In this document: positions 1-56,445 of the stretch, piece by piece
How positions within the stretch are numbered: the first letter of the stretch is position 1
Layout: every line of letters begins with the position of its first letter
Source: Rhizaria sp. SCN 62-66
Taxonomy: Eukaryota
DNA length: 56,445 bases
Reading direction: 5' to 3'
NCBI GenBank assembly: GCA_001724265.1
Contig: MEDY01000178.1
Coordinates: 1-56,445 of the forward strand
The notes under the pieces: generated by a model
Seen by the model: the letters and a program-made list of their open reading frames with translations, nothing else
What the model was told of the DNA's origin: nothing
The model's database searches: none
Made by a program: the position numbers and the translations under genes

Positions 1-183
1 TCCGCCAACTCCGACTACAAGAAGGCCCAGCGTGAGGCTGCCGAGCGTGCCGCCAAGGCCAAGGCTGCTTCCGCCGCCGCCAAGAAGACCGAGAAGAAGA
101 CCACCAAGCCCGCCGCTGCCAAGGAATTCGTCAAGGTCACCCGTGCCACCCGCACCCGCATCACCAACGCCGTCCGCAAGTAA
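1..183 (+). CDS. RPL24: 3' end of a basic Lys/Ala-rich protein, probably 60S ribosomal protein L24 (eL24); partial
   Basis: Frame 1 (not in the ORF track) reads [63 protein letters not shown]. It has strong optimal-codon bias and resembles the eL24 C-terminal helix (RKAQRE..IRAAKEAKK). The conserved N-terminus lies outside the window. Confidence 0.6.
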   Translation, partial: SANSDYKKAQREAAERAAKAKAASAAAKKTEKKTTKPAAAKEFVKVTRATRTRITNAVRK

Positions 184-666
184 AGTAATCAGCCTTGCAT
201 TTGAAAAAACTTGACTGATGACACGAGTAGTGCAAAAACAGAGTCAGTGTATTGGGTGCGAACGACATGAAACAATCAATACATTAACACAATTCCGGAA
301 ATTTTCCTCTTTAAGCTTCTTAATACCCCGTAATACGTTCATTTATGATTCTCATTGCCTTCACACACCGCTGCTCACAGTCGTCTCGGCTCGTAAGGTC
401 AGAATCGAGCCGTTGAGAGCCGTTGAAGGCGAAGGCCGGTGCACGAGGTTATTTGATCAAACTGAAGCGACATCAACGCCGTATAAAACTCAGTTTTAAT
501 AATTTGTCAATAAGTGCCTTCAACATTTCTAAGTTATACTTTCTTATCGTTTTGTCACGAATCGTATTTCATTCACATTGGCCTTACCCGAATCTCGCTC
601 GTGTGTCTGCACCCGCCGCTTCTTCTTGTGATCTTCCTTCCCATTCTTTCCCTCATAGACCGACAG

Positions 667-3600
667 ATGTCTTCATCTGACGGTGGTCTCACCGGAGTCG
701 GCGCTGACTTTGCCGGCACCGCCGTCAAAGTGGCCCTCCGTGTGCGTCCCCTGATGGCATTTGAGATGGCCAACAACAACACAAGCGTTGTCGACTACCC
801 CGACAAGAAGCAGCTCAGCATCGGCGCTAACGCCGCTAAGAAGCGCGCCTTCACCTTCGACCATGTTTACAACGAGAACTCCACCCAAGAGGAAGTCTAC
901 AACACCTCCTGCAAGTCCCTCGTTGACTCTTACCTCGAGGGCTACAACGCCACCATCCTCGCTTACGGCCAGACCGGCTCAGGCAAGACGCACTCGATGG
1001 GCACCGCGGCCACCGCGACGACTAACGCCAACGGCGACTCCGAGCTCGTTCTCTGCGCCCCCAGCGACGGCATTATCCCGCGCGTGATGCGGCAGATCTT
1101 CGAGACGATCCGCTCGCGCCAGCTGACTCACGAGTACACGATCCAGGTGAGCTACGTCGAGCTGCACAACGAAGACCTCATCTGCTTGCTCACGCCCCTT
1201 GACGCCCGCCGCGCGGACCTGACAATCCGCGAGAGCAACGGCGACGTGCAGGTTATGGGCGCGGCGCGCGTGACGGTGGAGAGCTTCGAGCAGATGGGCG
1301 CGTGTCTCGAGCGCGGCTCGCTCAACCGCACAGTCGCAAGCACCAACATGAACGCGACGTCCTCGCGCTCGCACGCCATTTTCACAGTGTACCTCGCGCA
1401 GAAGAAGCTCTCGGCGCGCGGCCGCCGCCTGCGCGCATGCTCCGTCGCTGCCGGCATGGCCTCTGCCACTGCTGCCGCTGACGCAGCCGCTGCTGCCGCG
1501 GCTAATAGCGCGAACCCTGGCGATGAGAACGGGAGTCCTAGCGCCGTTACCTCGCCCACCGCCGCTAGCGCTAACGCCGCTGCTGCCGCCGCTGCGAGTG
1601 GCGAGGCTGAGGACGTGACCGAGGAAGTCCTTGTCTCTAAGTTCAACTTCGTCGATCTCGCTGGTTCCGAGCGCCTCAAGCGCACCGGCGCTCAGGTACG
1701 TTAACATTTTACGAACATATTGCGAGAAAACAAGATATCAACAACTCTAGATTAAATACGCGAGACTTTGTTTTTATACCCACATCCGTACATATTATAA
1801 TTTCGTTTAAGTGACTCACATGAATGAATTCTCTTACATTTTCGTAAATTCTACAGGGCCAACGCATGAAGGAGGCCATCAACATCAACTCCGGCCTCCT
1901 CGCCCTTGGCAACGTCATCTCCGCGCTCGCGGACCCTTCCCGCGGCCCCAAGCGCCACATCCCGTTCCGCGACAGCAAGATCACGCGTTTGCTGCAGGAC
2001 TCGCTGGGCGGCAACGCGCAGATGCTCATGATGGCGTGCATTTCCCCCGCCGACGTCAACGAGGAGGAGTCGCTCAACACGCTGCAGTACGCCAACCGCG
2101 CCAAGAACATCCGTAACAAGCCTGTGATCAACCGCGACCCCATGCTTGTAAAGATCGCCGAGCTCAAGGCGCGCGTGGCCGAGCTCGAGGCCAACGGCGG
2201 CGGCGGCGGCGGCGGCGGCGCGTACGGCGGGCTGAGCGCGATGGAGCTTGCGCGGCAGGTGCGGCAGTGGCAGGAGCGCGCCGAAGTGCACGAGCTGGAG
2301 GCAAAGCGGCTCGCGCGCGAGCTCGCCGAGACGCGGCACTACGCGACGGAGCAGGCGCGGATGGCGTGCGAGGCGCAAGTTATCAACGGGGTGACACAGC
2401 AGCGCATGGAACAGCTGCTGGCCGCGCTCGAGGCGCTTGAGCAGGAGAAGTACGACAAGGCGCAGTTTGCGCTGGCTAACAACAGCAACAGCAACAGCAA
2501 TAGCAATAGCGACGCTAGCTCGAGTGAAGCTGCTGGCAGTGCTTCTGCTGATTCTGAGTGCAAGACTGACGACAACGCTAGCGCTGCCTCTGCTGCCCCT
2601 GCTGCTGCCGCGGCCGCCGCTGCGACCAACACCGACGGCTCAATTCGCGCCCTCATCAGCCAGTTCAAGCGCCCCGCCGCCATCAGCGCGGCCAACGCCA
2701 CCGCGGCCACCGTCACGCCGATTATGGGCATGCCCGGCGCACGCGCTGAGACGGTCGCGGTGAAGCGCGCGCACCGCAAGCTGCGCAGCGCGAAGCAGGC
2801 TATGGAGCGTGTGCTGCGGTCCATTTCGCTCGCTTCCGAGGCCGGCGCCGCCGTGGCCAGCGCGGCGGGCATCACCATCACCGTGAACAACAACGCGGAC
2901 GCTGCGAGCGGCAGCTCAACCGCGAACATCAACGGCGACCTCGCTGCTGCAGCTATTGCTGACGGCAACGAGACTGCTGCTTCCGCTGCCGCTGACGCGA
3001 CTGCCGCGAGCCCTGCTGTTGCTGCCGCTACCGGTGCGGAGAGCGACGAGGTTGACCTCGGCTTCGTCATCGACGGCGAGGACACCTACAACAGCGCCGA
3101 CGCCAACATCAACGCCGAGCTTCAGCAGCAGCAGCAGGGCAGCCTCACCGTTCCTTCCGCCACTGCCGCCGGCGCCAGCGCCGCCACGGTCACCGCGACG
3201 CCCGCGCGCGCCCCCGCGTGCCGCGTGGCGCGTCTGGCCGCCGCGGCCGCCGCCAGCAGTGCGAAGCTCAAGCCGCTGTCACAGCACGATCAGGCAGCAG
3301 CGCAGGCCCAGGCGCAGGCGCAGGCGCAGCTGGAGGCGGCGCGCGCGCTCAAGGCCGCGCTGGCCGCGCTGGCGACCGAGTCCGACGCCGAAGACGACGA
3401 CGAGGAGGGCAACGACGACGACGACGATGACGACGAGAACCACGACGATGACGACGGCGAGGATTTCAGTGATTGTGACGAGAACAGCGCAAACAACGCT
3501 GGCAGCGCGCGCGGCGGCAGCGCTGCGGGCGGCGCCAAGAGCGGCAGCAGCGGCCGCGTTGGGGCGCGCTCTAGCAAGCGCAACGGCATGGGCGCCAACG

Positions 3601-6481
3601 GTGGCCGCGGCGGCAGCAACGACGACGACGTCGAGGCGAAGCTGCTCGCGGACATGAAGGAGCACCTCTACCTCGACCAGCAGCTCAAGGCGCTGTCCAA
3701 GGAGCACGAGACGCTCAACAATACGCTCAACGCGAAGCAGAGCAAGATGAACGAGCTCTCTCGCGCGCAGGAGGAGGCGCGGCTGAACCACGACTTGTAC
3801 GTGCGCAAGTGCGCCGAGATGGAGCGTGAGATGACACGCGTCGCCCGCGAGCGTGACCAGGTGCTGGAGAAGCTGCGCCGCCAGCAGGACGCGACGGGCA
3901 AGGCGGCGGCGGAAAACCGGTACGCGAAGCAGCTGAGCGAGCTGCGCGACCAGCTGACCGAGGTCAAGAGCAAGCTGCGCATGGCCGAGAAGGCCAAGAC
4001 GCAGGCGGACAACGACGCGCGCCTCATCGTGGACCTGCGCGAGCAGATCATGGCGATGAAGCGCGACAAGGTGGCACTGGCGCAACAGATGGAGGACAAG
4101 GTGAGCCGCCAGCGCGAGCAGGTGAGTGAGCGCGAGCGTCTGCTGAACCAGCTGCGCCGCAAGTCGCGCCGCGACCAGTACGAGACGACCGCGCTGCGCC
4201 GCGACATCAGCAACAAGGCTGCCGTCATCAAGCGACTGCAGACCGAGGTCGGCGCGCTCAAGCGCCGCATCAGTCTGTTTGACGCCCGTCGCGCGCGCGT
4301 GATGTCTGTGCGCGAGTCCTCCCGCCGCGCCCTCGAGCGCAGGTATGTTCCCATTCTTTCGATCATCATCAAACAAAGCAAATATTTATTGAGCTGATTT
4401 TTTTGAAATGCGATGTCATTTTGTTGTATTTTCGAGATTGCTCAATAATTTTATCTTGATTTTTATGTTGATTAATCAATATCTTTTGCTTTGTTTCTTT
4501 GTTTTGCATTTTCTTCGATCTTAGGGCCCCGTCGCAACCCCCGTGGAAGGCTACTTCCGTCCGCCGCGGTGGCACTTTCCCCACTGTCGCGACCAACGCC
4601 GCCGCCACGTGCTCCGGCGCGCCCGCCGGCAGCGTGAGCGTCGTCGTCGGGCAGCAGCAGCAGGGCCTCGTCGCGGCCGCTTCGCTGCACTCGTCGGCCT
4701 TCGCCTCTGCTGCGAACAACAGCGGCAACACTGGCGCGAACGCTTACTCGTACACTCCCGTTCCCGGCACTGAGGGTGCTGAAGAGAGCGGCCTGACTTC
4801 CGTCGCCGCTGCAGTCGCCTCCGCCTTTGCGCCCGCCCCTGCCCCTGCCCCCGCAACGGTTGACGCGAGCATCGTGGCTTCCTTCGCCGCCGCCCTCGCC
4901 ACGTCTGCGAGCACTGATGCTCTCAACAGCACGAACGGCAACAAGAGCATTGATGCAAACGCCACAAACGCCAGTGCTGTTGTTGAGAACAAGAACGACG
5001 CGAAGGCTGCTGACGCTAACGATGATGATGAGAATGAGGCGGACGTCAGCGTCTTGCACCTCAACCTCAACAGCAACGGCTCTACCGCCGTGGCGGCTTC
5101 CGGCGCCGACAACGAGGACGAGTGCGATGCCATGCCCAAGCTGCCTGCCGTTTCTTGCCTCACGCCTCAGCGCAACAGCAGCGCTGCCGCCGCTGCCGCT
5201 TCTACCGACGCCGCTGGCGCTAACAAGGTCAAGATCGTCGGCTCCCCGTCGCTGTCGATGTTCACCCCCAGCAAGCTGGCACAGGGCTCCAGCTTCCAGC
5301 CGCTGCCGCCGCTCTCGTCCTTCACGGTCGACGACTCCGCGCTCACATCGCCCTCGCGCGCGCGCTACCTCGCCGCCGCCGCCGCGGTCGTCTCCCCCTC
5401 GCGCGCCCGCCTTATGCTGTCTGCCGCGTCCCCCATCCGCTCCCCCCTCCGCAGCACCACCAGCAGCAGCGCAGGCAGCAGCATGAGCGGCATCGACCGC
5501 GATGGCAGCGACGCGGGCGTGAGCGGGACTATGAACGCCGCTGTCGCAAGCGTCGACGCCGCCTGCGGCGACAGCGCCGTCGTGCGCAGCCTCTGCGAGG
5601 ACGACCTGGACATGGTGCGCTCGCTGCTGCCGCTACTGCCTGCGGCCAACAGCGACAGCAACGACGTGGCCGACTGTAACGGCCACAGCGAGAGCGACTC
5701 CGCTGCCGAGGGCCCCAGCGCCAGCGCGGTTGCTGCTGCTCTGGAGGCCGAGGCCGAGGCCGCGGCTGCCGCTGATGACGCCGAGGCTGACGCTGATGCG
5801 AAGGCAGAGGCTGAGGTTGACGCTGACGCTAGCGCTGAGGCCGATGCTGAGGCTGTTGCGGTCCCGTGGCACGGCATCGCCCACGAGTCCGCCGCCGCCG
5901 CCGCCGTCTTCGCCGCCGCTGCGGCCGCCGCCACCGCTGCTGCCTCGAACCCTGTTGCTCCGGCCTCCTCCAGCGGCACGGCGACCGCGGCCGCGGCCGC
6001 GAACAAGGGCGCGACGGGCACCGACGCTGTTACCGCGGTCTTCGCCACGGCCAAGGCCGAGGAAGACAAGAGCATGGGCGCGGCGCTGCTCCCACTGCGG
6101 CCGCTCTCCGCCGCGGCTCACGCCCACGGCCACGGCCACGGCCACGGCCACGCGGACGGCGAGAACGCCGCGACCACGGCAACCGCCCCCGCGGTGACTG
6201 TGAATCCGGCCGCGGGCGTGTCTCGCGCCAGCCTCGGCCGCCGCGGCCGGCCGCTGTCCACGTCGAGCGCCGCGAGCGCTGGCGCGGCCGCGGCTGCGAC
6301 CGCGGCGGCTAGCAACGGCGGGAAGAAGCAGCCGTTCGCGGCCGTGTCCGCGGCTGACGCGGCCGGCAACAACGCAAGCAGCAGTGCTGACGGCAGCGGC
6401 GGCAACGACAGTGCACCTGTCAAGACTACTCGCTCGTCTGCGCGCATCAGCAACGGTAACCCTCGCAAGTCTGTCCTTTAA
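667..6481 (+). CDS. Kinesin-4-like (KIF4/KIF21/KIF27 type) N-terminal motor kinesin, ~1823 aa, 3 exons
   Basis: Exons 667-1695, 1857-4342, 4525-6481 with phase-consistent GTACGT..CAG and GTATGT..TAG introns. Motifs: [11 protein letters not shown]-loop GQTGSGKT, switch [10 protein letters not shown], switch [53 protein letters not shown] coiled coil and a low-complexity tail follow. Stop TAA. Confidence 0.9.
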
Positions 6482-7339
6482 GCACGCAGACAACGTGTTC
6501 AGAGCAGATTGATGACTGAAAGTTTCAGTTGTTATAGTACTCTATGAGCAGTACTTTTCAATATTTTTTTTTGAGCCTGTGCATTTCTTTTATATTAGCA
6601 AGTCTTCGATGTTTTTTAGTCTTCACATTGTCTCTTTTATTCCTACTCTCGGTGTCCATAATCGTATTTGTGTGTATTTTCAGTGTTTCGATGGATCACC
6701 CGCGCAGTGTATGCGTGGCTTTGCTTGGTGTACCCACTAAAAACGCTTCATAATAGTCTAATTTAAGCTTGTGATTGTGTTTAAAATGCAGATGTTGTGG
6801 CTTCAACTCACATTTGCTTTGCTCGCGGCACGAACTCATGTGGCTGTTATCTTGAAACCAAGATGATATCTTCTTGGCGACTTTTCAAAAACAAGAACAA
6901 CAATAATACAACTGTCATTTGAACATTGTATTTGAATCTCACAATTATTTCACGAGACCTATGCCGTCTTCGCGGAGATGCTGTTGCCGTTGTATGGCAA
7001 ATGCAACGCAGGACAGACCACTTTCTCTCAATCTCTCACAGATCGTGTCCAAAATCATCGGAATCATCGGAATCATAGCTTTAAGTAATATGTTATTTGT
7101 ATGATATGAGATCGAAGATTTACGATTGTCACAGACCGAGAGGCCGACAACTCGAAGTGCCATGATCATCATCAGGCAAACTTTTATCCATAAACTTACA
7201 TACACGGAGAGATAAAAATATAATGCTGTATTTGAGATGTTTTCAAATCAAGATATATTAAAATTGAGCTATAAACTAGGTTTCAAGATATTATTTGGTT
7301 CCAATTGAACGAACGCATTCTGGTGATGCGATTAAGGGT

Positions 7340-10300
7340 TTAAATGTCCATATCCATCTCCATATCATCGTCACCGTCGTCGTCACCATCATTCGCGCCG
7401 GCCACTGCAGGCGCAGCGGTAGCAGGTGCAGCCACAGCAGGAGTCACAGGGGACGTAGGCTTCTTCACAATAGCAGCAGCGGAAACGGTCGGCTTCGCGA
7501 TACTACTTGAGCTCTTGCCAAAGTCGTCCTCATCATCTTCATCGTCATTGTCATCGATGTCAGAGCTGGAGGTGAGGTTCATTTTGATTGAGTCAGATTC
7601 GTCACCGTCCAAATCACTCTTGTCACCGCCAGCAGCAGCATTCACAGCGCCAGCGCCGGCAGCGGCAGCGGATGCGACAGTATTAGTGTTGGCGTTGTCG
7701 TTTGACTTCGCGTTGGGTGACGCAGCAGTTGTTGCAGACAGAGGCGAGATCGCAGAAACTGGAGAGATCACAGCGCCGCGCGAGGTGTCCGAAAGCGGAG
7801 AGGCAGCGGAAACTGGAGAAGGCGATGACATTGGCGAAATGTCTCCGATGCTCGCAGCGGCATCGTCAGCCTCAGCGTCACTGCCGCTAGCGAGATTGAT
7901 GTCGTCATCATCATCAACGCCGTCATCGTCGCCGTCATCACCGGCAACGGAACTCGCGAGAGCAGCGCTCGCACCCTCGTTCGCACTTGCGGCGGCATTC
8001 GCGGTGGCCTTCGAGCTCGAGCTCGGGCTCGGGCTCGCGACGGCGGCGTCGGTCGCCTTGACGCTGGTACTTGGACTGGCTGTCAACGCGGCAGAGCCCG
8101 TCTTGGTCTTCGAGCTGGGACTCGCGAGGACGGAGTCAGCCTTGGGTTTCGGGGTCGCACTCGGGCCCGCGGCGACATCCACTGCGAGCTTCGACTCCGC
8201 AGCCTTCGGACTGGCAGCAGCAGCGACAGGCTTAGGGGTCGCGGCACCCTCGGAGGTGTCGGGGGTCGACGGGGTCGCTGCCGTTGCGGCGGGCCGAGGG
8301 CTGCCGGCCTTCGGGCTCGTGGCGGCCACAGTAGCCGTCGCTTCCGTCTTGGGGCTACCAGCAACGGGAGCGGCTGCGGGCTTAGGACTAGCAGGGGCAG
8401 GCGTCTTTGCAGCGCCCTTGTCATCCTCCGCGGCGTCTGTGGCGTTGACAGCGTCATCGTCGTCGTCGCTGCTGCTCGCAAACAGGCCGCGGCTGTTGTC
8501 ACTGTCACTGAGGTCGACGTCGTCCTCATCCTCGTCTTCATCCTTGTCAGCCTTAGCCTTTGCATCAGCCTCACCCTTGGCCTTAGCCTTCGCCTCAGAT
8601 TCAGCCTTGGCCTTCGCCTTTGCTTCCGCATCGGCCTTGGTCTTGCTTTCTGCTTCAGCTGCAGCCTTCGCATCCGCGTCAGCCTTTGCTTTAGCGTCAG
8701 CATCTGCTTTAGCCTTAGTCTTGGCCGCAGCCTCAGACTCAGCCTCCGCAGCAGCCTTCGCCTCGGCCTCAGCAGCAGCCTTTGCCTTAGCCTGGACCTC
8801 AGCTTCGGCGTCTGCAGCGGCCTTGGCATCAGCTTCAGCCTTTGCATTGGCCTCGGCATCTGCCTCCGCTTTGGCTTGAGCATCTGCCTCCGCCTTGGCG
8901 ATCGCCTCAGCAGCGGCAGCAGCCTCGGCAGCGGCAGCAGCCTCGGCAGTAGCAGCCTCTGCCTCAGCCTTGGCTTTGGAATTAGCTTCAGCATCAGCCT
9001 TGATCTTGGCATCAGCAGCAGCCTCATCCTCAGCAGCAGTCTGAGCGGCATAAGCTTCCTCAGCAGTATCAGACGCCGCCTCAGCCACCGGCTTAGCATC
9101 GGCATCAGCATCTGCCTCAAGCTCGGCAAGCAGCACTCTCTTGGTGCTCTCGGCGGCGGCGTCGTCAGCATTCTCAGCCTGAGCACCGACCGCGCTATCA
9201 TCATCATCAACTTCGTTGTTGTCAGTGGCGTCCAGCGCGTCAGCGTTGTTGTCATCGTCACCGTTGTCGCCAGCAATGTTGCCGCGAGTGCCGCCGTTGT
9301 TGCGCCGCGAGGCCGCAGTCACCAGCGGCGGCGACATCGGCGCCGGCACCTTGGCCACGCTCTGCTGCACCTGCAGGTGCAGCTGCGCCTCCTGCTGCTG
9401 CTGCGCCGCCAGCGCTGCGGCGCGCTGCCGCTCCCGCTCCTCGCGTTCCTCACGCCGCTCGCGCCGCTTGCGGGCCTCGTCCTCGAGGCGGGCCGCGGTC
9501 TCCGCGCTCGCCGCCTGCGTCTCGTCGAGCGCATCCTGGGGGTGTGAATCAGTGATGAGAAAGCAAAGGGAAACATAGGGGATGAGTTGAACAGGACGAT
9601 ATAGAAGAGGATCGAAGCAGCATGATGAAAAATACAGTTACCACACAAAGAAATACGAGTCAATACAAGTTAATAACTACATTTCATAGAAACATGTTTC
9701 AAAGCCGTTACAGTAATATGATATTGACGCACCTCTTCGTTTCCGGTGGACACATCAAGTCCCAGCGCCTTCGAGGTTTGCACCCGGCTGACCACAGCGC
9801 CGAACACGGCGCTGCCGCCCGCCGCAGAGCCCGCGCCCGCGCCCGTGCCCGCAGCGCCGGTGGCGTTGGCGAACCCGCTCTTGCTGTTGGAGCTGCCGGT
9901 GAGGCTCGCGTTGCTGTTGCTGGTGGCGAGCGCGCGGCGGCTCGACCCGGGCGGGCTCCCCGTCACGGTCACGCTCTCACCGTCGTCACCAGCCGCCGCG
10001 CCCGCGCCGCCGCCGCCGCCGCTGGGGTTCGCGGCCGACTGCGGCGCCGTGAAGGGCTTGTACTCGCGCTCATAGACCGACAGCACGTTGTTTCCGCGCA
10101 GATTGCCAAGAGACGACAGACGGCCCCACTCTACAGCAGCCGCGGCGTCGAAGGCCGGCGACTGGGAGCCCGCGTTCGCGCCCGCGCCGTTGCCGTTGCC
10201 ATTGCTATTGTTGCTGTTGTGGAGGTGCGTGTGCTGCGCGAGCCGCGGCTGGTACATCGACGTGGCCTTGACCAGCGCGGGGTCGTGCGCCACCGCCTTG

Positions 10301-11737
10301 TAGCCGCCGTTGAACAGGGACATGCTCGCGGGGCCGCCGGCGCCCGCCGTCGCGGCGCCACTGCCGTTGCGCTTGTGGATCCCGCCCGCGCCACTGGCGC
10401 CGCCCGCCGCCGCTGTGGTGTTGGAGGGGAACCGCGAGCGCAGGCCAGGGCGCGGGGACGACTTGTTGCCGCCGCTGCCGCCGCCGGGGTTGAGGGAGGC
10501 CGCGTCTCTGAAGCCGTCGATCGCCGTCGCGGCCAGCGCCACGACAGAGCGGCGGCGCACGCTGCCGGCGCTGTCGCCGGCCGCGTTGTCGTTAGCGTTG
10601 GCGCTGCTGCTGCCGCTGTTGTTGTTAGCGCTGCTGCTAGAGTTAATCGCGGGCGTGCTGGCGGTGTTGTCGGACGAAAGCGCACTGCTGCTGTTGCTGC
10701 TGTTGTTGCTGCCGGCGCCACCGTAGCTGGCATTATTGCCGCCGACCAGCCCCAGCATCTCGTAGTACAGGTACCCAGCCTCGGCCGCCGCCTCGGCCGC
10801 CGCCGCGCGCGCTGCTGCAGCTGCCGCGGCCGCCCGCGCGGCAGCGACGGCTGGCGCCTTGGCCTTGGCCTCGGCCTCCGCCGCAGCCGCCGCGGCAGCC
10901 TTCTTCTTCTTGGGGCCCGACTTTTTCGGTCCCGGCGACGCCGACCCCGACCCCGCCGACACCGACGCCGCGCCCGCGGCCGCGAAGCCGTCGCCGTGGT
11001 CGCGGCTGAGCACGGCCGCGGTGGTGGCGGCGAGCAACACAGCGGCGGCGTTCGTGGTGGGCACAAGCACAGGCGCCGTCACCGCCGCGCGCGCCTTCGC
11101 CGCGGCCTCGGCCTCGGCGGCCTCCGCGGCGGCCACGGCGGCCCAGGCGAGGCGGCGCGCGCGAGCTGCCTCGCTGGCGGCGGCGGCGAGCGCAGCCGTG
11201 TCCACCGTGGCCTCTTCGAGCGCTGAGAGCGACTGCGCGTTGCTAGACCCCGAGCCAGAGCCAGAGCCAGAACCAGAGCTAGAGCCAGTCGAGCTAGAGC
11301 TCGAGCCTGAGGAAGATGAGGATGCGGAGATCCCGCGGTTCGCGAGCCAGGCGGAGGCCGAGTCGAGCGTCGCCGCGGCGTCGGTATGCAGCCGCGTGAG
11401 GATGAAGTCGCGGTCCGCGGCCAGCAGCGCGAGGCAGCGCAGGCGGCGCTCGGCCAGGTCGGGGAACTGCTGCAGCTGCGGCGTGGGGACCGAGGCCAGC
11501 GCGGTGATGCTCAGCCGACTGGACGACGCAGTTGCGCTCGCATTCGCACTAGCGCTGAAACTGCTGCTGTTGTTCAGAGGCGGGAGCAGCATCGAGCCGC
11601 TGCCCACAGTGCTGCCGGCGTTGAGAGCGCCCGCACCCGCGCTGGTTGAGGTCGCAGTCGTCGTGGTGGAGAGGAGCGAGAAGATGTCGGGGTACTGGTT
11701 GTGCTCGCAGTCATTGACACCAGAGACACTTACATTC

Positions 11738-11778
<41 letters not shown>

Positions 11779-14700
11779 TTGCTCCCAGTGAGGCTGCTTA
11801 CGGGCAGACGCAGAGTTGACAGCAGCCGAATTGACGCTCGTGTTGCTGCTGCTCGGCGCAGCGGCGGCTTCAGTAGCTGCTGTTGCCGCGGCAGCGGCTG
11901 CAGCGGCGGCGGCGACCTCGGCGAGCCTTGCCTCGACCAACTTGCGGCGCTGCACGTGCCTCAACTCGAGCGGGGAGCCGACGTAGCTTGCATCATTAGA
12001 GCCAGCGTTAGAGCTAAAGCTAGAGCTAGAGCTCAATGACTGCAACTGAGACTGCGCCTGGGCCAGGGAAAGCAGCGACTGCGAGCTAGTCAGAGAGCGC
12101 TTAGATCCGGAGGCGCTGAGCGTGTAGTTGCCCAACGGCAACCCACTTACATTGCCGGCGTTGCCGCTGTGTAAGTAGGCGGCCGAAGCAGACGCCTTAA
12201 GCAGCTGCTGCTGCTGTTGCTGCTGCCTCTGGCTAAACTGTCCCTGCGCAAGCTGCTGCTCTTGCTCTTGCAACTGAGGCTGGGGAGGCTTCGGCTTGAG
12301 CTTGCTCCCGCCGCCCGCGCCGCCGCTGCCAGCGCTGTTGATACTGCCGCTGCCGCTGCCAGAGCCCGCGCCCGCGGCGGTGCTAGCCGGGGGCAGCGGG
12401 GCGAGGCGCGCGGCGGCGGCGAGGTCGAGCCGAGCGCGCTCGGCTAGCGCGGCCATCTGCGCCAACAGCTCGCAGGGGTCCGCGCCGAACAGCGCGTTGT
12501 GCTGCGGCGGCGACTGCGCCGGCTGCGGCTGCTGCTGCTGGGTGGTGTTGCTGTTGTTGTTACTGCCCGCGTTAGCAGTGGCGGTGGCGGCGGCAGCGGC
12601 GGCGGAGATGCGGGCAAACACATCGCTCACACTCACGTTGCCGGTCTCAGCATTAGCACGCGTGTTTGCGCTAGCGTTCGCATTGGTGGTGTTGTTGTTG
12701 CTGTTATTGTTATTGCTGTCGCCGAAGCTGGAGCTGGCGGCAGCGGAGGCGGCGGCGGCGACGGCCGCGATGTCATCGAGGGAGACAGGCACCGGCGCCG
12801 CGGTCCACGACGGCAGACGCCAGTCGTCCTGCTGCTGCAACTGCGCAGAGCCCGTTTGCTGCTGTTGCTGCTGCTCAGTGGCGGCACTCTGCATGGGCTT
12901 CGCAGTCGCGGCGCCGGCGTTCGGCGGGGTTGCGAAGCTGGCCGTCTTAATCTTGCCATGCGCAGAGCTACTGCTGCTGCTAGAGCTCGAGCTGTTGTTC
13001 GCGCCATAAGCGTTGTTGTTTGAGAGGTACTGCGCGGCAAAGATGGCGGCCCACTGCAGCTCCCACACCTTGGCCTCGCCGCCGACCCAGTCGTCGAGCC
13101 ACTCGCTCCCACTGCTAGCGTTCGGAGCACTCGCCGCGCTCTCGCTGGGGGCGCTCGCCGCGGTCACGCCGCTAGAGGAGCTGCCCGCGTTCGGATTTGC
13201 CTGAGTGTTAGCATGAGCGTTTGCATTAGTGTTTGCACTGGCAGTGTTGTTGGCAGTCTCGGCGTCAACCTCGGCCTGAGGCTCGGCAGCCACGTCAGTC
13301 TCAGCGTCACTCTGCTGTTGCTGTTGTTGCTGCTGCTTTTGTTGCGGCTAAGGCTGCTGCTTTGCCGGGGACGGCGGCAACAGCGGGCACGGAACTGCGT
13401 TGGTCGCGTTGACGGCCAGAGCGGGCTGCAGCAGCGCCTGGTAGTACGACAACGACGACAACTGACCCTGTTGGCCCTGCGACTGCTGCTGCTGCTGCTG
13501 AGCGTTGGTGATTGCACTCGCACTAGACGCGTTAGCGTTGTGGTTGTTGTTGTTGCTTTGCTGGAACTCTTGCCAGCGCTGCAGAGCGCGAGCAGTGCTC
13601 AAGACGCCTACTGCGGCGTTACTAGCATTCGCACTCGCACTGTTGTCGCCTGAACCAGTCACTGACTGCTGCTGCTGCTGCTGCTGCTGCTGGTTGTGGT
13701 TGTTACTGCTGTTGCTGTTGTTGCCGCTGTTTGTGCTCGTGCTGCTCGCCGTGGTGATGACGGCCGCCGCGGCCAGGAGCGCGACCCGTTTCAGCACCGC
13801 GTCCAAAGTTAAGCCGTCGCCCTGCTCACAGTCGCCGCCCTGCTGTCCACAGTCATCGGTGCTAGAGCTAGAGCGGTTGTCGCCATCAACTTTTCCGCTG
13901 CCCTTGGCCGCGCTGCCGTTGGTCGGGGGCGGCGGCGGGGGCAGTGGACACAGAGAGAGCTGCAGTTGCTGCTGCTGTCCGCGCTGCTGCTGCTGTGCGG
14001 TGGAGCTGGTGCCGTTGCGCTGCAGCTGCGGCTGCGCGTGGAGATTCGCCTGCGAGCCGAAGCTGCGGCTCAGGCTCATATCGCCAGCATTGCCATTGCC
14101 ATCGCCGTTGCCGTCGCCGTCGTCGGTGTCGGCGTGGGTCGCGGCGTAGACGTCGTTGCCTTCGCCGTTGTCGCTGTCATCGCCGTCGCCAACATTCGCA
14201 CTCCTTTGCTGCTGTTTACTGGCCTGGCCGGCGTCATGCGTGTTGGCGGTAGGGTGCGAAGCCAAGGGCACACCCATTTTATCGGTCCTGGTGCGCGAGC
14301 GTGTCTCTTTCTTCTGCGCGCGCGTCACCATCACGTTCTCGTAGCCCAGCACGGCCGCCTTACGGGGCACAATGAAGCCTACAAAGACGGAACATCGCAA
14401 AAATGGCCAAGAGCATGAATATCATAAAAGAGCGGAGGCGTGAGTTATGAATCCACAAGCATCATATACAGAGGTATTAAATACAAACATGATATGAACG
14501 ATAAACACAGTATTGCATGTTTCGCGAGCTCTTACGAGTTATGTTCAACTTGACGTGTTTTGCTCAGACTTTGCAACGTACCTGGGATGGCGCCCGCGCG
14601 CGCCGAGTCGGCGGCCGCCAGCAGGGCCAGCGCGCTCGCGCCGCTGCCGCCGGAGCCGCCAGAGCCCGCGCTCGCGGTGGCGCCGACGTTCGCGCCGCCC

Positions 14701-14902
14701 TGGGGGCCGTGACCGTGGCTGTGGCCGTAGAGCGTCGCGGTCGATGGCGACATAGCGAGTTTGGCGCTCGAGATCGAGCTCGTCAGCGGGTGGTAAAACC
14801 GCGGGTCCTCCGGGTGCGTAACTCGGTTGTCGAAGTTCCACTCAGACGCCGCGCCTGCGCCCGCCGCGCTAGGGCCAGAGCCGCTGCTGACAGTGGCGCC
14901 GG

Positions 14903-14939
<37 letters not shown>

Positions 14940-15251
14940 GATGGAGGCACCGCGGCGCGGGGGCGGGGGTCCGGCCGAGACAGGCACGGACGGCGCGAGA
15001 TAGAGGTGCAGCGCGGCGGTGGAGGCGGAAGACGCGGAGCCGTCGTTGTAGTGCGCGCGCGTCGCCCCCGCAGCGCCGCCGCCGCCGCTGCTGGTGCCGG
15101 CGGGCTGGGAGAGCGGCGGCAGGAACGCCGGCGGCGGATGCTGCGGGCGCAGGTGCGAGGCCGAGGCGCCCGCGGGGGGCTGCGGGCGACCCGGGGGGCT
15201 GTTGTCGCGGCGCAGCTTGAGCTTGGGGCCCTTGCCGGAGGAGATGATCAT
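7340..15251 (-). CDS. Very large low-complexity protein of unknown function (~2503 aa, 3 exons) containing one in-frame TAG
   Basis: Exons 15251-14582, 14378-9733, 9535-7340 with GTACGT..TAG (phase 1) and GTGCGT..CAG (phase 0) introns. Exon 2 stays in frame end to end across a single TAG at 13350-13348. The model joins four ORF-track entries. Stop TAA. Confidence 0.7.
8545..9030 (-). repeat. Coding Ala/Lys/Glu/Asp-rich repeat (AKAEA/AKADA units), predicted long alpha helix
   Basis: Translation ...ADAKIKADAEANSKAKAEAEAA...AKAEADAQAKAEADAEANAKAEADAKAAADAEAEVQAKAKAAAEAEAKAAAEAESEAAAKTKAKADADAKAKADADAK... Confidence 0.8.
13348..13350 (-). other. In-frame TAG codon inside an exon (candidate sense codon)
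   Basis: AAG CAG CAG CCT TAG CCG CAA CAA AAG CAG = KQQP*PQQKQ. ORFs 13348..14400 and 9670..13293 share the same frame. Confidence 0.75.
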
Positions 15252-15787
15252 GCGCAGAACGGGACTTGAAGCGCGGCGGGTGCGGGATGCGGCGGGAAAG
15301 GGCGGGGAGACGGGCCGCTGGGGATAGTGTTGCTGCGAGTAGAAAACAAGGGCTACAGCTGCAGGAAAACCGTCACTGCAAAAGAAAAGAATTGTTTCAA
15401 ATAATTCAAAACACGATTGTAAGAATACCGCCATTAACATTTAAACAGAGATTTGATGAACGAGATAATCTTATTCTCGGGATGATGGCCAGGTGCACAA
15501 GACGACCGTTATTTTTCTCGGCCGACCTCCAGACCACCGCCTCAGTCGCGAGGCTTAAGTTGTACAGACTCTCATGCCTTATATTGACCGATAATGTTGC
15601 ATTTGCAACAACTGCGCAAAAGAAGGATGCAAAATATCATATATAATTTTTACTCATACCGACCGTGCTCGCCTTTCCTTGTCAACTCTTCCTTGCAGTC
15701 TTTCTCTCGCCACACGCTCGTCCCCCATCAGCCCTGTCCCCGCGCCCGCTCAGTGCCCGCTTCCCCGCACGCGCGCCCGCCCGCTCC
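15252..15787. promoter_or_regulatory. Short divergent (head-to-head) intergenic region, probable bidirectional promoter
   Basis: Only 536 bp separate two oppositely oriented start codons. The core is AT-rich, with acceptor-like YAG tracts on each side. Confidence 0.45.
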
Positions 15788-18499
15788 ATGTCTTCCTCAT
15801 CTACGAGCGGCCCTTCCGTGCGTGCGCTGATTGTGCTGGACCCGAGCACGCAGGCCTCGGCCGTGCTGCGCGTCTACCCCCCGTCCGCCACCTTCAACCC
15901 AGCCTCGAGCAGCACCAGCAACATCAACGCCAGCGCCGCGGGCGCCAACGGCAATGCGCTTGTGCCCGTCTCGGGCGCCGGCGCGGCGGCGGGCGGCGGC
16001 GGCAGCCCCGGCGGCGCGGGCGCAGGCCTGCTCGCCTCCGTGCCCTCCAAGGCAACCAACGCTTCCGCGGCCGCCGGCTCCGGCTCCAGTCTGCGCCGCC
16101 CCAGCTCGGGCTACGACCCGAACGCCGGCGCTGGCGGCTCCGGCGCGGGCGGGGGCGGGGGCGTGCAGTCGCTGTCATCGCTGTACCAGGCGCAGGCGCA
16201 GTGGGAGGCCACCGTGCGCGCATCACGGTTCACCAACAGCGCTAACAACAGCAACAGCTCTAGCAACGGCAACCATGGCACCACGAGTTCAAGCCCTGTC
16301 GGCCCGAACAGCGGCAATGGCGCTGTCGGAAGGCTCACTGCGTATCCCAACGTCCAGCCCCCGACTGCCGCGATGAATCCAACAAACGCAACCAACGGTG
16401 GCGGCGGCGGCGGCGGCGGCGGGGCGGTTGCAACTGTGACGGCCTCATCTGCCGCAGCTGTCGCGGCCGCTGCGAACAACGTCTACCGGGCCGACGCGGC
16501 TGCTCTTGCACACGCGTACGGCATCGACACCGCCTCCGCCACACAGCAACAACAGCTGCAGCTGGCCTATGACAACAACAACAGCAGCAGCAGCGGTGGC
16601 AGCATTGACCCTACCGAGAGCAGCAGCAGCCACGCTAGCGACGGTCCCGACGACTTGCGCGCGCTGCTGCAGTCCGAGAAGCTCTCCTACCAGCGCTCGC
16701 GCGTACAGGCGGCCTCTGCCTCGCTGTCCGCGGCCGAGGCATCGCTGACGGCGCGCCGCGTGGCGCTCGCCAGGGCTGAGGCCGCGGCCGCGGACGCGGC
16801 GGCGCGCGCGCAGGCCGACGCCGAGGCCGCGGCGGAGCGCGCTCGGCTCGGCGCCGAGGGGCCTGTCGCCGTCATCGTCGACCGCAGGCGGCCTAACTTC
16901 GGGCACGGCGGCGCGGCGCACGGCCACGGGCACGGGTACTACGGGCCTCAAGCAGCTGTCGGCCCGGCCGGTCAAAGTAACGGCTATGACCTGAATAGCG
17001 GTTACTACAACTACAACAACAGCAGCAGTAGTAACGCTCCTCAGTACTATAACAACCCCGACTACGCGGCTAACAGCTACCAGAGCGGGGACCACCGGTA
17101 CTTCACTAGTGGTAGTCACGGCGGCCACAGCGACTACGTTGCGGCCGCGCTTGTGGCGAGCCAGGGCGGCATGGGCACTTACACCGTCAGCCCCTTACAT
17201 CCCTTGAACGACCCCTTACAGGCCGCGAACCGCACGTACACGCTCGGCGCTGCGCCCCCACTTACATCTGCGCCAACCACTTACCCTGGCACTGGCGCGA
17301 ACTACGGCAACAACAACGCCAACAGCGCTGCCTCTAGCTCTAGCTCTAACTCGAGTCACATCAGTGGCAGCAACGCCAGTGCCAGCGCCGCGGCCGCCGC
17401 ACTGCCTCTGCCGCGGCCGCTGCAGCTGTCGGCGCTGTCCTCTGCCTTCGCGGCGACGCAGGAGGCGGTGATTCTCGCCGACGCCGCCGCGCCACCCGCG
17501 CTGCGCGCCACGGGCCACGCACGCGCCGCCCCGACCGCGGCCGCCTACGCCTCCGCCAGCCACCACAGCCTCGTCCCCGCCGGCGCCAGCGCCAGCGCCA
17601 GCGCCAGCGCCAGCGCCAGCGCCAGCGCCAGTGGCAGCGCAGGTGCCAATAGCAATGGCAGCAGCAGCAGCAGCGGCAACGGCAACGGCGCTGTTATGGT
17701 AGGGAACGGCAACGGCGGCAGCTTAGTCGCGAGTGCGAGCGCGAGTGCGTTATCAGGCTCTAGCTCTGGCTCTGGCTCTAATCTCGGCTCTGTGGTCGCC
17801 GCGACCGGCGCTGGCGCTGGCGCTGGCAATAGCGTCAGTGGGCCGATGCAGTGGCAGTGGCAGGGGCGCGGGCAACAGAGCTTCACCAGCGTTAACAACG
17901 GAGCTACTTACACCGGTGTAAGTAGTCCTGGAATGTACTCTGCTGCCCCTGTCCCTGCGAGCAGCAACGCCAGCAGTGATTTCTACTGGCTGCAATCGCA
18001 GACTCAACCTCAGCTGCATTCGCATTCGCAGCTCCAAGTCCAGTCGCACCCACAGGGCTCTGGCGATGTCTACTCGCAAAACACGTACAGTAACAACGGC
18101 CACGGCAGCGGCAACGGCAACGGCGGCGCTTACCCTGTCAGCGGCACCGATTACAGTGTGGGGAACAAGGCCTACGGCTCCGGCTACGCTGTCAATGGCA
18201 ACGGCAACTACACTGGCGGCGATAGCTCTATGGGTGTTTATAATAGCGCCAACAGCTTCGGAGGCTATAATCATTACCCGCAGCAGCAGCAACAGCAACA
18301 ACAACAGCAGCAGCAGTATTACGCCAACAGCAGCAATGGCTATGGCGGCAGTACTGGCGGCTACGGCTCTCACCCCACCAGCTACGGCAACTACACCAGC
18401 GGTGCTGGCTATGGCGCCGGTAGCAACGCCGGCTACGGCAGCGGGGGCTCGGTCACTGCCGCCGCTGGGGGCCGCGTTGTCGGCCTGCGCTACCATTAA
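15788..18499 (+). CDS. Intronless low-complexity protein (~903 aa) with a short central coiled coil and a Gly/Tyr/Asn/Ser/Gln-rich prion-like C-terminus
   Basis: Long ORF with first ATG at 15788 (MSSSSTSGPSVRALIVLDP) and GC-rich coding-like codon usage. Stop TAA. No recognisable catalytic motif. Confidence 0.75.
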   Translation: MSSSSTSGPSVRALIVLDPSTQASAVLRVYPPSATFNPASSSTSNINASAAGANGNALVPVSGAGAAAGGGGSPGGAGAGLLASVPSKATNASAAAGSGSSLRRPSSGYDPNAGAGGSGAGGGGGVQSLSSLYQAQAQWEATVRASRFTNSANNSNSSSNGNHGTTSSSPVGPNSGNGAVGRLTAYPNVQPPTAAMNPTNATNGGGGGGGGGAVATVTASSAAAVAAAANNVYRADAAALAHAYGIDTASATQQQQLQLAYDNNNSSSSGGSIDPTESSSSHASDGPDDLRALLQSEKLSYQRSRVQAASASLSAAEASLTARRVALARAEAAAADAAARAQADAEAAAERARLGAEGPVAVIVDRRRPNFGHGGAAHGHGHGYYGPQAAVGPAGQSNGYDLNSGYYNYNNSSSSNAPQYYNNPDYAANSYQSGDHRYFTSGSHGGHSDYVAAALVASQGGMGTYTVSPLHPLNDPLQAANRTYTLGAAPPLTSAPTTYPGTGANYGNNNANSAASSSSSNSSHISGSNASASAAAAALPLPRPLQLSALSSAFAATQEAVILADAAAPPALRATGHARAAPTAAAYASASHHSLVPAGASASASASASASASASGSAGANSNGSSSSSGNGNGAVMVGNGNGGSLVASASASALSGSSSGSGSNLGSVVAATGAGAGAGNSVSGPMQWQWQGRGQQSFTSVNNGATYTGVSSPGMYSAAPVPASSNASSDFYWLQSQTQPQLHSHSQLQVQSHPQGSGDVYSQNTYSNNGHGSGNGNGGAYPVSGTDYSVGNKAYGSGYAVNGNGNYTGGDSSMGVYNSANSFGGYNHYPQQQQQQQQQQQQYYANSSNGYGGSTGGYGSHPTSYGNYTSGAGYGAGSNAGYGSGGSVTAAAGGRVVGLRYH
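17585..17632 (+). repeat. (GCCAGC)7-8 hexanucleotide repeat encoding (Ala-Ser)n
   Basis: Seven perfect GCCAGC units followed by GCCAGT. Confidence 0.9.
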
Positions 18500-18963
18500 G
18501 CGCATTGGCGCGCTTTAAAGAACAATATGAGTCAAGCGCTGTTGTCGACATCGTTATCACTTCTACTTTTTAGTTACATAGCTCACGTTTCACCTTTTCA
18601 TGAAAGTAACACAAATCAATACATCAATCAGTTTTGCTAACGTGTTAGTTCTATTTGTGCAATAATTATCAAAATCAATCAGTGTCATATCACACAAACT
18701 ATCTCGCGCAGACGCATCTAAACAATGAATATAAACTCAATCCCTTTCCTTTCGCTGACGCACATCGAGCATGTGCAATCCTTTCTCACGTGCATACATC
18801 TCAACAGATCTCCAATCTATCCATCGATCGATCGATCGAAATAAGACAGAAGTCTGACAGCGACGTGCCCAAGAGGACTGAGTCACGGCCACTGCCTCAC
18901 ACAATCGCTTACTGACAACTGTCTCCCAGTCACCCACTCACTCTTCTGCGGCTCCGCCATGCG

Positions 18964-21141
18964 TCACTCGACGCCGCCGTAAGCTCCGGCAAGGCCGTCG
19001 CAGTCCATCGAGCGCATGCGCCTCTCAGCCAAGTCCCGCGCGCGGCCGGCACGGTAGGCGTCTGCGTCAAAGCCTCCAAAGTAGGGGTGTTTGAGGGCCT
19101 CGTCGGCCGTGATGCGCCGTAGCGGATCCAACGTGAGCATCTGCACCAGCAGGTCCACGCCCTCGGACGGCAACGAGGGCACGAAGTGGCCCAAGGGCTT
19201 GCCTGGTTGGCGAGGCACGAGAGGCGAGAGACGAGAGAGCAAAGGAAACACAATCGTGTGGCATTTAGGTGTTATTGTGGTGAGCAAGTGAGTGATATAC
19301 ATCGCGTTTCTCAACATTGGATCAACATAAACAATCAAAAAATGAGATTACAATTGAATAAAGCGTGGTAGTCAGGTACCTGGGCCGTGCTCAACGATCT
19401 TGATGTAGATGCTCGCCAGCGGCAGCGCCGAAAAGCCGGGCCAGTTAGCCTCGGTGGGCGCGCCGACGATGGAGAAGATCTTCTTCACGACTTCCATCTC
19501 GGTCTGCGCGGCGAATATGATCTCGCGGGAGATGAACTCGGCGAACACGGCCCCCGCGCCCCAGACGTCCGAGGGATACGAGTACTGCTCCGAGCCCAGC
19601 ATGACCTCGGGCGCGCGGTACAGCGCCGTACACCGGCGCGCTGTAATCGGCCGTGCCGACTGCTCCACGGGCCGCGACATGCCGAAGTCGGCGAGCTTGA
19701 GCGTGAACGAGTCGAGGAACAGGAGGCAGTTGGAGGGCTTGAGATCGCGGTGCAGCAGCCCGTTAGCGTGGAGACAGGCCAAGCCGCTCAGCATGTCGTG
19801 CAGAAACAGCTATAGACATACACAGAGAGCATAGAGCGTAGAGGCACACACAGGGGCAGACGCATGCAAAATAGAAAACACACAATGGGGTGTTTTGAAA
19901 TAGAAAATGAGTACATTCAGTGTGTCATTGTTGTCGAGTTTACGGAGTAATGTTGGGCGTTGAACAGAAGCGGTAGCGTAATACGCAAGTAATTGATAAA
20001 ATAATTACGGCAGAAAGAATGATAGATATGCTTTGCGATTCATTCCATTCTCTTACGCCTCGTGGTCACAGGAGCAGACCGTACCTTGCAGTCCGCTTCG
20101 GTGAAGGGGTACTTTTTGATCGCGTCGGTCATGGTGTGGTTCGCGAGCTCAAGCACGATGTTCAGCGACTTGGCGCCAGCGGACCTGGCGGCCTGGCACT
20201 CGACGTCTGTCCGCGGCTGACTCCAGAACGTGTCGAGATACCTACACAGGAACAAAACAGAATATAACAGCGTCACACATGTTAGCCCGTCGATCAAGCA
20301 CGCAATTACTTGTAACCGCAGCACAGCAAAGGGACACACAAAAACCCACACAGCTTGTACAAAGTTACATCGACAAGAAACATCGCAATTTTAGGAGTCT
20401 GCAATGGTACATAACGTTTGCAATGATATAATCGTAGTATGAGACTTACTTGACAATGTTTGGATGGTCCAGCGTTCTGAGGACCGAGATTTCCCTCAAT
20501 GCGTCGTTTTGCGTGCAGTAGTCCATGGCGATGTCGAGTCGCTTGATGGCAACGGAGCGCACGACGTGCGTTGTGCAGTGCGTGCTGATCGCTGAGGACA
20601 CATGGCCGTACGCGCCGCGGCCGATAGGGCTCTCGGCCTCGTACCTGAACTCGCTCACACGTGGCCATTGCCACTGCGCCTGCGCCTGCGCCCGCGCGTG
20701 GAGATGCTGCACCGGGGCCGGGGCCGGGGCCGGGACCGGGGCCGGAGCGGGGGCCGGAGCGGGGGCATGGGCGGGGGTGAAGTCGCGGCTGCCGGCGGCC
20801 GTGGCCGTGACAGCTGTGATCGAAGCGGCGGCGCTCACATCGCAAGCCTCGCCCGAGTCGGCGCTGCCGCTGCTGCTGGGGGGCTGGCCATCGGAGACGC
20901 GGCGGGAGCGCTTAACGCGAGGGTCAGCGGTGCTGTCGTCGTCGTGGGTTTGACCATTGCTGCTGCTGTTGGGCTCTCCCGTGGCAGCGGCGTCGGTGGG
21001 GCGGGAGGACGGAGGGGCGTTCGCGATGTTGTTGCTCTGATGAGAGGCGAGTGCGCTTGTGTCCTCAGTGTTGACTCGCGGGCCATCCAAAGAGTCGCTT
21101 GCGCAATCTGTGGGCAAGGCGCTGGGGGCCGTGCGCTTCAT
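18964..21141 (-). CDS. CDK-like (CMGC group) Ser/Thr protein kinase, ~505 aa, 4 exons
   Basis: Exons 21141-20450, 20241-20085, 19809-19380, 19202-18964, all phase-consistent. Motifs: IGRGAYGHV, VAIKR, ALREISVLRTLDHPNIV, HRDLKPSN, LADFG, YRAPEVMLG, DVWGAG, MLTLDPLRRITADEALKHPYF. Stop TGA. Confidence 0.92.
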
Positions 21142-22168
21142 TTGAGATCAAACAGTCGTGTCAGACGCTGGGGAAGAGGGGCTTGGTGGCTGAAGGAAAG
21201 GGCGGTGTGGAAAAGGAGGATATGAGAGTTGAAGTATCAATTTTCAAGAATATTAATTATAATAAATGCACAAAAGCACGCTGGAAATCTATATTCCCTT
21301 GGGAATCTTTAGTGTCGGGATCTGCGCGAAGTTTAGTATCGTCCAAATGTCGAGAGATGAGCCGACATCTGTTAGGCGACCCATTGGCAAGCGTTTATCC
21401 CAAAGATTGCCACGGGGTTATCATACATACATGTAAGCAATTGTACCAAATTAAACGGATATGCAAAATTAAAAGTCTAGTTATCCGACGCCAAATTGCA
21501 GTTATCTTTCTGTGGCTTTGACATATTGGCCGGATTCGAGGTCTGGCCGAGTCCGTTGTCAGTCATTGTCTTGTGGCGCTCTTGGGGGACTGCCGGGGTG
21601 TAAGCATATATGACTAACACAAAATGTATCGCTATATGTTATACACTCACAGATTGTATGGTAGACGTTTTATATGGTGCTTTACCATAATTATACGCCC
21701 AATTAGCCGTTTTGTGCGATATGCATGTCATGTGTGCAGGGTGTTGGAGGGAATGCTACGAACAAATCGAGGGGATACACACTCAGGATCGAGACCATAA
21801 GAAAAATATTGCAATGTTGTAATGATAAAATAAGTTGTAAACACAATTAATGTGTATCATGCATGTGAAAGGTAAAATATGGCTTGAAGTACCACCAGAT
21901 ATGGGATACTCTTAACTGACTGAACTTGAAAAAATGTAGCGGACTCGACTCTCATTGGTACTAAAAACGCAAAACGATTCATTTAACTCATGAACGACTG
22001 CCAACGTTGCCCAGTCTTTTGTAAGGAGTGGTTTTGGTTGTGTAGCACTTATTAGGCTGTCGCGAACTGTCCACACACGCTCTGACACACCAAGTTGATG
22101 GCGGCGGACATTGCGTTGGGCGACAAGATGCTTCGATGCCGAGCGCAATGCAGCAAATGTCAATGTGA

Positions 22169-25100
22169 TCACTCGTTTTTGGTATTATCAGCACTAGCCC
22201 TGCTTTCGCTGCGGCTGTCATAGTCGCTGTTGCTATAGCTGCAGCTGTAACTGTCACAGCCATCGGAGCCTGTGATCGTGTTGCTGTTGCCCTTCTTACT
22301 GTTTGTGCGAGAGAAACTGCTGCCACAAACACTGCTTCTTTCTGTTGGCGTTGTTTTTACAACTTTTAACGCGACATGGGATGCTGCGGTCGCCATAGCC
22401 GTTCCACCACCACTTGCAGCGCTCGCCAGAGCCGTATCATTGCCAACAGTCGGGGGAGCATCAGCGAGATCATTTGTTGCGCCCTTATGTTGCGCTTTGG
22501 TCAGCTTGTAATGATTAGACTGCGAGCGCAACAGCGAACTGCGCGCAGCGGATTGACTGTGAGATGGTCGGTGACTGTGAGTGACATTGCTGCGTGCGGA
22601 GGGAAGATCTTGAATATCACTGCTTAAGCTGCTACTCGCGCTGCTGAAATCCGCACCAGGCGTGTTTGCACTTGCGTCACTAGTACACAAGGCGAGTTGG
22701 TGATAAATCTTTGCATCATGGGCTGCTCCGATAACTGGAGCAGCAACACCAGCTGCTTTGGAAAGGGAGGCGGCAGTTGCCTTAGTGTGTGCAGATGTTA
22801 CTGGGACAACGCACAGTTGCCTTTCCAGCAAAAAAGGCTTTGCCGCGTTGTTGGTAGTGTTAGCGCCTGTTGCGGCTATGTTTGCATTGCTGGTCTTGTT
22901 AATCGTTGTGCATGCGCGTGCATTTCCACTCGGCGTTTGCGTCCGTGGTTTTACAGCTTCACTCTGGGCTTGCGCTCCCAACTGTGGCTGCATTTTCTGC
23001 TCTTGTTTCTGCTGCGCGACATGCTCACCAATCCAAGGCGTGTTGCGCGGGGGTTGATGCTGTTGGGGCTGCTGATGTTGACGCTTGCTTGACCAGGAGC
23101 GACTTTGACGTAGCGGTAAAATCATGCTGCCCACTTTGTCGTTTTCACTATCTCCAGAGACTGTCTGATTAATGACACCCGTACACTTGTTTGTAACGCC
23201 ATGCCTGCAATCCTAGCTGTTGTCTGCGTCACTGTTGCGAATATAGTTTGGATCAATGCTAGCGGCGCTGCCAGAGTACTGAATACGGCGGTTTGCAGTC
23301 GCCGTGGTGACTCTTGCTGCTGCACCAGTTCTCTCTCTCATGCCAGCCTCCGGTTGCTGTTGAATGGCAGAGCCCGCTTGAATCGGCAATGCAGTGTTAA
23401 GATCAGACGACTGTGAGCCCAACTCGCTGCCGCTGACCAGCAACTGCGAACGCCCGTGGCTCTGTGATAGCGGGCGAGGTGACAGTAACTGGACGGATTC
23501 ATCCCTGTTTTGGTTACTTGCAGCCTCTTCCTGCTCCAGTGTTGCATAATAATACAGCCCAGCTGGCTGCTGCTGGAGTTGAGCTTGCTGCTTGAGCTCA
23601 AACTCAGAGCTTCCGAACGCTGCTTGCCAGTACAGATGGCGGCTCTGCTCTTGCTGCTGCTGTAGCTCAAGTGACGACGGCATTGGTAATGGGCGCAGTA
23701 GCGACGGAGATGTCTCGATAGATGTACCCACATTGTTGCTATTTGCTGTGCTGTTACGAGGCGTCGCGTTAGTAACGATGTTGATCTGTCCCTTGTTGCT
23801 CACAGTCACCGGTAAGCTTAGCATCTTGTCTCCAACACGCGCCCCACCGACATAGCCTTGTTGTCTTTGCGCCTGTGTTGCGTTGGAGAACCCATGGTTG
23901 GCGTGTAAATAGCCCTCGGAGCGCTCCTCTGATAACACGCGCGCTAGCTTACTTGATTGTGGCAGGACGTGCGCACGATGCTGCAACTGAGCGTCCGCAA
24001 ACTGAGACTGCATTGTACACTGATTGACTGGGGTGATTACCAGGGTATTTGCATCAGCTTCAGAATCCGCTGCTGTTGCTGAGGGCATAGTTATACCGTT
24101 CTTACTCACTGTCAACTGCGGGCACAGTCTCTGAATTCTTGGTTCATCACCCTCAGCAGGTTGATGCGTTGCATGAACTTGCTGGAGCGACCGCGACTGC
24201 TGTAGCAGCGGTGCTTTCAGCGACTGCGAACGTGGCGGCAGAAGGCTTTCGTGCTGCAACGGTTGCAGCTGCTTCCTTTGCTGCTGTTTTGGATTTGCTA
24301 AATGCAGCATAACCGACTGGGTTGGTGATGGCGAGTTTGCAGAAACTGACAGCGACGGCGAGGTATGATTATGCTGCGGCAATTTTTGAGAGAGAACATC
24401 ATGAACAGACTGCTGCTGTTGCTCTTTGACTAAATCAAACGACGTGAACAACGGCATCGTCGGCTGGGTCCGTGCAACGAGGGGTGAAGACGCGGTTGAA
24501 CTAAGGCTGCATGCCCGGAGTTGCTGTGGCTGCCACCGAGGCGTGCGACCGACGTTTTGCTTTCGCTGCGCCTCGCTGCTCGCGCTGTCCGGGACAGGAT
24601 GGGGCGTGCACTCGCGGCCTGAGACACTGATAAAGTGACTGTGCGCAGCGGTGTAACCGTGAGCAAGCGGAATTGCAGCGCTTGCTCCACCGGGAGACGC
24701 AAATGCCGGCGCTTGCTGCGTCAGCGGAGACGTAAACAGTGACTCGGATAAGACATCTTCATCATCATTTGTAACGTTGCTACTATCTGCGAGGTTGCCG
24801 TATGTGTAGTAGGTCCTGTTCCTGAGATTATGCTGGCTCTGTCCACCGTCATTCGACTCAAAGTCATTGTTGTTAATGTTGTTGTTGCTCTGCAACAGCA
24901 GACTCTTGTTTCCACCACCGTCAGAGTTGTTACGATCCTCGATAGAACTGTTGCTGCTGTTGTTACTGCCACTGTTCCATACGTCAAAGCAACACGCGCG
25001 CGAGCGGCTCTCGCGCAAACTGCTGGCAGCTAACGCCTTCGCGCCGTTGCTGTTGCCAGTTGTTGAATTCACTGAGCGCGAGCGCTGCGGTTGCACCTGT

Positions 25101-26488
25101 GATTGTTTCTGCAGACTAACCCCACCCCGACTGTCGTCTTGTGTGCTGTCATGGTGGAACAGAACTGCCACAGGAAGCGTTTTGCGCTGTAACCGGGGCG
25201 ACAAGATTAGTCTTTTTGACTGCGGACTTTGTGCGTTGTGCGAGTAGGCGTGTTCACGACTATAAGTGCCAGCGTGGACGCGGCTGGGGCTTGTAAGTGC
25301 GCCGTCGCTGCTGCATGTCGAGATAGAGCTCACGTCGCTGCCGTCACTACTATCGCTATTCTTATCGTGACTACTGTTGCTAGTCGAGCTGCCGGTTGAC
25401 GAGGATTGCAAAAACGGAATAGAGCAGCAGTTGCGGTACATGCGGGATCTCTTCTGCTCACTTGCCCTCGCAACAGACGCAACTGCGGGCAGCCGAGACA
25501 CAGCGTGTCTGCAGCTGTCGGCAGGGCAGGCAGTGCGGGCGTTCGCACCACTACTTGTGCTGCTGCTACGCGCCCCCAAGAGCGCCAGCAACTGCGCTGG
25601 GGACTAAGAGCGCACGTGTAGTTGCTCATGTGCGTGCACAGGCTTAGGCGTATACGGAAGTGCGGTTGCGCCAGCGGCGTCGCTGCCATCTTCGCCGCTT
25701 CGGTACGCAGTCAGTGTGCGCGCAGACACAATGCCCTGGGCAACAACAGGCTCCGCGCTACTCCTGCTGTGCCAAGCGCTATCAGTTACGGTAGCGCCGT
25801 CAAAGCAGCCGCTCGCGTCAATGCCAGGTGCCATCACAGTCTTGTTTGCAACAGCAGCAGCGGCATCCGTGCTCCTGATCTTGCTGCTGTCGTCGCCGCC
25901 GCCGCCGCGGCCGTCGCTGCTGCTGCTCCTGATAATGTCACCGTTATTGTTGACGTCGTTGCTGCAAATTGTGTTGTTCTTAGTGAGCATGTCGAGAAGC
26001 GTTTCATTCTCTTGGTCCCCATCACACTTATGAGCGCTTGATTCGTTGAGTTTCCCAGTCTTGCCGTCGGTCGCTGTTATCACGATGGCAGGCGAGGAGG
26101 GCTGCCACAGCGTGAAACTCGCCGCCTCGCTGTAGGTCTGGGCGGCGTGACTGTGGGCCGGGTGCCAGTAGGGCGGTGGCGGCGGCGACAGAAAAGGACG
26201 GCGGCTGATGCCACTACCGACACCGGTCCTGACGAGAGTGTCTTGGCCGCTATTGATAGCGATACTGTCTGGTCCGTCAGAGTGGCCGCTATCGTCATTG
26301 CTGCTACTGCTGTTCAGCGAGTGGTTGTTACATGGTAACATCGATCCATTTTGCCGCTGCTCGTAGTCGCTCTCCGAGCTGTTGTTTGGCGTAACATCGG
26401 AGAACCGGCGCTGACGCACAGCGTGCGCGTTCGACCTGAGCGACGGGACATGCGCAGCACTCAGCGGGCTGCTGACATCGTTGCCCAT
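22169..26488 (-). CDS. Intronless Ser/Gln/Asn-rich disordered protein (~1439 aa) with a possible N-myristoylation signal and two in-frame TAG codons
   Basis: ORFs 25604..26557, 23213..25591 and 22169..23134 are one reading frame broken only by TAG at 25606-25604 and 23215-23213. ATG at 26488 gives MGNDVSS. Stop TGA. No frameshift and no AT-rich intron. Confidence 0.62.
23213..23215 (-). other. In-frame TAG codon (candidate sense codon)
   Basis: GAC AAC AGC TAG GAT TGC AGG = DNS*DCR. The frame then stays open ~347 codons to TGA. Confidence 0.65.
25604..25606 (-). other. In-frame TAG codon (candidate sense codon)
   Basis: GTG CGC TCT TAG TCC CCA GCG CAG = VRS*SPAQ. The frame then stays open ~796 codons. 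Confidence 0.65.
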
Positions 26489-27289
26489 ACCGCTTGTCTG
26501 TGCGTTACAGCGACTTAGAACGCACTGGAAGCAGCGGAGTCGCCTATAATGTGTCAACAGGATCGCCTGATGACCGAGATCGAGCTATGCAAGGCGATGC
26601 CAAGAGGAATAAGTCGCAGATCGGGCTATCAAGCGGTCAAACCAACAATAAAAGTCGTTACCCACAAGATTTAACCAATGACACACTATTTTAAGAATGT
26701 CGAGCACACGTGAAATGGCTCTTTAAAGGACGCAGTTGTGATATAAAGTCAGTTTGATTCGAGTTCAAGTTGTTGCCATGGCACACAGGTCGAACACAGT
26801 GAAAATAACATTAGCGTTAATTTTGAAAGTATTTCTGAATAGGAATTGACTTTAAAATCTGTTTGCATAACAAAGCAAGCGCAATGACGGAGAATATCAT
26901 GCTCGCTTCAGCCTTGATAATCGCATTAGAACTTGGACCACAACAAAGCTGAGCAACTTGAAGCTAGGTAGGTCAAGGCCACCGCAGTCCACAGTCAAAT
27001 TGTTTTGAAATATTGTGCGCTAATGAGTGTTTGTATTTATAATCGTCGTAAACATTATATATTGAGATCTGAGTATATTATCTTCATTCTCGATCAATTC
27101 ATCCTCTGACACACAACGAGACATGGGAGTGCCCGTAAATATATCAACAGAAGTAAAAATCCACATGTCCCCACTTCTTCAAGTCTTAAAAACACTTTCC
27201 AAGTCCTGAAACAAGCCGAGACCTCCCCACGTCCACCTAAATTTTTCAAGTCAGGTCACAGGTAAACACATACCCGCCTGTTGACTTGC

Positions 27290-29713
<2,424 letters not shown>

Positions 29714-30343
29714 AGCGCAAACTAAGAGGTATTCGAGCAAAAAGAGATCAGATACAACGCGGAAGATGAATGAGGTGATATTCGGGGTGAGAGGCAGCAG
29801 TTGGGATTCGTCAGGTGTGTGACGAGATGCTTCCAAGATTCGGCTCCTAACAACGCATCAATCGCAAAAATCGCACCGCATCAAAATGGAATAATACACA
29901 GCAGAGCCCGTTCTGCTAACATGCACTGGTCGCATGCACTTAGAACCCACCGAGCGCTCGCACGAGACTGATCCGAATTGCAGCCCGAGATCTTGACTGG
30001 CTTGCCGATGGTCGGTCTGCGACCGTTTGTGGTGGCTGGGCCGACTCTGCCCACGGTCGTCGGTCTGGTGCTCAGTGCGGCTTGTTTTCGGCACCGGCGC
30101 CGCGGCCGCCCATTTTGCCGCTCTATGCATCGCTGTTCTTCTTCTTTTCATTTTTAGATTTTATTTATATTAAGACTACACATCGTTACATCTTGTCTGT
30201 TATTTGTATTGCTATACTCGACGTATCTCTGTGAGGGGGCTTTGATTTTGTGCGTCCTCTTGTGACCAACGACAGAGCTGCACTGTTTACCATCTCATCG
30301 TTTCCTTGGCCTTGCCTTTGTACTTTTCTTTTCTGCAGTCGTG
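29714..30343. promoter_or_regulatory. Divergent intergenic region between enolase and the mitochondrial-type gene
   Basis: 630 bp between opposing ATGs, with a central GC-rich island at ~29950-30120. Confidence 0.45.
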
Positions 30344-32047
30344 ATGCTGAGCAAGACCACGTCTTCCCTCGCCCGTTCCGCGGCGCAGGTTGGTCGTATC
30401 TTCAGCGTTGCCCTCCCTGCGACTGCGGTCTCGAGCAGCAGCAGTGCCAGCTCCACCGCTGCCCTCGCTTCCGCCTCTCTCACTTCCGCCTTCACGTCCC
30501 CCGCCGCGTCGGCTGCCCTGACCTACGCGCCGACCCGCTTCTACTCGCTCGGTAAGTGGGCGACGGACCTGCGCCGCAAGCAGGCCGAGAAGCGCGCAAT
30601 TTCCGCCGCCGGCCGCGCCAAGCGCGCCGCGTGGCTGGAGAAGAACCCACCTGTGGAGTCCGTGCACGAGGCCCGCAAGCGCGCCGCCATCGATGCCACC
30701 TTCCCCAAGGCCGTCTTCATCACCATGCTCTTCGCTGCACGTGACCCCAAGCGCGTCCGGACGCTGCTGCGCGACATTGACGAGGCGGCGAAGACGGTCC
30801 CGCTGCTGTCGCGCGAGGTGACGCTCATCCTCCAGGCGCTGCGCCGCTTCCCCGAGCACACTAAGTACGCCTTCGACCTCTTCCAGCGCTCGGTGACGAA
30901 CCCTGCGCTGTACATTGAGTCTCGCACGCTGATCGCGATCAAGGACATCGCCGAGAACGGCCACAAGTACCACGCTTGGCTCGAGCTCGAGACAGCCCAC
31001 CAGCGCCTGTTCCCTCGCGGCACGACCAACTGGCTCGGTGAGCACGTCACGCCCGAAGTCACGGGCTCCTTCACGCTCGCGCCTATGGCCGAGCTGCTCG
31101 CGCGCGACTCTACCCCCGAGGAGGTGATCAAGATGATCGCCGCCAAGCGCGCCGCGCAGGCCACCTCCGGCCGCGAGGTCCTACCCAAGACCATCATCAA
31201 CGCCGCGCTCGCGCACTTCAAGCTCGGCCAGACGGACAAGGCGCTCGCGGAGATGTGGACCTTCTGGTCGCTCGCCGGCTTCACCACGGGCCCCGACGCC
31301 GTGCCCGCGCCGTTCGCGCCCGTCAAGGCCTTCTTCCGCCCCCAGTGGCAGTTCACGCGCGCCGACCTGCCCGTGAACCTCAACAGCATGATTGCGCTGT
31401 CCTCGGCCTGCGAGCGCGCGGGCCAGTTCTCCGCTGCGCTGGCCAACCTCGCCATGGCGCGCACGTATCTCGACAAGGTCGACCACGCGGGGCTCCGCGA
31501 GGTCACGCCCGCGGGCCGCGCGCGCGACTACTACGACCTCTCGCACCTCGGCGCCGACACCATCAACCAGGTGATGCGCCTGACCTTCGTGGAGATGCGC
31601 ATCCGCCGCGCGATGGCGGCCGCGATGGCCGCACTGCCGCAGGACAAGCGCCCCGTGACCCAGAACCCGCCTGGCGCGTTCCCCTCGTCCTCGCCGTTCC
31701 TCAGCTCTGCGGTCGAGGACGTGGTGATCCTGACGGACCGCTCCTTCGCGCTCACCAAGGCGCCCAAGGACAACGGCCCGCTCGTGCGCAAGTTTATGGC
31801 CAACGGTGCGGGGCTGTTCGGCGTGGACCGCATCAACGTCAACACGTCGTGTTTCTCCGCGCTCTCTGGCACCGGCGACGCCGAACTCAAGGCCAAGGCC
31901 GAGCTCGAGGCCAGCGCGCGCGCCGGCAAGGGCGACGACCGCCAGCTGATGCGCCCCGATCGCACCGTGATCGTGACCAAGGAGGTGATCGAGGCCGCGC
32001 TCGACCGCTCCAGCAAGGCTATCAAGGAGGCTAAGTATCCCTTCTAA
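30344..32047 (+). CDS. Intronless 567-aa helical protein with a probable mitochondrial targeting presequence; function unknown
   Basis: N-terminal ~65 aa are Ser/Ala/Arg-rich, lack acidic residues and end ..PTRFYS (R-3-like cleavage pattern). Strong codon bias. Stop TAA. Confidence 0.8.
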   Translation: MLSKTTSSLARSAAQVGRIFSVALPATAVSSSSSASSTAALASASLTSAFTSPAASAALTYAPTRFYSLGKWATDLRRKQAEKRAISAAGRAKRAAWLEKNPPVESVHEARKRAAIDATFPKAVFITMLFAARDPKRVRTLLRDIDEAAKTVPLLSREVTLILQALRRFPEHTKYAFDLFQRSVTNPALYIESRTLIAIKDIAENGHKYHAWLELETAHQRLFPRGTTNWLGEHVTPEVTGSFTLAPMAELLARDSTPEEVIKMIAAKRAAQATSGREVLPKTIINAALAHFKLGQTDKALAEMWTFWSLAGFTTGPDAVPAPFAPVKAFFRPQWQFTRADLPVNLNSMIALSSACERAGQFSAALANLAMARTYLDKVDHAGLREVTPAGRARDYYDLSHLGADTINQVMRLTFVEMRIRRAMAAAMAALPQDKRPVTQNPPGAFPSSSPFLSSAVEDVVILTDRSFALTKAPKDNGPLVRKFMANGAGLFGVDRINVNTSCFSALSGTGDAELKAKAELEASARAGKGDDRQLMRPDRTVIVTKEVIEAALDRSSKAIKEAKYPF

Positions 32048-32846
32048 GTACCACACACGTCTAAGCGCCGCGTTAACTGAAGGGTGCGTTTGTTTGGTGG
32101 GAAATCGAGTCCTTGTCAACGCAGATGCGAACGGTGCAGCGGGAGTGCGCTGGTTTTGACTGTCGTTTGTGTGTGTGAGTGAGAACGCCGTTTGCGGATC
32201 ACTACACGCGCAGCAGTCAGTCAATAACCAATCACACTCTCCAGATTCAAGCCAACAAGCTATATCAGAATTGGACATAGCTTGAATTACTTCAAAGTAA
32301 GTCATGAACGCTTGATGGAATCCACATGGTTTTGACAAGGACGAACAACAGACTCGACATTGCTTCATCAACGGCGACACACGTTTCGTTGGTGCTGGTA
32401 TTGCAATGGAAGGTTTGTTATATTTACAGAGAAGATCATAGAAGAGCTGGTGTGTGTGGCTATTATTATTATATTCAGTATTATATTCTATTTTTACGTT
32501 TTCGTTGTGTATTTCTCTCCGCCAGTGCCTTTGTGTCAGTTTAACATGTGTTTGTCGCTGTCACACCAGCAACAACATTTGTGGAACAAAAAGTCGAAAA
32601 ACCTCTCAAAAAACAAGACGTGTGGTATTGTTTAAACAAAGAACATAACAATTCACATGATATTATATATATATACAAAGCTTTATTAAATACGATTACA
32701 TGGATCAAAACGAAAAGGTCGACTCTGAAGGGCATGCATAGTAACGACTGACCATCAGACTTAAAAAGCTCACAATCAAAGGAGACTTAAATCAACGACT
32801 ATGTAACGGATATACCACACTTGTCAGTGTTTACAGATTGACGAGC

Positions 32847-35800
32847 TCAAGCATAACCACCATCATTGTTATACTCGTTATTATAACCGCCATCGTTGTT
32901 GTTATAACCGTCATGGTAGCCACCGACATGATGGCCGTTGTTATTGTTGTACGCCTGGCCGTTGTCCTGGTAGGGGTGCTCGTATCCGCCGAAGACATCC
33001 TGCCCCGCGTGCTGGTGGCTCGGGTACACCAGACTCGACTCGACCGCGAAGTCCTCGCTCACTCCGTGGTGGCCGTTGTTGTCGAGACCGTGGCTGCCAT
33101 CGTTGTAATAGCCAGCTCCGCTATTATAGCCTCCGTGGTGGTGGTTGCCATGGTCGTAGCCGCCGCTGTGGTTGTCATACTCGTTCGCGCCGCCGGTATA
33201 ATTGTTGCTGCCGTGGTTGCCTTGGCTGCTTGGCGTCTCATAGCCCGCGCCGCCACTGCCGCCAACCCTCCTGCTCGCAGCAGCGGCGCCGACGCTGGCC
33301 TGCTTGGGCACTGCAGGCTTCTTCTCGCCGCCCGCCGCCGCCCCCGCGCCCTTGCTGCTGTAGTCAGCCTTGGCGCCCATGTAGTCGTAGCGGCTGCCGC
33401 CGCGCCCGCCCAGCGGCGGCACTACCTTCTTCACCGCAGACCCCGGCACGCTCGCACCGTTGCTACTGCCATCGTTAGCCGAAGTGTTTGAGCCGGGGCG
33501 GGTGGTGGCGCTGCGGCGGCCGGCGACAACCGTGCTGTTGTTGCCCCCGCTGGCGGCGCCGGGCTTGCCGCTGGCGGCGCCCGCGCCCGCGCCCGCACTG
33601 GCGCTGCCCTGGCGGCGGCCGGCCGAGCCCTTGCCGCCGCCGAGCGAGGTCGCGCCTGGGGCGCTGTCGCCGGCCAGCAGCTCCGCCAGAGCGTCAGCGC
33701 CGCCGCCGCCGCTGCTGTTGTCCGCGCCGGGGCCGCCGGGAGCGCGGCGCTGCATGGCGGGGCCGTTGCCGTTGCCGCTGCCGCTGGGGGCGCGGCGGGG
33801 CGCCCCGGGGTGACCGTGAGCCGCAGGGTTCGCGCCAGAGCCCGGGGCAACGATGCTCATGCCACCCCCGCCACCGCCGTGGTTGCTGTAGCCGTTGTTG
33901 TAGTCGCCGTTGTAGCTGCCGTCGTCGCCGTGGGCGTTGTCGTAGTTATACTGCTGCTGCTGCTGCGGCAGCGGCTGCTGCGGCTGGTTGCCCATGGGGG
34001 TGTTGATGTTCATGTTCACGTTCGGGTTGTTGTTGTTAAAGCCGTTGTTCATGGCATTATTGTTGTTGTACTGAGGCTGAACAGGAGTGTACATACCACC
34101 ACCAACATTGTTGTTCTGAGGACCGTTGCGCATGGCCATGTTATGAGCGTTGCTCATGTTCACGTTGTTGTTTTGCATCGTGTTATTATTGTTGCTGTTA
34201 ATGTTATGCGCGTTCATGGGCGTGCCGCGGGCCATAGCCAGCTCGCGCTCGGCCTTGCGCAGGTCCTCAAGGGCCTCCGCGTCCGCGCGGGCCTTCTCCG
34301 CCTCGCGCGCGATGCGGCGCTCCTCGATCTGCGCGAGGTGGTTCGCAAAAATTGTCAATCATAACGAGTTCGTTCATGTACGTTTGTGTGAGATGTGATT
34401 TACAAATCAAAGTTCAATCAAGATATGACACAAAACAAATCCGTTCCGAGAAATGATATGCAGTTCAAGCAGCTTCATTTGATTGCAATGGGGGAATATG
34501 GATAAAGGAGTCTGTCCGTACCTGCTGTTCCAGCGCGCGGCGGTTCTCGGCCTTCTTGCGCGCCTCGATCGCGGCCGCGCTGTTCGAGTCCACGGTGAAG
34601 TTGGAGGAGATCGAGCTGTCGCCGCCGGGGGTGCGGCGGCCGGCCGCGGGCGGTTGCGCGTACATCTGACCCGGGGTACCGTTGAGGTAGCCCGCGTTGC
34701 CGTCGTTGTAGCCTTGGTTCCAGCCGTTGTTGTAGCCCATGGTGCTGTTGTTGTTGCCAGAGCCCATGGCAGAGCCGAAGACAGTCGACGACATGGCTTG
34801 ACGCCTGTTGGCCGCCACATCGTTGCCCGCACCAGCGCCAGCGCCGGGGCCGGGGGCGTATGCGCCGTGCTGGCCTTGCAATCCTTGGGGCCCTTGCTGC
34901 TGCTGCTGGCGCTGCTGCTGCAGCTCGAGCTGGCGCAACTGCGCTTGGAGCTGCGCGATCTGCTCGTTCGCAGCGCCACTCCCGCCGCCCTGGCTGTTAC
35001 CGCTGTTATTATAGCCCCCGGGGCCCGCGTTGGCGCTGACATTGGCACCCACGGGGGTACTCATGGGGTTCGCGTTCAATCCGGAGCGAGGGCGACCCAT
35101 GACCACGGGCTGCACCGGGTACTGCGGCGTCGACCGGCCGTTGCCGCCGTTCATACCGTTGTTGCTGTGGTTACTGGTCCCCTGCTGCTGTTGCTTTTCG
35201 CGCATCTGCTGGTCGAGCATGTCGCGCTGGCGGATGATCGACGCGGCGCGTTCGCGCTGCTGCTGTTGTTGCCAAGTCTCGCCCGGCACCGGACCACCGC
35301 CCAGCGTGGCGTTGTTGCCGGCAGCGCCGCTGCTGTAGCTGTTCATCGGGCCGTTGATGTTGTTTTGGCCGGGGGAGGCGGGGGCGCCGAAGATGGAGGA
35401 CGTGCCGCCGGGGGGCTGTCGCACGCGCGCGTTGCCGCCTACAGTCGCGTTGTTGTAGTTATTCTGTGTGGGGGTGGCAGAGGGGCCGTTGTGCGCGTAG
35501 CCGCCGCCCGTCGCGCCATAGTTCGCGTTCGCATTGTACCCGCCCGCAGCGTTACTGCCGTGGGCTTGCCCCTGACCGTGGCCGTGGCCGTGGCTGTTAT
35601 AGTTGTTGTGACTCGAGCTCGGCGTGGGATGGCTGTTCGCGGGAGGCGCACCCTGGACGAACGTGATGGCGCCCAGTCCTGGAACCGACGCGGGCGCGCT
35701 CACATACGCGCCGCCGCCGCCGCTGCCACTATATCCGCCGCCGTTGTGCGAGCTGGAGCCGGGCATAACGACCGAGTGGGGGATTTGGGCGACGGCCACG

Positions 35801-36144
35801 ACGGGCTGGTTCGACGGCCCGCGGACGCCGCCGCGCGCGCCCGGCACGGGCTTCGCGCGGTTCAGCGCCGTGCCTCCGCCCATAGTCGACTTGACGACGG
35901 CGTAGGCGTCGGGGTCGGCGCCAGTGCGCGCGCCCGCGCCGGAGGCAGAGGAGGCGGCCGCGCCAGCTTTGGAGCCGGGCTTGCTGGCCTGCTGGGCCTG
36001 CATAAGAAGCGCGTACTTGGGGTGACCGGGCTTAATGGCGGATGCAGCGCCAAAGGCCTGCTCTGATGGAGCAGGCGCAGAGCCGCGGGAAGCGCCAGAG
36101 CGGGGCTTCGAAGCCACGCCGAGGCTGGGGTCAATGCGGCTCAT
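32847..36144 (-). CDS. Putative microtubule/centrosome-associated protein (~1034 aa, 2 exons) with PGG motifs and a CCDC66/CSPP1-like coiled segment
   Basis: Exons 36144-34522 and 34328-32847 (GTACGG..CAG, phase 0). Contains RVRQPPGGTSSIFG, RRTPGGDSSI and RKKAENRRALEQQ|IEERRIAREAEKARADAE. Stop TGA. The function is inferred from motif resemblance only. Confidence 0.7.
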
Positions 36145-36784
36145 CTGCAAGCCGTTGGAGGAAAATAAATTTGGATGAAAGAGAGTGTATATTGACTGTG
36201 ATGGATTTGGGCTAAATATAAATGTAGACACGTACTATTTAATGCATGAGGTAAGATGGAAATTAAATTGGCGATGAGATAGCGAAGATATAGAAGCTTG
36301 AAGTTCAACAGCCAATTCAAATAACGGCTAGCGTTCGTCACCATATAGTCACACACCGCCAACAGCAATAAGTGTGGAGAAAAGAGCGTTCATAGGCTAA
36401 AATAATAGTTTCCGATGGGCTCAGTGGACAAATCTCTGGAATGTTATGTCTTACATGCTCACGTGTATACAGCCAAAACAATACTTTGAAGATTCTTGAT
36501 TAATGCGTGATATCGCAGCCATTTTTCTTGAGGACGTTACTGCCGTTCAAGCGAACAACATGCATGACACACCTCTTCTCTCTCTCTCTCCTCCAGAGAT
36601 GATCAATCAATACAATATCATAATGTGTGCTTTAAAAAAAGGCTATCTTATATTAATAGTGTAACCAACAATTGTGGTTTCTAGGTATATCCGGAGTCCC
36701 CGAGCAATTTTCCAAATCACAAAACATGGACTTTGTTGTTACAATTACGTCACTAACTCCAAATCGAAAATAAGAATACTGTTG

Positions 36785-39700
36785 TCACGCCTGGTCAGCA
36801 ACACGACCACCCCGCGAGTCGGATCCCGAGCTCGTTTGGCCCGAATATCCCGCGCCAGAACCTGTCGAGCGACTCGAATTGGGGTTTGTCCCAGCAGCAG
36901 TCATCTCATTGCTACTTGTACTGTGACTTGCTGTCTGCCCACTGCTGGCGTGGTGACCGCCGCTGTGGGTACTATGACCGTGCCCATGACTCTGACTGTT
37001 GTTGCCACTACTGCCGCCAGAGCCGCTGCTGCTGCTGCTGTTGCCGCTGCTGCTGTTGCCGCTGCACACCGCCGCGACCGCTTGCATCAGCGGGCTCTTC
37101 TCGGCCTGCCTCAGCGCGTCGACCGAGGCCGCGATGACCTTCTGCAGCAGCGCCACACTCTTGCTCGCAGCCGCAACAACATTCGTGTCCGCGCTGGTGT
37201 TGGAGCCGTCGACATTAGTGCCGACATCGCCGTGGTTGCTCGTGTTGCTGGAGACGAGCGCAGTTGAGATATCGTCGACCATCTTCTTGATCTTATTCTC
37301 GATAATCCCCTTCAAAATCACCCTTTCCTTCTGCTGCAGTGTAATGAGCTTCGTGAGCCGCTTTCCTTCGCCCTCCTTGGCCGTGACCTCCTTGCCCAGC
37401 GCCACGAGCTGCAGCTCGAGCTGACGCCGAGCGTCCTTGGCCTTGCTGGCCTCGACCGCCACGCGCCGCAGCTCGTTGGCCGTGGCGTGGCGCTCGCGCT
37501 CGCTCACCTCGGCCGCCTTGGCCTGCGTCGCCAGCGCCAATTCTGCCTCCGCCTGCGCCTCGGTCGCCGCCGCCGCGCGCTCGTGCAGCGCGTGAAGCGC
37601 CGCGCGCGCTGCGGGGGTCAGGTCCGCGCTTGTCAGCCCGCCGCCGTTGCCGTTGCCGAATGCCGAGCCGTTAAGCGCGTCGAGGAGAACTGCGGAGGAG
37701 GACGACATAGACTCGGTGAAAAGATCCGCGCTGGACGAGCTCAAGATCGCGTCGTTGCCAGTGCCTGTGTTGGCGCCAGTGTTCGCGGCGCCAGTGCGCG
37801 GGCTCAGCAACAGCGAGGCAGAGCCGGACCGGCGGTGGCTGCCGCCCGGCGTCGCCGCAGTCCCCGCGGCGGCGCCGGCAGCGGCGCTGGCGTTCACGTT
37901 GACCGAGAGCCCTGTGTTGCTCGCGGTGTTGGACTGCGCGCGCGAGGGCGACGACGGGGGCAGGCGCGGCGTCAGCGCGCGGCCACTGGCGCTGCCGCTG
38001 CCGCTGCCGGCGCCGGCGTTGATGCCCAGAACACTCATCACGCCGACGCCGACGCTGCCGGAGAGCGCGTGCTCGCCCTCAGCAGCGTTCGCGTGCTGCC
38101 CGCTGTTGCTGCTGGCGTTGTTGCCGGAGGACAGCGTGGGCGTTGCGGTGCCGGACCGGTGCTTATATGTCTCGCGCTCCAGCTCCTTGACCCGCAGCGA
38201 CACCTTGTGGTACTTCTCGATCATCTTGACCATCTGCTCCTTGAAGGCGCGCTCGCGCTCGCGCAGCCGCGCCACCTCGCTGTCGGTCTTGCGCCGCGCG
38301 ATCTTGAGGTTCAGGATCGCGTTGTCGCGCTCCGCGAGCTCACGCTCCAGCGTGTTGCGCGCGGCCGTCAGCGAGGACACGGAGGTCGCGAGGCGGCGCT
38401 CGAGCTGACGCACACGGGCGGCGGACCCGGCGGCCGCTGCAGCCATCGCGATCGCGGCCTCGCTGGCGATGAAGCGGTCCACGCTGCTGCTGGTGACATT
38501 CGCGGACGATTCGTCCTTGCGAGAGCTGGAGTCCTTACGACGGCGATGAGGGCGATTACTGTTATTGCTAGCGCATTCATCCTTGTTGGAGGAGTCAGGA
38601 AGCATAACAGGCTCGGAATCGGACTCACAGTCGTCGTCGCCACCGTCACGCTCACTGCCGCCGTTATCATCATAGTCGTCATCGTCGTCATCGTCACTGG
38701 TATCGTCGCCGCCATGCCTGTCATCACCATCGTCGTCGTCGTCCTCGTCCTCCTCCTCTGCCTCGGGAATCGTCATCGACAACAGATTACGCGACACCGC
38801 CTTGGCCGCACTCTTCGCCGCCGCGCCGGCCGCAGCAGCGCCGGCTCCACTGGCGTCGCCGCCGGCGGCACCGCCACTGCCGCCCGAGCCTGCGCTCGCA
38901 CTGCCTGCGCCGGCGTTGGAGCCGCTGAGCGCGCCGGGCGACAGCAGCAGCGGGTCCGCGATCGGCAGGCCAGTGCCGGCGTCGATGATGCTGCCCAGCT
39001 CGGTCGCGAGGCTGCGCCGGCCGCGGCCCTTGGACTTTCCGCCCTTGCCCTTGGACCGACGGGCCTTGGACTCTGCGTCGTGGCCGTGGCCGACGCTGTT
39101 GCGCTCCTTGCGCCGCAGCCTGCGCTTGGCCTCGTTGAGCTGGACCGTTTCGATCACATCGCTTGCGGCCGCCTCCGCGTCGGCCAGGACGCCGGCCAGC
39201 TCGACCTTGAGCGCGGTCGCCTCGTCGCCCGCCGCCGATGCCTGGCGCGAACGGCGCAGCAGCAGCAGCAGGTAGTGGGACTGACGGCGGCGCGCGCGGT
39301 GTAAGTGCGCCAGCAGCGTGTGCGCGAGGTCGGGCGTCAGCGCTATGGGGGCAGGCGCGATCGTAGTCGCACTCGCTGCTGTGCTGGCGTTGCCGCGCGG
39401 TGAGAGCCCCACAGCGTTGTTAGTCGCGGTGCTGTGATGATCGCGAGGGGACGACTGAACGTTGCCAGACGAGGTGCTACTCGCATTTGCGCTGTTCTGC
39501 TTCGTCGCTGCGAGCGCGTCGAGAAGAATCGACTCGAGCGCGGCCGCAGCCTCGCCCTCCTCTTCTTCGGCCTCCTCGCACTCGAGCACGTCCTCGTCCA
39601 CGGCCAGCAGCGCCTCGGCGTCGGCGATCTCGTCCGCCGTCAGCGGCGGCGGGCGCGCGCTGAACGCCGCGGCGGGCGGCCTAGCCTCCGCCGACTTGGC

Positions 39701-40390
39701 CTGATGCTGCTGGTGCTGGAACTGCTGGCGCTGGTACTCGTAGTCCTCCAGCAGCTCCACGGCGCGCCGCAGCCGGTGGCGGCGCTGCTGCAGCAGCGTG
39801 CGCCGGTGCTGCAGCCGCGCGGCGCGGGAGCCGGGCGGGATGGGGGCCGAGCCGGCGGTCAGCCAGCTGACTGAGCTGTTGCTCCCGGCGCTCGCTGCGC
39901 TGTTCGTGTTGACGAGCTTGCCGGTGTTGTCTTGCGTCGTTGTGTTGCCCGCAGGAGTCGTGCCTTCGCTGGGGCTAGAGCTAGAACTAGAGCTAGAGCT
40001 GTTGTTGTCAGCGCTGTCGGCGTTGATGTCGTCGATGAGTCCCCACAAGCGCTCAGCAAACATGCTCTCACTGTCACTCACCCCATTAGAGCTAGAGCTT
40101 GATGAGTTGGAGCTCGAGCTACCCGAGCTGGCGGAGTTGTTGTTGAGAGTGCGCGTGGCGCGGATGTCGACGACGCGGTCCAGGTCCGACAGCGCGGGCA
40201 GCGGCCGCAGAGGCGGCAGCAGGGCCAGCGCCAGCGACACCGCGGTCGCTGTGTTGGCATTCCCGCTGCTGTTGTTGCTGTTGTTGGCCGCGGTGCTGGA
40301 GCTAGACTTGGAATCGCGGGGCGTGTTGGTGAGAGCGCTCTTCTCCCCTTGCTCCTTATTGTTCGCAGCGTTGCTACCAGCACTAGCACC

Positions 40391-40424
<34 letters not shown>

Positions 40425-43400
40425 GGAGCGTTAGCACCCGCGTTGCCAGAGGACTGAGGAGTCGGTGACGGCGGCGCGGGCGGCACAGACCCGTCGCTCA
40501 CAGCCTTCGCATCGGCAGAGCTGCTCGCTGCAGCATTCGCAGCCGCGCTGGTAGACCCAGAGCTCGCGCTCGCAGCGGTGCTGTTGGCGGCGGCGGCGGC
40601 GGCGGCGGCGGCCGAGGTGAGCTGCTGCGCCTGCGCGGTGAGCGCGGCGTCGATGCGCGCGCGCAGCTCCGTCTTGAAAGTCGCCTTGAGCCTCTGCACG
40701 GCCTCAACAAGCTGCGCCTTGTGTGCGCGCAGACGCCGCGCCTCGGTCACAGCCTGCTCGCGGTCGCTCTCGCTGCGGCGCGCCGTCTCGTCGGCCTCGA
40801 CCTTGCTCGCGCGCAGGAGAGAAAGCTCGTGCTGCAGCGCCGCCACGTCCGCCAGCAGCTCCTCGTTGTTCACGGTAGTGCTCGAGCTGGAGCTGGAACT
40901 GGCGCTGGCGGCGGCGCCGTCAACGGGAGTCTCGGCCGCAGCAGCACTGTTGTTCTGAGCGTGAACGCTCGCGCTGGCGTGTTTCGCGGCGGGCGTGCTC
41001 ACGGTCACCCAGGCGCGCTTGACCGCCGAGTCGGGCGACAACGGCGGCGGCGGCACCGCGGCGGCCGGCGTGGCGGCGTCGGGGCTTGCGCTGGGGTCTT
41101 GCGGGATTGTCAGCAGCGACGGCGCGCCCTTAGCCCGGACAGCCACTGGCGCAGACATAGTGCCGGGAGCAACTGTGATGCCAGTAGCTTTGCGCAGTTG
41201 CTCAGCCTCGGTGGGGTACTCGGATGGCTTCAGCTGCGCGAGCTCAACCGCGCGCACGTGCAATACAGTTTCCAGTTCTTCGTTTTTCTGTTGCGAAGTG
41301 GACAGATCTGACTGCAAGAGCGCAATGACCTTGTCTTTGTCCTTGAGGCGGGACGTCAGCTGCATCAACACATCGCGCTGCTTGCTCACGATCTCCTTGT
41401 AGCGGGCCAGCGTCGCCGCCAGGGCCTGGCAGTCATGCGTGTGGCCCTTGTTGCTGTCAGTGTTTTCACCGGCGCCGGCACTCGCGCCGGTCGCGGCAGC
41501 GCTGCTTGAGCTTGCGTCAGCGGACTTTGCACCGGCGCTCTGACTGCCGGCGGCAGAGGGACTCACCCCGTCGCCGCGGCCGGCTCCACTGGCGATCGAG
41601 CTCGACCCGCCGCCGGCGTTGTTGCCGCGGCCGCCCTGGAGCATGCGCCCCTGCATGAGCGAGATGCGGCGCTCGAGGCGCGCCTTGTCCTCCCTCTCCT
41701 GGCGCAGCTCGTTGCTCACCAGCTGCATGTCCTGCAGCACTGCGTTCTTGTCGTCCTCGGCGCGGCGACGCATATCCTCCAGCTCGAACAGCCGCCGCTT
41801 GACGTCCACCGAGGTCTCTTTCTCCTGCAGCTCCGCGCGCAAGACGCGCAGCTCGGCCACGTAACGGCGGATCAGCGCAGTCTGGTCGAAGTCCTCGTTC
41901 ACCAGCGCCTTGTTGCGAATCTTCTTCGCGCGCGAGGCGAATTTGACCGTCGACAACGACTCCGCAAACGACGAGCGGATGGGGCTGATGGTGGCCAACA
42001 TCGTCGTCTTGCAATTGCCGCCCAGAGAATCTTCGAGGATGCGCGTGAGCTTCGAGTCACGATACGGCACGTGCGACCGCTTGTGCTTGTCCGTCAGCGC
42101 CGCGATGACATTACCGAGCGCGGACAGCGACTGGTTGATCTTCTTGGACTCCTCAAGCCGGATGCCGACGGCGCCGGTGACGGACACGCGCTCAGAGCCA
42201 GCCAAGTCGACGAGGTTGAGCTTGCCGATCTTAAACACACTACCGCTACCGCTGCCGCCGCCGCTAGGGCCAGCGCCGGCGCTGCCGCCGAGGCCGGGGG
42301 TGCCAGAGCGCCTAAGCGCGCTGGCGTTGGCGTTGACGGAGCCGGTGCTAGCGTTAAAGTCGCCGCTGTCGCCGCTGTCAAAGCCGCCGGCGCCGGCGCC
42401 GGTCGTGGAATACTTCTGCTCGATGACGAGGAGGAAGACGGCGTGCGAGCGGGAAGACATTTCGTTCATCTTGGTGGAGCCCGTGGTGCGCATGACTGCG
42501 CCGCGGCGGATGAGCTTGAGCACTTCGGAGCGCGAGCGGACCATCCACTCAGACAGCCCGTCGACGTAGATGCCGCGCTTCTTGTCCTCGCGGATCTGCA
42601 GGTTGGTGCGCTCGGGGGCGAGAAGGTCCGAGATGGACTCGTTGTAGATCTGCAGGTACGAGGCGCGGACGAGGAAGTTGGTGCCCTGCGCGGACTGGTA
42701 GGAGATGTAGTCAAAGATGTCGGTCACTGCGCGGGGGATGATGCCGCCCTGTTGTTGCATTTGAACAAACAAACGCGAGAGCCAACAAAAATGATTCAGA
42801 AAAAGGAAAAGAGATTGATGTGAGATCTAGACACACTTGTGTCATTATTCAACTGCAACACAAAATATACTGAACATGTTTGAACCATATGCATCATCAT
42901 CATCAAAGTTAAACTATCTGTTATTGGCACGTACCTGGTCCTGCGTGTCGACGCCCTCCATGGTGAAGGTCTTGCCGGTGCCGGTTTGCCCGTAGGCAAA
43001 CACGGTCGCGTTGTAGCCCTGCAGTGTCGACAGCACGAGCTCGCGCGCAGTGTGCGCGTAGACGGTGTCCTGCCGACTGTCTTCGCTGTACACGTGGTCG
43101 AACGTGAACCGATGCACGGGGTAGACCTAAAGAGTGAGATCAAAAAAGAATACAAGTAAAGATATACGTGAGTATTTCATTAAAAAAATAAGATATCATA
43201 TGTAAAGTAATGTTTCTCATAAAATAAAAAGACTTGTAATAGACAGTGTTCACATAAGCAAGATATCTCAGCATTTCCAGTGAGATGTACGTCGCACGGA
43301 CCTGGTTGCTGAGGTTAGTGTAGTCCCTCTCAGCGCCCGCCGCGCCGTCGCCGCCGCCGCCCGCGCCCGCGCCGCCGTCGGCGTGCAGCGGGAAGCGTTC

Positions 43401-44825
43401 GCAGATCTCGACCTCGGTGTCCGAGAGCACGCGCACCGTGGCCCGAGTGTTGGGGCCGTGGGTCAGCTCCGACATCAGCGGGGGGCGCACGCGCACGCAG
43501 ACCTTGAAGTTGCTACCGCTGCCGCTGCCGCTGATGGCCGCGGCGGCCGCAGCGAGGGGGTTTGTGTTGAAGGGTGCGAGCGCGTTCGGGTAGTCGACAC
43601 TGATGTTGCTGTACATACTCCCGCCGCCGCCGGCAGAGGAGGCGTTGGCGCCGCTGCCGGGGACGTAAGCGGGCACGGGGGTGTTGGAGCCGCTTAGATT
43701 CACACCGTTGTAGGCCCCGCCGGCGCCATAGTAGCTGTTGTAGCTGGCGCCGTTCCCACCAACAAAACCATAGTTGTTGTTGGTATTGTTGTTGTTGTTG
43801 TTGTTGCTCCCAGGACCGCTCCGTGTGGGCGACTGCAGAGGGTTGTTGTTGTAAGGGATACTCGCATTGTTCCCGGCGTTGTAAGGGTTGTACATGTGTG
43901 ACGTCGACAGCGCGGGCGTCGGCGGAGGGTAGTAGTACTGCTGGTCGCCAACGCTGACACTTACACTCGGGGCACTTACATTCTGGGGGACAATGAGACC
44001 GCCGGGGGCAGGAGTGCCTACATTGTTGTTCCCAGTACTGCCGGAGGACGGGTAAGGGGGGTCCAGCGGGCTGTAAGTGGGCGACGGCTGCGGCATCTGC
44101 ACGTGTAAGTAGGCGCCCGCAACGTAAGTACCCTGCTGCTGAGGAGGCTGTTGAGGGGCGGACGGTGGAGAGAACGTATATGGCGTCTGCTGCTGCTGTT
44201 GCTGCCCCTGTTGTCCCTGAGCATAGTAGCCGTTGCCGTTGCCGCTGCTGTTAGAAGGGTTGGTCGAAGTGCCCGCGACAGGGGTGAAACGGCCCCACGA
44301 CACATATGAACCACCGCCGGCGCCGGCGCCGTTCAACCCGGTGCCACCACTAGGGCCGGCGCCGGCGCCTGCGCCAGAGCCTGAGCCGACGCTCGGGGTC
44401 GCGAGGTTGATGTGCGTGTTGTAGCTCCCGTTGTAGTTGTTTTGGTGGTGAAACGGCGTGGGCGATGGCTGAGGATACGCATACTGCTGTTGCTGCTGTT
44501 GCTGCGGATACTGCTGTTGCTGCTGCCTGTTGTTGTTGCTGTGCGCGTTGTGCGCGCTCGTGTTAGGGTTGTCAATCGAGGTCGAGAGGTCACTGTCCGA
44601 GACGTCGCCGACGTTGAGCAGCGGCAGCGGCAGCGGAGTCAGGTTGCCGCCATCCGCGTTGCTGGCCGCATTGATGTTGTTGCTGCTGTAGTTGCTATTG
44701 TTGTGGTTGTTTTGCATGGCCATCATTTCGTTACCACCGAGGCTGACGCCGCGGGTACTTAGACTGGTAGGACGCACTAAGGGGGACGGGGGCAGCGACC
44801 GGACACCACTGCCGTTGCCATCGAT

Positions 44826-44882
<57 letters not shown>

Positions 44883-46244
44883 AGCAGCAGGGACAGGAGC
44901 AGCAGGAGCGCTGCTGTAGGTGTGGCTGCCGCTACTGCTACTGGCTGCCTTGTTGGTCTGCGGCGTGGGCGGGCACGACATAAACGCCTGCGGCTGCTGC
45001 TGCTGCTGCTGGTGCTGCTGCTGCTGCTGTTGAGCGTAGCCGCTGTGGCCCGCACCTGCGTTCGCAGCAGGCATCGAGCGGCGGCCCGGGGTCGACGGGC
45101 GCGAGGTACTTAGACCGAGGGCACTTACATTCCCGCCCGCTTGAGCAGGAGAGGCACCGGCAGCGGAAGCAGGAGCGGGAGCGCCGAGGCTGGCGCGGCC
45201 GGTCCCCCCGGGAGTCGGCCGCCCCTGCTGCGTCTGCGCCTGCGCCTGCTGATAGTAAGGCTGCTGCTGCTGTTGCAGTTGTTGCTGTGACAACGTGTAT
45301 TGCTGCGAATGGGTGGGGCCGTCGACGCTCTGGCGCCGCGGAGGTAAGTACCCCTTAGAGTCGCCAGACTGACCCTGAGGCGCCGGGGGGCCCTGCTGGC
45401 TCCCTGCTGGCCGCACATTTGCACCGCTGCTGTTGTTGTTGTTATTGTTGTTGTTGTTGCTATTACCGCTGGTGCTGGTGCTGGCAGAAGTCGTGACCAT
45501 GAGCGCGCGCGGCGGCGGCAGCCCTCCTCCAGTCGGGTGACCGTAGGCAGCGGAGTGACCGTGGGCAGCGGAGTGACCGTGAGCAGGGCCGTGTGCGCTG
45601 CCGACGGGGGCGCGCGGCGAGGGGTCCGAGTTGGGTGGTACGTACAGCGTCTCGTCGTCGGTGAAGGATAACAAGAACGCCGCCGAGGACTGCAGTGGGT
45701 TGAACGACGGGCCGATGGCGCCGCTCGCGGGTGCAGTGGCGCCGTTGCTCGGCGCAATAGTACTGCTCGGGGGCGCGTTGGGGTTCGCGTTGTTGCTGGT
45801 GTTGTTGTTGTTGTTGTAGGGCTGAGTGCGTGGCCCGCTTGGTGAGGGGTAAGCGTGGGGCTGCAGCGCCGAGGCCGACCGGGGCCGCGGGGCCTGCGGG
45901 GAGAAAACCGCAGCGCCGCCGCCGCCGGCACCGGGACTGGCGGGCACGGGACTCCCGGACGCGGTCGGGCTCGCGCTGACAGGGTTCCCAGCGGCGTTGC
46001 CATACGCGTTGCCAGTGCCGTTTGTGTTGCTGGTGTTGTAGGGTGGCGAAGGGGCGGCGCCGGGGCTCATAACGCCGGAAGTGCTGTGATAAGGGGTAAG
46101 GCGGGCAAACGCGCGCACGGGCTGTTGCCCCTTAGGTCCCCCAGCTCCTTGAGCCGCTGACGCGGGGCCAACAACGCCCGCGGTGGCGTTGGGGCTCGAG
46201 CCTGGGGGGGCTTGGGGGGAGCCCCAGGGCTCGCGGCCGCTCAT
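36785..46244 (-). CDS. Very large kinesin (~3032 aa, 3 exons) with an internal motor domain
   Basis: Exons 46244-43302, 43126-42935, 42748-36785, all phase 0. Motifs: [73 protein letters not shown]. Coiled coils lie downstream. Stop TGA. Confidence 0.9.
44829..44880 (-). repeat. (GCT)n trinucleotide tract encoding poly-Ala
   Basis: Near-perfect (AGC)n run on the + strand, translated as [16 protein letters not shown] in kinesin exon 1. Confidence 0.85.
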
Positions 46245-46878
46245 TTACTACTGTAAAACGAGTATGCACGCGCGTAAACTACGCTTAACGGACTCGCCTT
46301 AACTTAAACGGGGTAAAAGTTATTACAATGCGCTTCTGTGAAGAAACAGAACGCGATAAAAGAAGTCTGAAGCGAGTGCTGGAAGGCGAGACAAACGAAG
46401 CAGATATAGCATTAGTATAAAGTTCGTTCGAGATAACAAATAGTGAAAAGACGTTAGATTGTGCGCTCAGTTCATGAATCGTCGGGCATTGCTATCGTGC
46501 GTAGGACAGACGTGTAATTTGATTTCCTCAAAACCTACTGTTATCTTGACGTCTTGGGGCTCGTGGCGGTTGGTAGAATGTAACTTCTTGCTTTCTTCGC
46601 AAAACTCCCGCAAAATGCAGCAGAACACGCGTGTATAAGCATAAATGGGTGAAATTAATCGGTTTATGGTTTATTCAACTGGGTTTTATTTGTATTGATA
46701 ATGTAAATATGCGTCTGACCTGATATAAGTAGAATATTCTTACAAAGCTATAATAGTACGTCGCAGTGAGAGTGCTCTGCTTTACAGTGGCATCCGACAC
46801 AGCAACAGCAGCAAGATCACCTCGTAATGGCCCGAACCCTCAACGATAGATAATCGTTATCAGTGGCGAGTGTACGGT

Positions 46879-49800
46879 TCAACCGCGGCGCTTGCCGGCC
46901 ACAGCGGCTTTCTTGCCAGCAGCGGCAGCCTTGGCCTTGCCACTTGACTTGGCCTCAGCCTCAGCATCGTAGTCGGCGTCGGCATCAGAATCGGAGTCGA
47001 GGCTGCCCATGCTGCGGCTGTTGTACACGCTGGCGGCGACGGCGGCGCCCTTGCCGCCCTTGGCGGCGGACGCGGTCTGACTTTTCGCCGGCGAGGCGGC
47101 CTGCTTAACGGGAGTGCGCACGATAACGGGGATGGCGGAGGCGTTGGACTTGGTGCCGCGGCGCGTCTTGAGGGGCGAGATGATCATAGCCTCGCCCTCC
47201 TCCTCGACCTGCTCCACCTCGCTCGCATCATCGTCATCGTCATCCTCGTCATCGTCGTCGTCAGTGTTGTCCTCCTCCTCAGACTCTGAGTCGCTGACGG
47301 CGGCACGCTTAGAGCCCTTGCCCTTAGCCGCAGCAACAGCAGCAGCAGCGCCCTTAGCGGGCGTGCCCTTAGCGGGCGTGCCCTTAGACTTCGCGCTGGT
47401 GGTCGTGGCTGTGAAAAGCGCAGAGAGCTCATCGTCCAGCACAGACGGCTCGTCACTGGGGCCCTCAAAGCCACTGTTGTAGCGGCCAGAACGGGTGGAG
47501 GTACCTGCGACGGACGCGGTCATGTGGGAAATGACGGCGGCAGCGCGCTGCTTGTCCTCTTCTTCGTCGTCATCAACATCATCGTCGTCATCGTCGTCGT
47601 TCTCAGCAGAGTCGTCGGAGTCGTTCATCATAGTTAAGCCGCCCTCATCATCATCATCATCAGCCTCGTCGGCGTCGTCCTCATCCTCGTCCCCGTCGTC
47701 GTCTGAGCCGGCACCGGCGGCGGCGGCAATGGCGCGCGCCATCTCACTCTCGCTGTCGCTCGCCTCCTCATCCTCGTCCTCGTCGTCAGCGTCCTCGTCC
47801 GCGTCCTCCTCGTCCTCGGACTCGGACTCGGACTGGGGGGGCTTGGCCTGAGGGGTGCGCTTGGCCTTGGCGTCCTTGCCGATGAGACCGGCCTGTGGAA
47901 AAACAACAAAAAGCAAGGTGAAATAAACATTGTTAGAAACATCGCTTTACGGATAGTTGCGAGTAAAAAAAACGATACGGTGAAAACAAGCGCCGTTATC
48001 ATAATAGAACATATCGCGGAGATATATCTAAATTTGTAAGGAATCTTGATACGTACATCAGCGCGGTCACCGACAGTGTCCTCGTAAACGTTGGCTCCAG
48101 CATCAGCGCCGTCGTCCTCAGCCTCCTGGCCATCGTCGTCGTCACTGTTGGCAGCGGCGGCGTCGTCGTCGTTTCCATCGTCGTAGGTGCCGCCGACGAC
48201 GTTATCACCGAGATCGTCGACGACAAACCACGCCGACATGGCATCCAGGTCCACCCCGTCGGTCTGCCCGTCGCCGTGACCGTCGCCAGCAACAGCGCCA
48301 GTGAGCCCACCCTCGCCGTTGATGGCGGCCGCAGACTCGGCCGAGAGCGTGAACAGGTCGTGGATCTTCTCCACGCGGTGGCCGCCACTGCCCGCGTCCG
48401 CGTCGGCGTCGGCGTCGGCGTCGTCGGTCGCGGTCGAGAGGCCCGCGAGCTTGAGCATCCTGTCCTCCTCAGAGTCGCCCTTTTGCTGCGTAGTGGCGCT
48501 GGCGTCGCGCGCGGCGCCGGTGGCGGCGGCGGCAAGGTGGGAGAGGGCTGCCGCGCGAGTCTTGACGGCCGCAGCCAGCGCGGCGGGGCCCTCGGTCTCG
48601 ATGCGGCTCACCAGGACCGCCAGGGACCTGTGATGTGGATATGATGCAATGATAGAGAGCAAAGATGACGACGTGAGCAAACAATAACAGTTAGAACAAT
48701 AAGAAAAACAACATGGATATCTGATTGAAATAATGTTAAATCAAATGTCATCAAATATCTCGAGATATATGCGATCTGTTTACTCCGTACCTGGTGCTCA
48801 CGGTCAGGGGCAGGGCGGCCAGCAGAGGGCCGACGGCCTCCGCCGCGGCCGCCGCGGTCGCAGCAGCCGTGCCGGCCTTGGTCACGGCGGCCTCGGCAGC
48901 CGCAGCGGCGGCCGTGGCCGCGGTCACTGCCGCGGCGGGCGCGGCGGCGGGCAGCAGCAGCGAGGCGAAGGTGCTGAACCGGGCGCGCGTGATCGCGGCG
49001 GCGGCGACGGACTCGGCCGTCACGGGGGCCACGGAGGCCGCAGCGGCGCTGCCGCGGCTGGCGCGAGCCGCGGCCGTCGCCGTCGCCGTCAGCGCCTTGG
49101 CGATCGCGGTCGCGGCCAGGGGGGAGACCTACAGAGGGAGCGGTAGTCGAACAAAAATAGTAAAGATTGATACAATGAGGAGATGTACAAAACAAAATAT
49201 GATATGCGTATGTAATAGGACACACAAAACGAAAGGTGGTGCTATTTCATGTGTCAGAGTGCATATACAGTCATAAATTTTCAGTTTCGTGATTCGACTG
49301 ACCTGGAGGAGCAGGGGCCGCGCCATGATGAGCGTGGCCGGCAGCGGCAGCGGCGACGCCCGCGCCGCCAGCGTCCGCAGCACGCTGCCCAGCGTTGCCA
49401 GCGCGACCTTGACGCCCACCACGCCAGAGCCAGCGCTAGACGCAGCGACAGCACTCGAGGCGGCGGCAGTATTGTGCTTGGCGGAGTTGATAGCGGGGGG
49501 CGCGAGGGATGACAGCGAGTCAAACCAGCGCAACACCCTGGCGGCGCGCAGCGCGGCCGTGGCGCTAGCGGTCACGGCGACGCCCGCGGCGGCCGCGGCC
49601 GCGGCGGAGGCGGCGGCCGCGGCGACCGAGGCCGTGGCGCGGTTCAGAGGCCCCGTGGCCAGCAGCGCGGCGAGCACCGGGGGCGCGCGCAACAGCAGCG
49701 CCAGGGACGACTGCGTCAGCGCCACCACCGCGGTCGCGCCGTCGTCGCTGCTGCTGCTCGCCAGCCGCGTCGTGTTGCCGTTGGAGCCAGAAGTGACCGT

Positions 49801-51132
49801 GAGCCGGGCCGTGAGCGCCTCAGTGAGGTCGAGCGCGTGGACCGCCAGCGCGGCCGCGGCTCCGGCGCCGGCGCCCAGCACGTTGCGCGGGGAGAGGACC
49901 GTGGAGCCCGCGTCGCCGGCCGCGGGGGCGGCACGGGAGCCCGCAGCCGAAGCGGACGCGGCCGAGGGCGGAAGCGGGGTGACGCGGCCTAACATACTGG
50001 CGGCGAAGGCCAGGAAGGGCGTCACGGAGACCGAGGGCGGGAACAGCGGGTACGACGCGTCGGCCACACTCGTCGTCTTATTGCTCCCGCTGACGGTTTG
50101 GGCGGTGTTTGTGTAGGAGGTGAGGAGCGCGTCAGCGGCGACGGGCTTGTAACCCGCCGGCAGCGGCGACAGCGGCATCACAGAGAGCATCGACAGCAGC
50201 AGCGCGACGAGGGCCTTGGTGAAGGCGCGACGCACGCGCGGCGACCCCGCGCTCAGGCTGTTGGAGATACTCACACCGCCATTCGATGTGAGGGCGTCGG
50301 CCGAGGTGGTGACGGCGCGCACGTACAGAGTGACGGCGTTGGAAATGTACGCTGCCACGCCCGCCGCAGTCACCACAGGCTTGCTGCTGGTGTCATGACT
50401 GGTGTTGAGTGTCGCCGTGACGAAGGTGGCGACCGCGTGCATTTGCGAGATGAGGCCTGCGACGGCGGCGACGTCGGCGCGCAGGGCCGTCTTGACGGGC
50501 GCCAGAGACAGCGCGGCCAGTTGGTCGCTGAGCGCCGTGTACGCCGGCGACGGGGCCGCGCCGAGCAGCAGCGCGGCTGCCGCGCGGGCGGAGAGCGCCG
50601 CCGCGGCAGCATTCGCACTGCTCTCACTCTCACTCGCACTCGTGCTAGAGGCAGTGACGGCGGAGTAGAGGGCTGCGGAGGCGGACAGGGGCGCGCCGGG
50701 GGTCTGCGCAAGCAAAAGCAGCGCCCGCAGAGACTCGGTGCTGCCGGCACTGCTCGACGTGGCGGTAGGGGTGGCGGCGGCGGAAGTGGCTGAGACGGCA
50801 ATGTCGATGGCAGAGGGAGAGAAAAGCGCGGCGGACAGCGACGGGTAGCCAGTGGCCGAGGCCGTGGCTAGAGCCTCAGCGGCGGAGGCGCCGGCGTCCG
50901 AGGCAGCGGCAGCGGTGGTAGATGAAGAGGAAGAGAAGAGACGCCAGAGGGTGTCGGTGTGCTTGTCGAGCGAAGCCAGGAGCACAGCGCGGAGCTTCTC
51001 GTGGCTGACCTCTGTGAAGACCACATGCAACTGTGCGCGGAGAACCGCGTGGGAGGAGCGCAAGTGAGACGCAGTGCTGAGCTCGAGAGCCAGCGACTGC
51101 ACAAACTTGCTTGCCAGGGCCTCGAGGGACAT
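46879..51132 (-). CDS. Ala-rich helical protein with an acidic/basic low-complexity C-terminus (~1250 aa, 4 exons); unknown function, possibly nuclear or nucleolar
   Basis: Exons 51132-49303, 49128-48791, 48627-48057, 47892-46879 with phase-consistent GTCAGT, GTACGG and GTACGT donors. Asp/Glu tracts and a terminal KKAAVAGKRRG. Stop TGA. Confidence 0.75.
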
Positions 51133-51749
51133 GGGCTGTGAGGGAAAGCGAGGGGGGTGCGTTGATAAGGATTGTTAGTCGCTATAGCAAAATCGTTAAA
51201 TGGGCAAATAATATCGTGTGGTTCACTGCTATAATGGTGTGTTAAATCTACAATAAACGGATCTATACAATTCTGCAGCCAATGTGCGAACGACCTTCTT
51301 CGCAGCTGCTGGCTGGTGGTGTTGGGCGTGGTTCGCAAAAATTCGCCAAGCCATGCATGCAGTGTTCGCTCTTGAGTTCTCAAACCTTTAACACGTTGAC
51401 TGAAATCAATTCCACCTAAACAGAGCTGAAAAGTGGTTAATCTAACAGTCTTTTGCTGTTTTGTATATGTTTCTTAATTTCGCATTTTCTGTGGATCATT
51501 TTATCATTAGCTCTATCCCAATGTACGGTCTAGAGAGTCAAGTGGTTTATACAGAAGATCCTCTTTTGCGGACTAAGTAACTCGATTTGCCTGCATATGG
51601 TCTCGCGTGGTTCTGCTTTTCAGAGTAAAAGGCACATGAAATGTCCGTCCAACTCGAAAACGTGAGTACACTTGCCAAGATGTGGTGGTATCGGCATCCC
51701 TCGCGCGTTACGCATTGAAGCGCACACACAACATAATTAGTTCGGGTGC

Positions 51750-54700
51750 TCACTCATTAACAGTAGTGATGCGATCAGTCATGTCGGGCGTGTAAGTGCC
51801 CCCGAGCGAATCTAAGTACTGCGTCGTCATCGCCAGGATGCGCACAGAGTCCTAAAAATCCAACGACACAAAGGCGAAGAATAAACCGTTACAATAAGCA
51901 TTCAATGACATAAAACACAGCAACAGCATGCAACAGCAGCAAATAAATAAAGTAGTACGTAAAGTCAAAGTCTGAAAATCAAATTACAAACGTGTCTTAT
52001 CGCATAACATCTTATTAGCCGTACCTTTTCGCCCATTGACACGACCTCGCCCTTAGTGAAAGCAGTGATGCCGTCGCCGCCACCGGCGATGAAGTTGGAG
52101 GTCGCAACTGTATACACAGTGTCGTCGGCCACCTCGGCGCCGTTGATCGTCATCGAAATGACGCGCTCGCAGGGCGCACGGGCAGGGTTGTACTTGATCT
52201 AAGCAGGAGTGATGAGCGACGAGTGATGAGCGACGCGAAAAAGACAATATATAAAACATATAGTGGCGACCATGCAAAAAGAAACATAAGTCAGTGATTA
52301 CCATTTAGATGTCTACCGCGATGACTCGTCATCTCAACATATAGAGCGTATACCATGGAGATATTTTGGTGTGTGAGTTGTTTTGAGCGGTTATAGACGT
52401 ACCCTGACGTTGTGCGAGTAATGAGGGAAAGCGCCAGACGGCTTGGGCGCGAAGCGGAGCTGTTGGTCCACAGCCTCCTTGAGGTCGCGGCCCTTGATGC
52501 GCACCACAGTGGTGTTCTTGGGGAACGGCATCTCCGTCATCAGGTTGCGGTACAGCAGCTGGTGACCGGGCGGGTAGGTCGTGTCGCCGCGGACGAAGCC
52601 GCCGTTGATGATGGCGCAGTCGATAGCATCCTTGTGAAACCAGAGCATGGCGTCCGACACCATCTGCGGACCCGAGGCCGACACGCAGCGCGTGTAGTTC
52701 GTCAGAGTCTCCAGCGGGTTCGCCGTCAGAGTGGTCACGACGCGGTCCGGATCGGGACCCTGCGCCACCAGCTCCTCCAGCTTGGCCTCGAACACCGTGA
52801 TCACAGCCTCTGTCAACGAACAAATTGAGAATAAAAATCGCGAACGACGATAGACGGTATGTGTGTAATACAAAGACAGCAAAGGGTGAGATATGTTCCG
52901 AGATGTTTTTTCTTTGAAGCAGTTTCACTGACAAATCAACTAGAGATAGCGTAGCATAGATAACGTACCAGTGTCCTTGTCAGGCGCGTAGTTCATGTTG
53001 GCGATGAGCTGAATCGAAGGCACAATGGCGACCGCAGTGGCGAGGCGCGCAGCCTCCGCCACAGCCTTCTCCTTGTCCGCAACAACAAGACTCACCGCAT
53101 TCGCGGCAGCACTCGCGCTGGTACTGTTGCTGTTGCTCGCGGTGTTTGAGAGCGGGAACGTGATGTGCAAGTCGACGATGCCGAGGTGGTTGGCGTTCTG
53201 GCCCGTCTTGAAGATAAGCCGCGTGTCCTGCTGGTTAATGATCGGTGTGTGCTCGTGGCCACCAAGGATAATGTCAATCTAAACAAACGCATATTAGAAA
53301 AAATATGTTCAGAAACCGCGAGAGATTTGAAATAGGATAAATGACTCAGCTTTAAATGTTGAACAAAATGTGTACAATACCAAAGAATGAAGTATTAAGT
53401 AAACGCAGCGCATATATGTCTTGCTCAAAAGTGACTATAAACGCTCCAACGTACCCCCGGCACGGCCTGGAGGACCTGCACGTCCTCGGTCAGCGAGAGG
53501 TGGGTGAGTGCCACCACGACGTCGCAGCGGCCGACGTTGCGCAGCAGCCCGGCCTGGCGCGCGGCCGACTCGGTCGAGTCGTCGAAGATGACGTCCTTGG
53601 TGGGGTACGACTGCGTCGGCGTGTGCACCGTGCAGACGCCCAGGAAGCCCACGCGGAACGTGGTCAGCGGCAGAACCACATTCACGTTCGCGGTCGCGGC
53701 GTTCGCGGCGGCGCTGTCGCTCGCACTGGCAGCGCCGGCGGAAGAATTGGGGGCGGAGGCCGTGCTGGCGGGAGCGGGCTCGATCGCCACAGGTGCGCCG
53801 GCCACGGGGCTCAGCTCACCTGCAGCGGTGGTGGTGGCGGCGGGGGAAGTTAGGCCGCCGCTGGGGGCGCGGGTGGTGATGGTGCCGCCGGCGGCTGCGA
53901 ACGCGGAGGCAGCCTTGTGCGAGCTGGAGAGAGCGCGGAGCAGCGGTGGGTTGAGGCAGTTGGTGCCAGCGCCGCCGCGGCAGCTATTGGGGTTGTTCGT
54001 AGTGGCATTCGTGGTGGTCGTGTACGAGAGCGTGGGCGCAGTGAGAGCGGGGGGCGACATCGGGCCAGGAGTAGCGGCGGTGGCGGCGGCGACGGCGGCG
54101 GACTGGCCGGGGGCGGCGGGAGTAGCCGCAGCGGCGCTGGCAGGGTGACAGTGGGAGACTGCGATGCCACTGTTCGCATCATTGACGTTGTCGCAGTGTC
54201 CAGGGTATGCGGAGAGGTAAAGCTTGTCGTAAACCTCGTCCTCGTCCAAGTCGTCGTCGCTGCGGCAGCCCTCCTTGTCCTCGGCAGTGAAGCCCTTGTC
54301 GACCGCAGCCACACCAGCAGCGGCAGTGGCAGCGGGCGCGCTTGCGCTCTTGTTGGGGTCAGCGCTCTGCGCATAGGCCGCGTTGGCGGCGTCCGTGGCA
54401 GCCGCGGCGTTGGCGCCGTTGCGCGCCGCGCCCAGCCGCTTGCGCTGCGCGCGCATCGCCGACAGCGACACGTCGGGATACGAAACGTCTGACTCACCGG
54501 TACCGGTGGCCACGGGGTCCGTGTCGGGGACGGCGGCCAGCAGACCCGCCAGCGCGGGCTCTGTGACGGGGACGCGGGAGACTATGGCGCCGGTGGCGTC
54601 GACCGTGTAGTCGTACATCACGTACGGCGTCATGCCGCGCATCAGGCGACCGCCCTGAGAGTGGAGCAGGCGCAGACCAGAGCAAAGAAAAAGTGAGAAT

Positions 54701-55376
54701 TTCGATTATAAATAAACGCAGGCCACGTTGAAGCAAACTAATGGCTTAAAGTGGATACAATCTCCCGCTGGCAATCATGATTCAGTGTAACATATGCGTG
54801 TTGTGCTCGATATAAGTTGACATACTTGGCTTTTGCGGCGGATGTTGCCACCGAGCCAGGGAAACTGAGAGTCGTTGATGAGCTCCTCCAGACGGTCCTC
54901 GCCGTAGTCGAACTCGTGGTTACCGATAGTCATAATGTCGGGCGCCACGGCGTTGAGCACCGCCACGGCGGGCTCGCCGCGGAAGGCCTCGCACAGCTGG
55001 CTGCCGCCTGTGAAAGAAGACGGAGCGAATGGCATTCGGGACGGAAAGCATGTTCAAGAGCGCGTTTAAATGAGGAGTTGATAATCGGAGTAAAGGCGCA
55101 TGCATGTTGAAAAGCCAATATATATGAGAAGCAAAGTCTGGCTACTTTGATAATCGTTTGTTTCGTACCTAGGACGTCGCCGTTAATGACGAAGAGAGAG
55201 TGCGGCTTGTCGTGCTCTGCAATCATCGTGCGCAGCGTGGCGTAACCGCCGACGCCGCCGATAGAGCGCAGAGTGTACACGTCGTTGACGGCGAGGATGC
55301 GCACGGTGGCCGTGACGCGGCGCTCCTCGGTCGAAGGCGTCGCAGCGCCCGTGGGGGGCGTGGGGTGGGCGTACAT
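51750..55376 (-). CDS. 5'-nucleotidase/apyrase-family protein (calcineurin-like metallophosphoesterase plus 5'-nucleotidase C-terminal domain), ~860 aa, 7 exons
   Basis: Exons 55376-55169, 55007-54826, 54654-53455, 53278-52969, 52809-52403, 52198-52025, 51851-51750. Metal-binding motifs NDVY, NGD, GNHEFD, LTH, GGHEH. C-domain motifs INGGFVRG, EMPFP, YTVATSNFIAGGGDG. Stop TGA. Confidence 0.9.
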
Positions 55377-56445
55377 AAGAGACGCCTGAGGCTGGCAAGG
55401 GTGACGAGAAACAACAACAAAGTGTGGTTGAATGACAGGACAGGGTCGTGTGAGCGCAAATTAAGTGACACAAGGACACACAAAAAACATGTTATATCGG
55501 ATAATATGCGGTATCACTTGCTTTGGCCTGTCTTGAAAGGGCGTCGGTCTTTGATGTAGTGAACGGCAAGAAAGAGAGTTAGCAGGTGCGGTATTTCGAG
55601 GCTGCAAGTCGGTCGGTTTCACAGCTCTCAAAGGCCCATAATACACTAATCCCAGCAATAACAAAACAAATACCGCATTAAGTACAAAATTTAAAAACCA
55701 ATAAGCAGCAAAATATGCGTTTCTACGATTAAATCATCGCATTACACGAAGAATTAGAATGTGGGTCGAGAACAGTCCGGCCACGCCACACGGGCTGCCA
55801 GTCGCTACTGTGCACATCGTAACACGGGGACATGCGCCCCAGTGCTGTGGCTGTTCAGCAAGTGGCAGTGTTCTTGTGTTACAGCTCCACTACATTTGAT
55901 TTCAAAACGATGTTCAAACTCTCTCTCTCATTCACAGCCGCAGCAGAGGCCGTGCATATTAGAGACCAAACATACCTCGTCAGTGGTGCTCAGCAACTGC
56001 GCTTCGGACAATCACAACTTGTGATTCGAAAAAAAACGATTTGTGGATAAATAATGTAGCGCGCATGTATTCCGATATACACAATTGCTAATATTATTGC
56101 ATCGCCTCAGCTTTCCGCGTCGTTGTTTACCTGCACTCAGGGTCCTTCACCACGGTCACGAGTTGCGCTAGGGAGGCCACACGTCCATCGTTCTTTCGAC
56201 GCGAGTCCGACGTCTATTTGATGGGGAGTTGTTACGCGCGAAATTTTACATAAAGGGACTCTCTCACAGGAAATCCACAGAGAAACGGCACCCAACGACC
56301 TCCCAAGCTCCCTTTATTAGGGTGATGTTTTCTGTGAACACACACAGAAGGATTCTGTGTTTAAAGTGTGTGTTTTCTGTGTTTAAAGTATCTGTTATCT
56401 GAATATAATTCGAATTATATGTATTTAAATGCTTATCATTTACAC

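Follow-up and report, generated by a model that had tools for sequence, protein, structure and literature searches.

Two long genes on a contig of a GC-rich eukaryote carry three in-frame TAG codons, and these TAGs are real, are common to samples, lie inside frames that are open on both sides, and fall outside introns and gene borders. We propose that UAG is decoded as sense in this host, through a rare and possibly young reassignment or through suppression, and we put the chance of this at a little short of even. The recoding candidate is credible but unproven; the translation of the UAGs, their decoder, and the residue inserted are what we infer from the sequence.

Results

The window, by which we mean the whole 56-kb contig analyzed (56,445 nucleotides), has a GC content of 52–71% and holds ∼13 genes with introns of 161 to 221 nt, separated by AT-rich spacers of at least about 465 nt. 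Its host is a GC-rich, intron-bearing eukaryote from wastewater reactors. The conserved genes of the window encode enolase, two kinesin motors, and a CDK-like kinase, and each has zero in-frame TAGs. As an intron reference we used the enolase gene (27290..29450, minus strand), which contains four AT-rich introns and has its TAA terminus at 27290. The mapped introns (n = 7) are 161–221 nt long with a GC content of 27–41%, begin with GTNNGT, and end with YAG. A 174-nt in-frame intron of gene F (49129..49302, minus strand), which ends in CTGTAG, served as a control; the in-frame TAG at 49131 closes this intron as its last three bases, forming the 3′ splice site, and was rejected as a candidate. 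Such an intron-end TAG mimics a terminus or an in-frame stop. The in-frame TAG at 26587 was also rejected, as it is located 5′ of the gene B ATG, at the start of AT-rich intergenic DNA.

Relatives of the window were sought in several collections. Enolase exon 4 retrieved 216 relatives from metagenome contigs, and 80 of them were kept; the top one, L001, is a 2.1-kb contig carrying enolase only and shows 85% identity, and the other kept relatives show at most 69%. The enolase C-terminus of the window matches that of L001, and both genes end in TAA. A kinesin-profile search of GTDB contigs for more of the host genome gave four matches, none of them related, and the same kind of search in IMG/VR gave a single match with 32% identity. 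One GTDB match, the contig L084, is bacterial apart from an AT-rich eukaryotic tail. For gene D, 74 pattern matches in metagenome contigs yielded no relatives. A literature search, supplementary files aside, returned no matching organism or published code. ARAGORN and Rfam found no tRNA genes in the 56-kb contig, and no eRF1 match was obtained among the window ORFs scanned with profiles.

The first interrupted gene, gene A (7340..15440, minus strand), encodes an orphan low-complexity protein in three exons, with exon 1 extending to 14582, exon 2 spanning 14378–9733, and exon 3 spanning 9535–7340, where a TAA (7342–7340) terminates the frame. Both of its introns are in phase: intron 1 (14379..14581, minus strand) is 203 nt long with a GC content of 0.39 and reads GTACGT...TTGTAG, and intron 2 (9536..9732, minus strand) is 197 nt long with a GC content of 0.38 and reads GTGCGT...CCCCAG. 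The spliced coding sequence comprises 2,566 codons, the sole internal stop being a TAG at codon 630 (13350–13348, minus strand), in exon 2, in the Gln/Pro-rich context CAG CAG CCT TAG CCG CAA CAA AAG CAG. Exons 1 and 2 have a GC3 of 0.77–0.82, and past the TAG 151 open codons with a GC3 of 0.74 lie ahead of the next in-frame ATG. Once the TAG is read through, 9670..14421 is a single frame of 1,583 codons. No Pfam family was found in any of the gene A pieces scanned, and 1,000 aa of its sequence, searched exhaustively with HMMER, returned no homologue. A search of the protein collection at 860–2,739 aa gave zero matches as well, which is uninformative because low-complexity words had filled the list of candidates. 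When repeats were searched for a paralogue of the TAG site, low-complexity matches alone were obtained.

Gene B (22169..26488, minus strand) is a single-exon orphan of 1,439 codons, running from an ATG at 26488 to a TGA at 22171–22169. It contains two TAGs, one after codon 294 (25606–25604, minus strand; CGC TCT TAG TCC CCA GCG) and the other 796 codons past the first (23215–23213, minus strand; AAC AGC TAG GAT TGC AGG), beyond which a third segment of 347 codons contains no in-frame stop. With these TAGs read through, 22169..26722 is a single frame of 1,517 codons. The GC content of gene B is 0.52–0.60, and its codon usage differs from that of the other window genes. Again no Pfam family was found in any of the pieces scanned. 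At 791–2,519 aa, zero matches were obtained in a protein collection of 5.8 billion clusters, which thus held no uninterrupted form of at least 791 aa; below 791 aa there were three matches, each a fragment from the same species. Since genes A and B lack homologues, no residue can be aligned to any of the TAGs.

An earlier note on this DNA had reported lone TAGs at 13350, 23215, and 25606 (minus strand) breaking two long frames, and had placed all of them in nonconserved regions. We see the same three codons in frames that are otherwise stop-free, and the conserved genes of the window are devoid of TAG. Throughout the window, two long sense-frame ORFs are joined only by a lone TAG and never by a lone TAA or TGA. 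Genes A and B together, at ∼4,000 codons, contain three TAGs, no TAA or TGA, and no frameshift. The further claim that no gene model of the window contains an internal TAA, TGA, or frameshift holds in full for the spliced coding sequence of gene A and for gene B, and for the remaining genes to the extent that their exon ORFs are open and some of their introns are in phase. Each of the five segments flanking the TAGs has no stop in its own frame, compared to 5 to 52 in every other frame. Past the TAGs the frame runs straight on for 29 to 151 codons before any ATG, and the GC content stays at 0.49–0.67, versus 0.30–0.55 past the 12 real termini. In this low-complexity DNA, sense and antisense frames could not be told apart by codon-usage log-odds computed around each stop. 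Counted over approximate gene models, sense-position UAG occurs three times in ∼15,000 codons, or at about 0.02% of codons.

The inferred termini are divided evenly between TAA (183, 6481, 7340, 18499, 27290, and 32047) and TGA (18964, 22169, 32847, 36785, 46879, and 51750), with TAG at 0 of 12. Every terminus bears the codon named for it in the earlier note, and the enolase terminus is the one among the 12 that is anchored by a homologue. The TAG share of termini is ordinarily 15–30%; with this assumed share, the probability that none of 12 termini, a small sample, is TAG is 0.014–0.14.

For comparison, we used contigs from sequencing runs of other studies (X2, X4, X5, and X7). Contigs of X2 and X4 span the TAG at 13350, and those of X2 and X5 the TAG at 23215, in each case with zero changes, and an X2 contig covering 24444–26182 bridges 25606 with the site unchanged. 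These bridging contigs do vary from the window at other positions, and between-sample diversity is low, with few SNPs per several kilobases. An allele without TAG was absent from the bridging contigs of X2, X4, and X5. TAG-bounded protein fragments were found on six and seven contigs; the 294-aa fragment of gene B, which ends at the 25606 TAG, is seen on six. The locus is also carried by a contig of 95 kb. Contig “joints” with sides of 20–27 nt, in repeats, were disregarded.

Alternative Explanations for the In-Frame TAGs

The code may instead be standard and the TAGs young, fixed premature stops in two dispensable orphan genes, with too little time elapsed for downstream frameshifts or further stops to accumulate; we take this to be a serious possibility, though one well below even. 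Such stops would be at home in genes A and B, which are both orphan, low-complexity, and homologue-free, and the conserved genes carry no TAG. Gene B in particular looks to be under weak constraint, as would befit a dying gene: its SNPs are nonsynonymous in three of three cases, one of them 5′ of the first TAG, and its codon usage is atypical. TAG is also the nonsense codon most easily reached in both genes, making up 73–77% of nonsense opportunities in gene A and 48–53% in gene B. Random nonsense hits would all three be TAG with a probability of 0.17–0.22, owing to the frequent use of CAG, GAG, AAG, and TCG in these genes. Finally, because between-sample diversity is low, the sharing of the TAGs across samples may reflect one young, widespread clone. 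However, young stops demand two independent knock-outs among ∼13 genes in 56 kb, with one gene hit twice, and yet no frameshift, TAA, or TGA in ∼4,000 codons. In gene A, both SNPs located 3′ of the TAG, scored in contigs of other studies against the window, are synonymous (2/2). In addition, no intact allele is present in the three bridging runs or in the protein collection, and the lack of TAG at all 12 termini is left to coincidence.

It is unlikely that the code is standard and that genes A and B are recoded individually, by programmed readthrough or by RNA editing (e.g., U-to-C). The downstream frames are kept open, so functional genes would require read-through of some form, and C occupies the +4 position at 13350, giving a leaky stop context. 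Readthrough is stimulated by 3′ motifs such as UAG-CARYYA, but the 3′ contexts of the three sites are unlike one another (TAG CCG CAA CAA, TAG GAT TGC AGG, and TAG TCC CCA GCG), and the extensions would be 350 to 1,900 codons long, a length for which we know of no readthrough precedent. Nor does recoding of single genes explain the 0 of 12 TAG termini. No edited form was seen in contigs of RNA-labeled libraries, which may be DNA. Contigs of the poly(A) RNA run X7 map to both genes, but among the pieces listed none spans a TAG, and the one at 9455–10178 keeps the 197-nt intron, such that it may be DNA or pre-mRNA; because this intron is retained, the RNA-library contigs are no proof of mature mRNA.

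Very improbable, in our judgment, is that the TAGs are untranslated, lying either in unrecognized introns or at the borders of adjacent genes. CTT precedes two of the three TAGs, resembling a 3′ splice site, and a 12-nt element at 25606, GTGCGCTCTTAG, begins like a 5′ splice site of the host; however, the size, GC content, and GTNNGT start of the mapped introns are unmatched at the TAGs. No in-frame GT..AG element spans the TAG at either gene B site, and the only ones that span the gene A TAG are 357–561 nt long with a GC content of 0.6. The GC content around the TAGs is 0.49–0.65, and that of the gene A site (0.64) is non–intron-like. The concern that the TAGs are spliced out was thus met by a sequence search that found no fitting intron at any site; since no element of mapped-intron size and GC content spans any TAG, we conclude that the TAGs are not intronic. 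They are not gene borders either, because the downstream segments are stop-free in their own frame and have 5 to 52 stops elsewhere; real spacers in the window are AT-rich and at least about 465 nt long, while at the TAGs the frame continues without an ATG.

Assembly or sequencing error, a concern attached to the original observation and one for which we found nothing in favor, has a negligible chance of being correct and is contradicted at the contig level, because contigs from other studies carry the same three TAGs and independently bridge each site unchanged.

Discussion

The proposal of the earlier note that UAG is a sense codon is borne out in part. The TAGs are real, no intron, border, or assembly error fits them, and 0 of 12 termini is TAG; against this, TAG is missing from the conserved genes of the window, no residue can be aligned to the TAGs of genes A and B, and there are three sites only, each in an orphan low-complexity gene. 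Moreover, because known UAG-reassigned lineages use UAG often, sense decoding here additionally presupposes a state that is very young or inefficient.

If UAG is decoded as sense, the ribosome would pass the three UAGs, inserting an amino acid at each, and genes A and B would yield full-length proteins of ∼2,565 and 1,439 residues, respectively, with UAA and UGA serving as terminators. The decoder would be either a cognate tRNA bearing the CUA anticodon or an efficient near-cognate tRNA, and recognition of UAG by eRF1 would probably be weakened. As the gene A TAG is located in a Gln/Pro run, glutamine is a first guess for the inserted residue. UAG would be confined to fast-evolving disordered proteins, with gene ends cleared of it and its return to gene interiors just starting. 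This rarity and confinement would fit a reassignment that is young or inefficient. We put forward, tentatively and at a clearly less than even chance, the narrower reading that UAG reassignment is near its start in this non-ciliate eukaryote, at ∼2 UAGs per 10,000 codons and in disordered proteins only. Were this near-start reading true, the host would represent a living intermediate on the route of codon capture or of the ambiguous intermediate. Codon capture and ambiguous intermediate, together with the roles of tRNA and eRF1, would then be directly testable. States of rare usage may also be undercounted, because standard annotation would file them as pseudogenes. If the TAGs are nonsense alleles instead, the window documents ordinary decay of orphan genes.

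Compared to a young unitary pseudogene, genes A and B are alike in that the stops reside in poorly conserved, apparently dispensable genes and that the SNPs of gene B are nonsynonymous only. They differ in that there is no frameshift, TAA, or TGA, that two genes are hit with TAG arising three times, that no intact allele was found, and that none of the 12 termini is TAG.

Among altered codes, the Blepharisma code (NCBI table 15) is a UAG-specific reassignment in ciliates. Two further reports describe UAG-specific reassignments in the ciliate Oligohymenophorea sp. PL0344 (PMC10553269) and in phyllopharyngeans (PMC11687900). The window resembles these ciliate cases in that UAG is decoupled from UAA. 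In contrast, its 56-kb contig with ∼13 genes, GC content, and intron lengths are not ciliate-like, ciliate genomes differing from the window in such features.

Closer parallels are found in the two cases of PMC5304391, where UAG-only reassignment was inferred from in-frame UAG as the only in-frame stop together with termini that are exclusively UAA or UGA, and where nuclear codes altering UAG but not UAA are stated to have been undocumented before. In Iotanema spirale, UAG is reported to encode Gln, UAA and UGA to be stops, and eRF1 to carry a T32G change in its GTS motif (PMC5304391). Like the window, this organism is a non-ciliate with in-frame UAG only and UAA/UGA termini, and the meaning of UAG would be the same if it is Gln here. 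In I. spirale, as there described, UAG is common, occurs at conserved sites, and received its meaning from a likelihood analysis of many genes, whereas the window offers three sites in orphan genes of a GC-rich genome. In the rhizarian exLh (Sainouroidea), where UAG is given as Leu, 384 in-frame stops in 71 genes are all UAG, and the termini comprise 56 UAA, 15 UGA, and 0 UAG (PMC5304391). The signature is the same as in the window, and exLh, as described there, is likewise uncultured and was found in mixed sequence data. That account gives exLh ∼5 UAGs per gene, conserved Leu positions included, while in the window UAG stands at about 0.02% of codons with no pointer to Leu. The UAG-only cases described are, to our knowledge, all mature, with frequent UAG; the window, if its UAGs are sense codons, would make visible an early phase of reassignment in which UAG is gone from termini and still very rare inside genes.

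Three TAG codons interrupt two otherwise open genes

The three in-frame TAG codons on which the earlier note based its proposal, that UAG is a candidate sense codon here while UAA and UGA remain stops, were located on the minus strand at 13350, 23215, and 25606. The first lies in gene A (7340..15440, minus strand), in which exon 1 runs to 14582, exon 2 spans 14378-9733, and exon 3 spans 9535-7340 and ends in TAA. The two introns preserve phase, and splicing yields a coding sequence of 2,566 codons in which the TAG at codon 630 is the sole internal stop. Gene B has one exon, running from ATG at 26488 to TGA at 22169 (minus strand), which the other two TAGs divide into segments of 294, 796, and 347 codons. 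The five segments flanking the TAGs contain no in-frame stop, and every other frame contains 5 to 52; across the ~4,000 codons of the two genes there are no frameshifts and no in-frame TAA or TGA. When each stop type was read through, TAG alone fused long sense-frame ORFs, and TAA or TGA read-through either lengthened real ends by at most ~120 codons or opened antisense frames with many such codons. The 12 listed termini all carry the codon claimed for them (TAA at six, TGA at six, TAG at none), the enolase end being anchored by a homologue and the other 11 being defined as an ORF end followed by AT-rich DNA.

Gene B has a composition unlike that of all other genes in the window, with a GC content of 0.52-0.60 and a GC3 that declines along the gene from 0.67 to 0.58 to 0.49, compared with ~0.8 in other genes. 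It has negative codon log-odds and no intron, and its depth in other runs is at the single-copy level; it may be young, of foreign origin, or weakly expressed. A 538-aa fragment of its protein from another assembly mismatches the window in its last 7 residues, which resemble sequencing adapter translated from the end of a contig.

Gene content and introns of the source organism

The window is eukaryotic, with a GC content of 52-71% and ~13 genes on both strands, including two kinesins, an enolase, a CDK-like kinase, and a multi-exon gene at 51.7-56.4 kb. The AT-rich spacers between genes measure ~465 nt or more. Scans of the window returned no tRNA gene and no Rfam family, and there was no eRF1 match among the ORFs scanned. 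The same DNA was found in Logan contigs from bioreactor, wastewater, and activated-sludge runs of several studies. The closest relative in the collections searched is a 2.1-kb metagenome contig, L001, whose enolase is 85% identical across exon 4. Searches of three collections for other loci or relatives, with gene D, with enolase, and with a kinesin profile, were without success, and a search of main-text literature turned up no such organism.

Enolase has four introns, kinesin-1 two, and gene A two; gene F has three low-GC intron-like segments, one mapped exactly. The seven exactly mapped introns are 161-221 nt long, with a GC content of 0.27-0.41 versus 0.65-0.70 in exons, and they start with GTACGT, GTGCGT, GTATGT, or GTCAGT and end in YAG. 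The mapped gene F intron (49129-49302, minus strand; 174 nt, AT-rich) is in frame, and the TAG at its 3′ end (49131), its first stop, is a genuine look-alike of the in-frame TAGs. A stop-to-stop scan consequently shows a 681-codon ORF with an apparent TAG end, a trap in stop-usage counts.

The window enolase (27290-29450, minus strand) has an N-terminal extension of ~55-60 residues ahead of its Enolase_N domain, which matched no Pfam family and is kept in L001 (275-1789; ...LTEEQA..QYLE....EKLNL..NKLAK.RPADP.GFL.DCL...), where the gene is intronless versus four introns in the window. It also has a WGW-type insertion, as is present in plant and alveolate enolases. Kinesin-2 (36785-46244, minus strand) carries a low-complexity N-terminal region of ~1,000 residues, rich in Asn, Gln, Ser, and Gly, before a motor domain divided by AT-rich introns (~43098-43304 and ~42741-42953). 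The kinesin profile matched L084, a contig of a genome labelled Pseudorhodoferax, which comprises ~9 kb of bacterial sequence (GC 70-75%) and, at its end (locus positions 9000-12574), ~3.5 kb of GC 35-45% encoding a kinesin motor; the contig is probably a chimera that took in eukaryotic DNA during assembly.

Contigs of the poly(A) RNA run X7 map to genes A and B, and none of the pieces listed bridges a TAG. One (9455-10178) keeps intron 2 of gene A (197 nt), and cover at 19959-20281 extends over stretches of the kinase gene that are low in GC and resemble introns. As X7 covers intron sequence, some of this organism's material in the library is DNA or RNA that has not been spliced.

Translated UAG or young nonsense alleles

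Two explanations survive: ribosomes read the UAGs as sense, or these codons are nonsense mutations of very recent date. We put translation of UAG in genes A and B just short of an even chance. It is favored by the presence of TAGs in 2 of ~13 genes, one affected twice, with no frameshift, TAA, or TGA; by the intact exon-intron structure of gene A, both downstream SNPs being synonymous; and by the failure to find an intact allele, none having appeared in bridging contigs of other runs or, for gene B, in protein-collection searches. The TAG-free termini point the same way; if TAG had an ordinary share of 15-30% of stop codons, 0 of 12 would have a probability of 0.014-0.14.

That all three TAGs are very young nonsense alleles is a realistic possibility that we rate somewhat lower. 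Genes A and B are orphans, with no homologue found in protein-collection and Pfam searches; gene B is atypical in codon usage, and its SNPs are all nonsynonymous (3/3). TAG is the most easily reached nonsense codon in these CAG-rich genes, giving a probability of 0.17-0.22 that all three would be TAG. Conserved genes of the window lack TAG, SNPs between samples are few, possibly reflecting one recent clone, and a settled sense codon would be expected to be far commoner. On a rough weighing, neither hypothesis is more than a few times as likely as the other. These odds are a judgement, not a computed result, and weigh the rarity of a double young knock-out, the all-TAG probability, the fact that no terminus is TAG, and the small prior chance of catching a reassignment at an early stage. 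The TAG pattern is not yet evidence for a variant code.

Three ordinary readings fail. That the TAGs lie in introns is contradicted by their local GC of 0.49-0.65; no in-frame GT..AG element with the organism's donor motif was found at either gene B TAG, and the only candidates at the gene A site are 357-561 nt long with a GC of 0.6. Gene borders are contradicted by the frame, which goes straight on for 151, 54, and 29 codons before any ATG (GC3 0.74 over the 151 codons in gene A), with no AT-rich spacer at the TAGs. Assembly error is rejected because contigs of other runs, differing from the window at a few other positions, bridge 13350 (X2 and X4), 23215 (X2 and X5), and 25606 (X2) with the TAG unchanged, and gene B fragments of 294 aa ending at 25606 and 318 aa after 23215 recur in six and seven contigs, respectively.

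Comparison with known UAG-only codes

If UAG is indeed translated, this organism would join the rare group with UAG-only codes, notable as GC-rich, non-ciliate, and possibly early-stage. In the published account (PMC5304391), UAG is in heavy use in such codes, with 384 UAGs in 71 genes of the rhizarian exLh. Because UAG is so rare here by comparison, recoding would require a young or inefficient state. The codes of Iotanema spirale and exLh were, according to that account (PMC5304391), discovered via the same pair of signatures as seen here, whereas the pattern in the window is far sparser and consists of in-frame TAGs and TAG-free termini.

Follow-up and report, generated by a model that had tools for sequence, protein, structure and literature searches.

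The analyzed window, a stretch of DNA of 56,445 nucleotides, contained 12 gene models with 14,483 codons, on which the code statistics given below were based. These comprised two kinesins, a CDK-like kinase, an enolase, a C-terminal fragment of what is presumably ribosomal protein L14 (no database match), a gene that we take to be 5′-nucleotidase-like, and six genes without a Pfam family. In-frame TAG triplets were present in two of the 12 genes, designated tag1 and tag2 (Table 1).

Table 1. Coordinates of the tag1, tag2 and enolase features within the window.
Feature	Position	Strand	Remarks
tag1 exon 1	14582..15251	-	ATG at 15251
tag1 intron 1	14379..14581	-	203 nt, GTACGT...TAG, GC 0.39
tag1 exon 2	9733..14378	-	4,646 nt, AG/GT ends
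tag1 in-frame TAG, codon 567	13348..13350	-	CCT TAG CCG; QQP*PQQKQQQ; letters unchanged in X3 and X4 contigs
tag1 intron 2	9536..9732	-	197 nt, GTGCGT...CAG, GC 0.38; frame preserved 3′ of the TAG
tag1 exon 3	7340..9535	-	Ala/Glu/Lys repeats and acidic tail; stop is TAA
tag2	22169..26488	-	one exon, 1,439 codons, GC3 0.58, ends with TGA
tag2 in-frame TAG, codon 295	25604..25606	-	HVRS*SPAQ; within X4 contig 24444-26182
tag2 in-frame TAG, codon 1092	23213..23215	-	DADNS*DCRH; X4 contig 21140-23938, X6 contig 22520-23402
Enolase	27290..29713	-	six exons, ends with TAA; serves solely for placement of the organism

The three exons of tag1 are joined into a single frame of 2,504 codons with the final TAA included (2,503 codons without it), and the only stops in this frame are the TAG at codon 567 and the terminal TAA. 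The initial annotation had placed the TAG in the middle of a 4.6-kb exon in a Gln/Pro context, and this was confirmed: the minus strand at position 13350 reads AAG CAG CAG CCT TAG CCG CAA CAA AAG CAG, and the surrounding protein sequence is KQQP*PQQKQQQQ. The canonical splice sites and matching phases described for this exon were also found, with one frame running through both neighboring introns, and the description of about 2000 downstream codons having no ATG, acceptor or AT-rich region of their own near the break proved accurate. Thus, 1,936 codons lie 3′ of the TAG, the first in-frame ATG is 152 codons away (position 12894), and no AT-rich island is located close to the break, since the GC content of 150-nt windows is 0.56–0.71 throughout 12600–14324, compared with 0.37 in the adjacent intron. 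Exon 2 consists of Q/N/S/A low-complexity tracts with short ordinary-looking islands in between, and its GC3 is 0.78 5′ of the TAG and 0.79–0.84 3′ of it. Both coding variants among strains that were detected 3′ of the TAG are synonymous and poorly supported, one being located beside a repeat and the other originating from a single contig with a depth of 3.2. The same GC3, the in-frame intron 2 and these synonymous variants are weak indications that the part of tag1 3′ of the TAG has not decayed. Neither a Pfam family nor a HMMER relative was found for tag1; a 471-aa part of it spanning the TAG had no matches among 1.84 billion proteins, and the comparison with Atlas gave no usable match.

Gene tag2, which had escaped the initial annotation, contains two in-frame TAGs, while TAA, TGA and frameshifts are absent inside its frame. 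In 300 simulated sequences of matched composition, the longest run free of TAA and TGA reached at most 587 codons (mean 254), as compared with 1,439 in tag2, and a frame so far exceeding the simulated runs is a genuine coding frame. Its relatives in Atlas were limited to sub-threshold leads, and the Atlas model of the middle frame had a pLDDT of 0.32. A shorter tag2 variant (P0147) has the C-terminus EIGRAHV, which is presumably a translated Illumina adapter; because of this adapter-like end, it was not counted as an additional truncation.

The stretch or a part of it was contained in 12 of the 14 runs listed, four of which contained half or more of its words; the runs containing it were bioreactor, wastewater or activated-sludge metagenomes. 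Run X1 is a possible source of the stretch, whereas X7–X12 shared only a small portion of its words. Strain comparison was performed using contigs of four of the 14 runs (X3–X6) against positions 9300–26700. Position 13350 was covered by a contig of run X3 (study P2, 2017; 12773–13657) and by a contig of run X4 (study P3, 2025; 12953–13657), with no other letters in either. The X4 contig over TAG 25606 had two differences, both away from the TAG, and the X4 and X6 contigs over TAG 23215 had none. All three TAGs are genuine DNA in long, otherwise intact open frames, and between them they recur in runs from studies P2, P3 and P4. The heterozygous or erroneous call at 13350 considered in the initial annotation was thereby checked: a base-call error was ruled out by the identity of the independent contigs, and no second allele was listed among the contigs, from which rare variants get dropped, so that a rare allele is possible. 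The sampled strains are near-clonal, with seven listed variant places in 17.4 kb between X3–X6 and the window; therefore, the presence of the TAGs in several studies points to fixation in a near-clone and not to long-term tolerance.

The splicing event near 13350 that had also been considered was evaluated against the 24 introns modeled in the window, which are 146–276 nt in length, with a GC content of 0.27–0.51 and donor scores of 7.4–15.1. Within 400 nt, the best donor of a frame-keeping intron removing any of the TAGs scored no more than 1.0 (−1.0 near 13350 and 1.0 near the tag2 TAGs), and the GC content of the candidate introns was 0.52–0.70. A hidden intron of the organism's own type was ruled out, since both the donor scores and the GC content of the candidates are unlike those of real introns. 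In the RNA-labeled run X5, a tag1 contig reads through intron 2 unspliced and therefore represents DNA or pre-mRNA; among the RNA contigs listed, none bridged a TAG site, a gap in cover that carries no evidential weight. Artefact or hidden splicing, i.e., a wrong base call, collapsing of a heterozygous site or removal of the TAG by a non-canonical intron, draws on this lack of a true transcript over any site and on the unspliced X5 contig, whereas the same letters in independent contigs at all three sites and the donor scores and GC contents given above argue against it; such an explanation is considered highly improbable.

The 12 genes end with TAA (six genes) or TGA (six genes), and none ends with TAG. 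The chance of such an absence is 0.28, 0.14, 0.07 and 0.03 at a TAG share of 10, 15, 20 and 25%, respectively; in the non-coding DNA of the window, TAG accounts for 210 of 1,227 stop triplets. The significance of the missing terminal TAG is weakened, since protists with the standard code may use UAG as a stop only rarely, as in the fornicate Euthynema, where it was reported for 7 of 170 genes (PMC9161772, in the part of the text available). All three internal stops in the 12 models are TAG, with no TAA, TGA or frameshift. Under nonsense mutation, three TAGs out of three would have a chance of about 0.2, a value that refers to a small sample, and single-base nonsense mutations yield TAG in 74–77% of cases in tag1 and in 48–53% in tag2.

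These data are compatible with the standard code if both genes carry fixed loss-of-function alleles: a recent CAG>TAG change would truncate tag1 at 566 aa, tag2 would be a pseudogene of recent origin, hit twice by nonsense mutation, and both would be carried by a near-clonal lineage spread through bioreactors. TAG is the commonest nonsense product in both genes, and the few variant places among runs of 2017–2025 mean that the alleles can be young. All three coding variants of tag2 among the strains are non-synonymous, as expected for a relaxed or dead gene, and one further nonsense mutation in tag2 would need only about 30 neutral substitutions, i.e., a divergence of 0.7%. The Gln-like context at 13350 would be the outcome of CAG>TAG in a polyQ tract, and the rarity of TAG is accounted for directly. 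However, this explanation requires two broken genes among 12 neighbors, one of them hit twice, with TAG arising each time and with 11.8 kb of coding DNA rich in repeats remaining free of frameshifts, and it leaves the absence of terminal TAG in all 12 genes to chance (0.07–0.28). The two variants 3′ of the tag1 TAG being synonymous also speaks against it, as does, weakly, the absence of an uninterrupted allele: six read-through versions (five with Gln and one with Leu) had no counterpart in a set of 15 billion proteins, the comparison having been made by exact matching with guessed starts. Compared with ordinary fixed or strain-specific nonsense alleles, the present case is similar in that one base change leads to TAG in genes rich in CAG, in the near-clonal strains and in the non-synonymous variation of tag2, whereas a coincidence would be needed for two genes in 56 kb, three stops of the same type and the lack of both frameshifts and terminal TAG. 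Taken as a whole, fixed nonsense alleles are a serious possibility, held at somewhat below an even chance.

The frequency of TAG inside the frames was compared with that of other triplets and with that in published codes. TAG (three occurrences) is the rarest internal triplet among the 14,483 codons, followed by ATA (6), CGA (8) and AGA (13). CGA and ATA are themselves close to absent. With 10% of the codons, tag2 accounts for 70 of 158 uses (44%) of eight of the rarest sense codons and for two of the three TAGs, and tag1, which carries the remaining TAG, is second (26 of 158). Consequently, the TAGs occur where rare sense codons occur, since the same two genes lead in rare-codon use; this co-occurrence is also compatible with genes under weak selection. 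Counted as Gln, TAG would make up 0.4% of the codons for this residue (3 of 680), and counted as Leu, 0.3%; across Gln, Leu and Glu, the range is 0.3–0.5%. If the residue were Gln, a share of 6.5%, the lowest published, would correspond to about 44 TAGs, and the probability of three or fewer is about 1e-15. No TAG occupied a conserved position, the kinesin motor, enolase, CDK and nucleotidase models containing none, and the genes with TAG have no detectable relatives. Neither tRNA genes nor Rfam matches were found in the window.

Nuclear codes in which only UAG is reassigned are known, including one from Rhizaria (exLh; PMC5304391, in the portion of the paper available). According to the accessible part of PMC11687900, the published UAG-only codes have UAG as 6.5–32% of synonymous codons and in 78–91% of genes. 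The code of Iotanema and Hartmannula (UAG is Gln; UAA and UGA are stops) resembles the present case in that internal stops are UAG only, gene ends are TAA or TGA, and the context of the main site is Gln-like. The two cases differ in that, among Gln codons, UAG in codes of this type has a share of about 8% (Iotanema; PMC5304391, in part), 18.5% and 31.8% and is found at conserved Gln positions, whereas here its share is 0.4%, 2 of 12 genes contain it, no conserved site carries it, and the lineage is another one. In exLh (Sainouroidea), UAG encodes Leu, with 384 UAGs in 71 genes (PMC5304391, from the same portion), and in the TARA phyllopharyngean MAGs it also encodes Leu and accounts for 6.5–10% of Leu codons (PMC11687900, in part; NCBI table 16). 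Both share with the window the UAG-only pattern and the scarcity of UAG in highly expressed genes, and Rhizaria may be the broad group common to exLh and the owner of the window. In contrast to these values, only three TAGs occur here in 12 genes, and the context of 13350 favors Gln; in addition, exLh lives in an insect, whereas the present DNA comes from a wastewater organism. Thus, with respect to the UAG-only codes of tables 15 and 16, the window has the internal stops of such a code and lacks its widespread UAG (0.3–0.5% versus 6.5–32% of synonymous codons; 2 of 12 versus about 80–90% of genes). TAG is at least 15 times rarer than in the published UAG-only codes, whose supplementary codon tables may hold cases of lower use. 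High UAG use is typical of the published codes but does not define them, since these codes were found through common UAG. The objection based on rarity is softened by the strong GC3 bias and the avoidance of TA-containing codons; in Blastocrithidia, the share of UAR codons drops as the GC content rises (PMC12153298, in the part available). Among the titles and partial texts of the open-access literature, exLh was the only rhizarian or wastewater UAG code found.

The residue that UAG would encode was evaluated with a context model trained on 11 window proteins. At 13350, enrichment was 9.5–14-fold for Gln, 0.8–1.4-fold for Leu, about 1 for Trp and less than 0.3 for Glu; among the codons one change away from TAG, CAG occurred between two prolines five times and TTG did not occur there. 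Since the context enrichment is Gln-like, the codon at 13350 is almost certainly derived from CAG under either reading, to judge from its sequence surroundings. Of the two residues initially proposed, Gln or Leu, Gln is therefore favored at this site, whereas at the two tag2 sites its enrichment was 0.3–1.3-fold and it is not favored. The motif QQPLPQQQQ near 33970, which had been cited as making Leu plausible, does exist, but its Leu is encoded by CTG, two changes from TAG. The context products over the three sites were 3–5 for Gln, 1–2 for Leu, 0.8–1.9 for Tyr and 0.2 for Trp. Given decoding, the residue would be Gln with a weight of about 65%, Leu with 10–15% and Trp with about 10%, the remainder falling to others.

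Trp is the sole one-step neighbor for which three TAGs would be a usual share: 3 of 58 with 55 Trp codons, i.e., 5%, with a probability of three or fewer of 0.48 at 6.5%. UAG could be read as Trp by A-to-I mRNA editing (UAG to UIG), as in Fusarium, or by a tRNA-Trp reading UAG. In F. graminearum, 71 TAG genes are restored to Trp by A-to-I editing, 50 of the 71 being disordered and 6 of the 71 having two sites (PMC10776026, in the part available). Much like tag1 and tag2, these pseudogenes encode disordered proteins restricted to their lineage, and their breaks, which are rare, are exclusively TAG and in some cases occur twice in one gene. They differ from the present case in being fungal and linked to the sexual stage; the editing system is known from filamentous ascomycetes, with 71 genes per genome, whereas the enolase of the window stands apart from the fungal row, and the restored residue, Trp, is disfavored by the contexts found here (product 0.2 versus 3–5 for Gln). 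No significant hairpin that could serve as a structured signal for readthrough was found at any site (six folds, z from −1.8 to +1.1), which also argues against reading as Trp. Among the titles and abstract beginnings listed from the open-access literature, no report of nuclear UAG encoding Trp was found. Since the system is fungal and the contexts disfavor Trp, this reading is rated as quite unlikely.

An even chance is given to the reading in which a new lineage employs UAG as a sense codon of low use, with Gln as the likeliest residue. This reading is supported by the three internal stops all being TAG, the absence of terminal TAG and of frameshifts, and the lack of decay in tag1; each of these points, taken singly, is weak. 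As rough odds, a second gene with two TAGs and no other lesion, together with no terminal TAG, would be expected in under 1 in 1,000 cases under the standard code, and the prior probability of a UAG-only code used so little is low as well. The near-clonal strains, the share of 0.4% of Gln codons and the lack of a conserved TAG site count against decoding. Thus, the initially implied reading of TAG as an amino acid was strengthened by the two further in-frame TAGs, the gene ends, the absence of a removing intron and the same letters in other studies, and weakened by the at least 15-fold rarity and by fixed CAG>TAG fitting 13350 equally well; decoding and fixed nonsense alleles end close, at about even odds. 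According to a more specific proposal, UAG has lost its role as a stop in a new lineage and has entered use as a sense codon, with a frequency at least 15 times lower than in any published UAG-only code; the code change would be at an early or ambiguous stage, in an organism whose abundance in bioreactors makes it accessible to study. This proposal is plausible but falls slightly short of an even chance.

If UAG is a sense codon, an uncultured GC-rich wastewater protist would end no genes with UAG and would read it as a rare and probably slow codon, likely Gln. An eRF1 with poor UAG recognition would lose out to a putative CUA-anticodon tRNA or near-cognate tRNA-Gln; a change in eRF1 (GTS motif) has been linked to UAG reassignment (PMC9161772, in the part of the text available). 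CAG>TAG changes would be tolerated in disordered, weakly expressed proteins, decoding would yield proteins of 2,503 aa (tag1) and 1,439 aa (tag2), and the low TAG count would reflect a recent or incomplete change together with strong codon bias. Nuclear codes separating UAG from UAA are known in a handful of lineages, in all of which UAG is already common. A UAG that has gone from the gene ends and is barely used inside genes would represent the intermediate step debated by the codon-capture and ambiguous-intermediate models, and the eRF1 and tRNA changes could be dated against the change of UAG. In that case, gene callers would cut the proteins of a common wastewater protist short; the public protein set carries tag2 as three pieces. 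If the nonsense reading is right, the case is one of ordinary gene loss in a clone.

The owner of the window is an uncultured, GC-rich wastewater or bioreactor protist that may belong to the SAR group, possibly to Cercozoa, a lead obtained from the enolase sequence. The best identity of this enolase to named relatives was 72% over one exon, while the best match was a metagenome protein (85%; 89% over the whole alignment). Phylogenetic analysis was performed with 41 rows picked from the matches, fused or redundant plant rows being left out. The window enolase was included in a clade of six sequences (99/99) located among SAR and plant-type rows and away from the fungal row, and this clade was in an unresolved fork (93/63) with Mataza (Cercozoa) and Placidida. 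The N-terminal extension of the enolase, common to the clade members, has a weak match to the Dpy-30 docking motif (E 3e-4, below the cut-off), and the protein also has a WGWCK insert.

Fourteen metagenome loci matched an enolase pattern; L130 and L129 were in the clade, and the other 12, with far weaker matches (49–75% in pieces), were left out. L130 is a close relative represented by one transcript-like contig, and its enolase ends with TAA. L129 is a distant relative (76% to P0016) and covers 20 kb (1–20041) of an intron-poor metagenome contig of 148,681 bp. Its complete Sel1, GTP cyclohydrolase I, THOC1, inositol-phosphate synthase and enolase frames contain no in-frame TAG, and two of its eight long frames end with TAG, neither of them having a Pfam family that supports this end. 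L129 is a well-assembled clade member with an apparently standard code; since its genes lack in-frame TAG and two of eight frames end with TAG, any code change is probably not common to the whole clade. L129 also carries a tRNA-Arg(ACG).

As a probe for more DNA of the organism, the low-complexity motif was unspecific, with at least 120 matches on viral contigs, and no specific motif was found. A kinesin pattern gave 18 loci in prokaryote genomes, none resembling the organism, and none on viral contigs. Of these loci (L135–L152), 15 of 18 encode kinesin motor domains according to tblastn, and most look like eukaryotic contamination; L135 and L151 are located on records of 6.9 and 1.4 Mb, respectively.

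Several other genes of the window have distinctive structures. An intron-less gene of 567 aa at 30344–32047 (+), whose product has an N-terminus of mitochondrial type and belongs to no Pfam family, has one relative only, JGI protein P0145 (44% identity), and would be a good clade marker. The two large kinesin genes are located at 667–6481 (+) and 46244–36785 (−); the product of the latter has 3,032 aa, with about 900 low-complexity residues before the motor, the start of which is split by two introns. The CDK-like kinase at 21141–18964 (−) carries the usual motifs in the form IGRGAYG, DALREI and HRDLKPSN and has a low-complexity N-terminus of 165 residues. The seven-exon gene at 55376–51750 (−), presumably a 5′-nucleotidase in view of its GNHEFD motif, has a low-complexity insert of 350 residues in the catalytic part and possibly an extra 5′ exon.
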